NCBI GenBank assembly: GCA_030704615.1
Contig: CM060732.1
Coordinates: 4,092,001 to 4,156,000 of the forward strand
Direction of reading: 5' to 3'
DNA length: 64,000 bases
From: Takakia lepidozioides
Taxonomy: Eukaryota; Plantae; Bryophyta
The position numbers and the translations under genes are program-made. Positions 1-64,000 of this stretch are shown here, piece by piece; position 1 is the first letter of the stretch, and the number at the start of each line of letters is the position of its first letter. Below the pieces are notes generated by a model. It was given only the letters and a program-made list of their open reading frames with translations. It was not told the DNA's origin and did no database searches.

Positions 1-1735
1 GGCCTAACCATGCGAGCTGCCACCACTGGGCCCTCATTCACAGGAGCTCTCATCTCATTCTGGTGTCTAATCCAGAATGAACAGGCTGCCTTGCGATGTC
101 CTGCTGATTACAATAGTAACACAGTTATTCACCATTGGGTCCTCGCCCTTGGTCTGCTCTTGGATTATTTCTGTAATCCTGATTCCCTGGCTGTTAATTC
201 CCCTTGGATTACCCTGATAGTTGCCTCTGGAATTTCCTTGGTAATTCCCTCTTGAATTACCTCCCCTTCCATGCCATTGTTATAACCACCAGGTCTACCA
301 TAGTGGTCCTGATCACTGTTTCTTCTTGGCTGGGGCTGCACTTGATGCACCCTTACTTGCTTAGGTTCTCTTGCAGCTGTCCTTCTGTTGTAGTAACAAT
401 TTCAGTAGAATGGTTATCCATCTTACAGATAGTACAGTGTTTCTCCTTCATGTGGCATTCAGTGGTGGTATGGCCTTCATTCTGGCACTTTGCACACCAA
501 ACACCCTTCCTCCAATGTGTTGCAGCCTCTGTGGCATACTTCTTCAAGATTTCTTCTAATCTTTTCTCATAGTTATCCCTCTTCAACTTCTCCTTTCTCT
601 TACTCTTCCTTTTCAGTTCTTGCTCTTCTTCTTCATCTGACTCATCCTCAGAGTCCTCATCATCCATTTTCTCTCTCTTGAGCATTCCCAATTGCTCAAT
701 TCTGTTTGCAGTTTCAAATGCCTCCTCCACTGTATTATGGGGTAACATATCCACTTTCTTCTGCAACTCTGGTCTTAGTCCACTCACAAACCAAGTCTTC
801 TGTAAACCTGGTGCTGGTACAGCAGCCAGCTTTTTCATCATCAATTCCATCTTTTCCATATACTCCTCAACAGTTTCATGCTTCTTTTGCTTTAACTGTT
901 GTAAACTTCCATACACTTCATCCTCAGTTTTACTTGTCCTGAACCTATTTCGGATGGTTGTATTCAAGCCATTCCAGGTTAGGAAATGATTATCAGGGAA
1001 TCTTGCATACCATTCACTTGCTTTCTTGATAAGTGAACAAGGAAACAATCTCATCTTGGCATCATCGCCATTCTCATTGTTCACTATACACATGTGCTCA
1101 AATTGGCTAATGTGTACATCGGGATCCCCTTTTCCTGAATATATTGAAAAAGGTGGTTTTGCCCGTGTTGGTTTGTAACGCCATTGTGGCCCTACCTTCT
1201 GCCCACTGACAGGTGCTGGCACCCTTGCTGGTGCTGGTCCTAGAGGACCTGTTGTAGTTGTGGTGGATCTTGCACCAAGTGGTGGCCCCTGAGCACTCCC
1301 TGCTACTAGCCCCACGATATTCACAGTATTCCCAGCTCCAGTTGCACTATTTCCCACACTCCCTGTCCCCCCAGAGCCAGATCCAGGCAGCCCGCCTGAT
1401 CCCTCTGAGCCGACACCTTCGTTGGCCTGTGATCCAAGTGCTCCACTTGATCCAAGTCCAACGGGTTGAGATGTCCTGGTTGTAGTCTCAACCTCAGCTG
1501 TTGGGTCTACTTCTTCATACTCTTCCTCTTCCAATTTCTTCTCTCTATTTTCATCCTCCAAGTTCTGCCCTTGGGTTTCTTCTTCACTCATGTAACTCAA
1601 CTGCAATGGTGTTGGAGAGTCTGAACTCTCCATTGGCTCTGCCACATCCTCTCCTCCTTCTTCACCCTCCGCTTCAGAAACTGGAGTTCCTGCTTTTGGT
1701 GTTTCATGCCAACTCTTATCAAAGATTTCTGTCAA
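1..1735 (-). mobile_element. gag: Ty3/Gypsy LTR retrotransposon gag (capsid domain + CCHC zinc knuckles); frameshifted near 360 and running off the window
   Basis: ORF 353..1735: YSGKGDPDVHISQFE...RLFPCSL..KASEWY...LQQLKQKKHETVEEY...WFVSGLRPEL (Retrotrans_gag pattern), then CAKCQNEGHTTTEC and CTICKMDNH knuckles. Confidence 0.88.
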
Positions 1736-1796
1736 ATCTTTTATCCAGGGATGTACCTCAGATCTTTCACATCTGGTTGTTCATGACCCAGTTCAC

Positions 1797-1810
1797 CAGT
1801 ATGGTCGCCA
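1797..1810 (-). promoter_or_regulatory. Primer-binding site of the Ty3 element (TGGCGACCATACTG, probably tRNA-Arg type)
   Basis: Minus strand reads ...CTCGACA-TT-TGGCGACCATACTGG: LTR end CA, a 2-nt spacer, then TGG, just upstream of gag. Confidence 0.7.
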
Positions 1811-1812
1811 AA

Positions 1813-2704
1813 TGTCGAGCGGCTTTTACTCACCCATCCCTTCGCTATCCGAGGTGGGAACTCCAAGATAGAAGAGTTGGAAATCTCTAAGCACTCAGCC
1901 CGCTCAGAACAATCAGTCATGACCTACAACTAGTGTATCATGGGGGTGTTTCCTATTTGTACTCCTTCCCACATTCATGTTAGCGAGTTACCTTACTATC
2001 TGCAATTAAGTATCAGTTTGCTTCAGAAATCTATCAAGTTCCATCCATTCATTCCACAGCTTCACTCAGGTCTCTCTACACAGTGTGAGTATGAAGTATG
2101 TATCAGATTAATATCTATCAAGTATCGGGTTGAAGTCATGGTGTTTCTCATCTACTCTACATTACAATTCTACAGCTTGCATTCATCAAGTAACAACATA
2201 TCGTCTCTTCTTCTACTCCGTGCTCTCCCTCTTTCTACTCAGAGATGCGCTCTCCGCTTCATTTTCCCCCGTGATCCAGAAGTCCTCCCCCCAAGTAGTG
2301 ATGTCGACGTCCCCGCTCTTCATTTTTTCTACCTACAAGCTGCTCTAATCGCTTTCCTAACTAACCGTCATCCCTGTAGTACACGTTCATTTTTCAGATG
2401 TCGTTCCCCCACCGTCGTTCCTTGCCAATGATAACTGTGCCCCAGCTGTGCCGAGCTGTGACTGGCTGTGTTGGGCTGTGTAGGGCTGTGTGAAGCTGTG
2501 GCGGCTGTATCGGGCTGTGACTGGTTGTGTTGGGCTGTGTCGACTGTGCGAAGCTGTGACGGCTGTGTCTGACTGTGTCGGTTGTGTCGGCTGTGATGGA
2601 CTGTGTTGGGCTGTATATCTGTGCGAAGCTGTGACTAGCTGTGTTGGACTGTGACGGGCTGTGACGGCTGTGTCGGGCTGTGATGGACTGTGTTGGGCTG
2701 TGTA
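1813..2704 (-). mobile_element. LTR (~890 bp) of the Ty3 element
   Basis: Ends in CA next to the PBS; the far end abuts a polypurine tract AGGGGGGGAGA (2705-2716, minus); the 5' TG appears mutated to TA. Confidence 0.55.
2435..2703. repeat. GGCTGTG(N)n minisatellite (~10-bp period) inside the LTR
   Basis: About 25-30 copies of a CTGTG core (ggctgtgttg ggctgtgtag ggctgtgtga agctgtg...). Confidence 0.9.
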
Positions 2705-3782
2705 TCTCCCCCCCTAAAGCCTGTTGCTGTCACCCCTAAGGCTCCTGTTGGTCTCAGTCTGTGTAAAAATTAAGGGTACCCCACAGATCCCGTAAAAGCG
2801 TCTAAGTCCCAAGCAGCCCTCTAACAGCTGGCTTGAAAGATCCACCATAATCCCTTGAACAGTCATTTACACTGGCTGTGTGAAAGTGAAATGTCAGAGG
2901 TGTCTGGGACGACCCCAACAAATGACTTCATCTAAATCAAGTGGGTGGGCTTCACGTGCGGTTTTGGATAACTGCTGGCCAACACAGCTGATGTGGTACA
3001 AGCCACAACAAGTCAATAATATATCCACTTGTTGGTAAGAAAGGAGGTTGCCGTGTTAACCGGAGGACTTCGTCAAGTTGTGGCTTGCCTGCCTAAGTAC
3101 ATGCTGGGCAATGGTAGGATCTCAACTTCATGAGGTGATATGATCAATCATATTAAAACATCATAGGGATCAGGCATCCACTTGGTTACGTTCTTGGTCA
3201 TCGCATAGGAACAAAAATGAGAAGTTGAAGACCTGCATCAGATGGATGTTACTAAAATGTAAAGCTCTCATGATTGCATTTCAGAGGACTTTCTTTGGAT
3301 AAAGCCAAATTTTACTTAGGGAACCCATTGATCCGGAGTGTTGAAAACTTGGAGTGAGGCCGCTTCTCTTGTCTTTCTTGCATCTCTAACATGGGATACT
3401 CTAATGATAGTTTGGAACTGTTCGTAGTTGTGAGCATTGTTCAACCAGCATTGTTCTCTCCTTTTGACGATCCTGGTTTAAATTAGTGCAAATGTAACCA
3501 AGCAACCTCTACATATTGAAATGTGCGTAATTTATGGCCCTTGGCTCGCTCGTGTCTATCCGTAGTGATTTATTTGTCCAGGGATGATCTGTTCTTCCAC
3601 TGCAACAAACTCGTTCACAAAATGCTCTTCTTTCGCTCCAATCCATTTGTCTTTTGAGTACAACATCAGCATAATACATTTGCACAAAGTATTGGCCAAT
3701 TTCGGCAGAGGCTTTGTGTCCACACACATGTTGGAATTTGGACTTCATATTTTTCATCCAACCACGATCTAGGCTAATAACC

Positions 3783-3955
3783 ATGATCTAATCGCTAATC
3801 GCTAATCGTTTAATCAGAGATCGTTTCAATGGCTAATCGCTAATCGATAATCTTTAATCGCTACTCATGAATCGTCATCGTTAATTGTTATTCCAAAATC
3901 ATGGAAGTATTCCTTCAGATCGTTAATCGTTAATCGTTATTCGATTGACGATTTG
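3783..3955. repeat. TAATCG short-motif cluster (transposon subterminal-like)
   Basis: ctaatcg-ctaatcg-ctaatcg-tttaatc... gttaatcg-ttaatcg-ttattcg. Confidence 0.6.
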
Positions 3956-6420
3956 TTGATGTTTGATGTTTGCAAAATCATCCGATGTTGTGCTTCTCTC
4001 TACCATCATATCTGAGCATGTGCTTGAGTTGATTTGTGACGAAGAGTATTGCACCTTTGATCAAGGGTCTTGCAATAATATCTTGTTCCTCTAGAAATAA
4101 TTAGTTGACTTTATTTCATTATTGTATTTGACGGATTGATGATTTGATGATTTGATGATTGATGATTGATGATTTCATGATTTGATGTTCATTTTGAATT
4201 AAGGCCAAAGCTTTATACAAAGCAAAATCATTCGATGTTGTGCTTCTCTCTACCATCCTACCTGAGCATGTGCGCTCGTTTTTCTCTGATGAAGAGTATT
4301 GCATGGATTGCAATTGCGTCGTTATGTGACAAAACCATTCGAATTCGTCAAGGAATCGAGGATGTCACCAAAGAAGTTTAGTATATGCCTAATCCGACGC
4401 TCTCTATAAGTTATTTAATGTATCTAGATGTCAACGTTGTCTCCGGACAGTGGAGACAACGAACTTGAAAACTAATAACAACGCTATTGAAATAAGGGCA
4501 AAGCTTTACACAAAGCGAAATCATCCAATGTTGTGCTTATCTCTACCATCCTACTTGAACATGTGCGCGAGTTTTTGGTGATGGCGTTTGAGGGGAGGGA
4601 GAACCCACTTGTTAGTCTCTCTCCTCCTTTAGATTCCGAGCTGCTTTCTCAAGCTCTTGGATTTTTTTCGATGATATTGTTGTCCTTTCGAATTCGTCAA
4701 GGAATACCAAAGAAGTTTAGTATGCGCCTAATCCGAGGTTCTCTAGAAGTTTTATACAGAGCAAAATCATTCGATGTTGTGCTTCTCTCTACCATCCTAC
4801 CTGCGCATGTGCACGCATTTTTCTGTGACGAAGAGTTTTGCATCAATTGCAATTGCGTCGTTCTCTAGAAGTTATCTAATGTATCTAGATGTGAACGTTG
4901 TCTCCGAACAGTGGAGACAACGATCTTGAAAACCAATAACCACGATCTTGAAATAAAGCCAAAGCTTTTTACAAAGCGAAATTATCCGATGTTGTGCTTA
5001 TCTCTACCATCATACCTGAGCATGTGCGCGAGTTTTTTGTGATGGCATTCGAGGGAGGGAGAACCCATTTGTCTGTCTCTCTCCTTCTTTAGATTCCAAG
5101 GTGCTTTCTGAAGCTCTTGGATTTTTTCGATGAGATTGTCCACCTTTCGAATTCGTCAAGGAATCGAGGATGTCACCAAAGAAGTTTAATATGCGCCTAG
5201 TCCAAGGTTCCCTAGAAGTTATTTGATGTATCTACATGTCAACGTTGTCTCTTGACATTGGATGCCTGCTATGACTTAGGTGATTATGTCAAATAATTCC
5301 CACAAAGGCAACGACGTGCAACTGGAGCAAGTGATGCAAATTGGCACCAAGACTCTACGCTATGTAAATCACATGGAGGTGGAAATGTTAGTGAGATCTC
5401 ATCCGATATACAAAGCGAAATCATCCGAGGTTGTGCTTCTCTCTACCATCCTACCCGAGTATGTGCGCGCGTTTTTCTATGACGAAGAGTATTTGGGGCT
5501 GATTGCAATTGCGTCGTTCTGTGACAAAATCTTTCGAATTTGTCAAGGAATCGAGGATGTCACCAAAGAAATTTAGCATGCACATAATCCGAGGTTCTAT
5601 ACAAGTTATCTGATGTATCTAGATGTCAACGTTTGTCTCCTGACAGTGGATGTCTGCTAGCTACGACTTAGGTGATTATGTCAAACAACTCCCACAAAGG
5701 CAACGACGTGCAACTGCAGTGCAACGATGTGCAATTGTATTGTATTCATGATTTGATTTGATGATTTGTTGATTTGAAGTTTGATTTGATGTTGATTTTG
5801 AAATAAGGCCAAAGCTTTATACACCGAGTGATCTCCAACAAGAATGATCTGCTTCAGTTCCTTCATTTGGGTGATAATATCAGTCTCTGCTTCTACTTGT
5901 TGTGCATCTTCATCAATTATTGCGCAATTAAAAGCTTCAACGATTGTTGGCCTTCTATGGAGATAGTGCAAAAAAACAATGCAAGCATTCTTCATGCATT
6001 CCATCTCCAACCATTCCAGTGATGTATCTAGATGTCAACGTTGTCTTCTGACAGTGGATGTCTGCTACGACTTAGGTGATTATGTCAAACAACTCCCACA
6101 AAGGCAACGACGTGCAACTGCAGTGCAACGATGTGCAATTGTATTGTATTCATGATTTGATTTGATGATTTGTTGATTTGAAGTTTGATTTGATGTTGAT
6201 TTTGAAATAAGGCCAAAGCTTTATACATCGAGTGATCTCCAACAATAATGATCTGCTTCAGTTCCTTCATCTGGGTGATAATATCAGTCTCTGCTTCTAC
6301 TTGTTGTGCATCTTCATCAATTATTACACAATTAAAAGCTTCAACGATCGTTGGCCTTCTATGGAGACAGTGCAAAAAAACAATGCAAGCATTGTCCATG
6401 CATTCCATCTCCAACCAATG
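3930..6420. repeat. Degenerate mosaic tandem array (recurrent ~200-500-bp modules), ending in a 404-bp tandem duplication
   Basis: Block caaaatcat(c/t)cgatgttgtgcttctctctaccatc recurs near 3975, 4222, 4516, 4761, 4975 and 5415; ORFs 5681..6010 and 6085..6414 are near-identical. Confidence 0.85.
5821..6365 (-). pseudogene. Two tandem fragments of an SF1B (UPF1/SEN1/DNA2-like) helicase, motif II-III only
   Basis: FNC(A/V)IIDEDAQQVEAETDIITQMKELKQIILVGDH matches the AAA_11 pattern FD.VIIDEAAQ..E.E.......K..ILVGDH; no Walker A seen. Confidence 0.65.
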
Positions 6421-6559
6421 TCTCTATCAATTCAGAAAACAACTCAGTGCCAAAACTTCCTAGTTTTCCAAATCCATTTTCGTCTTTGTTGTATCACGAG
6501 GAAAGCTTGCAGCGTCTTTACATTCCATAGTCTGTTGAGGAAATAAATTTATTCCATTC

Positions 6560-6856
6560 TTAAATCATATGCTTAATGACAACATGTGCAATGTGCATGC
6601 AAAATTTGGCAATGAACAGACATCATCTGCACCCAAAACCATATTTTCTTCCCTCATTTGCACTCCAAAGTTGAGTTGTCTTCAACTTCATGCACTATTC
6701 ATAGAGAGTTCTGCAATAGTGAACGAAGAAAACACTTTTTTATTTTTATTTATTTGTTTGGTCCAATATTTTGCACGGATGTAGTGGTGCAAGGGTCGAA
6801 TTCATAGAACAAAACACAACAATTTTTTTTTTATTACGTAGCAGCAATCCCCAATC
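6560..6856 (-). repeat. Diverged inverted copy of the 59500-59810 / 60380-60710 repeat
   Basis: atagagagttctgcaatagtgaacgaagaa and tacgtagcagcaatccccaatc are reverse-complement matches to 59645-59675 and 59520-59542. Confidence 0.75.
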
Positions 6857-6859
6857 CTA

Positions 6860-7257
6860 GACCCCCAGGCAAGAGGGCACTTGCGACGCCCCAGCAGGCC
6901 TGCGACTGCAGGGAATTGCAACCTCGCCATTGTGGCATTGCGACGACGTCTGGACGTCGCAAACCCCAGCGCGAGCTGGCTCGGCCCTCCCCACGCGCCT
7001 AAGTGTGAGGGGGTGTTGTTGCGATTCCCGACAGTCGCAGCCTTGCGGGAGCGTCGCAGAGGGTATATACGATGCCCGGGCGTCGCAACCCAGCTCGCTG
7101 GCGGGGTCATGCCCCAACAGCAGCGACGTGGCGGAATCGCAAGCAGGCGAAGCGTCAACGGAGCGGCGGCGACGGGCCGACGTCGCAATTTCCGGGCCAG
7201 ACGCCTGCGCGGCGCTGCAGTCGTAGGAGGGTCGTCGCGTCCAGCGCGCCTGGGGTC
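6860..7257. mobile_element. GC-rich MITE-like element with many GCGAC/GTCGC motifs
   Basis: Ends GACCCCCAGGC ... GCCTGGGGTC; abrupt GC shift; more than 10 inverted GCGAC(G) motifs. Confidence 0.55.
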
Positions 7258-8429
7258 CCAGCATCGCTAACCCCCCCTAAACATAGTAGTGTGCGGTTGG
7301 AGTAAAGCTGAACTTCATACTTGAGGGAAATTCACCTGCTTCATCATGCAATCGAACTTCACTGTGGTGGGCTGGTGTAGGTCGCTTGTGGTTGAAGTTA
7401 CTTTCAGAAGCCCAAGGGCTTCTGTTCATGGCTCTGGAAGGCTTTTGGTTCTCTGTCTTTATGGCTCTCACCCTCTGTGATCACAATGCTATGATGGGCT
7501 GGTGCAAGTCTCAATTAGTTCTGGAGCTTTGCACTTGTTGTGTGCCAAGGGCTTTTGGGTGCCAGCCATGATCTTTTGAGAGAGGGGGGGAACTCATCAT
7601 CATGGACATCTGGTAGTGAGTAAACAACTTGGGCACATGACCATCCAATGGAAATTCCTGACCCACCTGTTGCAAATAGTGGCCATACTATACAAGTGCC
7701 AAGGAAAGTGGTTTCAACATTACTCTTCATTTCTACATACAATACATTACAAGCCAACACAGTAAAATCTAGAATGTGAGTGGGAGTGGTCCCTATTCCA
7801 GATGCAGGCCTGGGGTATAATTTGACACCGGGTGGAGAGCTGAAATCCTTGCACACTTGCATTAACCACTGCTCCACCAGTGATTGAATCTTTTGATTCC
7901 ACCTGCTACATCTCATAACTTTCATTTGATTATTTAGGTTTTTTTTTCAGTTCTTCTCTGGGACAACAAATTATAAGAGGCTTCTCCATGTAGATCCTTG
8001 GAGATTCCTAGAGTCCAACTCTTGTTTGGCCAAACTGGAATAAAGCGATTTCTCTTTTGACATTTTTTACTTGTCTTTTCATAACCTTTTCTCAATCTGA
8101 CATACAGTCCACTTGTTTGATTGATACATATTCCAAGTCTGTATGCCTGTGTGTGTGTCTCTCTTCCACCATATTGTACTACTGTTCTTCCAGATTGCAG
8201 CTCAAAAGCCTAGCGGGGCTGTTCATGCATGTCAGGAAATCATCTCATAAACAATGCATACGACTTTCCTTCTTCTGCACACGAGTGATCAGCCTGTTGC
8301 CCACATTGAAGTCAAGTCCTCCTCCTCGCATGACTTTGTGCTTCATTTCGCGAGGAGAAGGGGAGAAGAGAGGAGCGAGGAAGAGGAGGTACAAGGGGGA
8401 GGTGAAAATTTCGTCCTTATGCCCACACG

Positions 8430-8540
8430 TGCTAACTTTAATACGTGTGGGGGGGGGGGGGGGGGGGCACCTAAATAAACATAGCCGTGACTAAACTCCA
8501 CTTAGCCACGGTTAAATCGGGCAGTGCGGCTGGGGCATTA
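8430..8540 (-). mobile_element. PIF/Harbinger-like terminus
   Basis: Reverse complement TAA-TGCCCCAGCCGCACTG matches TAA-GGCCCCGGCCGCACT at 15783; subterminal similarity to 18970-19065. Confidence 0.4.
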
Positions 8541-8542
8541 GA

Positions 8543-8898
8543 TGTTGGAAATCAACTCCTTACCAAGTTACTGCTACTTAGAGTTACTGTGATGACAAGT
8601 CAGACTTCAATAATAGCAGTGCTGATAAGTCACGGTTAACAATAGAGATAAGCCTTAGTTAGCTAAAAGATAGCTAAAGTTAGCTTTAGTTATTAGTGAC
8701 TCAAGTCAGTGTACCAAAATAGCAGGTGGAGATAATTAAGTAAAAGCATGGAGTTATGCTATAGTTATCTCAGCTATTCCTTGATTAGATTTGAGTATGA
8801 ATAGGGAGAGCTCTGAGGGTGAACACATCCTATGGTTGGGTGGAGAGTTCTCAGTAATCAATTCATCTTTTATCTCTATTCTGTGTCAAATTCCAACA
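8543..8898. mobile_element. Solo LTR (356 bp)
   Basis: TGTTGGAA...TTCCAACA termini flanked by a perfect 5-bp TSD TTAGA (8538-8542 and 8899-8903). Confidence 0.9.
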
Positions 8899-9196
8899 TT
8901 AGAAAGCTACTCGAAAAAATAACTTGAGAGCCATGAAGGCTAGTGTTGGGGGGTTTTAAGCTTATTAATCATTAAAATCATTAAAATCTGCAAAAGATAT
9001 GACCTAAAATGTGATATGGCGCAACTCGAGTTGGCCAATACCTATCCCTGAATCGCAACTCAAGACATGGAAGATGATAACATTCTCATCCACGATGATT
9101 CTCATCCACTGATTTGTTCATCTATCATTGACAGTTTTCCTCACTTTTACTGAAACATAAGTGCGAGATGACCTTGGGTTTTCATCCATATCATGC

Positions 9197-9204
9197 TAGG
9201 GTTT
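9197..9204 (-). promoter_or_regulatory. Telo-box (AAACCCTA) just upstream of RPF1
   Basis: TAGGGTTT ~90 nt before the ATG; telo-boxes are typical of plant ribosome-biogenesis genes. Confidence 0.45.
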
Positions 9205-9291
9205 AAGGCACAAGTGAAGCATTTCTCTGTGGTGGTGTGACGTCCCTTGTTTCTAGATTTCTTTTGCTCTTTGTGTGATCGGAGTTGTCTA

Positions 9292-12200
9292 ATGGCAAAG
9301 CGCTCGAGACAAGATGATGGGGATGATGACGAAGGGGAGGTAGCCTTGCGAAAGGCAGAGGCGAAGTCGCCATCACAGATCAAGAACAAGCAAAGGCGGT
9401 CGGCGGCATATTCAAAGCTTAAACACGAGAAGCTGGTGCAGAAGAAGCAGCGCGTCAAATCTCGGGATGCTGCAGAGAAGCAAGCTATTGAGCTGGGCGA
9501 AGCTGTGAGTCGACCTTTGATTCTTGTTTTCCCCTTTTGTGAGCTTTTATTCCTATGCTTCTTTACTCCGATCATCCACATGTTTCTCCTGGAACATGTA
9601 TCCTCCCTCTGAACTGGGAAATTCTGGACATTTCTGACCTACACCTTGCATCTGTGAAGTGCTGCCCCATTTTCCTGGACGTGCGCTCTCTTACATTGCC
9701 ATATTTGTCTCTATTCCCCGATCTAGGTTTATTCAATTGGAGCGCTGCCAGGTGTTGCTGAAAACTCTAGCAGTCCCTAAAGGAAGTACCAGCGCACCTT
9801 TGAACGTAATGCATCTATGTCACGGTCTAGTGGCATGGCTTGCTGTTCCAGAGACAGTAGTTAGACGGACACGCTTTGAAATAGTTATGTGAGGCCTGGC
9901 AAGATGAATGGCTGGCACAGTGAATGTAAAGATGAATGGATCATGACGGTGTGGATATGGGGTGCAGCCACCACCTCGGAAGATTCCTCGCACTATCGAG
10001 AATACAAAGGAGATTGATGAAACTGTCGCACAGCCGGGTGATGATGAGGTATTCTTGCAGCTAGCACATGCGAGTTACTTAAATGGTTTGATTTGAGAAT
10101 ATGAAGAGTTGGTCACTCAGCCCACCAGGGTACATGGAAAAGCAACAGACTGTACCTCTCTAGCTTTTGACAAGTGGCCTGCCAATCAGGCTGGAGAGAG
10201 AGACAAAAAATGATGTCCATGGGAGAGAATGTTTGTGTGTGTGAACATTGTTGTCTTTAGCTTCAGTGTTGTGGTCACAAGAACCGGTTGGTAAAGCTTT
10301 TGCTTGATGGTGGGCCTGGAAACAGTTGCATGCAGATGATGCTGCCGATGAGTTCAGTCCACATTTCACCCGTGATCGCACAACCAAGCTGCTGATCACC
10401 ACTTCACAAGAATGCTCCACTGTAATAGTCAACCCCTTACTTTTGAAGTCAGTGCCAGAACTTCTTCAAAGTTGATCACTCTATTGAAGATAGAAGTTGA
10501 ATGCCCCAATTGTCTCTTCTCTCTCTCTCTCCCTCTTTGACCCCGCTGGATGAATCTGACTTAGAGGCTGTAGTGTCCAAAGCCATGTATGTTGCCAGGA
10601 AATTGTCTGATGAAAATGAAGTTAGGCAGAAAACTTCCCTGAACTTGTTTCCAGTCTGTGACATCGGTGAGGCCATTATGGATGACCTCAAGGGTGTACC
10701 CACTCTCGGCACTAGACTCAAGTTTAAACTCAGGGCGGGAAGCCTACCTTTGTACAGCAAACAGATGCAGAGAGGAAAGAGGGATTTTAAATGCCTGTTG
10801 TGTGGGCAACCTGTAGACAATATTCACTTTCTGACATTGTCCTGGGGATTTTCACCAGAGAGATGCCCTCTTCAAATCCATCAAGGGATTTGTTCCTGTA
10901 CCTCTGTTTCCCAACTTTGAAAATCTCGAGGCTGAGCCAAAAGCCCAGCCCCTTTTGGGGCCTAGTTATTGGCCAAATCACACAGCAGATCTCTGCCCGC
11001 GTTTATAGGCCTACCTTGGAGTATGCATCTGCTGTGTGGGTTGATAACTTTCAACCAGGCTAAGTCTCTAGAATCCATTCAAGTGGGGATGCTCAAGGAG
11101 TGCATGTCAGCATGCTCCAAAACAGCTAATGTGGCTGTTCAGGGTGAGTTTGGCATTCCTCCCCTAAGCTCCTGACGCGGTGAATTCGACTAATACCACA
11201 TATCCTAAGCTAATGGACTCTATATCTTGGGAGCGGGAGCGCCCTGTCAAACAGGCCAAGTCCTGGCAGAAGAGGGTAGAAGAGATTTTCAAGGATCTGA
11301 ATGTAAGTCCGCAAGCCGTTACCCTGCCGGATATATCTGACTTAGAGGCTGAAGTTTCCAAAGCCATGTCTGTTGCCAGGAAATTGTCTGGTGAAAATGA
11401 GGTTAGGCAGAAAACTTCCTTGAACCTGCTTCCAGTCTGTGACATGGGTGAGGCCATCATGGATGACCTCAAGGGTTTACCCACTCTCGGCACTCACTGA
11501 AATTCAAATTCAGGTCGGGTAGCCTACCTTTGAACCACAAACAGATGCAGAGAGGAAAGGCGGATTGTGAGTACCGGTTGTGTGGGGCAACCTGAAGACA
11601 ATATCCACTTCCTGATTCATTGTCCTTGGTTCTCTCACCAGAGAGACACCCTCTTCAATTCCAGCTTCCTTAGGGCTAGGATGATCTCAGTTGGTTATTG
11701 CACCTGCAGGGTACGCGCAAGTTTATAAAGGAGCTCCTTACAGTGATTCCCAATGTGCACTACTACAAGCGCGGGTCCTACAACCTTAAGCAGGTTTGTA
11801 CACAACCACACCTCTCACTGCTTTACTGAGCATCTCTGCTTGTCTTTCTGCAGTAGTCTCAGCATGGATTGTTATGACTGAAGAAATGTAGTGAGTTTAT
11901 CGGTACATAACCTTCTGCAATAGTTGACATGGATGCATCATTTGACTCTTCTAAGCCTACTTGGCCTTAGAATAAACCTTATACTGAAGTATATTCTGAG
12001 CAAAACACTTATTTGGGGTTGGTTAGGATATTCCTTGGGGATGGCTGGTGTAACTGGGTGGGTGCATGGCAGATTGTAAAATATGCATCAAATCGTGAAT
12101 TCACAAGTATGATGGTTGTCAATGAGAATCGGAAACAGCCAAGTACATTTTCCTTTCTTCTGTATGCAATTATGCAATGGAACTTCAGCAGCTTCACTTC

Positions 12201-14805
12201 ACCACCGTTTTTTCAGATACTATTCCTGGTTGGGGTTTAAGCTAGTTGAGAATTCTGCATGAATGGTTAGCAGATAGACTACTAGTTGTACTCTTGTGAG
12301 ACAGGCTTTCTGTATGGTTTGCACTTTCCTACACAACAACAATGCAGTGGACGTAGGCAATTTCATGTCACTATGACATTATTAGGTCTTCACTCTCCTG
12401 GTTGAAATGTTCTGATGCTGGTAGGGAAATATTGCATGGATGGTTGTGTAGATGGACTGCTAATTGTATGTTTGCCAGAGGGGCCCACTGCGCATTTCAA
12501 GCTTTCTAGCCTAAAACTCAGCAAGAAAATTAAGGTCTGTGTTAGCTGACTGCGTATCAGTCAATTTCTGTGCTTTTATACACGAGGGTGTCATATGCCG
12601 TTGCACTTCAGCTTTTGGGCAGTTTAGAGGGACTTAGTTGCTCCTGCAGTTCCCGAGTCAATTTACCGCTTTGTCTCTACCTGTGATCTTTGACTGTTTC
12701 TTTAGTAGGTGAAAGCCGTCACAATGGGGTCATGGCAGTCTGCGGGACTTATCTCAGAAGACTGGGCAGGTATTACAAAGATGAAATTTCTGTTTGTCTA
12801 AATATTTCAGGGTCATGGTCGACCAACACGTCACATGCCAGAGCTTATACTGAACAACTTCACCACGCACTTAGGCCACCGAGTTGGAAGGTTAGTCTCT
12901 GATGCATAGCCTTGAATTAAAAACATGTACTCCTTCATATACTGCACATCTGGAATTGAGCTCGAGAAAATGAATGGTTATCCCTTCACTATGCTTTTGC
13001 ACTTGCCCTGACGGGGGACTCTAGAGGGTCCACCGCCAGGAGAGCTGGTCTGAGCATGGCAAATCAGTTGCGTCCCTGAAGTCTCAAATGTCCATCAGAA
13101 GCTCTGTGTCTATTGGGTTAAACGTTATCTGTGACACTCTATAAGCTCTATGGCACTAGGAAGGGACCCTCAACCTCTTCATCTTTACCACATGAGCTCA
13201 TTTTGCAGAGTTTCTCGACTTGGCCTCATGATCTTTGTACAAATGGTTTTTGCCCTTCTGTCAAAAGCACCCTGCAATTGGGAAGCTCAAATGAAAGGAC
13301 CTCTACTGGCAAGTTTTCACAATCATGAAGGGAAGTCCCTTTCTTGCTTTAGAACCTAACAGCACAACGCGAGGCTATGGCAACCATCTGATGAGTACAT
13401 TCTAACAGGGAAGACAATGCACTGTATGGATGTTTTATTTTCTTTGTTAGTTTTGGCAACATGTGACATGAGCAATTACTCAGTTAAATACAAGTTCTAG
13501 TTCCACGGTTAGTTTCACCAAGCATCGCCCAAAAGGGTTGGTAGTGCTGCTCACACAGGACATTAGGAAATGTGGGAGGGCCTTGCAGAATGCTGGCATC
13601 GCTCTTTCCGCAGGACCCTGAATTCCGGGGCAGACGTGCTGTAACTTTCCACAATCAGCGTGATTTCATCTTTTTTCGGCATCATAGGTAAGTCTTCAAT
13701 GCCGTCTCTCAGTGTTGTGAATCAGCGCAATTAGCAGTGGACCCACTTACAGAAAGTACCAGCAATAAAAATGCTATAAGAAAAGTTATATGAGAGGATT
13801 TGAAGACTGAAGACAGCCATGGCAAAATTAATAGTGGGGGAGGATGCAAACTTCTATGAGAGAAGCTGGTCTAACTAGGACGATAATCCTGTGTCTAACG
13901 TGTTCCCCCACAGAGCGGGTCCCCAATTATCTGCAATTACTGTATGTTCAATGTTGAGCTGTTGGGGCAAACCTAATGCTATTGTGATAACCCTGCAATC
14001 CTTGACCAAGGCTCTCATCATCATGTGCGTAGGTATATATTTGAGGAAAAAGAGGTGAAGGTAAGATCACCTGCAAACACCAGCCAAAAAGCAAAAGGCC
14101 CAGCAGCAACTGACCCAAAAAAGCTTCCTCCCAAGCAGGCAGTTATTGCCCGACTGCAGGTTCTATCTCTCCCTCTCTGCATGTGTCATCCCTCTTACAG
14201 GATCAGACTGTCTGGATGCCATCTTGATTGTCTCTGTTTCTCCCTATTCACCTGTTTCCATGATATATCTTTCCAGGAGCATTACGAGTAGTCTTGCATT
14301 GGGATATAACAAGTATGGGTACACTGGGGCTTCTGGATTTAGTGAAATACAATGTTGTTGGTGCAGGAGTGTGGCCCACGCTTCACGCTGAAGCTGCAGA
14401 GTTTGCAGCATGGCACCTTTGACACAAAATATGGAGAGTACGAGTGGGTACACAAGGTACCACCCTTATTATTCTTCTTCCCCACTTTCAGTACTTCACC
14501 TTTTTTATGTTCATGAATGTTTGGTGTCCTACATGTGGGCACCGAAATAGCTGTGCTGGTGGAAGTCGATAGAGTTCAGTGGCAACCTTTTCCCGGTAGA
14601 CATTCTTTGTGAAGGGGCCGTAGGTGTATTCACCATCGACATGTCTGTTAGTGGCCAAACCAGGAACAGGTTTGAGTCAGTTGTATCTTGAGATGAAAGA
14701 CGGGGCGGGGTTGAGTCAGAGAGTGGGTTTCACCCTTTTTCTGAACACTGTGGTTTGTGTTGGCAGCCTGACATGGATACAAGCCGGAGGCGATTTTTCC
14801 TCTGA
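9292..14805 (+). CDS. RPF1: Ribosome production factor 1 (Brix/Imp4 family), 11 exons, ~353 aa: 9292-9504, 9968-10048, 10326-10421, 11710-11793, 12073-12142, 12452-12534, 12811-12890, 13589-13687, 14033-14159, 14367-14456, 14767-14805
   Basis: All GT-AG junctions are in phase; [72 protein letters not shown]-terminal DTSRRRFFL*. Confidence 0.96.
10500..11660 (+). mobile_element. Degenerate LINE 3' fragments (partly tandem-duplicated) in RPF1 intron 3
   Basis: [11 protein letters not shown] (RT thumb region), [17 protein letters not shown]...DNIHFL zinc finger; 10550-10880 repeats at 11330-11660. Confidence 0.75.
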
Positions 14806-15381
14806 ACTTTGAGCCTTTGTGCCTCTCCTTGCTTTCTGTATTAGCCTGGCTCACTGGCTAGCTAATTCATTCAAGGCCATTACTGCGACATTGTGTTTGT
14901 CCTCTCTCTCTCTCTCTCTCTGACTAAAGGTTCAAGAAGTGAAAGGACGGTGTGCGCCGAGCTGCCTAGGTATCTTAGAAGGACAACTTCATAAAATCAT
15001 GTACAACGAATAACAGTGCTTCAGTCTGCAAGGCACAAACCATCTGTAACCCGTCCCCTATTATTGAAGAAAAAAATTTGCACTTGGCCATCTATTACAT
15101 CATTCTACCAAACATTTGTCATCCTTTGCTGTGCCCCTCTCACGTCAAGCAATTCTCTTATAGGCTTTGCAGATGTTAGAGAAATCCATGACACAGAAAA
15201 ATTGGTTCTAATGTCAAAGGCCAGCTTGTGTAAGCAATTGGTAGACCTAGGAACTAGTTGATGGCTATTGTTTATGCATATTGTTTTTGGTGTGTGTCAA
15301 CTTCGCACATACAACTACGTTTAACATAGTTGTCATGAAGAGCTCTTTGGGTGACGCAGCGAAATGCCATTGCTTATGTAA

Positions 15382-15771
15382 ACTAGCCAAAACTGGATGT
15401 CAAGTGCACTCCTCATGACAGACCATGTCCAATAGAGTTCAACTGGAGGGGGAATTACAGAATGTGGGGAATTACGGGATGTAGCTCCCCTAGCTGCTCC
15501 CACGGCTCATCCTCGTGGAGAACACTAGGAATGAGATAAGAACTTAATGCACACGGGCAACCTTTGACAGGACGGTACGCCAGTTTTGGCATGTCAAATC
15601 CTCCCCACCCTCTCTTGAGAGTGACATGGAACTGAAGGGAGTGTAACTCTAGTCGGTGTTACACGACAGGGTGTGTAATTCCACTCGGGGTTACACGGAA
15701 TGGAGTGTAACTCCACTCGGTATATAACTGACACTTGCTCTCGAAATTTGACTGTCCAAATTTGGCTAAGT
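15382..15771. mobile_element. MITE-like element with imperfect TIRs and internal GTGTAAC/GTTACAC repeats
   Basis: ctagccaaaactggatgtcaa ... ttgactgtccaaatttggctaag. Confidence 0.45.
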
Positions 15772-15782
15772 ATAAAATTGAC

Positions 15783-15880
15783 TAAGGCCCCGGCCGCACT
15801 AGTGGTTAACTAGCCATGGTTAGTTAGCCCGGGTTAGAGAGCGGCCGCACTTATGGTAAAAGTTAGCAATGGCTAACGAA
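15783..15880 (+). mobile_element. PIF/Harbinger-like left terminus
   Basis: TAA followed by GGCCCCGGCCGCACT, with GGCCGCACT repeated internally. Confidence 0.4.
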
Positions 15881-17023
15881 GGTTATCCTGCGAGCTGCCC
15901 GCCAAGCGCCGCTGGAGCTGCCCGTCGAGGCAACGAAGACGCCATGGCTGCGAAGCTCGAACTCAAACTACTTGCATCTCGAACTGCTTGAATCTGGGGT
16001 TTGGTGGAGCCCAACTACACTATACCAGTTGCAAGGCCTGCGCAGGAGGAGAGGCACGTTAATCCCAGGACAGGTGTGACATATCCATTAACTATCCATT
16101 GGTGTTGGTTCCACAGTTGAAAATGTGTTCTACAGCTAGCAACAACTCTCATTTTTGGAGACGTTTCAAAACTTGAAATGACATGTGCTGGCATTTGGGA
16201 ATATCAGAGAAGGTGGGTGCCATTAGAACATCCAAGGTTTGAATTTTGATGCCACCAAATTGGTGTGTGTAGTTTGGGTTATTCTCAATGCGCGTAGTGT
16301 TGTCAGGGCTATGCACATTTGAAAGGCAGAGTCCCAGAGGTGGAGGTGTGGGGACTGGGTGGTGCCACAACGTGCAATTGGAGGAGTTGCGCGCACATGC
16401 ATGCCATCAGTTTTGCCCATGTAGGAATTCTGGTGTGAGGTGATTTTGCTACACATGATTTCATTCAGTCCAAGAAACATCTCTGCTTTGGTATATCCTT
16501 TTCTAGCCCTATATTAAATCTTTGGTTCTACTTGCAATGTGGTTATGGTGTACTGACTTGTGGCAACTGAAGCTCTTGAACAGGTGTTGGTAGTGGAGAA
16601 GAAGCAGGCCATTTCCTTCTTGGATCCCAAACAAGAATTGGTATGTTGCAGATGTCGTCTAGTTTTTCCCATCCTCGGAATGGAAATCAACTGCTTGGCT
16701 AGAACATTTCAATATGGATGGAGTGAAAGCGGAAAAATATATCAAGTGCACAGATCACTTTCTTCTTTAAATTAAAGACAATTGCAACCTGATTGCACAC
16801 TGACCCTACATCTGATCCACTTAAAACCTTCTGTAGCAGGAAATGGAAATTGGTGTCCTTACCATCTCAGTGCAGAGCAACCTTTTCTGATCAGTGACGT
16901 AGGGACGGACATAATGCTTGCGATACTGACTTTCCAATCGACCACATGGCTTGTATGATACAAATCAGCATGGCCTCCCCTGATGGATCATTGTTCAGAT
17001 ACATCTCATGATGATGGAGGTAA

Positions 17024-17549
17024 AACATATTGGTGCATGGTGATCTGACAGTGATAGGCTTACCTGCCCGGACGATCACTGCTTGCCTGAATGACTATGT
17101 TGTTTCCCCACGGGAGCTTACACGATTGCTACGTGAGCTGCAGGTGAATACCATCTTCCAGTTATAGAATAATTCTAAATTGTGCTGAGATAAAGGTCAC
17201 AAAATTCTTGAAAGTCATACCAATCTATTGGATTTAAGATACTGAAATGGTTGAAAGTTCATATGCTGTTCTGGGTTGACTGGGTTGCAGCATCATGAAG
17301 TGAAGAGTCAAGTGCATTTCTAGTTCTTGTTACACCACATGAATGGCTCTTGTTGAAGCAACGTGGGAAGCTTCTCACTTAGTCCAGTCTTTTTATGGGC
17401 ATATGATTCTAATGTTACAGGCAAGACGGCAAGAAGAACTCATCTCAGAGCTTGAAGAGGAATTGGATATAGCACAGACACAGTTGCAAATTAAAGAAAA
17501 GGAGCTGCAACTATGGAAGGAACGGGTGAAGTGTCTGACTGAAGGATGA
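17024..17549 (+). pseudogene. POLAR-like coiled-coil protein, C-terminal exons (17024-17143, 17421-17549); upstream frame broken
   Basis: Spliced LVHGDL...DYVVSPRELTRLLRELQ|ARRQEELISELEEELDIAQTQLQIKEKELQLWKERV resembles the POLAR-family C-terminus (VSP.EL...L.E....R.EE.I.ELE..L......L..KE.E...WK). Confidence 0.55.
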
Positions 17550-19065
17550 ATAACGTACACCCACTCAGGCAGGAGACTGGGCCCTAACTGATGTCTACCT
17601 AATGCTTGTTTACCATCATTAGATCTGTCTTGTGTGTTCTGAGGTCTGTTGGGCCCTGCAATGTGCTAGTTGAGTTCCTCTGACCATGCGGCCTTCTGAA
17701 GTTGTGTCCCACCAGATTTGAGTTGATTACAATGTTGCTTACTATTCAGTGACATGTGCTTTCGGTCTGGCATACAAGAGGACTAATTCCCCTTTTTCTT
17801 CGAATCACTTGTAGGGATGACTGTGTTTGTTATGCTCCAGAGTAAAATGGACTGTAAGGGAGAAGAACAATTCATGGGAAAAACATCACTTGAACTGGAA
17901 AAGGACGCAACCACAAAAACAGCCAAGTCTAGATGTGTGGAACCTTGACTTACATGTGGGTGGGTGTATTGGTGGTTTTTGGTTGTGCAGGTGAGGTACC
18001 TTTGAGTCCATTGACTCCCACTGGTGGGGGTGTTTTCTTTGAGAGGCCCACGTCATCCAGTGACAGAAATGTTCAGATCGAAATTGCTCTGCAGAGCAGC
18101 GACCTGGTAGAAGTCTAGGAAAGTCTTCACTTTCCTCTTCAGGCTTCAGATGATTGTCGTGGACAATTTGAAGAATCAACTGGCAGCATTTTCATACCCG
18201 ACGCAGTGGCACTTAGATTGCCCAAGGGCTTCAGTTGTTGCACTTCCAACTTGTATGTCAGTAACTTCTTATTTTTGACAACCAATCCATGCATGGCTCA
18301 TTCATTGCCACACCTACAAGTCTCATTTCTGTCACCGGTGGGGAGAGCTCAGTGTCTGCAGAAGTCTAACTAGAGAATTCCACGCAATGCGAGGTACTGA
18401 TCATTACTTTATTGAGCAGGTGTACAAACATGGATATATGCCTTGCTCTGTATGACCAGTATCAGAGCTTAGGGTTTAGGGTTTAAAGGGACTGGCCTGC
18501 CAGGTGCACAGTACACCTACATAGAGACAAGCAAGATGTAAGGTTTTGGGTCGTCAAAGCTGAAGCTCTACAATGACGAGCAATCTCAAAAGAGACATTC
18601 ATATCAGCCACAAAGAAACAAAGAAGAAAGGAGCACAGAGCTAACCCAAGAAGCTTGAAAAAAAGGCACCAAAATCCATATCAACATTGCCAACATTGAA
18701 AAACCAAGTACACCTTGGTATGCCAAGTCTCAAATGGAGTAGCATCCGATAGTAGTTTGAATGTGAAGTGTCCCAAAAAACATTTGGCAGCGAAGTGTTT
18801 GTAGTCTGTACCTTGTGTCGTGCAGATGATGTCTCTTTCCCTCCCCCACCCCAAGAACACCCTCAGGCTCCCATGAAAGCAGTATGTGGCTTACGGTCTG
18901 CGAGAGACGGGCGCGAGGAAGGAGGTAGAACGGGGAGCGCGTTGGAATTTTCCATCGGCTGCCCCGCGTGATTAAAGTTAATACGTGGGGTGGGTAGGGG
19001 GTATCTAGTTGGACAAATACTAGGGGGTAGTTAGCGACGATTAGCGCTGATTAAATTTAACAGTG

Positions 19066-19620
19066 GCTACCCATAAGCGCACCACTGCCAAGTTCCCCAT
19101 CCCCCAACCTTACCATACACTTTATTGAATTTACATATTGTAATGACCGCTACCCTGGCTCTCCCACATGGAAAAACGCCAAAAATACGCTCCACTCATT
19201 CTAGCCATTCGCCGTCGTCCACAGGCCCCCTCAGGGTCATTACTGCCGGCACCAGAGGCGACATCCACAATGCTAGTATTTCTGCCCTTCATAATAACTT
19301 CAAACTACCTATCTCTCATATACACAAATGCTTCAACTATCCACCTGACTGCGTTGCGCTCCCTCACTGCTATCTTCACTAATAAAAGGAAGCTTGAAAA
19401 CCACATCTCGTAGGCCTCTTGTCACTTCGGACACCCCAGGGGTTCCCCTAGGGGTACCCCCCCCCCCCCCCCCCCCCCCCAACCCGCCCCGCTCGCCCTT
19501 GGATTACGGGGTGTCCCCCGGGCACCCACTAGTTTTTATAGGGCCCACCCCCGAAAGGGGGCAGTAGCCGCAAGGCGAAGTGGCTCTTAGTTACGCCGGC
19601 CTCGGTCGGAGTCATCTCTC
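19066..19620 (+). mobile_element. 3' fragment of an RLE-bearing LINE (Dualen/RandI-like), including 3' UTR
   Basis: TIHFIEFTYCNDR...KRQKYAPLI...VITAGTRG; UTR matches 62700-62880 and 22490-22650. Confidence 0.75.
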
Positions 19621-20204
19621 TTCAAGTTTTATGAAAAGATGGACTACGTTGATTCATCAAGCAATTTTGGATTATGAATGTTGGTTAGGAAACTTTTGCC
19701 TGATTCAAGCATCGTCGGAAGGAAGCGGTAGCCTTTTAGGGTGAATTAACCCCATAGGTTACGCAAGAGTTGTGGTTTTTTTTTTTTTTTTTTCCTGACA
19801 GCAAAAAAAAATGACAACAATGATGTGGAAAAGATGACATGGCACTGTGGCACCCAGATTTTCCCATTCTTCATGCTCTGCTTTCCCACTTTTGATTTAT
19901 GAACAGAAGCTTAAGAGCAGACAACATTGACGATTTCTCTTCTTGTGCGTATGTTGAGATTTTTGAAAACACTGTGCATTCACGCAACAACAATTTGCAA
20001 GGTCTTTTTCTGCTGCTTGCGTGCTAGACTCAACCCATTGGCCACTGGGTATCGCGGAAAGGTTGAAAGATTTTGATTTAGTAAAAAGTGGCATGGAAAG
20101 CATTGGGTCTTCTGTCGCTAGTTCTTTAGGGGCACCATTGCCAGGAAGCAATGGGATTGTAGTTATAGGTGTAATTAACCGTTCAGAAGAGGGGATTACA
20201 AGTC

Positions 20205-21144
20205 ATTGACTTCCTTGGTCATGGTTAGTCCTAGCAACATGAACAACAAGCACCACCAGGAAACTCACAACATGGATGATCCCATAGACCAAAATTACGT
20301 TGCTTTCTCTCGGGAGTTCCACTGCAGCTGATTTGAGCTCTACCTGAGAGACAACTATCATACGTTCCTTCCACACCTTCTCAAATGACCAGAAAGAAAG
20401 CTACCAGCGTGAGGGAATTCACAAGAAACATGATGCTTTGGGTCCACTAGCCCTCCCTTAGCGGGTTGTATCCAGTGTCAACTTTTGTGTCTGAATTCAT
20501 CTGTGCAAATAACGCTTCCGCCCCTATTACAACAACAGGCAGAAACCTTCTAGTGTGAGATAACATGCAAATCTAGCCAAATATGTGAATGTCCTAGAAA
20601 ATCACATTTTGCCCCAGGAATCCCACTAGAAGGTGCAGGAAGAAGTCTCTTCAGCCAAAGGTTGCTGGGCCACCTAGTTCAGAGTAACTGTGACACATGG
20701 ATGGAAAAGATGGAAGCTACAGCTTAAATGACATGGTGATTATCAAGATGATCTACTCAACTTTGCTAGAAATACATGTTCCTTTATTGCTGAATATGAA
20801 AAGATATGAAAAAGTTCACAATGTGAAGAGGCTCTCTGAAGTAGTTGCTACCCTCATGAGTTAGGATTTGAAGTTACTCATGTTCAGTACAGATTCCATA
20901 TGACAATCCGGGCATATTAGCTTACTAGATACTAGATCTTCAGTAACATTGCTAATTCATAAAAACTTGCTATTCCATATGGAGCCAGTATTGAGAACAA
21001 AAGTACATCAGAGAGACAAATCCTTGAACAAAAAGGCAGAGATCTTAGGTGATCAGTCAGCTACTAACCTGTGATAAGAGGAATTATGTAGCCCACAGCC
21101 TGCACGCCAAGCATCCCAAGCGGGATGTAGGACAGTTCCTCCGC
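20205..21144 (-). pseudogene. DUF2921-family membrane protein fragment (exons 21069-21144 and ~20205-20523), with stop and frameshift
   Basis: SYIPLGMLGVQAVGYIIPLIT|GAEALF...*W...LVAFFLV..KVWKERM...VILVYGIIHVVSFLVVLVVH resembles plant DUF2921 proteins (YISLVMLGVQALGYS.PLITGAEALF). Confidence 0.65.
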
Positions 21145-21413
21145 CTAAACTGACATGTGGTAGGACTGCGGAGGGCTCAACAAGAACTGTGGATGTGAAA
21201 AAAATAGGAGAGTCTGAGTGTATGGAACTGGGCTCCTGCACGACCCAACACAACAGAGGATATGAGTGTGTAGTTCAATGGCTTCCCTGCATGTCAGCAT
21301 ATGTCCCCCAAACCAGTGTAGTGCAAACTTAAAGATCATCTGAAACTTCAGACTTACTCACAATGAAAATTGATCGTTAGTGTCTACATCGTCACATCCC
21401 GGAAGACCAGTTC

Positions 21414-22440
21414 CTACTTGCCAAACTTACATTTATCATGATTCAGTTTCAGATTGTGCTCTTGCAGCTTTTGCAAAATGTCTTCCACATGCCTTAGATG
21501 GTTTTCCCATTCGACACTATGAACGTTTATGTCATCCACGAATACCTTTGCATGATCCTTGATCTCTTCTGCCAGAATGGTATTCATGGCCCTTTGAAAT
21601 GTGGCAGTCGCGTTTTTCAGTCCGAATGGCATCACCAGCCACTCATACAACCCTATCATTGTGATTACAACTGTCTTCTTTATGTTTTGCTCGTTCATTC
21701 TGATTTGCCAAAAATTACTTTGCAAATCCAAGGCTGTGAACCAGCTAGAATTCCCCAGTTGTTGTAAGACATCACATATTATAGGCATCGGGTATGAATC
21801 CCTCATGGTCTGTAAATTCAGAGGTCGGTAATCTCCGCAAAACGTTGCTTCCGTCTTTCTTTGGTGGTAAAGCCACTGGACAACGATATTCAGATGTGTT
21901 TGGCCTCATCTTGCCTTGTCTTATTAGTGCCTCTATCTGGGACTGGACTTCCCTCTCTTCCCAGTCGGACAGCCTGCTTGGCTTGCTTCTACAAATCCTT
22001 GTGTATCAATGCAGTGTTCTACATTCTTGCAGAAGCCAAGGTCAGCCTTGCTAAGGGCGAAGGCTTCTTGGTTTCTTCTCAATACCTCAAGCATTTGCTC
22101 TTTTTGTGCCTCAAAAAGTGGGGTATTGATCAGTTTCAGCCTTGTTTTCACCATTTTCCAGCGGCTTGGCACTTTTGTTTCTGACTTTATTTCCTTCTGC
22201 ACGCTGCCATTTCCCATGATTGATTGGACTGCTCTGAGGTGGCATTCTTGTTCCTCCACCGCAGTTATTTTCAACCAGTCCTGAAAGTCATCGTCCCCCT
22301 CGCTTTCTTCTTGCAATTCTCCTTCCCATGCTTTGATGTAGGCGTCTCTCATAATCATATTGGTGATTTCTTGTTGTGAGGCCTAGTCAATGAGGGCCTC
22401 CAGCCCCTGGTCCTCCAACTTGTCACCATTCAGCTCTGTC
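21414..22440 (-). mobile_element. Degenerate Ty3/Gypsy reverse transcriptase fragment
   Basis: RDSYPMP..., FTALDLQSNFWQI, GLYEWLVMPFGLKNATATFQRAM, VFVDDI, KLNHDKCKF. Confidence 0.9.
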
Positions 22441-22484
22441 ATACTACCACTCCATCTCACTTTGGTAGAGAGAGCTTGAGAAAA

Positions 22485-22756
22485 CTTTGGCCGAAACCGG
22501 CGTAACTAAGAGCCACTTCGCCTCATGGCTACTGCTCCCTTTGGGGGGTGGGCCCTCTCCAAGGGACAATCACAGTACGAGTAGGGATAGGGTACCTAGG
22601 GTACCCTAGGTTATAACCAAAGGGGGGTTGGATTCAAGTTATCGCTTATTGGTAATAATAGTTGTGGAATGAAGCGCCGTGAGGTGTATTGCCTTGAAGC
22701 ATTTGTGGATAGGGGGAATAGGGACTTGAAAGTTTTTGTGTAGGGTGTTTGCAAGC
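22485..22756 (-). mobile_element. 3' end of a Dualen-like LINE copy
   Basis: ccggcgtaactaagagccacttcgcc...ggctactgctccc...gggtgggccct shared with the other copies. Confidence 0.75.
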
Positions 22757-22758
22757 TA

Positions 22759-23482
22759 GGGTGGACCAAAACTGCGTAACTGTGCAGTTTTTGCAGTGAC
22801 CCCCCTTGATAGTGTCACCTATAAAAATTCGACAATTTAAAATTTCATTGCAATTTCTATGTTGTAAGGTTCTTATCTACAATGGGAAGATATACCAATT
22901 ATTAGATTCCCAAAAAGTTTTTGTAGTGAAGAGCTATGGACTTTCAAAGGAGTAACTGTGGACTGTAACTGTTACATCATACAAACTTATGGACTAAATA
23001 AACATAATGTACACTTGTTGAAATGCACAATGGAAAACAGTTTAGAGGTGCACTTTTTGAATACTCCCCAAATCCACTTTCATATGGAAAAAAACATAAA
23101 AGATAAAGAGCTATGGACTAATTTATATTTAAAAAATAGCTCAATTTTCATTTGTCCATATTTTTTCAAATAAGGGGATTTTGGGGTTTTACCTTTTCTA
23201 AAGAGGTATAGAATGACGTAGGGAAGGTGCGTCAGGTGTCATATGGAAAAATCCGTTGAAATTATCCGTTGAAATTAATTTTTGATATATCAAGTGTTAT
23301 TCAATTTAAATACTAAAATTTATAGTAAAATTTATCTTTGATGTTTGGGATAAGACCCTTTACTAAAAATGTTAAATATATCATCGTCTATCATCATTTG
23401 AAATTATTTGGGGAAATATCGTCAAATTTAAATTTGGAAATGGACTTCCATGGAAAACGAATCTGCCGCTTTTGGTCCACCC
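22759..23482. mobile_element. AT-rich MITE with 13-bp TIR, flanked by TA (Tc1/Mariner-like)
   Basis: TA-GGGTGGACCAAAA ... TTTTGGTCCACCC-TA. Confidence 0.75.
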
Positions 23483-23489
23483 TACCCTA

Positions 23490-24095
23490 CAACTGCCTTG
23501 TAGTGCGGCGATACTGGCATTGTGAATGTCTCCTCTGGTGCCGGCCGTGATGACAGATAGTGGGCCGGCGTTCCAACTTCGTTGGCGGGTAGCAAGGATG
23601 AGCGGTACATATTTCTGTCGTTTGTCTAAGGTGGAGGAAGCGGGGTAACGATCACGGCAAATTGTAAATTCAATGAAGTGAATGGTAAGATTAGGGGACA
23701 GAGTAGTGGGCGGGGAGGCGTTGATGGGTAAGCCATGAACAAGTAAGATGTCAGGGCATAGTCTGGAGGAGCAGGTGTAGGGTGAGCGGGGGCAAACACA
23801 TGGGAGAAGCCATGGCGGAACAGTATGGTCTTGGGGTCGGCCTTGGTAGGTGTGGCCATTAACGAGTGAGAACCATCCAGTTTCAGGGCGGTTCATGAGA
23901 AGTTTATGGGTGTGTCGAGTAATATGAAGGTCGTGGATGACAGGGTGGGTACACTGGCTGAGAAGGTGGGGCTAGGTGTTACGCACCTAGTGGGTATGTG
24001 AGCAAAGTGGGCAGTGGGGGGATGGGAATAGGCGTGGCCAGAAGATGTGTTTGCATTGGTGGCCCATATATTGGGCGTATCTAAATTTGAGTGTC
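23490..24095 (-). mobile_element. Dualen-like LINE fragment: zinc knuckle + restriction-like endonuclease
   Basis: HCPLCSH...PHLLSQC, then PDILLVHG...IHFIEFTICRDR...DKRQKY (PD..E-type RLE). Confidence 0.75.
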
Positions 24096-24099
24096 TGTC

Positions 24100-25563
24100 T
24101 TATTTGTGCATCGGTAGCAGCTTTGGTATGCCAAAAGTAGTTTGATAGCTTATGGTGGAGAACGGTGGATTGTGTCCATTTTTTAATGGGATCTCACTTT
24201 GGTAGTCTTGCCATGGAGCTTTCCCTTCTTCGTTCTCTGATCTTGTCTTAGAATCAGTTTCCCATTCATCGTATTCATCCTCTGAGTCATTTAGTTCAGG
24301 GATTTGTATGACATTGCCCCTCGGAGCTACTCTTTCTTCTGTCACAGCATACACAGATTTTCCTGGCTCTACATCTCCTCCTCAAGCTCAACGAGAATGT
24401 TCTCACATAACTCATGAAATTCTTGCTCCTTGTGGTCAGCCAACTCAACCGTGTCTAGAGGAAAGTATGCCACGTTGGTGCCTAGACCATACCTGATTCT
24501 TAAGGTCTCAGCAGCTCCAAACTTCTTTAAAAAGTCCATTCCTAGAAGCATATGTGTCCGTGTCCACCACCATAAAGTATGCCTAATTGGTTAGTTTTCC
24601 CACTATAACTTTGAGATCTTCCAACCTCAACTCCTCGTGGCGGGCTCCATAGCCACCGAGGCTACTCGATATGCGATCTCCTTGTCATTGACTACCTCCT
24701 TCATCGATCCCAAGTCCCTTAAAGTGCTGGCTACCATAATTGACACCATAGCTCCAGTGTTGATTTGTTTTGTGACCATGGCGTGGAGTGCCTTCACTTG
24801 CCCATTATAGGTGTATGCCACACTCTCTTGCTTGTGAATTTGCTCAACCCCAGCATGTTTGGTCTTGGTTGTCCAGTTTGTGTGCTTGTTGGTTTCCTTT
24901 GTCCTCTCAACCGCTTTGACCAAACTTTTTAGTTTCTCAAACTCCTCTGGCATGTTCATTATGACATCCATAAGTGACATGGAAATCCGCCCCCTGTAGA
25001 AATGGTTCAGAATCTTGGACTCTTCCAACAATAGTCTTTGACCATCTGGTCTGCATTCTATCTGGTGGAACACCACATGCCGGTGAGGCAGTTTCCTTGG
25101 GTGTTGCTCACACATCCTCTCTCACACCTTCTGTTGTGGAGTTAGGTGTTGGTAGTGTGATCAGGGTCCTTCTCTTTGTAGGCATTCGAACTTCATTCAT
25201 TGAGTGGTGACCAGCCATTATCTCGTTCAGTTCAGCCAAGACTGCCTCATCATCATCACACATCAATTCAAGTAGATTTGTGGTGTGCATTCCAGCTGTC
25301 CCCATTTCTGCCTTTGCCCTATATTGGTCTTCCGTGTGTCCCATCATCTTACAGAAGTCACATCGCTTTCCACACTGGTTAGTCCAGTGCCCATACTTGT
25401 GGCATTTTCCACACTTTAATGGTGTCCTCCCGGCTGGACAAAATGTTGTGTTATGTGTCATTCTTGCTGACAGTTGTTGCACACTTTGGACATACCACGT
25501 GGTGGTGTCCGGCTTTCTGTGGTTCAGCGTGAATGGGTCCCTTTTCAAAGTACCTTTTTCAGT
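24100..25563 (-). mobile_element. Degenerate Ty3 gag C-terminus/aspartic protease; continues at 38232-38400 beyond the CACTA insertion
   Basis: CGKCHKYGHWTNQC and CDFCKMMGH knuckles; INTGA (DTGA-like) and MLLGMDFL protease motifs; FQNIDEVVETAIQVEK on the other flank. Confidence 0.8.
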
Positions 25564-25589
25564 CACTACAACAGATGAGCGTTTTTATG

Positions 25590-26280
25590 ACTTCACATAT
25601 GACTATTTTTTCAGTCTTATATGCGTTCATGACTACATCACTCTGTAGTGAAAAAAGCCCTGTCATAGCGACTAGTCTTTAGGACTGCGTTTTGCAAGTC
25701 ATATCCGTGACTGCTTGCGTGGCACCTGGAGTCCTGCTGCAGAGAGGGTTGCAGTCACAACTATATGACTAATATATGACTACATTGTCTGTTGAGCGCT
25801 GCCTACATGGAGAGGCTTCAGCGGGACACGTGCGCCACTGCGCAAGCGACACGTCATGCATTCGTCAGGGGATCATATGACTATATGTCTGCAAAGTGAT
25901 GCCTACATGGAGAGGCGACGGATGGACACGTGCGCCACTGCGAATTTGACATGTCACGACTTCTTGCCATGATCATATGACTACATGTCTGCACAGTGAT
26001 GCCTACATGGAGAGGCGCTAGCGAGACACGTGTGCTATGGCAGATTTCACACGTGGTGACTACATGACTCGCTCATATGACTACAGGGATGTCTACATGG
26101 AGAGTTGTTAGCGGGACACCTGTTGCACTTGAGATGTGACATGTGGCACACAGACAAAATATATGACTAGCATATATGACTACGGATCTTTACACGTGGT
26201 GAAAATATGGATAAAGAATGTCGTGTCATATACTGCCACGTGTTCTGGTTTGAGCAAGAGTGATGCCACGTGTCATCAAG
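25590..26280. repeat. CACTA left subterminal repeats (ATGACTA motifs; ~100-bp units gcctacatggagaggc...gacacgtg)
   Basis: Four related units near 25800, 25900, 26000 and 26090, plus many catatgactac motifs. Confidence 0.85.
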
Positions 26281-26738
26281 ATTGTTTTCCGAAATATTTT
26301 ATTTTTTAATGTTCATATTTTATTTTTAGTTTTCATTTAATATTTAAAAGAACAGGGAGATTGCAGCCTTGGATTTTTTTTTAATGGTATTATTTTTAAT
26401 ATTATTATTTAAAATGAAAGTGAATTAAATGATTTAAAATCTTCATTACATGGTGAAATTCCAACATGAAAACAGAATGGATCCCTCCTGCATACTATCA
26501 ACCACAAGGAGAATGAAAATAGTCAACTACAGGGCAATACAAGCCCTATAAATCACATTACAAAAATCCAAATGAGACCAATGTCCCAATGGACACCTCA
26601 AAAGCCACAAGGTCAAAAAATCCATGCCTCAAAAGGCCCAGCCAAAAACAAGCAAGCCCACACATGGGCTGAATTGTTGTAGCTAGTATGTTCTAGTGCT
26701 ATTAGAATCAAGAACTCTGTTAAACAGTGCAATACTGA

Positions 26739-29700
26739 CTATCCCTTCCGCAGCTCCATAAGTTTCAGTAACTTTAGACTCCAAAGTGTTGTCTGGCCAA
26801 CCACCTGCCCCAACTCGGTCTGTTTCCTAACACCATTCACATATGGTAGAGGGGTGTTACTGACACATGCCTCTTTGATGTACACACAGGCATAATCAAG
26901 GGGCACAGCAGGGTACCCGTAACCCACCACAGCACCTTGAAGAGCAACAATCAGCCCTACTCCACATTTCTTGCGTTTGGAGTTCACATCCAACAGCCGA
27001 ACCTCGTCACCCACCCTGAACTGTGATCCCAACTCCACACAAAAAAGAACACGATGTGAAAACCCATGACATACACACGACTAGGACACTCAACATTTGC
27101 GAATTAAAGAGAGCCCCAAGGTTGGAAAAAATAAAACAAACAAGACAACGGCCTGGACTTACTCCATTTGCAGTCTCCAGTGGTGGTGAGACCTCTTTGG
27201 GGGGCTACTCGCCGGGTCGACACTCTTGCCCCTCGTCTGTACCGGCTTGTCGACAATATCACCTTTGTTTGTCACAAGTTCCTGTGTCACAGACCAGAGA
27301 ACAACCAGGAAAGCAATGAGCAAACAAGAATAGTGAATAGAAACAAAATCCAAGTATGAATCAAACAAAAAAAGCCAACATGAAAAGCTGCAAAGAAAAC
27401 CTAGCATTAATCAAGCAACCGAGGAGAAGCATCCAGGAAAGCAATGCAATGAATGAACCCACAAAATTGTAGCCTCTGGAGCACTGTCAGAATGTTTGTA
27501 CCTTCACAGTAGCAGTGTTGTATGGTTGTTGTCCGAAAACAGGCTGAGACTCCAAAAACTTGGGAATACTGGCAGCTTTCGATGCCTTCCACAAGAAAGG
27601 CCACAACACCTCTGTTAGATACTCATCAGTTGGTGAATCTGGTTGCACCTTCCATGGCTCTGGAAAAATCCCACTGAAGGGAGGATTGTTTGCCGCCTTT
27701 CTTGGTGTGTCGTCAACAAGAACAGTGTCCTCATAAGTCCATTCTGGCCAGTCTGCCCACACTGTAGACAAGTTCTTGAAATATAATGGCTTTGAATCAG
27801 ACCCCTTACGGCATGGGAGGACTGGATCCTCACAGTGAAGGGCATCCCACTGGAAAACCAGGTTAGTGTGGGCTGCAAAAATATAGTCCACCATTGGGAA
27901 GAAGTTGCGAGCTTGGCAACAAGACCACACCGCCACCTCAAAGTGTTCAAAACACTTTTGCAAAAAGTCATAACAGCGTGGTCTCAAAACTACCATCTTC
28001 TTGCCACACATCTTCCCCACAAAACCTTTGGGAAGGGATGCAGGCCCATTAGCAGAATGAAAAGATTCACATAACAGACCATTTAAGTCCAGAATTAGTA
28101 AATGCTTCCTCGTTGGTCCAGGAAGTAAACTGACATTTGGCTTCAACATGTGAGCAGGAGAAATTAAAGCAACCTTGCTTGTTTGTTTTGTCCCCGTCTG
28201 CATCTTCCTCCCCATTTAAACTCCCACATACCTGCATACCAGAATCCGGTGTGCCCGGCGGCTCTGTCACCATTGCCCCCTGGACTGCTACTGCCTTTGT
28301 ACGTGGCAAGGGCTGAATTTCCACGTGTACCTCACAGCTGGCCTTCCCTGTATCCTGCTGCTGCTCGGTCAAATTCAAAAGATCATCAGTGACAGGAAGA
28401 CATAAGGGCTTAGAGTGAGCACCAGTTACCGTCTGAAATTGGGATTCCAAACATTTTGATACTGTCACAGAAGACGTATCCATCGTAGATGTCACTGGTC
28501 CTGCGCCTGGTAGATTAATCCCCAATCTGGTCACAATGGCTTTCTGGTACTCAATCATACTCTGCATCTGTAATTTTAATTCTGCCATGTCACGTCCTTG
28601 TGATTCCACCAGTTTGTCCAAGCCATCCATCCTGCCAACTACTGTAGAATATGCGAGACTTCCCTCCTGCCAATCCATGAAAACTTGCCCAAGTATGAAT
28701 CAAACCAAAAAAACCTAGCATGAACAACCATTGGAAAGAAAACCCAGGCCAAAAGCCGTGAAAAAACCCTAGCAACCTATGATGCAGCAACCACTCTAGC
28801 AAACGTGGAAAACACACTTACCCGCCTGTCACTCCCAGCTGACAACCGTGACACTGAACCCTCTTGAATTTCACATAATGTAGGAGGGCACCCTGATAGT
28901 GTTTCCTACAAATTAATCCATGGCACAAACAAACCCATGCCACAAGTCAGTAAGCAATGTGAGGGTTGACTATATACACATAGCAATTCAATGAGGAACA
29001 AAATACAGAGTCGTGATGATGCCACTTACCAAGCGTGCTTCCACCATTGTCTTCCCACCACGGCCAGTCTTGGTAGGATTCAGAATTGCACCATTTGCCT
29101 TCTTCATGTTGCCCGACACTTTGTGGAACACCTCTGTCTGCCAGTAACTTACAAGCTTGTTCCATACCTCGTCAGATACAGTAATGGGTTTCCCCTTACC
29201 ACCCAACCACGCAGTGTGTGCTTCATAACGCTGGCTCTTCATTATTCTGCCAATTGTTTGTTTTAGGTGGAAGTCTTTTAACTTGTGTGGCGTATATGAA
29301 AATAGCTTAGCCAGGTGATCTCTGATTTCGTATACAACTTCATCAGGTTGGTTGTTGATGGCAAGGGAACAATCTAGCTTGCGATAAGCCTGTCCTTTAA
29401 GGGCAGCGTGCCATACATTCCGGGTCTGACCATACGGGGCTCCTTTGAGGTTCGTCAAAATCACCGTGGGAGGAAGACCTGCAGCTATTCTCTCTTCCTT
29501 CACCTTGGCAGCTTCAATTTTGGCTGAGCTATTAGCCCTCCTTAAAGCATTGGTTCTATCATTCTTTGAAACGGCACCCTCCCCTCCTTCAGAGACCTCC
29601 GTGCGCTCAGGAGAATTCAAAGCAGGATCCTGCCAAGTAGGGACTGGTGGCCATGGCTGTTGGCCAGAAGGCCGAGGACCATACTGGCCATACTGTCCAT

Positions 29701-31019
29701 AAGCAGGAGGATATTCCGGTGGCCTGCCACCCCCATAGCTATTAGGGGGTGGCAAATATGGTGGAGGAGGATACTGGCCATACTGCCCATATGGAGGAGC
29801 ACCATATTGACCCTGACCATACTGAGTGCCAGACTGTGGGTACTGAGGCATACCATAATAAGGTGGGGGTACTGGTGGCACAGAACCCACAACGATGGGA
29901 GAGTTAGGGCCACCTCCTGCGTTCTTGTGGGCGCCATCTCCATTGCTAGCAGCAGGGATCGTGGATCCAGTGCGCTTGTGCTTGCCCTGAAAAGAAATTC
30001 CCCAGTACAATGTGGGTGATTACACATACATATAGGCAGCAAGCAGCAAATCCTTGAATTCAATATAACAAACTGGAAGCACATATCATTTGTAAAGACA
30101 AGATTACCCAAAACTCAGTATGATCTTGGGCAGTAAATCTCCCAAATTTGATTGGCCCCAATGATGTCCTCCCAGTACATTTTTGAGCCCTCTTAGGTAT
30201 GGGGTGTTCCTGAAATCCATAGCAAGAATTCAAATGGACAAACCTGATGGGTCCATGAGAAGTATCCCTCCAAGTTTTACTGATATTCTGGGTGCATAAG
30301 TAACCCAAGTATCTCTATAAGTAGCCATTGTAGCTTAGTACCAGGACGTTGGTTTCATGGGGCAAAGAATTTGAACACACCTGAAGTCTACATTGGCCTG
30401 ACATCATGCCTTTGGCACTTCAACTTGTCTAGTGGAAATCATTTGTGATTGTGCCTTGGCTGACCCCTGCATTGTCCAACTTCCCTGTCTTGACAGACAT
30501 ACCCTATCTCTTCATGATCTTACCATACCCTATCTCTTCGTGATTTTACCAAAAACATACATAATTTGAATCATGGTCATTGTGAAGAACTATAACTCAC
30601 AGACGGAGAAGGTGTTCGTAGTGTAGATGATGGGCGTTTTTGTCCTGCGACATGAGCATGGGCATGTTCTCCTCGGCTTGCCGTGGCATCCGCCGACGAC
30701 GCACTCGCCTCGCACTGGCGTGGGAGGAGTGGATCGTCCTCATCGTCCTCAGAAGAGCCCTCATGCAGAATCGTAGTCTTCATCGTCTTCAGTCTGGCAC
30801 TTTGCCTTGCAGGACCTTGATCCCTAGCTTTTTCCTTCGGAGCGCGTGGCTTGCGAGGGCGATTCGCTCCCGCAAGCCTGCACAAACACCTCCATGACCT
30901 CCCTCTCAAACAATCACAAACAAATGCAAGCATACATACCCTAATACTCTTAAGCCTACGCTGAACCACAGCCGCACCCTACCAGGACGTAATGGCTGCC
31001 CACGAATGACGGCGGACAT
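26739..31019 (-). CDS. CACTA second gene (TnpA-like), ~900+ aa, spliced: low-complexity + Ptta-like + coiled coil + FCP1/NIF phosphatase-like + Tnp1/En-Spm-like. Exons ~30601-30877, 29030-29986, 28822-28905, 28232-28666, 27502-28140, 27163-27281, 26739-27015; first exon uncertain
   Basis: GT-AG junctions give a continuous frame; WNKLVSYWQT...KANG...TKTGRGG (Ptta-like); VGDEVRLL...PLPY...LGQVVGQTTLW (Tnp1/En-Spm-like). Confidence 0.72.
27502..28140 (-). CDS. FCP1/SCP-like (NIF) HAD phosphatase domain exon
   Basis: RKHLLILDLNGLL...VVLRPRCYDFLQKCFEHFEVAVWS...LVFQWD..HC...KPLYFKNLSTVW...DTVLVDDTPRKAANNP..SGIFP: HAD motifs I-IV with no stops. Confidence 0.88.
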
Positions 31020-31443
31020 CTCCCGCCTAATGACACACCCTCCTCAAACCTAATCGTCACTCACTGCATGTTGTTTGCCTCTCTGTTTGTACAAGTCGCA
31101 GCTACTCGCCCCCATTTGTGCTATGAAGCTTATGATCGCTGTAGGAAGGTTAGAGGATAAGGCGAATCGCAAGTTTAGTGGGTGGGTATCCAAAGTCAGG
31201 AACTAAACTCACCCATCTATCGACTGCTTGAACGTTGCTTCCACCTCCTTTATGGCAGCAATCCGGCGCTCTCGGAACTTCTCGTACTCAGTGAGAGGGA
31301 CTGTCACTTCGAAGACCTTCCGCTTCACCATGGACACTCAGAAACGATACTTATAGTATACTATAGATATAGAAATAGCACATTGGCAGCTGGTGCATGC
31401 ACTGTGCGTAGCATGCAAAGAGGGAAGGGGTGACGTTCAAAGC

Positions 31444-34400
31444 ATGTACAGTGCAGGTGGCGAACGGATGCGTAGGCGTAGAATAGATGACCGTCTATGG
31501 CGAATGGAAGAAGCTTATGCCACAAGGAATGGGCATACAAAAATGCTATGCAACTGCGATGAGTGTCATGGAGGAAAAGTACTGTTGTTGGAAACAGTGA
31601 GGAATCATTACATGATACACGGGAGGGATCCTCTTCTCCAACGCTGTTCTCTTCCGGTAAGATCGTCACTTTCCCTTCAGCACTTTAGTTTGAATTTTGA
31701 ATGCAACGATCCTCTTCTCCACATGTCGACATTTCGTTGGGTGATTGTAGTCAAGAAGTCATAAGATACAGACGTGACTATGACTACGCCACTTCCGTTA
31801 TCACTTTAATTAATGCACATGTCGTGTTTTCATTGGTCATGTGTAGTCATGTAGTCATATATGACTAAGTAAGTGACTGCAACTATGACTTCAATGGTTA
31901 CAAATGTCGTGTTTTGATTGGGTGTATATTCATAAGATACATACGTAAATATGACTGCATCACTGCAACGTCACCGTGCCTCCTATGTCATAATATGAAC
32001 AAGTGTCACATCGTTGTTGGTCCACTCACAAGATGACTATTGGGATGCAGGGATGTGAATATTCAGATGATGAAGACGAAGGCCCTGCGGCACAGCGGGA
32101 GCCCAATGTCACAGAGAACGCAGATGAGAGTGGTGGATTGGAGGTAAAATGCAGCGTGCATTGCAGGAAGCGTTTCTCTTTGCAGATGCAAACAGAGAGG
32201 ACCCCATTCATGGTGGAACCGATCACACATTTGCCGATCATGACGATGATCTCGACGATTCCGGAGACAATGAATTTGATGAGAATGCTCACCTGCACGT
32301 TGATCCCGAGTATGATAAACTCTTCCGACAGTCGCAATGTCCACTTTTTGAAGGGTGCTCCATCAGCCGGCTGCAAGCAACTTTGACGTTGTTGAACGCA
32401 TGCACTACCCACAAGTGCACCAATGCATTTGTGGATGAGCTTCTGGGATTGTTGCGTAAGAGTTTTTTGCCTAAAGAGAATTCATTGCCGAAAACTCACT
32501 ATGAAGCAAAAACCATGATTGCCAAGATGGGATTGCAGTACACGATGATTCATGCCTGTGAGCGTGGTTGTGTACTCTTCCGTGGGGAGTATGAGAATGT
32601 AGACATTTGCCCAGTGTGCCGCAGTTCCCGTTACATTCCAGGTCGTGGAAGTGTGCCCAAGAAAGTATTGCGACACTTCCCTGTCATTCCAAGGTTGAAA
32701 CGTATGTACCGATGTAAATCGATCGCTAACCTCATGACATGGCACGACAGACATAAGAGCCAGGATGGGTTGGTTCGACATCCAGCTGATAGCAAAGCAT
32801 GGAGACACATTGACACCACATTTGCGGATTTTGCTGCAGAGCCACGATCTCTGCGATTTGGATTGGCCTTAGACGGTGTAAATCCCTACGGAGCTCAATC
32901 CACAAGTTGGAGCACATGGCCCGTTCTCTTGGTCAATTACAATCTGCCTCCGTGGTTAATGACCAAAAAGTTCTTTGTCATGTTAGCGCTACTGATTCCT
33001 GGTAAGGAGTCTGTTACCTCGGACAACGTAGATGTTTACCTGATGCCCCTAGTGGAAGAGCTACTGGAACTATGGAGAGGGATTGCAGCTCATGATGTTT
33101 CCCGTCCTCGTGGTCAACGCGAATTCACACTGAGGGCAGTGTTGATGTGGTCAATCCATGACTACCCTGCATATGGCTTGCTCTCAGGTCAAGTGACGAA
33201 AGGTTATGCTGGTTGTCCAGCTTGTGGACCCGGGGTGACTTCACAGCAGTTACACACATGTGGAAAAATTGTTTTCCTAGGCCACCGAAGATTTTTGGCC
33301 CGCAATCATCCATATAGAAGGTCAAGAATGTTCAATGGCGCTACTGAGCATGGAACTCCTCCAAAAACGCAGACTGGAACACAAATCAAGGACCTTGCAA
33401 CAGCTCGCACTGCATGGGTGGAAAACGGAGGGACGCCAGATAGCAGGACAGACCCACAAAAACTCATGGAGTTAAGCGATTGTCAATTTTATATGTCTTA
33501 CCTTATTGGGAGGTAATTCCTTCATGGCCTTTAAATTGGCTGTGTACATTTTTGCGTTTTCTGTTTAAATTGTGATGAGTAAATGCTCAATTGCTTATGT
33601 GTTCATTTTGTAGGGTCTCCTCATCCGCCACACGTTTGACGCAATGCATTGCGAGAAGAACTTGGCTGAAAATATTATTAAAACTATCTTTGGTGAGAAA
33701 GACACATTGAAAGTTCGCCGTGATTTGGAGCTACTTGGGATGCGCCCGGAATTGTGGCTACAACGTGATCCTGACAGAGCAGATACGTTAATTATGCCTC
33801 CTGCCCCTTATGTCCTCACTGAGGCTGAGTTACAAGTCTTTCTGGAGATTGTGCAGAACTTGAAAGTGCCAACAGGCTACGCATCAGCTTTCAAAAAGCA
33901 TGTGGTGAAGAAGAAGTTGTCTGGCATGAAATCACATGACTATCATGTGCTCATGCAGCAAATTATACCGCTTGCTATCCGTGGGCTCATGCCAAGTGGT
34001 CCTCGAAGGGCCATTTTGCGAGTATGTCGTGTATTTAAGAAGTTGTGTGCAAAAGTGGTGAATCCCTGTAGAGTATGAGGAATTGAGAACTGAAGCAGTT
34101 CTCACTCTGTGTCTTATAGAGAAGGAGTTCCCACCATCATTTTTTGATGTGATGACACATCTGGTTGTTCACCTAGTGGATGAGTTGTACTTATGCGGGC
34201 CCGTAGCATCTCGTTGGATGTACCCCATGGAGCGGGCAATGAAAGATATGAAGGGCTACGTAAGAAACATGGCAAGGCCCGAGGGGAGCATGGCAGAAGG
34301 ATACCAATTTGAAGAAGCATTGGGTTTTTGCACAGAGTATATGGCAGGATTTGATGGAAGTGTACGAAGGGTGTGGGATGCAGATGAGGCAGAATCTGTG

Positions 34401-35594
34401 GAACGTGAAGTTGTGGAAGGAAGTTCTAAAGCCCGAAAATTGAATGTCTTGTGTGATATTGTACATGAGTACATCATTCAGAACCATCCTCGTCTATCAG
34501 TCATGTTGGGGTAAGAAATCTACTTCATTGACATTCAAATTTCCAAGTTTTGGTCATTTATCATTAGTTGGCATATGGCGTCTTTTCAAATCTCCCACGC
34601 CACCTCTGTCAATCTCCTGGCTGACCCTCGGATTGTGACAGGATATATGAAGCAGAGTCCACATGGATAGAAGCCAGACGACGCTTGTTTCGTGAGGAGC
34701 AAGGGCTGGAAGGCATGAGCAATCCCACGGCAATTCAGTACCCTCCTGATTTGCATCCTTGTCCTCCATTTGCTGTTTGGCTCCCTCAAGGTGTACGGGA
34801 TCATCTCTCAATTCAATCAGATGGGCTTGATCCTACAACACGTGAGGAATTACTGGATCTTTCAAGGCCTCCATCATTTACTGCCCTGTCATTCAAGAGT
34901 ATGACAGCGTATGGTAACCATTACAGGGTTACATCCCCCGACATGAACACAACAAGTATGGTGTCTTTTGATTGTGGAGTCTCATCTGTTTTCCAGCACC
35001 AGCCCATTACCAACAATTCAGGCAATGACATGGAGGAACCTACAAGATATGTGGGTCTTATAAGGGAGATTTTGCAAATTGACTATGGCCAAACACAGTC
35101 TATAGTGTTTTTGTGTTCATGGGTATGGGCGAGTCGCGTGGGTCGTCAACCTATGTCAATGAAGCAGGATGATGCTGGCTTCACACTTGTCAATTTTAAC
35201 CGTATGCTTCCACCTTCTGAGCAACCTTTTGTGTTTCCTGGCCAGGTTGATCAAGTGTTTTTTTCTGATTGTGTGAAGGAGCCGGGGTGGAAAGTCGTCT
35301 GGAGAAGAGCCCCGAGCACGTAGAGTGGTCTGCGACATATCAATTGATAATGATGATGTGGCGGAAGTGGAAGGATTGTTAGCCCCACAAAGACTAGAGG
35401 AGACTCTGGTTATTGATGGCCCAACATGCAGCCGAGCGGTACCGGTTACTCCAGAGCAGGTGGCCTCCTTGTACCTCCGGGCACCCCGTATACGTGGTGA
35501 TGATGTTCAGCCAACCCTTGGACAAGATCAAGTCTGTGATGAAGACAGTGATACATGTAGTGACCCAGACATAGATGAGGATGATGAAGATTAG
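31444..35594 (+). CDS. CACTA Tnp2/TnpD transposase (Transpos_assoc, Transposase_21, DUF4218, DUF4216); exons 31444-31656, 32051-33512, 33614-34510, 34642-35594; ~4 frameshifts
   Basis: CNCDEC...TVRNH; IHAC..GCVLF; RHPADSKAW; GLALDGVNPY; YNLPPW; HDYPAY; MHCEKN; GMKSHDYH; FPPSFFDVMTHL; RWMYPMER; QPFVFPGQVDQVFF. Confidence 0.93.
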
Positions 35595-35699
35595 ATATGC
35601 GCGATTTGTGCACTCCAGTTATAGACCATGCATGATAGTTTAAGGTGGTAACACTCCCTTCGCATCCCATTAAGATATCATGCTTGGACACTGGATTTT

Positions 35700-36960
35700 A
35701 TGATCAATTATGGAGTGCTTTCCTTTCAGCACCCTTTATTCATTTGTTGTTGCAATTGGCTTTGGACCAACCCGTGCTGGTACCATTGCCATGGGTTCTG
35801 CCTGCAATGTTTTCTTGCCATGGATTCGGCACACGCCACGAAAGGCCATCCAGACCATCCTCTGGAAATGCTCCAATGTTGTTTCAAACATCTCCACATT
35901 GCAATGGATACAACACTGACATTAGATGAGTGAAAGTGAGACTAGACCTCCAGCTAGCCGGCTTTCCCACATCAAATTGAAGGGGATCTGTAGATTATAG
36001 ATAACGGCTGTTGCCTTCTCAATGTCTTTTCCAATCACCTCTGCAATGAACTGGGGTATAAGATCCTTCAAATCACAAGTTTGAGCATCACGCACAAGCC
36101 ACTTACGGGGATAGAGTTTCCAATGCGAACCATTGGTCTTTTATTGATAGCATTGTTGTAAAATACATGGACCAACATGGTCAATTTCGGGAATGACATA
36201 TAGTACGCTTTCATGTACTATGTAAGCATGCAACTATGTACCTGTGATGTGGCTTGTTCGCCACTTAACCTGTTTGCCCATTCAGCCAGCTCCACATTGT
36301 CATGGATTTTGCATGCTGGATTGTGAGGCCATCCACACCGTCCTCTGGAAATGCTATCATGGGGTTTCAGCTATGTCCACATTTCCCTGGATTATGCCTG
36401 CACGAAGCAAGGCCAACTGCATTCAGCACCCTCCACTTTATTATAGTATTGCAGCAACATTCAAAGCACTTCAATTTGTATCCATCGAAAACATCTAGGC
36501 TGGAAAAAGACATTGTTGCAGCAGAACTTAGGAAAGTACTTCTCCCCTTCCACTACACACGTGAAATGAAAGAAGCCAACCAACAGCATACCAGCCAAGA
36601 AAATATGAAACCAGCCAAGAAAAGAGCCAATATATGCAGTGAAGGTCGACACTAAATGAAACTTATCCAACACTTACATTAGAGGAGGGAAGCTAAGTCT
36701 TACCTCCATAAGCTTGCCCACATCAAATTTGGGAGCTTTCAGAATTTTTCCTTTCCGGTTGAATGAACTTGACTACAAGATCCTTCAAATCACAAGTTTG
36801 AGCTTCACACACAATGAACTTGCAGGGATTGAGCTTCCAATGCGAACCAGGAATCTTATATTGATAGCATTGTTGTAAAACACATGGACCAACAATGACA
36901 GTCTCTGGAATGACATATAGTACAGTAATGACATATAGTACAGCATGCCGCTTCCAGTTG
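35700..36960. repeat. Internal duplications within the CACTA (35700-35930 ~ 36290-36450; 36060-36240 ~ 36780-36950)
   Basis: agatccttcaaatcacaagtttgagc and ggccatcca.acc.tcctctggaaatgct each occur twice. Confidence 0.75.
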
Positions 36961-37330
36961 ACCATCTACCCATGTAGGTTTCTTGTACCTATCCTTCCAC
37001 AGGGAATCATAGGTAATGTGGAGCTTGAAATCCAGCCCTCTTGGATGAATCTGGACCCACACTCTATCTCTGCTCCTTCAGCTATCCATGCCTCTGACAG
37101 CCTACAATTCTACCAGCAAACACCCCAACTATACTGGTGTGGAGTTCTTCCCCAAAACACACCAACCCTACTTATCACAATCTGAAATGCATCTGCTTCT
37201 CTGTGTAGTCCAATAGGCATTCGCCTTTTTGTCTCCATTGTCCCACCATTGGGGTCGGAAAGTGTTCACCCCAAAGCTTCTCCTCACCTCTATTATATGT
37301 TTTTGGATACTTCCCTGCTGCCACACTGGC
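36945..37330 (-). pseudogene. Captured OSB (organellar ssDNA-binding) PDF-motif fragment with its intron
   Basis: QWWDNGDKK | IHPRGLDFKLHITYDSLWKDRYKKPTWVDGQL matches the OSB PDF motif (WWDNR..K.NP..PDFKHK.T...LW....P.WV..QL). Confidence 0.75.
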
Positions 37331-38775
37331 AGTAACTTGCCAAAGTCACTCCAAACCACCACAGATCTACCCAACGACCTAACTTACATAATTCAATATG
37401 CATCTTGCGGCCGAGTCTGATGAGAGGGCAACACAGGCTGAAATAGGTTGAAGAAGAAGGTGCCCTACCACATTGTCCTTGACCTGTCCTGACCCATGGA
37501 GGATTTGACCGATGACCTCTTGTGTGTGCTGCTTGTGTCTGCAGTCAGGTAATGTCGGATTGGTCTGTCAGATCGAACCACTACGGCGTAGATGAGTAGT
37601 CAGAGATTGAAACACGCTTGCTAAGACCAAGCTGACTCTCCCAAGAACGGCGAGCTCGCTTCTCCTCGTCTCCTCTCCTCCTCCTCTTCTCCTTCATGCA
37701 TCATTTGCTCAACGCCTCCATCCCACGCCCCTGCATATCCTGCTATCATCGTATTCCATCCCTCAGCTATGTGGTGTGGCGCAAGAGACAAAAAGACGCC
37801 AAGTCCCAGCCCTCCTTTCTGTTCACGATTACACTAATGGGCAACCTTATTAGCAAAAAATTTAACTTTTTTAAACCTAATGGGCAACCTTATTTGCATT
37901 ATATGTGCCTTAAAAATGACACGTGTAGTGATGTAGTCGTATAAATGGAGCTCTGAAACCATCTTCAGTCATGGAGTCATAAGATTCCATGAAACGTCGT
38001 CCACGTGTAGTCAAACATATCACACTAGTCATATAAACCATCCCTGTCATCATGGTCAACAATGTTTGACCAATGCTCCCTAACTTTCCGGAGTCATGTA
38101 GTGATATCCATTACTACAAAGTCATAAAACTAAAACTGTAATGCATTTCAGCGCTCTGTAGTCATGTACCTAGTGCAGTTTTTATGACTCCGGCAAAGCC
38201 GTAGTCCTAAAAACGCTCATCTCTTGTAGTGAGTGTAGAGTTAAGTCATCCAATCGTTTGTTTGTCTGAGATACTGGCCTATCACTTGACTCATCCTCTC
38301 CTTCAAGTGGTTCCATTGGTGTCTCACCGATCTCCCCTAGGCCTTTCTCCACCTGTATCGCTGTCTCCACAACTTCATCAATGTTCTGAAATCTGGTCCC
38401 AAGTGATTCACTACACTGATGACATGAACTAATAGAGAACCAAGCAGCAACTAGCAAGGGCATGGAAATCATGAATGTGTAATATCCTGCCTACCAAAGA
38501 ATGCCAAAAACAACCATGTTCATGAAGACTCAATTTTACACCAGAATTGTGATTGAGTTAGCATACCGATGTGGCTGCACTACCTGTACACCCCACCCTA
38601 GGCCTTTGTCACTCCTGGCGCTACCTGCAATCTCTTGCAAACTTGGTGTAACGTCCAGTTTCCTTCTCCTGAGATTGCAACAAACTTCCCGGTGTTAGGG
38701 TACTGGCATAGCACACTGCCAACAGTAAAGAATTATCTAGAGTAGTTGCAAAACAATGTAGAAACTGCTTATGTC

Positions 38776-41690
38776 TTAAGAAAAATATATACAACACCGC
38801 TGATCCCACTGCGACCCGATCGAGATGTATTCACATCCCCGCGCCTTAACACCATTCGCCTGGAACTTCCTAAAATCTGATGAACCCCAACTAACAACTA
38901 GTTGTGCCCATGTCTTGTCTGGAACATGATGGAGTGTGGGCAGCCCCACACTATAGTAATTTTTAAACAGTTTGTTTTGTTGGTACTTGAGCTGCCCACG
39001 GTTCTTGTAAGCATACAAGGACCAGTCCAACCAACGTTGACACTGACCTCGTAGTGTTATCAACCATTGGTTCTTTCATGGCCCTTCAGGGTTTCCAGCT
39101 TCAACACAAGCAATGTAAAATTTCCTCCTCCCTATCACCACATTCTGAGCAGCCTGGTCCCCCAGCTCTCTTGCAACTGCCCTTCTTTCCCTCCTTGCTG
39201 CTGTACTCCATCATAGTGGGATGCTGAAGGTTGTTGGCCACCAAAACTGAACCTGCCCCTGCTGGTGTGGTCTTGCAGGACTAGTAGGATAGAAGGAGGA
39301 AGTAGGTTGGGTGTACATAGGCCAGGGAGGATACATACTATGAGGATGCACTCCATAATGGGGGTAAATGGAATACCCTGCACCTTGACTAGGATCATGC
39401 ATTGGAGCGCCTGCAGGTGGAACCACTACAACACCCCATGGGATTTCCAACCATTGATGTTTCACTATCATTTTCACTATTGACACATTTCACTATTAGT
39501 TTCACTACATAGTCAAGAATTGCTGCTAAGACAGTAACCTCAATATGTAATAGTTAAAAATTTCACAACTATAGTGAAGTTTTTTACTGTGTGGTAACTA
39601 GTACTGACACATTCATCTAGCGAATGACATGTGTAATTGACAACAATATGATTTAAATTATATATTATTTTCAAAAAATACCAGTGCAAGTGTTGACTGT
39701 AGTTTGACTAGAATGGCACGAAACCAGTGAAATGGTTGTAGCTTGGTAAACATCAGTAAACATATACAGAACACCTTCATCCACAAAGTAAATAGTGTGA
39801 AAGCTCCCAGAGTTGATGTGGGCAAGCTTATGGAGGTAGAACTCGCTTCCCTCCTCTAATTTAAGTGCTGGATAAGTTTCAGTTTAGTGTCGACGTTCAC
39901 TGCATACATTGGCTGTTTTCTTGGCTGGTATCTTGTTGCTTGGCTGCTTTCATGGGGATCACATACAGTGAGGAGGTGGGAGCAAAGATAGAGCGACATG
40001 TTGGTGAGTTGGAAGAGCTTGAAGGGGAGCCTGTTGAGGTATCAGGGGCTTACATTTCCTATGTGTAGTGGAAGGGGAGGAGTACGAACGTAAGTTCTGC
40101 TGCAACAATTTTTGTTTTCCAGCCTACATGTTCTTGCTGGATATTAATTGAAGTGCTTACAAATCCGAAACTGCTGGTCTGACATGTCTGGTGAATCTTA
40201 GTGAAATGGACTGCCAACAATTAACAAATATTTTAAAAAATGGTTTTAATGTACTGGTTTTGAAAACTACACCTTGGACAGGTCTTCTATGACGCTTAAT
40301 GCACATTTTGTGATCACATTGTCCAATCCAGACCTACATCTACATAGAACTCATTACTTCTGACATATAATTGGACACTTAACTACATTGGCAATTTGTG
40401 AAAACAATAGTCTGTAGGATTCATGCGGAGACCTTAATTAAGCTTTATTCAGTAGAAGCTAGCGCTGTTTGCAAAATCATGTGTACAATTTGTTGTATAG
40501 GCTGGTCCGTAAACAGGGCTGCAATAATTCATTGAAAACATTCTCTTCATACAGATGTGAAGATTTAAAACAAATACTCCACAACCAACCATGGAATATA
40601 TGCAGGTCTCGACAAGTAATTGTGCAGCAAGTGTAAGGCCCACTCTACAGCAACGAAACCTTCAACACCTCGCAAACCTGCACTACTTGCATATGGATTT
40701 CTAATGCTCGTCATCACTTGATGAATGGCTTAATTCAGTTGAAGACTCTGCGGCGGATTCTTCCCCATCCTCTTCTTGTAATGATGGAGCCCTAATAACT
40801 GCCTGAATGGGTGCAAGTTGAAGTTCTGGTCCAGATTCAGGGGCCTCATCATCTCCTTCGAACTCTCCAATGGAAACATTTCCCACATTGCCAATCCCTC
40901 TCCGCGACCTCGGGTCCTTGTGCAAAACAACCTTCCAACCAGCATTCTCTGTATCATCATAAAAAAAAATACTTGCTCTACTTGTGATGGATAAATGAAT
41001 GGCTGATCATTTTCAGGAAGGGTACGAGCAAAGTTTACCAGAGTGAAACCATACTTATCTTGTTTCATGGTGGCATTCCGACCCACCATGTTTGCCTTCA
41101 CCCAAGTGCACCTGAAAAGGACAGGCCGTAATGTGCCATAGTCCATTTCGAAGATCTCTTTGATCACTCCCACATATTGAAGTGAAGCCCTAACTAGATT
41201 AGAGTCTGCAATAGAACTTCTACTGTCTTGCTCAAATGTAGAGCATACCCCACTGTCAAACGTGATGTGCTGTCGTCCATCGACATGTTGCACCCTGTAG
41301 TGATTGCCATAGGCCATCATAGATGGGTAGGACTTGACATGCAAGGACGGAGATACACTGAAGCGAAGCACGTCTGAATCAATGTTCTCACCGTTCTCAA
41401 GAGCCCTCGCTACAGCGACCTCGAACCACTCCTCAAATTTTGGTGGTAGTTGTAGCTCCTCAGGATATGAAACATGCCGATGTCTACCACGACGATGACC
41501 TCTTCCCCGTTCTCGTAGAAATAGCTCCCTCTCTCCAATTATTCGTGCTTTTTCTGTCTCATACTCTCTGTTACAATATTATGAATGAATCATTTAGCAT
41601 TCTACATGCATGGAGCTGCTGCTACTCTCTCCCATTCCTCCCCTTCTTATTGTATCCCTCCTATGCACCTATCCGGAAAGTTGTTCAAAC
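38776..41690 (-). mobile_element. Second, degenerate CACTA fragment: Tnp2 C-terminus (DUF4216) followed in the same orientation by TnpA-like remnants
   Basis: 40730..41371 MAYGNHYRV...YVGVIKEIFEMDYG...QPFIYPSQVEQVFF; 38776..39063 VPDKTWAQLVVSWGS; 39810-40130 is an inverted homolog of 36480-36730. Confidence 0.82.
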
Positions 41691-41842
41691 TGGTAGGGGC
41701 AAAAGCGCTAGGTCTCACTAAATTTTTCCACTGCAGAGGAATCACCTCTGAGGTTAAGAAAACCATGCTTTGTCGCGTTAATAGACCTGCTTTGGAGTAC
41801 GGATATGCAATATGGGTTGATAACTCCAACCAGGCTAAGTCT
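41690..41842 (+). mobile_element. Short LINE RT-thumb fragment
   Basis: RPALEYGYAIWVDNSNQAKS; homologs at 11005-11070 and 58445-58550 (minus). Confidence 0.65.
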
Positions 41843-42671
41843 ATGGCTGAACAAGATGTGGCGTCGTGGAGTGCGATGCTTTGAGGGTATGCACAACAGG
41901 GACGTGGGATGTAGGCTTTGGAGACCTATGGGCAAATGATGGGGGAAGGGGTGAAGCCCGGCCACATCATCTTTGTGTGCATTTGCAATGCTTCTACTGC
42001 AAGCCTGGCAGCCCTGGAGAAGGGCAAAGAGGTGCATGGGAATATCATCAAAGCTGGAATTGTACCAAATGTAATTTTGAATACTGCCCTGGCAGCTCTA
42101 GAAATGGGGAAAGAGGTCCGTAGCAACATCTTCAGAGCTGGAATTGTACCAGATGTCATTCTGAACAAGACCGTGGTGGACATGTTTGCAAAATGCATCG
42201 AGGATGCAAAGGGAGTGTTCAACACTATGGCTGAACGAGATATAGTGTCGTGGAGTGCGATGCTTGCAGGGTATGCACAGCAGGGACGAGACCTATGGGC
42301 AAATGATGGGGGAAGGGGTGAAGCTCGGCCTGCACATCATCTTTGTGTGCATTTGCAATGCTTGTGCAAGCCTGGCAGCCCTGGAGAAGGGCAAAGAGGT
42401 GCATGGGAATATCATCAAAGCTGGAATTGTACCAAATGTCATTTTGAACACTGCCCTGGCAGCTCTAGAAAAGGAGAAACAGGTCCATGGCGACATCTTC
42501 AGAGCTGGAATTGTACCGGATGTCATTCTGAACAAGACCCTGGTGGACATGTTTGCAAAATGTGGGTGCATTGAGGATGCAAAAGGAGTGTTCAACACTA
42601 TGGCTGAACAAGATGTGGTGTCGAGGAGTGCGATGCTTGCAGGGTATGCACAGCAGGGACGTGGGATGGAG
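41843..42671 (+). pseudogene. PLS-class PPR repeat fragment, internally deleted and tandem-duplicated
   Basis: DVVSWSAMLAGYAQQG, GVKP.HI.FVCICNACASLAALEKGKEVH, TLVDMFAKCGCIEDAKGVF; stops and frameshifts. Confidence 0.9.
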
Positions 42672-43692
42672 TCAAATGTAGTTCCGACGAAGAGCAGGCA
42701 TGATAAGCAACTGGTGTCCCACGACACCAAATCCAACACATACAACTACCGGTTCACTATGTCTGTGGAGGCTGTTTTTGACGGTGCAGTATTGCCCCGA
42801 GTGCCAACGTTATCTCCAGCCACCGCGCACCTGGATGAAGGCAGAATTGGAGTCTAAAGAGCTTCTGACTTTCTGTATCAAGAGGTTGAAAAACATCAAC
42901 AAAGTGGCTGAAGGTGAAGCTGAAAATTCAGAAAGAGGTAGTGAATGGGGCAATCCTCGAGCAGACATATGTAAAAGAGTATGTGGTGGACGACCACATG
43001 TGTGAGAAGTGTGCTAGGGTGGCTGAAACCCTGATCAATGGATTGCTTGTGTCCAAGTGCGACAGAAAGTGGATCACAAGAGCACCTTTTTCCTTCTTGA
43101 ACAGCTTATTATCAAGCATGATGCAGCAGTTTCAGCGGTCAACATCAAGCAAATGCATGATGATGTTGACTTTTATTTCGCAAACAGAAGCCATGGCATG
43201 AAATTTCTGGACTTCTTGTCAAATGTAGTTCCGACGAAGAGTAGGTATGATAAGCAAGTGGTGTCCCACGACACCAAATCCAACACATACAACTACCGGT
43301 TCACTATGTCTGTGGAGATTTGTCCCGTGTGCAGAGAGGACCTTCTCTGCCTGCCACAGAAAGTGGCAGCAAGGCTGGGCAACATAGGACCTTTGGTACT
43401 GTGCACTTGAATTTCCAATAGCTTGTTGTTGCTTGATCCTCAAACCTTGAGAAGCATTTACATGGATGAAGCGACCCTGGCATGGCCAGAAGCAGTGGAA
43501 AACACTCTTTAGTTGATGTTCAGATTGCTCGCACCTCAGATTTTGGCAAGAATGATATAACCTTCACTGTCTTATCACGTATTGGTCATCTTCTTCATGT
43601 AGGGGACTATGCTTTGGGCTATGATCTTCATGGGGCGAACACGAACGATTCAGAATTGAATAAGTACAAGGGATTGATACTTCCAGAAATAA
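42672..43692 (+). pseudogene. NMD3: NMD3 (60S export adaptor) scrambled pseudogene
   Basis: YCPECQRYLQPPRTW.KAELESKELLTFCIK, KIQKEVVNGAILEQ, QVRQKVDHKSTFFLLEQLIIKH, SHDTKSNTYNY, EICPVCREDL, GHLLHVGDYALGYD; deletions, stop, and 42672-42770 duplicating 43219-43317. Confidence 0.9.
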
Positions 43693-44229
43693 TGGAATTC
43701 CGTCAGCCTACCAATTTGGGCTTGACTTTGTGTATTTACTCTCATCGGTTGTATACACTTGGGCAAGCGTCTCCTCTGTTGAGAGAGAGTATGAAAATCT
43801 GGAATATATGCTACAAGTGAACAAAACAATGCATCTTTTTATAACTCCAGAGGTCCTCATTTGGCCTCCTAGATACAGCTGTTTTGGGTGTCCTTCTGTG
43901 CCAGGGTTTAGATGAAGGGTAAGCAGGTAATTAAATAGCTGTCTCTCTCACACCCATGTACAGGTCACATCTTGAGGTCTTTTGAAAAGGGATTCTACTC
44001 CAATAGAATTTTGAGATTTGTAGAACTGCAACTTTCTGTACCGAGAATCCCCATATTTGTATCAAGATGAAGGAGATGGACGAATTTAGAATGGCTGGTT
44101 TGTCATATCGGCTTGCAGAAGGGACACCTAGGAGATTGGGATCTTCAGGTATCTTGGTTAGCCATGGGCTACAGGTTCAGCAAGCAAGGATCACTTGCCT
44201 CATTCTCACCATATTTCCTTCTCTTTGTG

Positions 44230-44749
44230 GGTACGTGCATGTGATCAGCGTGTAGAGTTGTTCAAGAAAGTCATGCCCATGGCTTTTGAGAACCTTGCCA
44301 TTGCACACCACCGTGACACGTTGAGGTATGCCACTATACGTGGTGGAGGATATCGTCGTGGGGTTCGGAGGTTTAGCCCTGGTGACTATGTTTATTTGCA
44401 GCAGACTGCTCTTACGACCTTGGATGTGACTGCAGGGTGTGTTATTCTGAGGGTTCAAGAGGTGTTGCCATCAGGAGTCATGATCTTGGAGGGTCGGGAT
44501 GGCATGACTTGGAAAGATCATGTGCGTAATTGTGCGCCATGTCACCTTCCTAATGTCAATGGCAGGATTGACCCAAACTTGGCAGTGGTACCTGCAGGTT
44601 TGAGGTGCACGCTCTGTGGGTCTGCCAAAGGGGCAGCCACCATGCTGGTATGTGACCGATGTTCAAGAGATTGGCACATGGGATGCTTGACACCACCTCT
44701 TGATAAGGTTCCTGATGGAGATTGGTTATGTCCACACTGCTTGGGATAG
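44230..44749 (+). mobile_element. Ty3/Gypsy integrase C-terminus with PHD finger
   Basis: AFENLAIAHHRDTLRYA...RFSPGDYVYL, then CTLC...MLVCDRC..WHMGCLTPPL..VPDGDWLCPHC (C4-H-C3). Confidence 0.85.
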
Positions 44750-45008
44750 TGGCAGTGGATATGACCAGTGACAGCTAACAAGACATGGGCGGCCAAGCTC
44801 ATAGGAGTCAATACATGAGATCCTAGGCTCAAGTTTACAGGTTGCAAGACGGCGACTAATGATGGGGCAACTCTTGTACCCGGCTTCTTGATCTATCGAG
44901 TTTGAGTGTAGTAGGGACGGTGGTGGAGGCTTAGTGAGGCTACGGTCACTATCGCATCTTGTGGCTACCTGGACTTAGAGGGACCTAAGCACCAGCTAGG
45001 GGGGCGAT

Positions 45009-45479
45009 TGTGGTGGACTAGTGACTGCCATAGTGGGCAGCATAGTGGCAGCCTAGTGGTTGGACTAGTGATGGACTAGTGGTATACTAGTGTGTGGTGA
45101 ACACATGTGTTGTGTGGTTTTGGACAGCGATGTAGTTGTGTAGCGATATGTATGCGCACGACAGCTGTCAAGTTATTTCACCATTAGTGTGAAACTAGCT
45201 AGAAATTAACTAGCTTTTACATATTGACATTTGGGATTGGCCCAAGTGTCAATCCAAGGTTCAAGACAGACTTAGGCCTTGGAGTGGTTATTTTCACGGC
45301 AAGTGCGGGGAGGCTCATCTTTCTCGAGTTGAGCCTCACCGCGCCTAGCTATGGCGCCGTAGTGTGGATTCCCCATGGTGTGGGGTGCACTTGGCTCGAC
45401 TTAATATATGAGTGATGTTTTCATGTGCAAGTGTATGAGTTTGAGAGAGCTTGTGTGCTTTTATTCTTCTTGTTTATCA
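45009..45479 (+). mobile_element. 3' LTR (471 bp, TG...CA) with GGACTAGT repeats, preceded by a PPT
   Basis: AGGGGGGCGAT-TGTGGTGGACTAG...TTTATCA. Confidence 0.8.
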
Positions 45480-45480
45480 T

Positions 45481-45658
45481 TGTGGTGGACTAGTGACTGC
45501 CATAGTGGGCAGCATAGTGGCAGCCTAGTGACTGACTAGTGGTAGCCTAGTGCTTGGACTAGTGGCTGGACTAGTGATAGACTAGTGGTATACTAGTGTA
45601 TGGTGTGCACATGTGTTGTGTGGTTTTGGATAGCGATGTAGTTGTGTAGCGCACGACA
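45481..45658 (+). mobile_element. Second, truncated copy of the same LTR in direct tandem
   Basis: tgtggtggactagtgactgccatagtgggcagcatagtggcagcctagtg is identical to the start at 45009. Confidence 0.85.
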
Positions 45659-47663
45659 TGTTAGACAATCCTGGGAGCTCATATTTTTCCATTCTCGATT
45701 CCCATCTAGGGACACCAGGGAAAGATATTCACGTTCAGGCCCAATCGATGAGGATTAAAAGCCAGGGCTCTCTCTGCTGCAATCTTCGTTTCAACCATTA
45801 TAGAAAAGAAACCTTGGCATGCAGAAGTGCTGTTGAAGATCGCCAGTACCACCAAGGTGCGAGATCACCCATTCCCCAACAAAGGACCTGTTCTTGCTTT
45901 TTCCCTGGAAAGTGCAGTAGGATTACACGCTCCTGGCAACCTTCAACTTTGGCTTGAAGACAATCAAAGTCTATCTCAATTGAAAGAGTCGCTTCCTCCA
46001 TTTCCGCCTGGCAATCAACATGGTCTTCTTATTCCGAGACTGCAGTTTCGGGATCAAGTGGAAGACTGGAAGCTGTGAGTGTAGGGGGGGGATCAGAATG
46101 ACCCACAGATGAAGCAGTGGCGAGGGCCCGAGCATTGTCCATGCAACCAATGGCTAGCGCTTGGTGGGCCAGGAAGAAGGCATCACCCGTTTGCCCCGAT
46201 GGTCTTGCCGCCAGAGGAGCTTGAAGAATGGATCGGTTGATTCTGTTTCTCGGGTTGCCTCTGGTGCTCTTGCTTTGGTAATTAGGACCCATGATAGCTG
46301 TAAACACCTTATAACCTTAGATCACTCAATTGAGATCAGAGAGGCAGCTCGTAAGGAGCGCTGGAAGCTAGAAGAAAGTGTAGTGAAAGTGAAGCGCGTG
46401 GGAGGACACTCTGCGGAGCTGGCTAAAGGTGGTGGAGGGATGGATGAGGCAAAAGGCGGCGGACTGTCCCTTAAGGACTTAATTAGATCACTGGAGCAGC
46501 CAGGCCATAAGTACACCGCTAAGAGGCTGGGGGCGCAATGAGGCTTATGATTTTTTGATAATAGAACCAGGATGAAGGTAAGGATTTTGCGAGTTTGGTG
46601 AAGTTGGGGATGATCGGGTGGCTGGAGAAAGGATGTTTTCAGGTTAACTTGCTTTGATAGGTTGCTTATAAGGGGTGAATGTGACATCTTCTCGTATGAT
46701 GATCGAGGAGCATAAGTTACCGTTGTCGCGCTCCCTCTCACCGCAACTTGCGGAGCTACTTTTCTCTCTTCTGTTTTCCATATTCATTCTCACTTCCTGC
46801 TGTTTGCAAAACCAACACTCCTACATTTGCATATGCAATCATAATCCCATTCCACATTGCAGCATTCCTCCATTTTATTTTCTTACACATGAATATATAT
46901 TGGCCAATCACAGGTCGTAAGCTGTATTCATATACTCACTTGAATTATATAATCATAAATACACACATGCGTCCTGCTGCATTATTTAGGTATGACTAAT
47001 AATCATATCTACACTCCTAGTGAACCATGTTTGACCATAGATCCGAATTTCTAATAGTCATGTAGTCATTTATCCGTCTTCTGCACCCCAACATTGCCAA
47101 TGGCATTCCCGACTGCGTTGGTCGGTTGTAGACATCTCTGCATATGACTGCAGAAAGCTATCTGGAGATTCAAAGCACATGTCTAGATACTGGATGACCC
47201 TAGGCTCCAAAAAAATAATGCTCTTGAGTACCCTAACTCGACAAAGGATGACTTTTTTTCAACCCCTTTTTGTGAACTTTCAACCCTCATAGCTTCAGAG
47301 TTTTCTTGATACCTACTGTTCTCTGCAGTTTGTCAACCAATCTTTGCAATAGGGTTTTTTGTGATATCCTTGCTGCTGAACTGTGATCATCACCATGGCA
47401 CCAGCAAATAAGAATAATGACCCACAGGGACAAAACTCACCCAGAACCTCACCAGGTAGTAAACTCAAAGAAACTTCCCACAATTCTCACAGTCCAACCT
47501 GCTTACAAGAATGTAAGCTAACCACCATCCAAGTTTTGCACCAGAGCCTGTTCACCTTAATCCTTGCCTCTTAGAGATAGTACTATGAAACTTGACAGAA
47601 TTGTTTGCTATTTTACCAAGCACACAAGAAATGTGGAAAAGCACCAGAATCTCCTATCATTTC

Positions 47664-49070
47664 TTAACTCTTGGCTTTTAGACCATTGTTCTCTTTTATC
47701 CTGCGCCAATTATCGAGCTTCAACAACCGTAGTACCTGCATGCATTAAAGTACGCCTAGTTTGAAGTCAGACTCACAACACATAAGTTGTTCCTTGAACC
47801 TGTCAACCATCAGTTCTTCTATTTGTCAATCTGCGTCTCCCGATACCTCTCTCTCTGTCCAGTTCCGCATCTACTCTTTTCTGACTCTTTCTTTCTCACC
47901 TCTGACTCCCTCCAGGCAATGGCAACCACCCTCCAATGAGTATCTCTAAAGCCCTTTCTCTCTTTACAACAACAACCCTGCTCCATAGCTGAGACATGTA
48001 CAAACATATTTGGTAAAAAACCATGATGCTGTGCTGTCATTTGAAGAAGCAAGTACCTCAGGTTCTGGCAAAGTTTCGGGTTTCTTTCTTTTCAATTCAC
48101 TAAGTGGAACCTTCTTCTCCAGAAGACCAAATAGCCACTCCAGGTAGTCACTGCAAGGACAAGCTGCATGAAATCAGACAATATGCCCACATTGGTTTTC
48201 TTGCACAAGGGATGAGAGAGGGAGAGAAAAATGTACTCTTTGTCCATTCCCTGCCAGGGATGGTTTTGACATAGCCTAAAAGGAATGGTCCCAGCAGGAA
48301 ACTAAGCTTATTGTGGGATGTGTTTGACTCATCCTAAATTGCCCAGTTTTGTGCGGTAATCAAGTATTTGTCATGTGTGAGAGAGAGACCTATCACGAAG
48401 AATCGCTGGGTCAGAGCCATCCTTCAGGATGTTGGCACCCAGAACCGCCTTCTCTCGCAGTTCCTTGCTCACCACTGGTGGTGGTGGCACTGTTCTTTCC
48501 ATGCCCATACCCCACAAACACACGAATTGGTGTAGAATAAAATAGTGCATGTTACTGATGCTATCATAAAAAGAATAAGACGAATTTAGTCATTTCCGGT
48601 CATGGAAAGTTTAGCTGGCCATAGATTGTACACCATGCACATGAACCCAGCTGGAACCAGCTCCCCGGATCTCACGGGAGAAACAGAGACAAAACCGAAG
48701 GGCCAGAAAAAATACGATAGAATGCATCTCCCAGCTACATGCATTTATCAGCTGACTAGATTTTGCAGCATAATCAGTTCTGAAGAAGTTGTCTTCCACT
48801 GGGAGATTGGCCGGAAACGGTTGGGACTTTTACCCTTCCGTCTCCAAGAGATGCCAAATCGTCGTATGGCCTGAAGCCAATCCAAAGGAAAGACGTGTGA
48901 CCAATATTACACAGAACAGGCACAACACGCAAATGGATAGTACATATACCATCTGATCGAGATTTCTTCGACTTAGGAGTAGAACCGCCAGCCTTCTTCG
49001 AGGGTCCAGCGGCACGAAGGCGGAGTGCGCCCTGTAGCGCCCGGGCCCGAGTCCCTGCCATCATCATCAT
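47664..49070 (-). CDS. mL54: Mitochondrial ribosomal protein mL54 (L37/L54), 128 aa; exons 48950-49070, 48390-48489, 48057-48150, 47664-47735
   Basis: Arg-rich presequence; SKELREKAVLGANILKDGSDPAILRDSDYLEWLFGLLEKKVPLSELKRK...LKLDNWRRIKENN; all junctions GT-AG and in phase. Confidence 0.9.
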
Positions 49071-49291
49071 CTCCCGCTTGATTTTCACACCATAGCTTCA
49101 ACCCCTAAACCTCTCGATTCTGTCTGTCATGCAACACGCATTCTTGAGCTGGGAGGCTCTGAGAGGGGAGTGGATGAAAATCATCCTTTCACTACGCCCT
49201 TCTCTCCCTACACAAGAATTTTCGGGGGACCCCCAGAATCTCCTTGCGATCTGGTGTTTACCAAAAATCGGTAGTGGCACCCATTTGCACA

Positions 49292-52200
49292 ATGAGTAGT
49301 ACTGGAATCTCTGAACGGAGTGTCACATTCTGGCAGAGATTAAAGAAGCAGCGCCATGGACTGGGTAATATGGCACTAGCAGCATCTACTTGCATGCTAG
49401 CACTAAGATTAATTGACCAGGATAAGCAGATCAAGAAGTTGAGGGAGGAAGAATCAACGTTGGTGGCGTCGCTGAAGAGCGAGAATGAGAGACTTAGGGC
49501 AACGTTTGGAAGCCTCCATACAGCAGTGACGGAGGAAGTAGCGCGAGCGGGAAACAGGTGGGATTCCAAATTCATCACTAGCGATTATGGATAATTCGAT
49601 CTTTCCAGTGGTAAATCCGTCTTAGAATGGCAAGTTCGGTTTGCACACTTCGAGCTTTTTCCTTCTGGACCTCTCAAACTGCGCACCGCTTGGTTGCCAA
49701 GGGGGTATGCCGGTGCAAATGGCAACGTCACCGATCAGTACCGATACTAGCCTGTATTGTTTGGATAGGCACATTGTCGAACATGGGGGAGGTCCAATGG
49801 GGGCGCTGAAATCTCTGCCGTTAATGTGCAAGCAGGGTTTGCCAGACCCACATTTTGGGATGCACAGATTAGCGACTGTCTGACTACACTGTCTTTTTTC
49901 TGGGGTAAATTGGGAGACATTTTGTGTATGTTACGTGTGGAATAGGGGGTACATGTTCTCTTCAATTTATGGCCTCATAGATGCAGGACGGTCCAGAATG
50001 GGTTGCAGAAACGTAGCTGTTTTGCTTTTCGCTGTATTATTAGTTGTTCAAAGGTTGCATCTAGTATGCAGGAGGCCGATTGGAACCTATCCAGCAGGTT
50101 TAGTATGGCTCAGAATATGGGCCTCTCTTTCAGCCTTCTTGTTGAAGCCAACTCTAAATACTGTATGGTCCAAGTATTAAAGTCACTGTTCAAAAGGACA
50201 CATGCATTCCTTTAAATGCTTGAGCATGTGTTTCAGAGAGCAGGGTTGAAGGGTGTGTAGTGATGAAAATGGTGCAGGTTGCCCCCTCTTACAGACAGGC
50301 TCCAAACTTTGCTGGATGAGAGCTTCAGCACAGGAACATCTCCACTATTTTCAACTGATGAAGAAGCAAGTGTGTACCCCTCTCTCTCTCCATAGCTCCG
50401 TCAAACAACGTCTTATGAGTGCGCTGTCACTGCATAGTCCCTGACCCTCTGTTCACCAACTTTCAAAATCCTGAGGCTGAGCCTAAAGCCCTGGCCTGTT
50501 GGGATTTCTAGGGAAATCTGCAAAAGCCCAAACCAATTGTTTATATCAAGGTAAGTCCAACTACTGGAGTGAGCCCCTCACAAGGGTAGCGTCTGTTCCC
50601 TCTTGTTCAGCCAAAATTGGGCACGGGGTCTAAGGCCACAAGGCTTTGGCAAATGTTGAGTACATCCATTCTCTCTCCCCCTCTCTCCCCGTCTTTCTGT
50701 CCAAACTGGGCGCGGGGTCTATTCCCACGAGGTTACGGCAAACAAGCTTATGAGTACATTCTCTCCCTCCCCCTCTCTATGTGGATGGGGGATGCTTGTG
50801 TGAAGGGCTTTCTAGAGGATATTTGGAAAACCCGAACTAATTGTTGTCATCATGGTAAGTCACCCTACCAGAGTGAGCTCCTCACAAAGGTAGTTGTTCC
50901 CTTTTGTTCCACCCAGACTGCGCGCAGGGTCTATGGCCACAAGGCTACGGCAAACAACGTCTTATGAGTCTCTCGATGGGGGACCAACACAATAACTACT
51001 CCTCTATGCCGATGATGATGTTTTACTGGAACAATATCCTGTCTTCCTACAATGACACCTTCGCATCCTACAAGACTTCTCCAAAGACTACGGGTCCTCA
51101 GCAAAACCAAAATCATGGTTTTCAATGACTAGGCTGCTTGGAGATTCCTCTTCAACTAACAAGAGATGGAGGTCGTGAAATCACACCCATACCTACTAGG
51201 TCTGGTAATTCGCTCACCCAATTATCAGTTTGCATCGACAGCTTGACGAAGGGCAAGGCTGCCTCCATACGCCTACAGGCTATATATGCAAACAAATACA
51301 CCTGCGGCACCCCCCCACCAAAAAGTTGCTTTTTGACTGGGTTGTCACCCCTGCCACCATTTATGGCTGTTAGTTCTGGGCACCAGTTTGGAACCGCTGC
51401 ATTGGTCTTCCTCCAAGGAATGCTTGGGGCTAGAGGTACAACGCCATCACAAATTCAATGTGAGGAAATTTGCATGCATTCCGCATGAGACGGAGGCCAT
51501 CTTCCGGCTTACAATCTTGCTTACAATGTTACAAGCCCTTCCACCCAAAGGGATGATAGCCCGGGCTCTTACAACATCCATCAGCTCCTGGTATGCTCAT
51601 GTGTCCAACTTTTTTGAGGGCAATGGACTCTCCGTTGCTTCCCTACTGCCACAAAATACAGAGCGGGTGGAAATTGTGTCCAAACAGGACTGCAATAGAT
51701 GCATCAGGCAAGAACTTATGGAACTTCACGTCAGGCAAAACCAGCCAATCTTACAAACAAAATTGAAGTTCTATCAGGAGACATTCTTGGTCCTCCGTGG
51801 ATCTTGCGACCAAATTACCTGTCTGCAGCTCTATCTCTCTCTCTTTGAAGGGCATTGGGGAGGTTCAGGGTGGGCTGAACCTGCGGATAGAGACTGGTAA
51901 GTGGGACAACCTGCAATGCCCCACTTGGGTTGGGAACAACAGGGAAAACGGAAGTGAAGAACATTTCTTCTTTCACTGTCCATGGAAGGTTCAATTTTGT
52001 ATCTGTTATACTCAATCTCTCCCGGAGCTCTTTCACTACGAGGATCAGAAATGCTTGGCAGCTTACATGCATGAGGCTATTGCTTTTGGGCCGCTTGTGG
52101 AGTGCCCCTCGCTTGTTTCTTTCTTTCTCTAGTCCCATAAGCTCTTTGAGGCTCCCTCGGCCGTTATAAAGTACTCTCAACTACCTGGCTGGTTTGCCCA

Positions 52201-53228
52201 GCCCATCTTTGCTACTACAGCATTAATCTATTGTACCTTGTGATCAATGATTGAAGTACTCTATTTAATCAATCATTTCGAGATGGTTGGCTGGTGGAGC
52301 ACTTGTACCTCAGCCATTTTGCTTTTGTCTTGACTGTTAACTCTCTGTGAGAATCCCAGGCATCTCCCTCTCTCCTTCCCTGCCTTTCTCCCTCTCTCTT
52401 TTCATACATGGTTCCAGCCAAACTGGGCGCAGGGTCTATGTCTACAAGGCTACGGCAATCAACGCCATATGAGTACATTCTCTCTTTTGAGCGCAATGGA
52501 CTCCCCATTGCTTCCCTACTGCCACAATATACAGAGGGGGTGGATGTTGCGTCCAAACAGGACTGCAATAGATGCATCAGAAGAGAACTTACGGAACTGC
52601 ACATCAGGCAGACATGGAAACCAACTACTCTTACGCACAAAACTGCAATTCTATCGGGAGACATGCTTGGTTCTCTGTGATGATATGATCTTGCGGCCTA
52701 ATTCTGTCTGCAGCCCTATCTCCCTCTCTTCTAAGGGCATTGGGGAGGCTGGGTGACCTCCCACAGTCTTCAGATAGGTGGAAAATCTGCAGCGTGAAGA
52801 CCGACTATGCCCCGCTTGCGCTGGGATCTACAGGGAAATTGAAAGTGACGAACACTTCTTTCAATGCCGTTTAGGCTATGGGATCCGTGGGGATTCAACT
52901 GTCTATTCCCGGATAATCAATCTCTCATGGAGGTCTTCTGTCACGAGGATCAGAAATGCTTGGCAGCTTACCTGCATGAAGTGTTGACTCTTAGACCATC
53001 CCTTGAGCTGTAGGTTCTTTTGGGCTGTTTGTGGCACCTCTCTCTTCTTGTTTCTTTCTTCCTCTTGTCCATAAGCTCTTTGAGCTTCTCGCAGACTTTA
53101 TAAATTACAATTTCATTTGTCTTTGCCAGTTATCTGTTACACATCGTCTGAGAGGACTGATGGTTGACTGGATGGCAGGTGACAGTTTTCAGCCAGAGAG
53201 GAATGGCCAAAAAACTTTTATGGTATGA
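49292..53228 (+). CDS. Small conserved plant protein (hydrophobic segment + coiled coil; resembles At1g48200 family from memory); exons 49292-49557, ~50299-50369, 53179-53228, possible extra mini-exon near 49988
   Basis: NMALAASTCMLALRLIDQDKQIKKLREE...LKSENERL; in-phase splicing to a short C-terminus KTFMV*. Confidence 0.65.
50400..53110 (+). mobile_element. Several degenerate LINE 3' fragments in the last intron
   Basis: QTKLKFYQETFL, NLRIETGKW, REDRLCPAC...ESDEHFF; 51620-52180 ~ 52490-53110. Confidence 0.7.
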
Positions 53229-54097
53229 GAAGAGGAGTGGGAGAGAGCAAGATGCAGAAACAGTCACAGATGCCAGGGGCAAGTGGCCAGCAAACTATCC
53301 AGCTCCCATGGCAACCTAAGTGTTCTTTCACATTTTGATAGTACTCTGTAGCTTGATAAGCCTGGACATTGATTTTCAGTTAGACTCCCTGTTCTGCTTT
53401 TCATCAAGTTTGAAGAACCTGTGACCATTTTAGTGAATAAAGATAGAGTCAGGGTGTCAATGTGAAGGTGGTTGGCCACCAGCAAGTCACCGAAGCTAAC
53501 CCTCGGCAGAACCCTTAAATCGTGGAACGCCCGCGTGCAGGGGCCTTACCGTGCGTGAAGCACAGGGAGAAAAATAGCACGTGTCGTTTTTCTATACCTT
53601 GGTTTGTGTAAGCGCCCTAAGGGCGGTTACATTGTGTAAGCACTCCCGCCACGCTGTACAGGGCGCTTACACAATGCAAGGCGCCTGGCAGGGCCCGCGG
53701 GTGCCATTCACGGAAATAAGCGCCCTGAAACTACAAAGAGATTTTTCGACAGGTGCTTTACGGGTAGAACACCCTATCACTAACCACCACCCCATTACTG
53801 GTCAGTCTGATAGGCAACCAATGGGGTGAATACTGGGCATGGGTGGACCTATATATGGAATACTTTCGGGCACAAACCCTGTCCCTGTTTCGCCCCCTGG
53901 CTATCCCTTTCACACCCCTAACAACATCAACGTGATGTTCTGTTAGGGTTGTAGATGTGCCCAAAAAGTCTTCACTAAGAGTGTGCCATTTGGGCACATA
54001 CTTAACAACATCAACGCCATGTGCAAAAAGATGCTTCAAACCAAAGCATCTTCCCAAATATGCTTCTTTTTAAAGCATCTTCCAAATATGCTTTCAT

Positions 54098-54265
54098 ACT
54101 TGTTAACAACTTACTTGTTAAGAACAACTCGATGTTAACAACCTACTTGTTCCGGACAACCTACTTGTACGGAACAACGGTTGTCCGGAACAACCCACTT
54201 GTTAACAACTAGTTGTTCCCAACATCCTACTTGTTATTAACCTACTTGTTCCCAACCTACTGTTC
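54098..54265. repeat. AACAAC(C)TACTTGTT quasi-palindromic tandem repeats (~15-18 bp)
   Basis: About 10 copies: acttgttaacaacttacttgtt...acaacctacttgttccggacaacctacttgt. Confidence 0.85.
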
Positions 54266-54419
54266 ATTTCAGGAGGCTTTCTTATTCATTACATGGTCAT
54301 GCCACACATATCATGTCATATTATCAGATCCATGAATTTAGATGCCTATGTATATGTCATGCCATACATCATTATTTTCTTGCCCCGCATATCCAATTGC
54401 GACTCTGCATGAAGTGGGG

Positions 54420-55460
54420 CCCATGGGGCCGCTCAGGCGACCGCTGCTACTGCCGGTTACCCAACACTCTCATTCTAAGCATGGGCGACCGGTTCAGGCG
54501 GTCGCCCCGTGCTGTGTTTAAACCGCGGCCAGTTGCAACTATCGCCCAATATTTTTCTGCATAGAGGCGACCGACTAAGCCGTCGCCCACGGTTACCCTG
54601 TCCTTTCTGGACCCGGCGGGCGACCGCCTCGCCGGTCGCCCATTATCTTGTCGAACCGGCCGACCCGTGAGCCCGACCGCGGACCGCCAACGTGGACCGC
54701 CCAAGAAATTGATATGGTGGCGGTCCGCTTCGGCAGCGTTGTGAGTGTCTCGAGGAATGATACTCGCAGCACACAACCTTGCAGAGGTATCACCTGCAAA
54801 TCGATGCCCTATTGCATATACCGGTAGAGGTATAGTCTGCCACTATCTACATCACTGTAGAGTTATCACCTGTAAATCCATGCCTTGTTTCAAGGACACA
54901 TTAGATGCATAGTCTTTCATTGAATATGTACATCACTTTAGAGGCATCACCTTAACTTTAGATCGGTGTTTCATGCACACACAGTAGAGGCATAGTCCGT
55001 GATAACAGCGCACACCCTTTCAGAGGTATCACTTGGAAGTCCAACCCTCCATTTTCCGAAACACATCGGCGACCGCCAAAGCGGTCGCCGCTTATTTGTA
55101 AAAAATGCGGAGCCCACCATGTCTTGTGGCTCGCGGGCTTATCTTCTTTAGGCGGGCGACCGCGTGAATATGGTCGCCCATTGCCATCCATAAATGGGCG
55201 ACCGCCACTTCCTGCGACTCGCGACCACCCATTATCTTCTTTAGACGGGCAACCGTTTGGACGGTCGCCCACTGTCATGCTTAAAAGGGCGACTGCCAAC
55301 GGCTGTCGCCCGTTATGAAGGTGAAGCTTGAACACGATGTGAGGGTGATGCGTAGTTCTCATTCGCTACGTACGCCTTTGTAAAGGTATGACCCGAAAGT
55401 CGTCGCCAGTATTTTGTTTCGGTGGGCGATTGCTAAAGCGGCCGCCCATGGCCGCTACAA
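54420..55460. repeat. GGCGACCG/CGGTCGCC inverted-motif array (DNA-transposon subterminal-like)
   Basis: More than 20 copies in alternating orientation, often paired as small hairpins. Confidence 0.75.
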
Positions 55461-56560
55461 TGCAAGCTCGGGACATGAAGTCAATCATCCTAAAATGGCA
55501 GAGGGTGAGGATTCCACACTAACAGAGACCAACAGATCAACAGAGATATGGGCTGTAGGGCACAAAGATTGTTTGTGTGTTTGAGGCACTATTATGCAAG
55601 AAGTATTTCATATCTCCGAAGACAACATCATGCCCTTGATGCGAGGATATCAGTTATATATGGTTTCTGGATCGGCAACTGTCTTATTCTTGCCCTCGAT
55701 ACACTTCTCATTTCAAGCCTTGCGTTCGACGCTACAGATAGTTCGGATTTGTGCCCGAGGGGGTGTAGGAGGTAGTGTGCCAGCGCAGAATGGTTGTAAT
55801 TACCTTAGACATCTATTGTTCCTCAGTTTTGCAAGAATACACCTAACTATAGCTGCAAGGTGATGCGGAAATTCGACCCAGGATTCTGTCTTTCACCATC
55901 TAGGGAGGCTCCCGGGGTACATTATGTTACAAGTGTGTGGAAAGTGGATGTGGACAATAGAAACGTACCTTGCATTTCGTGATGAGTTTGCCTCTCAAAG
56001 ATTCACGTTATAATTATACAAGTAGGCCGGGGGACGTGACTCTTCTATCTTTGCATGTCCCCGGGCCTACTTGCATAACTATAACATAATTCGTTGAGAG
56101 GCATACTCATTGCAACATGCTAGGTGCGTTTGTATCTTCCACGTCCACTTTCCACATACCTGTAAGGAAAGTTGTCGTGGAACGATACACATGGAAGACG
56201 GGTGAAGGTGAAGTAGGAACAGGATATGAGGCTTTCGTGTAGTCTGTCGTTCACTACGACCATCTTTGCATAGGTGGTACCCTAAAATCTACATTTGTAC
56301 ACCTATAGAGGTATAGTCTGCCACTCACAACCTACATCGTGATAGAGATATCACCTAAAAATATAATCCCTGTTGCATACACGAATAGATGTATAGTATG
56401 CCCGTCACAGCCTACATCGGTACAGAGGTATCACCCAACAATGTAATCCCTGTTTGTACACCAATGGAGGTATAGTTTGTCAGTCGTAGCCTACATCGTT
56501 ACAGAGGTATCACCCGAAAGTGGACTCCATGTTTCATACACAAGTAGAGGTATTATTTGT
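54770..56560. repeat. ~75-bp minisatellite units (AGAGGTATCACC...AGAGGTATAGTC...CTACATC) in two clusters, 54770-55035 and 56270-56560
   Basis: Direct visual alignment of units. Confidence 0.75.
55934..56158. other. Long imperfect inverted repeat (~105-bp arms, ~14-nt loop)
   Basis: gtgtggaaagtgga...caagtaggccgggggac / gtccccgggcctacttg...tccactttccacat; arms colinear with no indels. Confidence 0.9.
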
Positions 56561-56751
56561 CATTGTGAGCCTATATCCACAGTGCATGAAAGTGATACTC
56601 CCATTGGGTCTTGCTCTTTTAATTTGCATAGCATTTTGGAGGTTGGAAAGTCCTCCCATTTCAGCATGTTGCCAAGGGATTTTTGGTTGGGATGGGTGTG
56701 GGGGCGCCTTAGGCTGCCCTTGTGAGGGTGGGAATGTCATGACATATGAAT

Positions 56752-58370
56752 TCATGGCGACATCTTCAAAGCTGGAATTGTACCAGATGTCATTCTGAAC
56801 AAGACCCTGGTGGACATGTTTGCAAAATGTGGGTGCATCGAGGATGCAAAGGGAGTGTTCAACACTATGGCTGATCAAGATGTGGTGTTGTGGAGTGCGA
56901 TGCTTGCAGGGTATGCACAGCAGGGACATGGGATGGAGGCTTTGGAGACCTATATGAGCAAATGATGGGGGGAAGCACATCATGTTTGTGTGCATTTGCA
57001 ATGCTTGTGCAAGCCTGGCAGCCCTGAAGAAGGGCAAAGAGGTGCATGGGGATATCATCAAAGCTGGAATTGTACCAAATGTCAACCTAAACACTGCCCT
57101 GGCAGCTCTGGAAAAGGGGAAAGAGGTGCATGGCGACATCTTCAGAGCTGGTGTACCAAATGTCATTCTGAACAATACCCTGGTGGACATGTTTGCAAAA
57201 TGTGGGTGCATCGAGGATGCAAAGGGAGTGTTCAACACTATGGCTAAACAAGATGTGGTGTTTTTCCCTCTCATTAGACTCGGCCCTGAGATGCATATTG
57301 AATTTTGTAAATTAGCTTGTTGGCTTCTGAAAGAGGATCAAGAGAGGGAGTCCATAATGCCTCTTCTGGCTCTTCTGGGCATTTGAAGATGCTTTGTGAG
57401 GCAGGCAGACTGAACGAGGCTCTACAGACTTTAAACCATGGAGCATTTCAGCAGATTCAGATATGTATGTATGTGTCTTGCTTAAGTGCATAAAGATGAA
57501 AGGTCTAGAAGCTGGAAAGCAGGTGCTCACCCACATCATCCAAAGTGGACACCCTTGTCAACATGTATGTTAAGTGCGGGAGCATAATGCCTCAACGATC
57601 TTTGATTACGTGGAATACAATGTTGGCAGGATTTACCAAGCATGGGTGTGGTAGGAATGCTTTGGAGACATATGAGCAAATGTTGCGCGAAGGGGTGAAG
57701 CCCAACCACATCACATTTGTTTGTGTTTGCAATGTGTGTGCAAGCCTGGGAGTCCGTGTGCTAAATCGTCAAATCTGGAATTGTATCATATGTCATTCTG
57801 AAGACTGCCTGGTGGACATATATATCAAATGTGGGTGCATCAAGGATGCAAAGGCAGTGTTCAACAATATGGTTGAATGAAATGTGGTATCGTGGAGTGC
57901 AATAATTGCAGGATATGCACAGCAGGGGCGCGGGGTGGAGGCTTTGGAGACCTATGAGCAAATGATGCGGTAAGGGGTGAAGCCCGACCCCATCACGTTT
58001 GTTTGCGTGTGCAAGCCTGGCAGCTCTAGAAAAGGGCAAAGAGGTCCATGGCGACATTGTCAGAGCAAGAATTGTACCAAATGTCCATTTGAACAATACC
58101 CTTGTGGACGTGTATGCAAAATGTGGGTTCATCGAGGATGCGAATTAGAGAGTTTTCAACACTATGGCTGAACAAGATGTGGTGTAGTGGAACGCGATGC
58201 TTGCAGGGTATGCACAGCAAGGACGTGGGATGAAGGCTTTGGTGTTCTATGATCAAATGATGGGGGAAGGGGTGAAGCCCGACCACATAACATTTGTGTG
58301 CATTTGCAATTCATGTGCAAGCCTAGCAGCTCTGGAAAAAGGCAAAGAGGTCCATTGTGACATTGTCATT
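56752..58370 (+). pseudogene. PLS-class PPR fragments (two or more pieces, including an N-terminal LCEAGRLNEAL segment)
   Basis: Repeated DVV.W.AMLAGYAQQG / TLVDMFAKCG / GKEVH motifs with many stops and frameshifts. Confidence 0.9.
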
Positions 58371-58789
58371 TGCAATCCCCCTTTCATCTCTACATCTGTT
58401 TGCTGTTCAAAGGTAGGCTTCCTGGTCACCTGATCCTTAAGCACCCAAGACTTAACCTGGTTGGAGTTATCAACCCACACTGCAGAAGTGTACTCCAAGG
58501 CAAGCCTAATAACGCGACAAAGCATGGTTTATTTTACTTCAGAGTTGATCCAGATTACCTATCATTCCCTGTGGAAGGGCAGGTATAAGAAATAGATGGT
58601 CAACTGGAAGTAGCAGCAGCAGCAGCGGCACAATTGCACCTTCTTCAACACATTTCACCCTGTTTTTCCCTCTTATTAGAATCGGTCCTAAATTTTCATG
58701 TTGGATTCTGCAAATTAGCTGGTTGAGTGAACCTTTGATAGTTTGGAGTGACTGACATGACACTGCCAATGTGACAACATGAAAGTATC

Positions 58790-59128
58790 CAGAAACAGAT
58801 AACAGCGACGAGAAGCTGTGGAATGAATACTTTTCTGACCCCAGTCAATGGTGGGACAATCTATGCAAGAAGGTGAATGCCTGTTGGATTATAGAGAGTA
58901 ACAGATACAATTGAGCATATGAACTAGTGTGATGAGTTGAGTTGGGTGTTTCCGAGAACAAATCTAGGCTGTCATTGTCAGCTGTTAGCAGCAAGGCAAG
59001 GATGTATGCATGATTTGTGGATAGGTATGGATAGCTGTAGGAGCAGGGATAGAGTGTGGGTGAAGATCCATCCAAGAGGGCCGGACTTCATGAAGCATAG
59101 GCAGCCTCTGAAGCTCATTTTCTGGTAA
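58790..59128 (+). pseudogene. OSB PDF-motif fragment (exons to 58872 and from 59066)
   Basis: EKLWNEYFSDPSQWWDNLCKK | IHPRGPDF; intron homologous to 37051-37224. Confidence 0.8.
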
Positions 59129-59213
59129 GGTACATGTCATTCGTAATTGTCGTCCCTTGTTCTCAGTTTGCAAATTTAGCTTTTAATGCAAACAACTCAT
59201 AATTATGTTTGAT

Positions 59214-59370
59214 CACTACAACAGATTGCGGCCTTTTATGACTCCCATGGGTGCGCAGTCATGACAGATTTGTGGCATAAATGCCATTTGCAGTCGTAAA
59301 TGCCTTTGAAGTCATAACGCAGGTCTGGGGAAGACGTATATGCGACTACATGACTCCGGACTCTACGCAA
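59214..59370 (+). mobile_element. CACTA terminus of a related family
   Basis: CACTACAACAGATTGCGGCCTTTTATGAC plus ATGACT/AGTCAT subterminal motifs. Confidence 0.75.
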
Positions 59371-59374
59371 CACA

Positions 59375-61080
59375 GGTCAAACGGTTCAAAAACGGAATGG
59401 AAAAAAAATCATGTGCACGCGAAACGCAGTCCAACAGGTCCCACAATAATAGCAGATGAACCAGAATTCATTGAATGGATCAAATGAATTTGAGCAAATA
59501 ATTAGGTTTACATTGCCTTTGATTGGGGGTTTCTGCTACGTATCGATTTTGTTTTTGGCTCAATTTTGTTGGGCGGCTTCAAGCCTCCCACCGCTACATC
59601 CTTGCAAACATTTGGACCAAAAAAAAAAAAAAAAAAAAAAAAAACTCTTCGCTCACTATTGCAGAACTCTCTATAAAGAGTGCATGTAATAGAACGCAAA
59701 TCAAGTTTGGAGTGCAAAACAGGGAAGAAACTATGGTTTTGGGTCCAAATGAATTTTGTTCACTCCAAAAATTGGCGTGCACGTAACATATGTCCTCATT
59801 ACACATACGGTTCAAAAATGGAATGGAAAAAAAATCATGTACACACGAAACACAGTCCAACAGGTCCCACAGTAATTGTAGATGAACCAGAATGGGTCAA
59901 TGGATGGTTGCCCATCCAAATCATTTTTGTTTGCTTTCAAACTTTGCCAGTACGTTCGGTATACCCTCTCACAGGTCCCGGACTAATATGAGATCAATCG
60001 AAATTCATTCGATGACGGATGGTTGTCCATCGAAATGATTTTGGTTCGCTTTGAGACTTGTCCAGTATGTTCAATGTACCATCTAAGAGGTCCCAGTGTA
60101 ATATAAGATCAATCGAAATTCGTTCAATTGGCGAATGAGGCGTTCACCTCTCATCCAATTTGTGTTCATTGCGAAAAATAAATCTTGCAATGCGTGCACG
60201 GCTATTGCACCCATTTAACGGATGTGGTTGAAGCCCACATTTTGCCCGCATGGCCTTGGACATGTGTGTGACACATGTGCAGAGACACAACAAAAGAAAA
60301 AAAATCATTTGCCTCCCCATCGACGCGCTCACCCCTCAACGAATTTAATTGAATTTAAATGAATTTGAAGCAAATAATTAGGTTTATATTGCCTTTGATT
60401 GGGGGTTTCTGCTACGTATTGATTTTGTTTTTGGCTCAATCTTCTTGGGCGGCTTCAAGCTTCCCACCGCTACATCCCTGCAAAAATTTGGACAAATTTT
60501 TTTTAAAAAAAAATTAAAAAATATATATATATATATTCTCTTCGCTCACTATTGCAAAACTCTCTATGAAGAGTACATGTAATAGAACGCAAATCAAGTT
60601 TGGAGTGCAAAACAGGGAATAAACTATGGTTTTGGGTCCAAATGAATTTTGTTCACTTCCAAATTTGGCACGCACGTAATATATGTCCTCATTACACATA
60701 TGGTTCAAAAATAGAATGAAAAAAATCATGTGCACGCGAAACGCAGTCCAACAGGTCCCACAGTAATAGTAGATGAACCAGAATTCATTGAATGGGTCAA
60801 CGGATGGTTGCCTATCCAATTCATTTTTGTTTGTTTTCAAACTTTGCCAGTACGTTCGGTATACCCTCTCACAAGTCTCGGACTAATATGAGATCAATCG
60901 AAATCCATTTGATGGCCCAACGGATGGTTGTCTATCGAAATAATTTTGGTTCGTTTTGAAACTTGGCCAGTATGTTCAATGTACCATCTAATCCCAGAGT
61001 AATATGAGATCAATCAAAATTCGTACAATGGGCCAACGGATGGTTGCCCATCCAAATGATTTTCGTTCGTTTCAAGACTT
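59375..61080. repeat. Non-coding repeat with ~880-bp tandem duplication (59480-60130 ~ 60355-61025) and ~105-bp sub-repeats
   Basis: atgagatcaatcgaaa...ggatggttg units; near-identical blocks. Confidence 0.85.
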
Positions 61081-62046
61081 GGCGATGTCCTCTACAACTA
61101 TGTGCCCCACTCCAGTATGCCGAAGGACACAAAGACAGGCAAACCGTGGCGGTACAGCCGGACCCGGAGCCCTGCTTTCATCCAAACCCTCATGGAGACG
61201 TGCTCGGATGTCCAAGGGCGGATTCTTGACCTCACATGTGGCACGGATAAGCCTTCACGTGCTCAGTTTGTCCCCTGGCCCGATTGCAATTTCATGCCAC
61301 AAGCTATTAACCGCCCGCTTTGTTCCTCAGGTGCTTCAATGTGGGCAGGGACGTTGTCCGACAGGCATGTGTTTGCCTTCGAGCCAGATACTGCCCTCCA
61401 CAACTCGGAACTTGCAGCGGCTGAACGTCTGCCCAAAGAGGAAGAGGCACCCTCGGAGGATGAGGAAAAACCCGAGAAGGAGCAGGGGGAGGAACAAGTT
61501 GGGATCAAGGCCGAGGAGCCCCCGGTTTACGAGTGAGTGGTCGCATTGTAAGTTGCCTCGAGATTTCGTGAGGCACCTCCCTTTGCTCTCTTATTTCATT
61601 GAAAACCCTTTCTGCTTCTGCTGGTATTGACATTCTTGAAGTGGATTTGTTCTTACTGTAGGATGCCAAGTACTGCAGGAGGGACGTCTACACCGGAGTT
61701 CATGGGCAGGAGGAACGTGCCTTTTTTTGCCAGGGGGGATTTCATGCCTAGTCCAGAAAGGGACTACATCCTTCCCACTTATGCTGCCCGGCTTGCTTCG
61801 GTGTCCATTAGGAGGTCTTCCGAACCTAGTCGTGTACAACAGATTTTAGACGAGGCAAGCCTCAAGAAAATGAAGATGAGGGAGGAGACAGCAGATATTA
61901 GAGCCCGTCGGGCTCGTAGATTTGTCTTGGATTCTGCTGAGGAAAGTGGGGGAGAAGAGGCAGAAGATTCCCAGGAGGTGAGGTGGACAGTCCCCCAAAG
62001 AGAGGATGGAATTTTTAAGAGGCATAGTGCAACCGATGCATCATAG
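61078..62046 (+). pseudogene. 5'-truncated amino (N4C/N6A, beta-class-like) DNA methyltransferase SAM-binding half plus acidic tail; exons 61078-61246, 61331-61532, 61662-62046
   Basis: Spliced RTRSPAFIQTLMETCSDVQGRILDLTCGTGASMWAGTLSDRHVFAFEPD fits the N6_N4_Mtase C-terminal pattern KP..L...LI...S..G..VLD.F.GSG.T..A....R...G.E.D; first intron donor reads ATAAG instead of GTAAG. Confidence 0.62.
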
Positions 62047-62694
62047 AGCTCGGAGGATGGGGGGGATGAGGGGGATGAGGAAGGAGGAGGGCCAAGTTCC
62101 TCGGAAGGTGTAGGAGAGTAGTTCCCATTCCTGCTATGTCAGTTAGGACACACTTGTATAGACGTGGCTTGCCACAAAATTTGCAATAAAATGTTGCATT
62201 TCATTGCTATGACGAGTCCACATGACCCTATTTCCGTGGACACACAATGGCCCGCTCATGTTTTTTTTTTTTTCCGCTCATGCTCATGCCGCTCATGAAA
62301 TAGCAGCCCCCGGATAGAGCAGGCTTATTCATCAAATAAGCCTGATGAATGAATGAAGTTTTGAGAAGATTTCATCCTGATGGATTAGAGTCGGATGAAA
62401 TATGAAAAACTTCACAAGGATGGATACATTATATTGTAGATAAAAACCCTTTATTACATTAATTTTTTAAATAAAACTCTGGATTTTTTGTGATCATTTT
62501 TTAACAACAACTGGGTGAAAGGATATTGCCCTACCATATTTTCAAAGTAAAACTTTTCTAAAATTTACCTCAAAAAAATAAACTACACCCTATATTTGTT
62601 CTCAAGTGGTTTTGAAAATACGGGGAGTGACCCCCCCAAGGTGGTTGTAGGGGTATCAGGTGGGTGTGTATGGTGGGGTATTGTTTCAAGAGAT

Positions 62695-64000
62695 AAGGAA
62701 GACTCCGGTCGAGGCCGGCGTAACTAAGAGTCATTTCGCCTTGCGGCTACTGCTCCCTTTCGAGGGTGGGCCCTATATAAATATGACAGGTGTCCAGGGG
62801 GCACCAAGTAACCGGGGGTATGAGGTACCTCTGGGTACCCGAGGGTACCCAGGGGTACCAGAGATGGGGTGGATTCGAGTTTCCGCTTATTGGTTATGAT
62901 GGCTGTGAGAGAGCGAAGTGCCGTATTTGGTGCCTACAGAGATGACGGAGAGTGGGCCCATGGCCCACCCTCGTCGGCGAATAGCAAGGATAAGCGGAGC
63001 GTATTTTTGGTGCTTTTCGAGGATAGAGGTGTGCGGGAAGCGGTCGTGGCAGTACGTAAATTCGATGAAGTGTATGATTAGTGGTGGGGTAGGAGTTGAC
63101 AAACACAGGGTCATAGCTAGGATGATACTGTATAGTCTGGGGGTCTACCTTGGTAAGTGCCGCTGGCATTGATGAGTGAGAACTATCTGGTTTCTTTATG
63201 TCGTTGTAATAGTTTGTGGATGTGCCATACAGCTTGATTGTGCCTGGCGATACGAAGGCCATGCAAGACTGGGTGTGAGCATTTACTGAGGATATGTGGC
63301 CAAGTGTCAGATACTGCATGTATATGGGAGCAGATGGGGCAGTGTGGGGATGTAAAAATGGTTGGCCAGAAGGTATGTTTACGCTGGTGCCCCCATATAC
63401 TGGGCGAATCTAAACTTAAGTATTTGATTTGTGCGTCGGAAGCGGCTTTGGTGTGCCAGAAGTGGTTGAACAGTTTATGATGGAGTACTGTGGAGTGTGT
63501 CCATTTTTGGATATGTTGTTTGGTGTGACTGAGAGATGTAGTGGCTTGTTTGTTGGCTTCTTTAGATAGAGTAGAGCGGAGGTTACGAATAGGTTTAGGT
63601 TCGGGGGGGCTTGGAATTGGATGTATTAGCCAGAAAGGATGCGTATGTGCAGTGTGGATGGGGTCTGTGGAGGGTTCTACTGGGGGTTTGGAGGCCCCTA
63701 GTTGGGCAAGGAGGTCAGCCTCCTCGTTCCCGTTGATTCCGGTATGTGAGCGTACTTTAAGAAATTGAATGGGTTGGTTGATTGAGATGGCTAAAGTGAT
63801 GATTGTTGAGATAAGATTACGATCTGGGTGGTGATGGTGGAAGGATGGGCTGGCTATGTGGTTTCGCAAGAGAAAGAGCGAAGTTAAGTTGTCTGTAAAA
63901 ACGTAGTATGGTGAGGGGAATGCGTGTAGCTGGGAGAGGGCTTCGTAGATGGCCATAAGTTCGGCACATAGTATGGTTGCGGGGCCCGGAAGTCGATGGG
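62695..64000 (-). mobile_element. Non-LTR retrotransposon 3' part: RNase H, CCHC knuckle, RLE remnant and 3' UTR (Dualen/RandI-like)
   Basis: AELMAIYEAL..YVFTDNL...FLKVRSHTGINGNEEADLLA (RNase H); CPICSH...DTWPHILSKC..RIARHNQAV; IIHFIEFTYCHDR...EKHQKY. Confidence 0.85.

Follow-up and report, generated by a model that had tools for sequence, protein, structure and literature searches.

The open frame at 61060-61533 (the frame containing position 61102, plus strand) raises the question of what gene left it there and whether that gene belonged to a transposon. It lies near the right end of the window, by which we mean the whole 64,000-nucleotide stretch of Takakia lepidozioides DNA analysed here. 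The original prediction had taken this region for an intron-bearing remnant of a bacterial-type amino-methyltransferase-like gene in transposon DNA. In single-sequence searches the frame and its exons had no match in Pfam (E ≤ 10), NCBIfam or PDB, and a homologous-protein search with them, restricted in sequence length, found nothing. The queries were the unspliced frame and its separate exons, with naturally intronless relatives taking the place of a spliced peptide. At the DNA level, the fragment showed no similarity to any relative locus examined. When a family HMM without the window row was run against the six-frame translation of the window, it matched the frame at E = 3.3e-19 and matched nothing else there. 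The homology is therefore far beyond chance, and the remnant reading is borne out. Searching 1.84 billion proteins with phmmer gave true matches only to fragments of the same family (P0002 at 7e-6, P0004, and P0006). The best phmmer matches, P0001, P0003, and P0005, were rejected, since these bacterial beta-propeller repeat proteins align over SDGxTMW alone. In our reading, 61084-62046 very probably represents two exons plus the tail exon, or the 3′ third, of an accessory gene of transposons in which a ParB/Srx-like N-terminal part is combined with a beta-class amino-methyltransferase-like domain.

The homology begins exactly at the D of DVLYN (61084). From this position the open frame reads DVLYN...SPAFIQTLMETCS...ILDLTCGT and then runs into an in-frame insert of 84 nt; the reading is ...DVLYNYVPHSSMPKDTKTGKPWRYSRTRSPAFIQTLMETCSDVQGRILDLTCGT upstream of the insert and GASMWAGTLSDRHVFAFEPD followed by an acidic stretch downstream. 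The first exon remnant (61084..61246, plus strand) has lost its 5′ part; it encodes the motif-X helix and, of SAM motif I, the first half (DVLYN...KPWRYSRTRSPAFIQTLMETCSDVQGRILDLTCGT-G). It corresponds to domain 1 of the family HMM match (48.1 bits, i-Evalue 1.3e-13, starting at the same D), is the part matched by P0002, P0004, and P0006 in phmmer, and matched exon B1 of L008 at E = 4.3e-11. The following plus-strand exon (61331..61533) contains the second half of motif I, the motif II region, and the acidic stretch; it gave domain 2 of the HMM match (16.5 bits) and could be aligned to L001, P0067, and L003. A second intron of 128 nt (61534..61661, plus strand, GTGAGT...TGTAG), with a donor whose codon phase is shared by L003 and L008, leads to the conserved C-terminal tail exon (61662..62046, plus strand, ...RDYILPTYAARLA...RRFVLDSAEES...), which is open to a TAG at 62044-62046. 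The tail was detected by tblastn with the L003 tail (E = 0.002) and was the top match of a tail HMM in the window (E = 0.029). Intron 2 and the tail exon are conserved in position and phase relative to the relatives, so that the further spliced exon with RFVLDSAEES, postulated from the window alone, is confirmed at 61662-62046. A GT at 61977 within the tail exon could serve as a further donor.

The insert itself (61247..61330, plus strand) is stop-free, comprises 28 in-frame codons, starts with AT, and ends in AG with a good acceptor (ttgttcctcAG). Three relatives, L001, L002, and L008, have a GT-AG intron at the matching site, with the GT at exactly the codon phase of the window. The lineage L003-L006 has no intron there, and L003, L004, and L005 read straight through as DLTCSTGASILATRACGRHLLAFEGD (DLTCSTGASIL). 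The 28 extra residues of the window fall into gap columns against the intronless relatives and are skipped by the family HMM. Because the relatives keep GT-AG at this place and another lineage reads through it, the 84-nt intron with a decayed donor that had been proposed inside motif I is right. Judged from the aligned sequences, the donor in the window is a GT mutated to AT (G to A). The intron that splits motif I is thus present in the lineage of the window, L001, L002, and L008 and not in L003-L006, and it helps to sort the lineages of the family.

The kind of methyltransferase from which the fragment derives was approached mainly through the relatives. PF01555 was the top Pfam match of exon B1 of L001 (12.2 bits, E = 0.17, profile positions 148-188 of 221) and of L003:431-880 (13.5 bits, E = 0.068, profile positions 163-218), both below the Pfam gathering score of 26.7 bits. 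It was the only methyltransferase family that Pfam reported for the relatives, matched where expected in the profile (148-218 of 221). The PF01555 check suggested with the original prediction therefore came out in part: two relatives match this family best in Pfam, but far below the cut-off (12-13.5 bits against 26.7), and the window frame itself is unmatched. All of the 30 nearest named clusters of L003:431-880 in the ESM-Atlas carry PF01555 (top score 0.95). Against PDB, the best match of the family profile was the N6-adenine DNA methyltransferase DpnA (5hek, residues 167-227 of 240, E = 0.0096). With hhalign, the exon-B profile aligned to residues 195-254 of E. coli YhdJ (P = 0.0011) and the exon-A profile, which had no PDB match, to residues 33-86 (P = 0.0024), the DPPY region; the two halves are therefore collinear with YhdJ.

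These scores also leave some room for a fragment of a generic class-I SAM methyltransferase acting on protein, RNA, or small molecules, in which the likeness to PF01555 would be the shared GxG loop only. A protein arginine methyltransferase (4lwo, E = 0.012) came close to DpnA in the PDB comparison, and for exon B the P value of YhdJ is barely apart from that of PrmA (P = 0.0026), an unrelated class-I enzyme. However, the beta-class match takes in the motif-X helix that precedes the loop as well, with KSPAF... on HPTQKP/QKS..., and falls at the C-terminal end of these enzymes. Within it, the family pattern KSPAF-x12-G-x-[VI]-[LV]-D-L-T-x-x-T-G aligns with HPTQKP-x12-GD-x-VLDPF-x-GS-x-T of beta-class enzymes, and R-H-x-x-x-F-E aligns with GR-x-x-IGIE. 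The upstream exon of the relatives aligns to the YhdJ DPPY region (P = 0.0024-0.019) and not to PrmA (P = 0.56), and both PF01555 as the sole methyltransferase family from Pfam and the uniform ESM neighbourhood argue in the same direction. We therefore regard a generic class-I origin as quite improbable. The assignment of the family to PF01555 is a sub-threshold one on which several weak sequence tests agree. The motif order is supported as beta-class by the position of a motif-IV-like exon upstream of the X-I-II exons in full-length relatives, in line with the predicted C-terminal location of SAM motif I. The window retains only the X-I-II part of this methyltransferase-like domain.

The full-length relatives show what the window has lost. 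In L001, L002, and L008, upstream exons on the same strand with a ParB/Srx signature (...FYIWDGNHRHMAW...) are followed by a long middle region, an exon AVDLIIVDISNGSPIPW..., and then exons of the window type, and the L003/L004/L006 lineage has the same layout. Exons reading ...IWDGNHRHMAW... are located upstream on the same strand in L001, L002, L006, and L008. The ParB/Srx motif was recognised by eye; scanned exon by exon, the ParB-like exons of the relatives had no ParB match in Pfam, and the DGNHR exon gave only a weak match to DUF1015 (E = 0.051). L008 additionally contains six TCGTGGTGCCACGA-like palindromes within 1.05-kb tandem repeats upstream of the gene; none were found in the window. 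Minus-strand ORFs upstream of the gene in L010 and L011 had no Pfam transposase match. The full-length relatives of the fragment are supported as transposon cargo.

Motif IV is missing from the window, which is truncated at 61084. Where YhdJ has DPPY, the aligned loop of the relatives is QFPD, QFPN, QFPY, or HFHG in 10 copies, DLPD in L002, and DISN, followed by GSPIPW, in L008. Three other placements were considered and rejected. DVLYN is not a variant of motif IV, as a separate upstream exon of the relatives aligns to the YhdJ DPPY region; SHPY/LHPY of L001 and L008 sits in a different, earlier exon; and a first MAFFT placement of IIVDLPDG of L002 against a later segment was replaced after the register had been fixed by L008. 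Full-length copies had been expected to carry a catalytic motif IV. This expectation fails for the canonical motifs, since the loops are QFPD/QFPN/QFPY, DLPD, and DISN and (D/S)PPY occurred in none of the relatives examined. The broader proposal of a transposon family encoding its own 4mC/6mA writer holds as far as the full-length relatives are transposon cargo, and lacks the canonical motif that a writer would be expected to have. A methyltransferase-like part with such a non-canonical loop may bind SAM or DNA without methylating.

The next question is how the fragment came to its present place. To its left, the CACTA-type terminal sequence CACTACAACAGATTGCGGCC (59214..59233, plus strand, a unique 20-mer) represents the 5′ end of a rightward-running element 1.87 kb upstream of the fragment, in agreement with the predicted CACTA end. 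Another CACTA element in the window (12.7 kb, 25564-38231, carrying Transposase_21) has the same first 12 bases at its 5′ end; the two elements have no DNA similarity beyond these 12-nt ends. The CACTA features at 59214 are the 5′ end CACTACAACAGA and subterminal tandem repeats, and between 59214 and 64000 there was no second CACTA end, 3-bp target duplication, or transposase. Inside this end, Tandem Repeats Finder and self-BLAST delimited a repeat zone (59890..61083, not assigned to a strand) with 115-120-bp tandem units at 59902-60125 and 60755-61083 (Tandem Repeats Finder) and a higher-order duplication of about 0.64 kb (59525-60135 and 60401-61036, 87% identical by self-BLAST). The last tandem unit is cut after ...ACTTGGC, and the gene homology starts directly after it. 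Exon searches found no other exon of the full gene in the window, including the ParB/Srx-like exon. The 5′ truncation with loss of the catalytic half had thus been correctly foreseen. To the right, we interpret a T13 run (62261..62274, minus strand) as the poly(A) terminus of a non-LTR retroelement on the minus strand; RNase H (PF00075, E = 2.8e-5) was found in a minus-strand ORF at 63183-63956. This poly(T) probably forms the right bound of the fragment, about 0.2 kb past the stop codon. Nothing about the CACTA element beside the fragment suggests that its family is the owner of the gene.

We infer that the fragment was either brought here by illegitimate recombination or deletion at the tandem array, which is prone to recombination, or captured by the CACTA element. 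In the first case, which we consider an even prospect, a CACTA element and a carrier of the ParB-methyltransferase gene, neighbouring or nested, would have been joined with the left breakpoint in the tandem array, and the junction should be unique to this locus. This fits a break that falls within a tandem repeat unit on one side and partway through an exon on the other, a region crowded with nested transposons, and the retention by the fragment of its natural stop codon and 3′ flank. Against it, no terminus of a carrier element, no palindrome array, and no further piece of the gene turned up in the vicinity. In the second case, the CACTA element would have captured the gene fragment as cargo (transduplication, "Pack-CACTA"), and the same junction should recur at several genomic places. 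Captured fragments usually sit directly after the subterminal repeats of CACTA elements. The fragment does occupy that position, 1.87 kb into a CACTA end, and it is genomic DNA with introns. However, the window lacks the opposite CACTA end, and self-comparison revealed no second copy of the fragment or of its repeat-gene junction within the window. Capture is a possible origin to which we give the lesser weight.

Whichever way it arrived, the window copy is a dead relic without the front two thirds of the gene and cannot work. The copy lacks all that should precede the D codon of DVLYN: the ParB part, then the middle region, then the exon bearing the motif-IV-like loop. In the intron within SAM motif I, the donor has decayed from GT to AT. 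What is left directly abuts the subterminal tandem repeats of the CACTA end on the left and is probably cut off by the retroelement on the right. One might suppose that the truncated gene is still expressed and acts, for example by making a short SAM-binding or acidic-tail protein, or an RNA interfering with the full-length gene, since its three exons are all open without a frameshift and an in-frame ATG (61117) and an AATAAA (about 62189) are present. There is, however, no promoter evidence, and the decayed donor leaves 28 foreign residues within motif I. Half of a Rossmann-type domain is also unlikely to fold; AlphaFold2 gave the equivalent exon-B part of a relative a mean pLDDT of 43 with a 24-row alignment, too low for use. 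Continued action of the truncated gene is therefore highly improbable, and the dead relic probably has no function now.

In the intact family, the ParB-like part would bind the repeated palindromes of its own element and thereby bring the methyltransferase-like part to the element. Such a ParB-guided action is likely by analogy, on the basis of the algal literature and the palindrome arrays beside relatives. A bolder version, which we consider rather unlikely, is that the family actively marks its own elements: the ParB-like part would load on the palindromes, the methyltransferase-like part would write 4mC, 6mA, or another mark on the element despite the DIPD/QFPD-type loop, and other transposons such as this CACTA element would pick up pieces. 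The locus by itself matters little, and its main use is in annotation, because the fragment explains an otherwise orphan open frame. The interesting object is the gene family, in which transposons carry a ParB-like DNA binder coupled to a DNA-methyltransferase-like domain, and the full-length copies rather than the window relic are the ones to study.

Compared with PF01555 enzymes such as E. coli YhdJ and the DpnA-type 5hek, the family shares the motif order IV...X-I-II. It differs from them in its sub-cut-off scores, in QFPD, DLPD, or DISN in place of DPPY in the relatives, in spliceosomal introns, one of them inside motif I, and in an acidic and conserved C-terminal tail. Bacterial-type amino-methyltransferase domains occur in other eukaryotes. 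The bdelloid N4CMT is a eukaryotic host 4mC writer of bacterial origin. Marchantia DN4MT1a/b, likewise from a bryophyte, are host 4mC writers of bacterial origin with a TSPPY motif (bioRxiv 10.1101/2021.02.12.428880). The likeness to both is one of description, and these are single-locus host genes with canonical SPPY and demonstrated activity, whereas the family here is multi-copy transposon cargo without the canonical motif.

Transposon genes of the ParB-DNA-methyltransferase type have already been described in print, for brown and red algae and so far only for algae. In red algal Plavaka elements of the EnSpm/CACTA superfamily, PAG2 combines an N6-adenine methylase with SET and PAG3 combines ParB with a 2OG oxygenase (10.1101/2025.02.11.637652). 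ParB-type and N6A-methylase-type domains are transposon-borne in both cases, and the tandem inverted-repeat arrays of Plavaka adjoin the ParB gene. The Plavaka domains are in separate genes with SET or 2OG oxygenase partners, whereas here both are in one gene. The Ectocarpus transposon Sola1-1 carries an accessory gene with ParB and a DNA methyltransferase (PMC12477816). Compared by description only, the family here differs from it in its land-plant host, in the non-canonical loop of the relatives, and in being represented in the window by a dead 3′ fragment. In both, however, the gene is transposon cargo with a ParB-like part fused to an N4C/N6A-type DNA-methyltransferase-like domain, proposed to bind and mark its own element, and the relatives of the window fragment, too, are found beside repeated palindromes.

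The fragment at 61084-62046 (+) is a dead 3′ piece of a transposon accessory gene family. The open frame containing position 61102 (61060-61533, +) reads DVLYNYVPHSSMPKDTKTGKPWRYSRTRSPAFIQTLMETCSDVQGRILDLTCGT, 28 in-frame codons, GASMWAGTLSDRHVFAFEPD and an acidic stretch. The 28 codons (61247-61330) are an 84-nt intron relic, which has a good acceptor at its 3′ end and AT in place of GT at its 5′ end. A second intron runs from a GTGAGT donor at 61534 to its acceptor at 61661 and is followed by a further open exon, the tail exon (61662-62046, +), containing RDYILPTYAARLA...RRFVLDSAEES. Exons were kept apart in all searches, and the evidence consists of the unspliced in-frame ORF, exon-by-exon searches and natural relatives.

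The window ORF alone showed no match in Pfam, NCBIfam or PDB, nor in a length-restricted protein search. phmmer, run exhaustively against 1.84 billion proteins, uncovered three true relatives (P0002, P0004 and P0006), short ORFs on plant-like contigs that each end or diverge just past the G-x-G loop. Three larger phmmer hits were bacterial beta-propeller repeats and were rejected as spurious. Loci were taken from the relatives: contigs L001, L002 and L008, metagenome loci L003-L005, and also L006 and L009-L012. With the window row left out of its training alignment, a family HMM matched the window frame (E = 3.3e-19) in two pieces that bypass the 84-nt insert, starting at the D of DVLYN, and had no further match in the rest of the window. 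At the sequence level, the original prediction of an intron-containing, bacterial-type amino-DNA-methyltransferase remnant in transposon DNA is real and correctly read. On L009, a GH3 host gene (auxin-responsive, PF03321; 6538-9413, -) lies about 5 kb from an accessory gene copy, confirming that the "metagenome" contigs are plant nuclear DNA.

In L001, L002 and L008, a GT-donor intron occupies the same codon phase as the 84-nt stretch, while the L003-L006 lineage is intronless at the motif I site and reads continuously through ...RVVDLTCSTGASILATRACGRHLLAFEGD... Therefore, the joined reading is valid, and the AT at the donor site in the window is a decayed GT. The second intron is identical in position and phase across all lineages, and the tail exon is conserved (tblastn E = 0.002; it is also the top window match of the tail HMM, E = 0.029). 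Direct reading bore out the predicted frame, insert with decayed donor, spliced tail exon, upstream repeat and CACTA end. The motif I intron splits the gene into two lineages, being present in the window, L001, L002 and L008 and absent from L003-L006, with the next intron common to both; it is a clean gain-or-loss marker between them.

Judged from independent contigs, on which both the architecture and an atypical catalytic loop were checked, the parent appears to be a ParB plus beta-class methyltransferase-like transposon gene. In the best-preserved copy, L008, all gene parts are on one strand. Exons with ...MPVVRPAGEVDILKL... and ...FYIWDGNHRHMAWTRY..., a signature of ParB/Srx type, come first; they are followed by a long middle region, then the exon AYAVDLIIVDISNGSPIPW...WNVWNPKYW..., both exons present in the window, and the tail exon. 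L001 and L002 likewise have ParB-type exons and the middle region 5′ of exon B1 (the first part of exon B, which encodes the motif X helix and SAM motifs I-II). L006 shows this layout within the intronless lineage, and in L003 and L004 the catalytic-loop exon lies immediately 5′ of exon B. A Pfam scan of minus-strand ORFs upstream of the gene in L010 and L011 recognised no transposase, Mutator-like or otherwise. Upstream of the L008 gene (L008:1-2400), the palindrome TCGTGGTGCCACGA (6+2+6) occurs six times within 1.05-kb tandem repeats, and the ParB-like part may bind at these sites. No palindrome array was found in the 64-kb window, nor any other exon of the parent gene, and the exon with the catalytic loop is missing.

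Among the relatives, ten copies of one lineage have QFPD, QFPN, QFPY or HFHG at the DPPY-aligned loop; L002 has DLPD there, and L008 has DISN followed by GSPIPW. None of these loops is a canonical (D/N/S)PP(Y/F/W) motif IV, an outcome that the original prediction had itself named as refuting it and that applies here as far as canonical motifs go; any 4mC or 6mA writing by the family is therefore hypothetical.

The domain is probably beta-class-like, on the basis of several weak, mutually agreeing tests. The proposed link to PF01555 held in part: this was the sole methyltransferase family reported by Pfam for two divergent relatives (profile positions 148-218 of 221), but at 12.2 and 13.5 bits, far under the 26.7-bit cut-off, the domain falls outside the family as Pfam defines it. 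Against PDB, the family profile matched best the N6-adenine DNA methyltransferase DpnA (5hek, residues 167-227 of 240, E = 0.0096) and second a protein arginine methyltransferase (E = 0.012). In hhalign comparisons with E. coli YhdJ, the exon B profile aligned to residues 195-254 (P = 0.0011) and the upstream-exon profile to residues 33-86 (P = 0.0024; 0.019 with a broader profile), collinearly and with VDLVFLQFPDG paired to VDLIFADPPYN. The control enzyme PrmA matched exon B nearly as well as YhdJ did (P = 0.0026) and gave no alignment with the upstream exon (P = 0.56). In the ESM-Atlas, all 30 nearest named clusters of an intronless relative carry PF01555 (top score 0.95); for the window ORF itself, such a cluster appears only at rank 14 (score 0.89). 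An AlphaFold2 model of the exon B part alone (pLDDT 43) was left out of the reasoning.

A tandem repeat of 116-120-bp (115-120-bp) units lies 5′ of the fragment at 60755-61083 and 59902-60125, its last unit ending ...ACTTGGC, and the left break falls within a repeat unit and mid-exon. The CACTA terminus CACTACAACAGATTGCGGCC is at 59214, and its first 12 bases match those at the end of the complete-looking CACTA element at 25564-38231. Directly left of that terminus, the flank is decayed pentatricopeptide repeats (PPR) rather than the parent gene: pieces in several frames at 56750-58430 (+; PF13041, E = 3e-15; PF01535, E = 1e-11) look like a PPR pseudogene or array. To the right, a T13 run (62261-62274) with CCGCTCATG motifs on either side and a minus-strand RNase H ORF (63183-63956) indicate a non-LTR retroelement (62261-64000, -). 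Capture of the fragment into the CACTA element fits this arrangement, and so does a deletion joining neighbouring elements. The CACTA subterminal region also contains a ~0.64-kb higher-order duplication (59525-60135 and 60401-61036, 87% identity), each copy terminating in 115-120-bp tandem units, and a ~100-bp piece (59383-59483) repeated at 60702-60800 (93%).

The 25564-38231 element, bounded by CACTACAACAGA and, in reverse, CACTACAAGAGA, encodes a Transposase_21 ORF (32149-33516, E = 5e-75), a TnpA-like Transposase_24 trace (28988-30010) and a NIF/FCP1-type phosphatase domain ORF (27487-28215, E = 4e-17). Other transposon pieces lie on the minus strand: DUF4216, a domain associated with CACTA transposases (40730-41371, E = 5e-11), and a gag ORF of Ty3/gypsy type (353-1735, PF03732, E = 4e-11).

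The locus itself is of low interest, and the gene family with intact copies is the more worthwhile object. Our literature search found no paper on a ParB plus methyltransferase-like gene in land plants, bryophytes included. DN4MT1 of Marchantia, which has TSPPY and demonstrated 4mC activity, is a gene of the host (10.1101/2021.02.12.428880). Accessory genes of the ParB plus methyltransferase-like family are already known in kind. In red algae, Plavaka elements bear one gene that combines an N6A-methylase with SET and another that combines ParB with a 2OG-oxygenase, beside inverted-repeat arrays (10.1101/2025.02.11.637652). In Ectocarpus, an accessory gene of the Sola1-1 element, transcribed in the orientation opposite to the transposase, joins a ParB-like part to a DNA-methyltransferase of the N4C or N6A type (PMC12477816).
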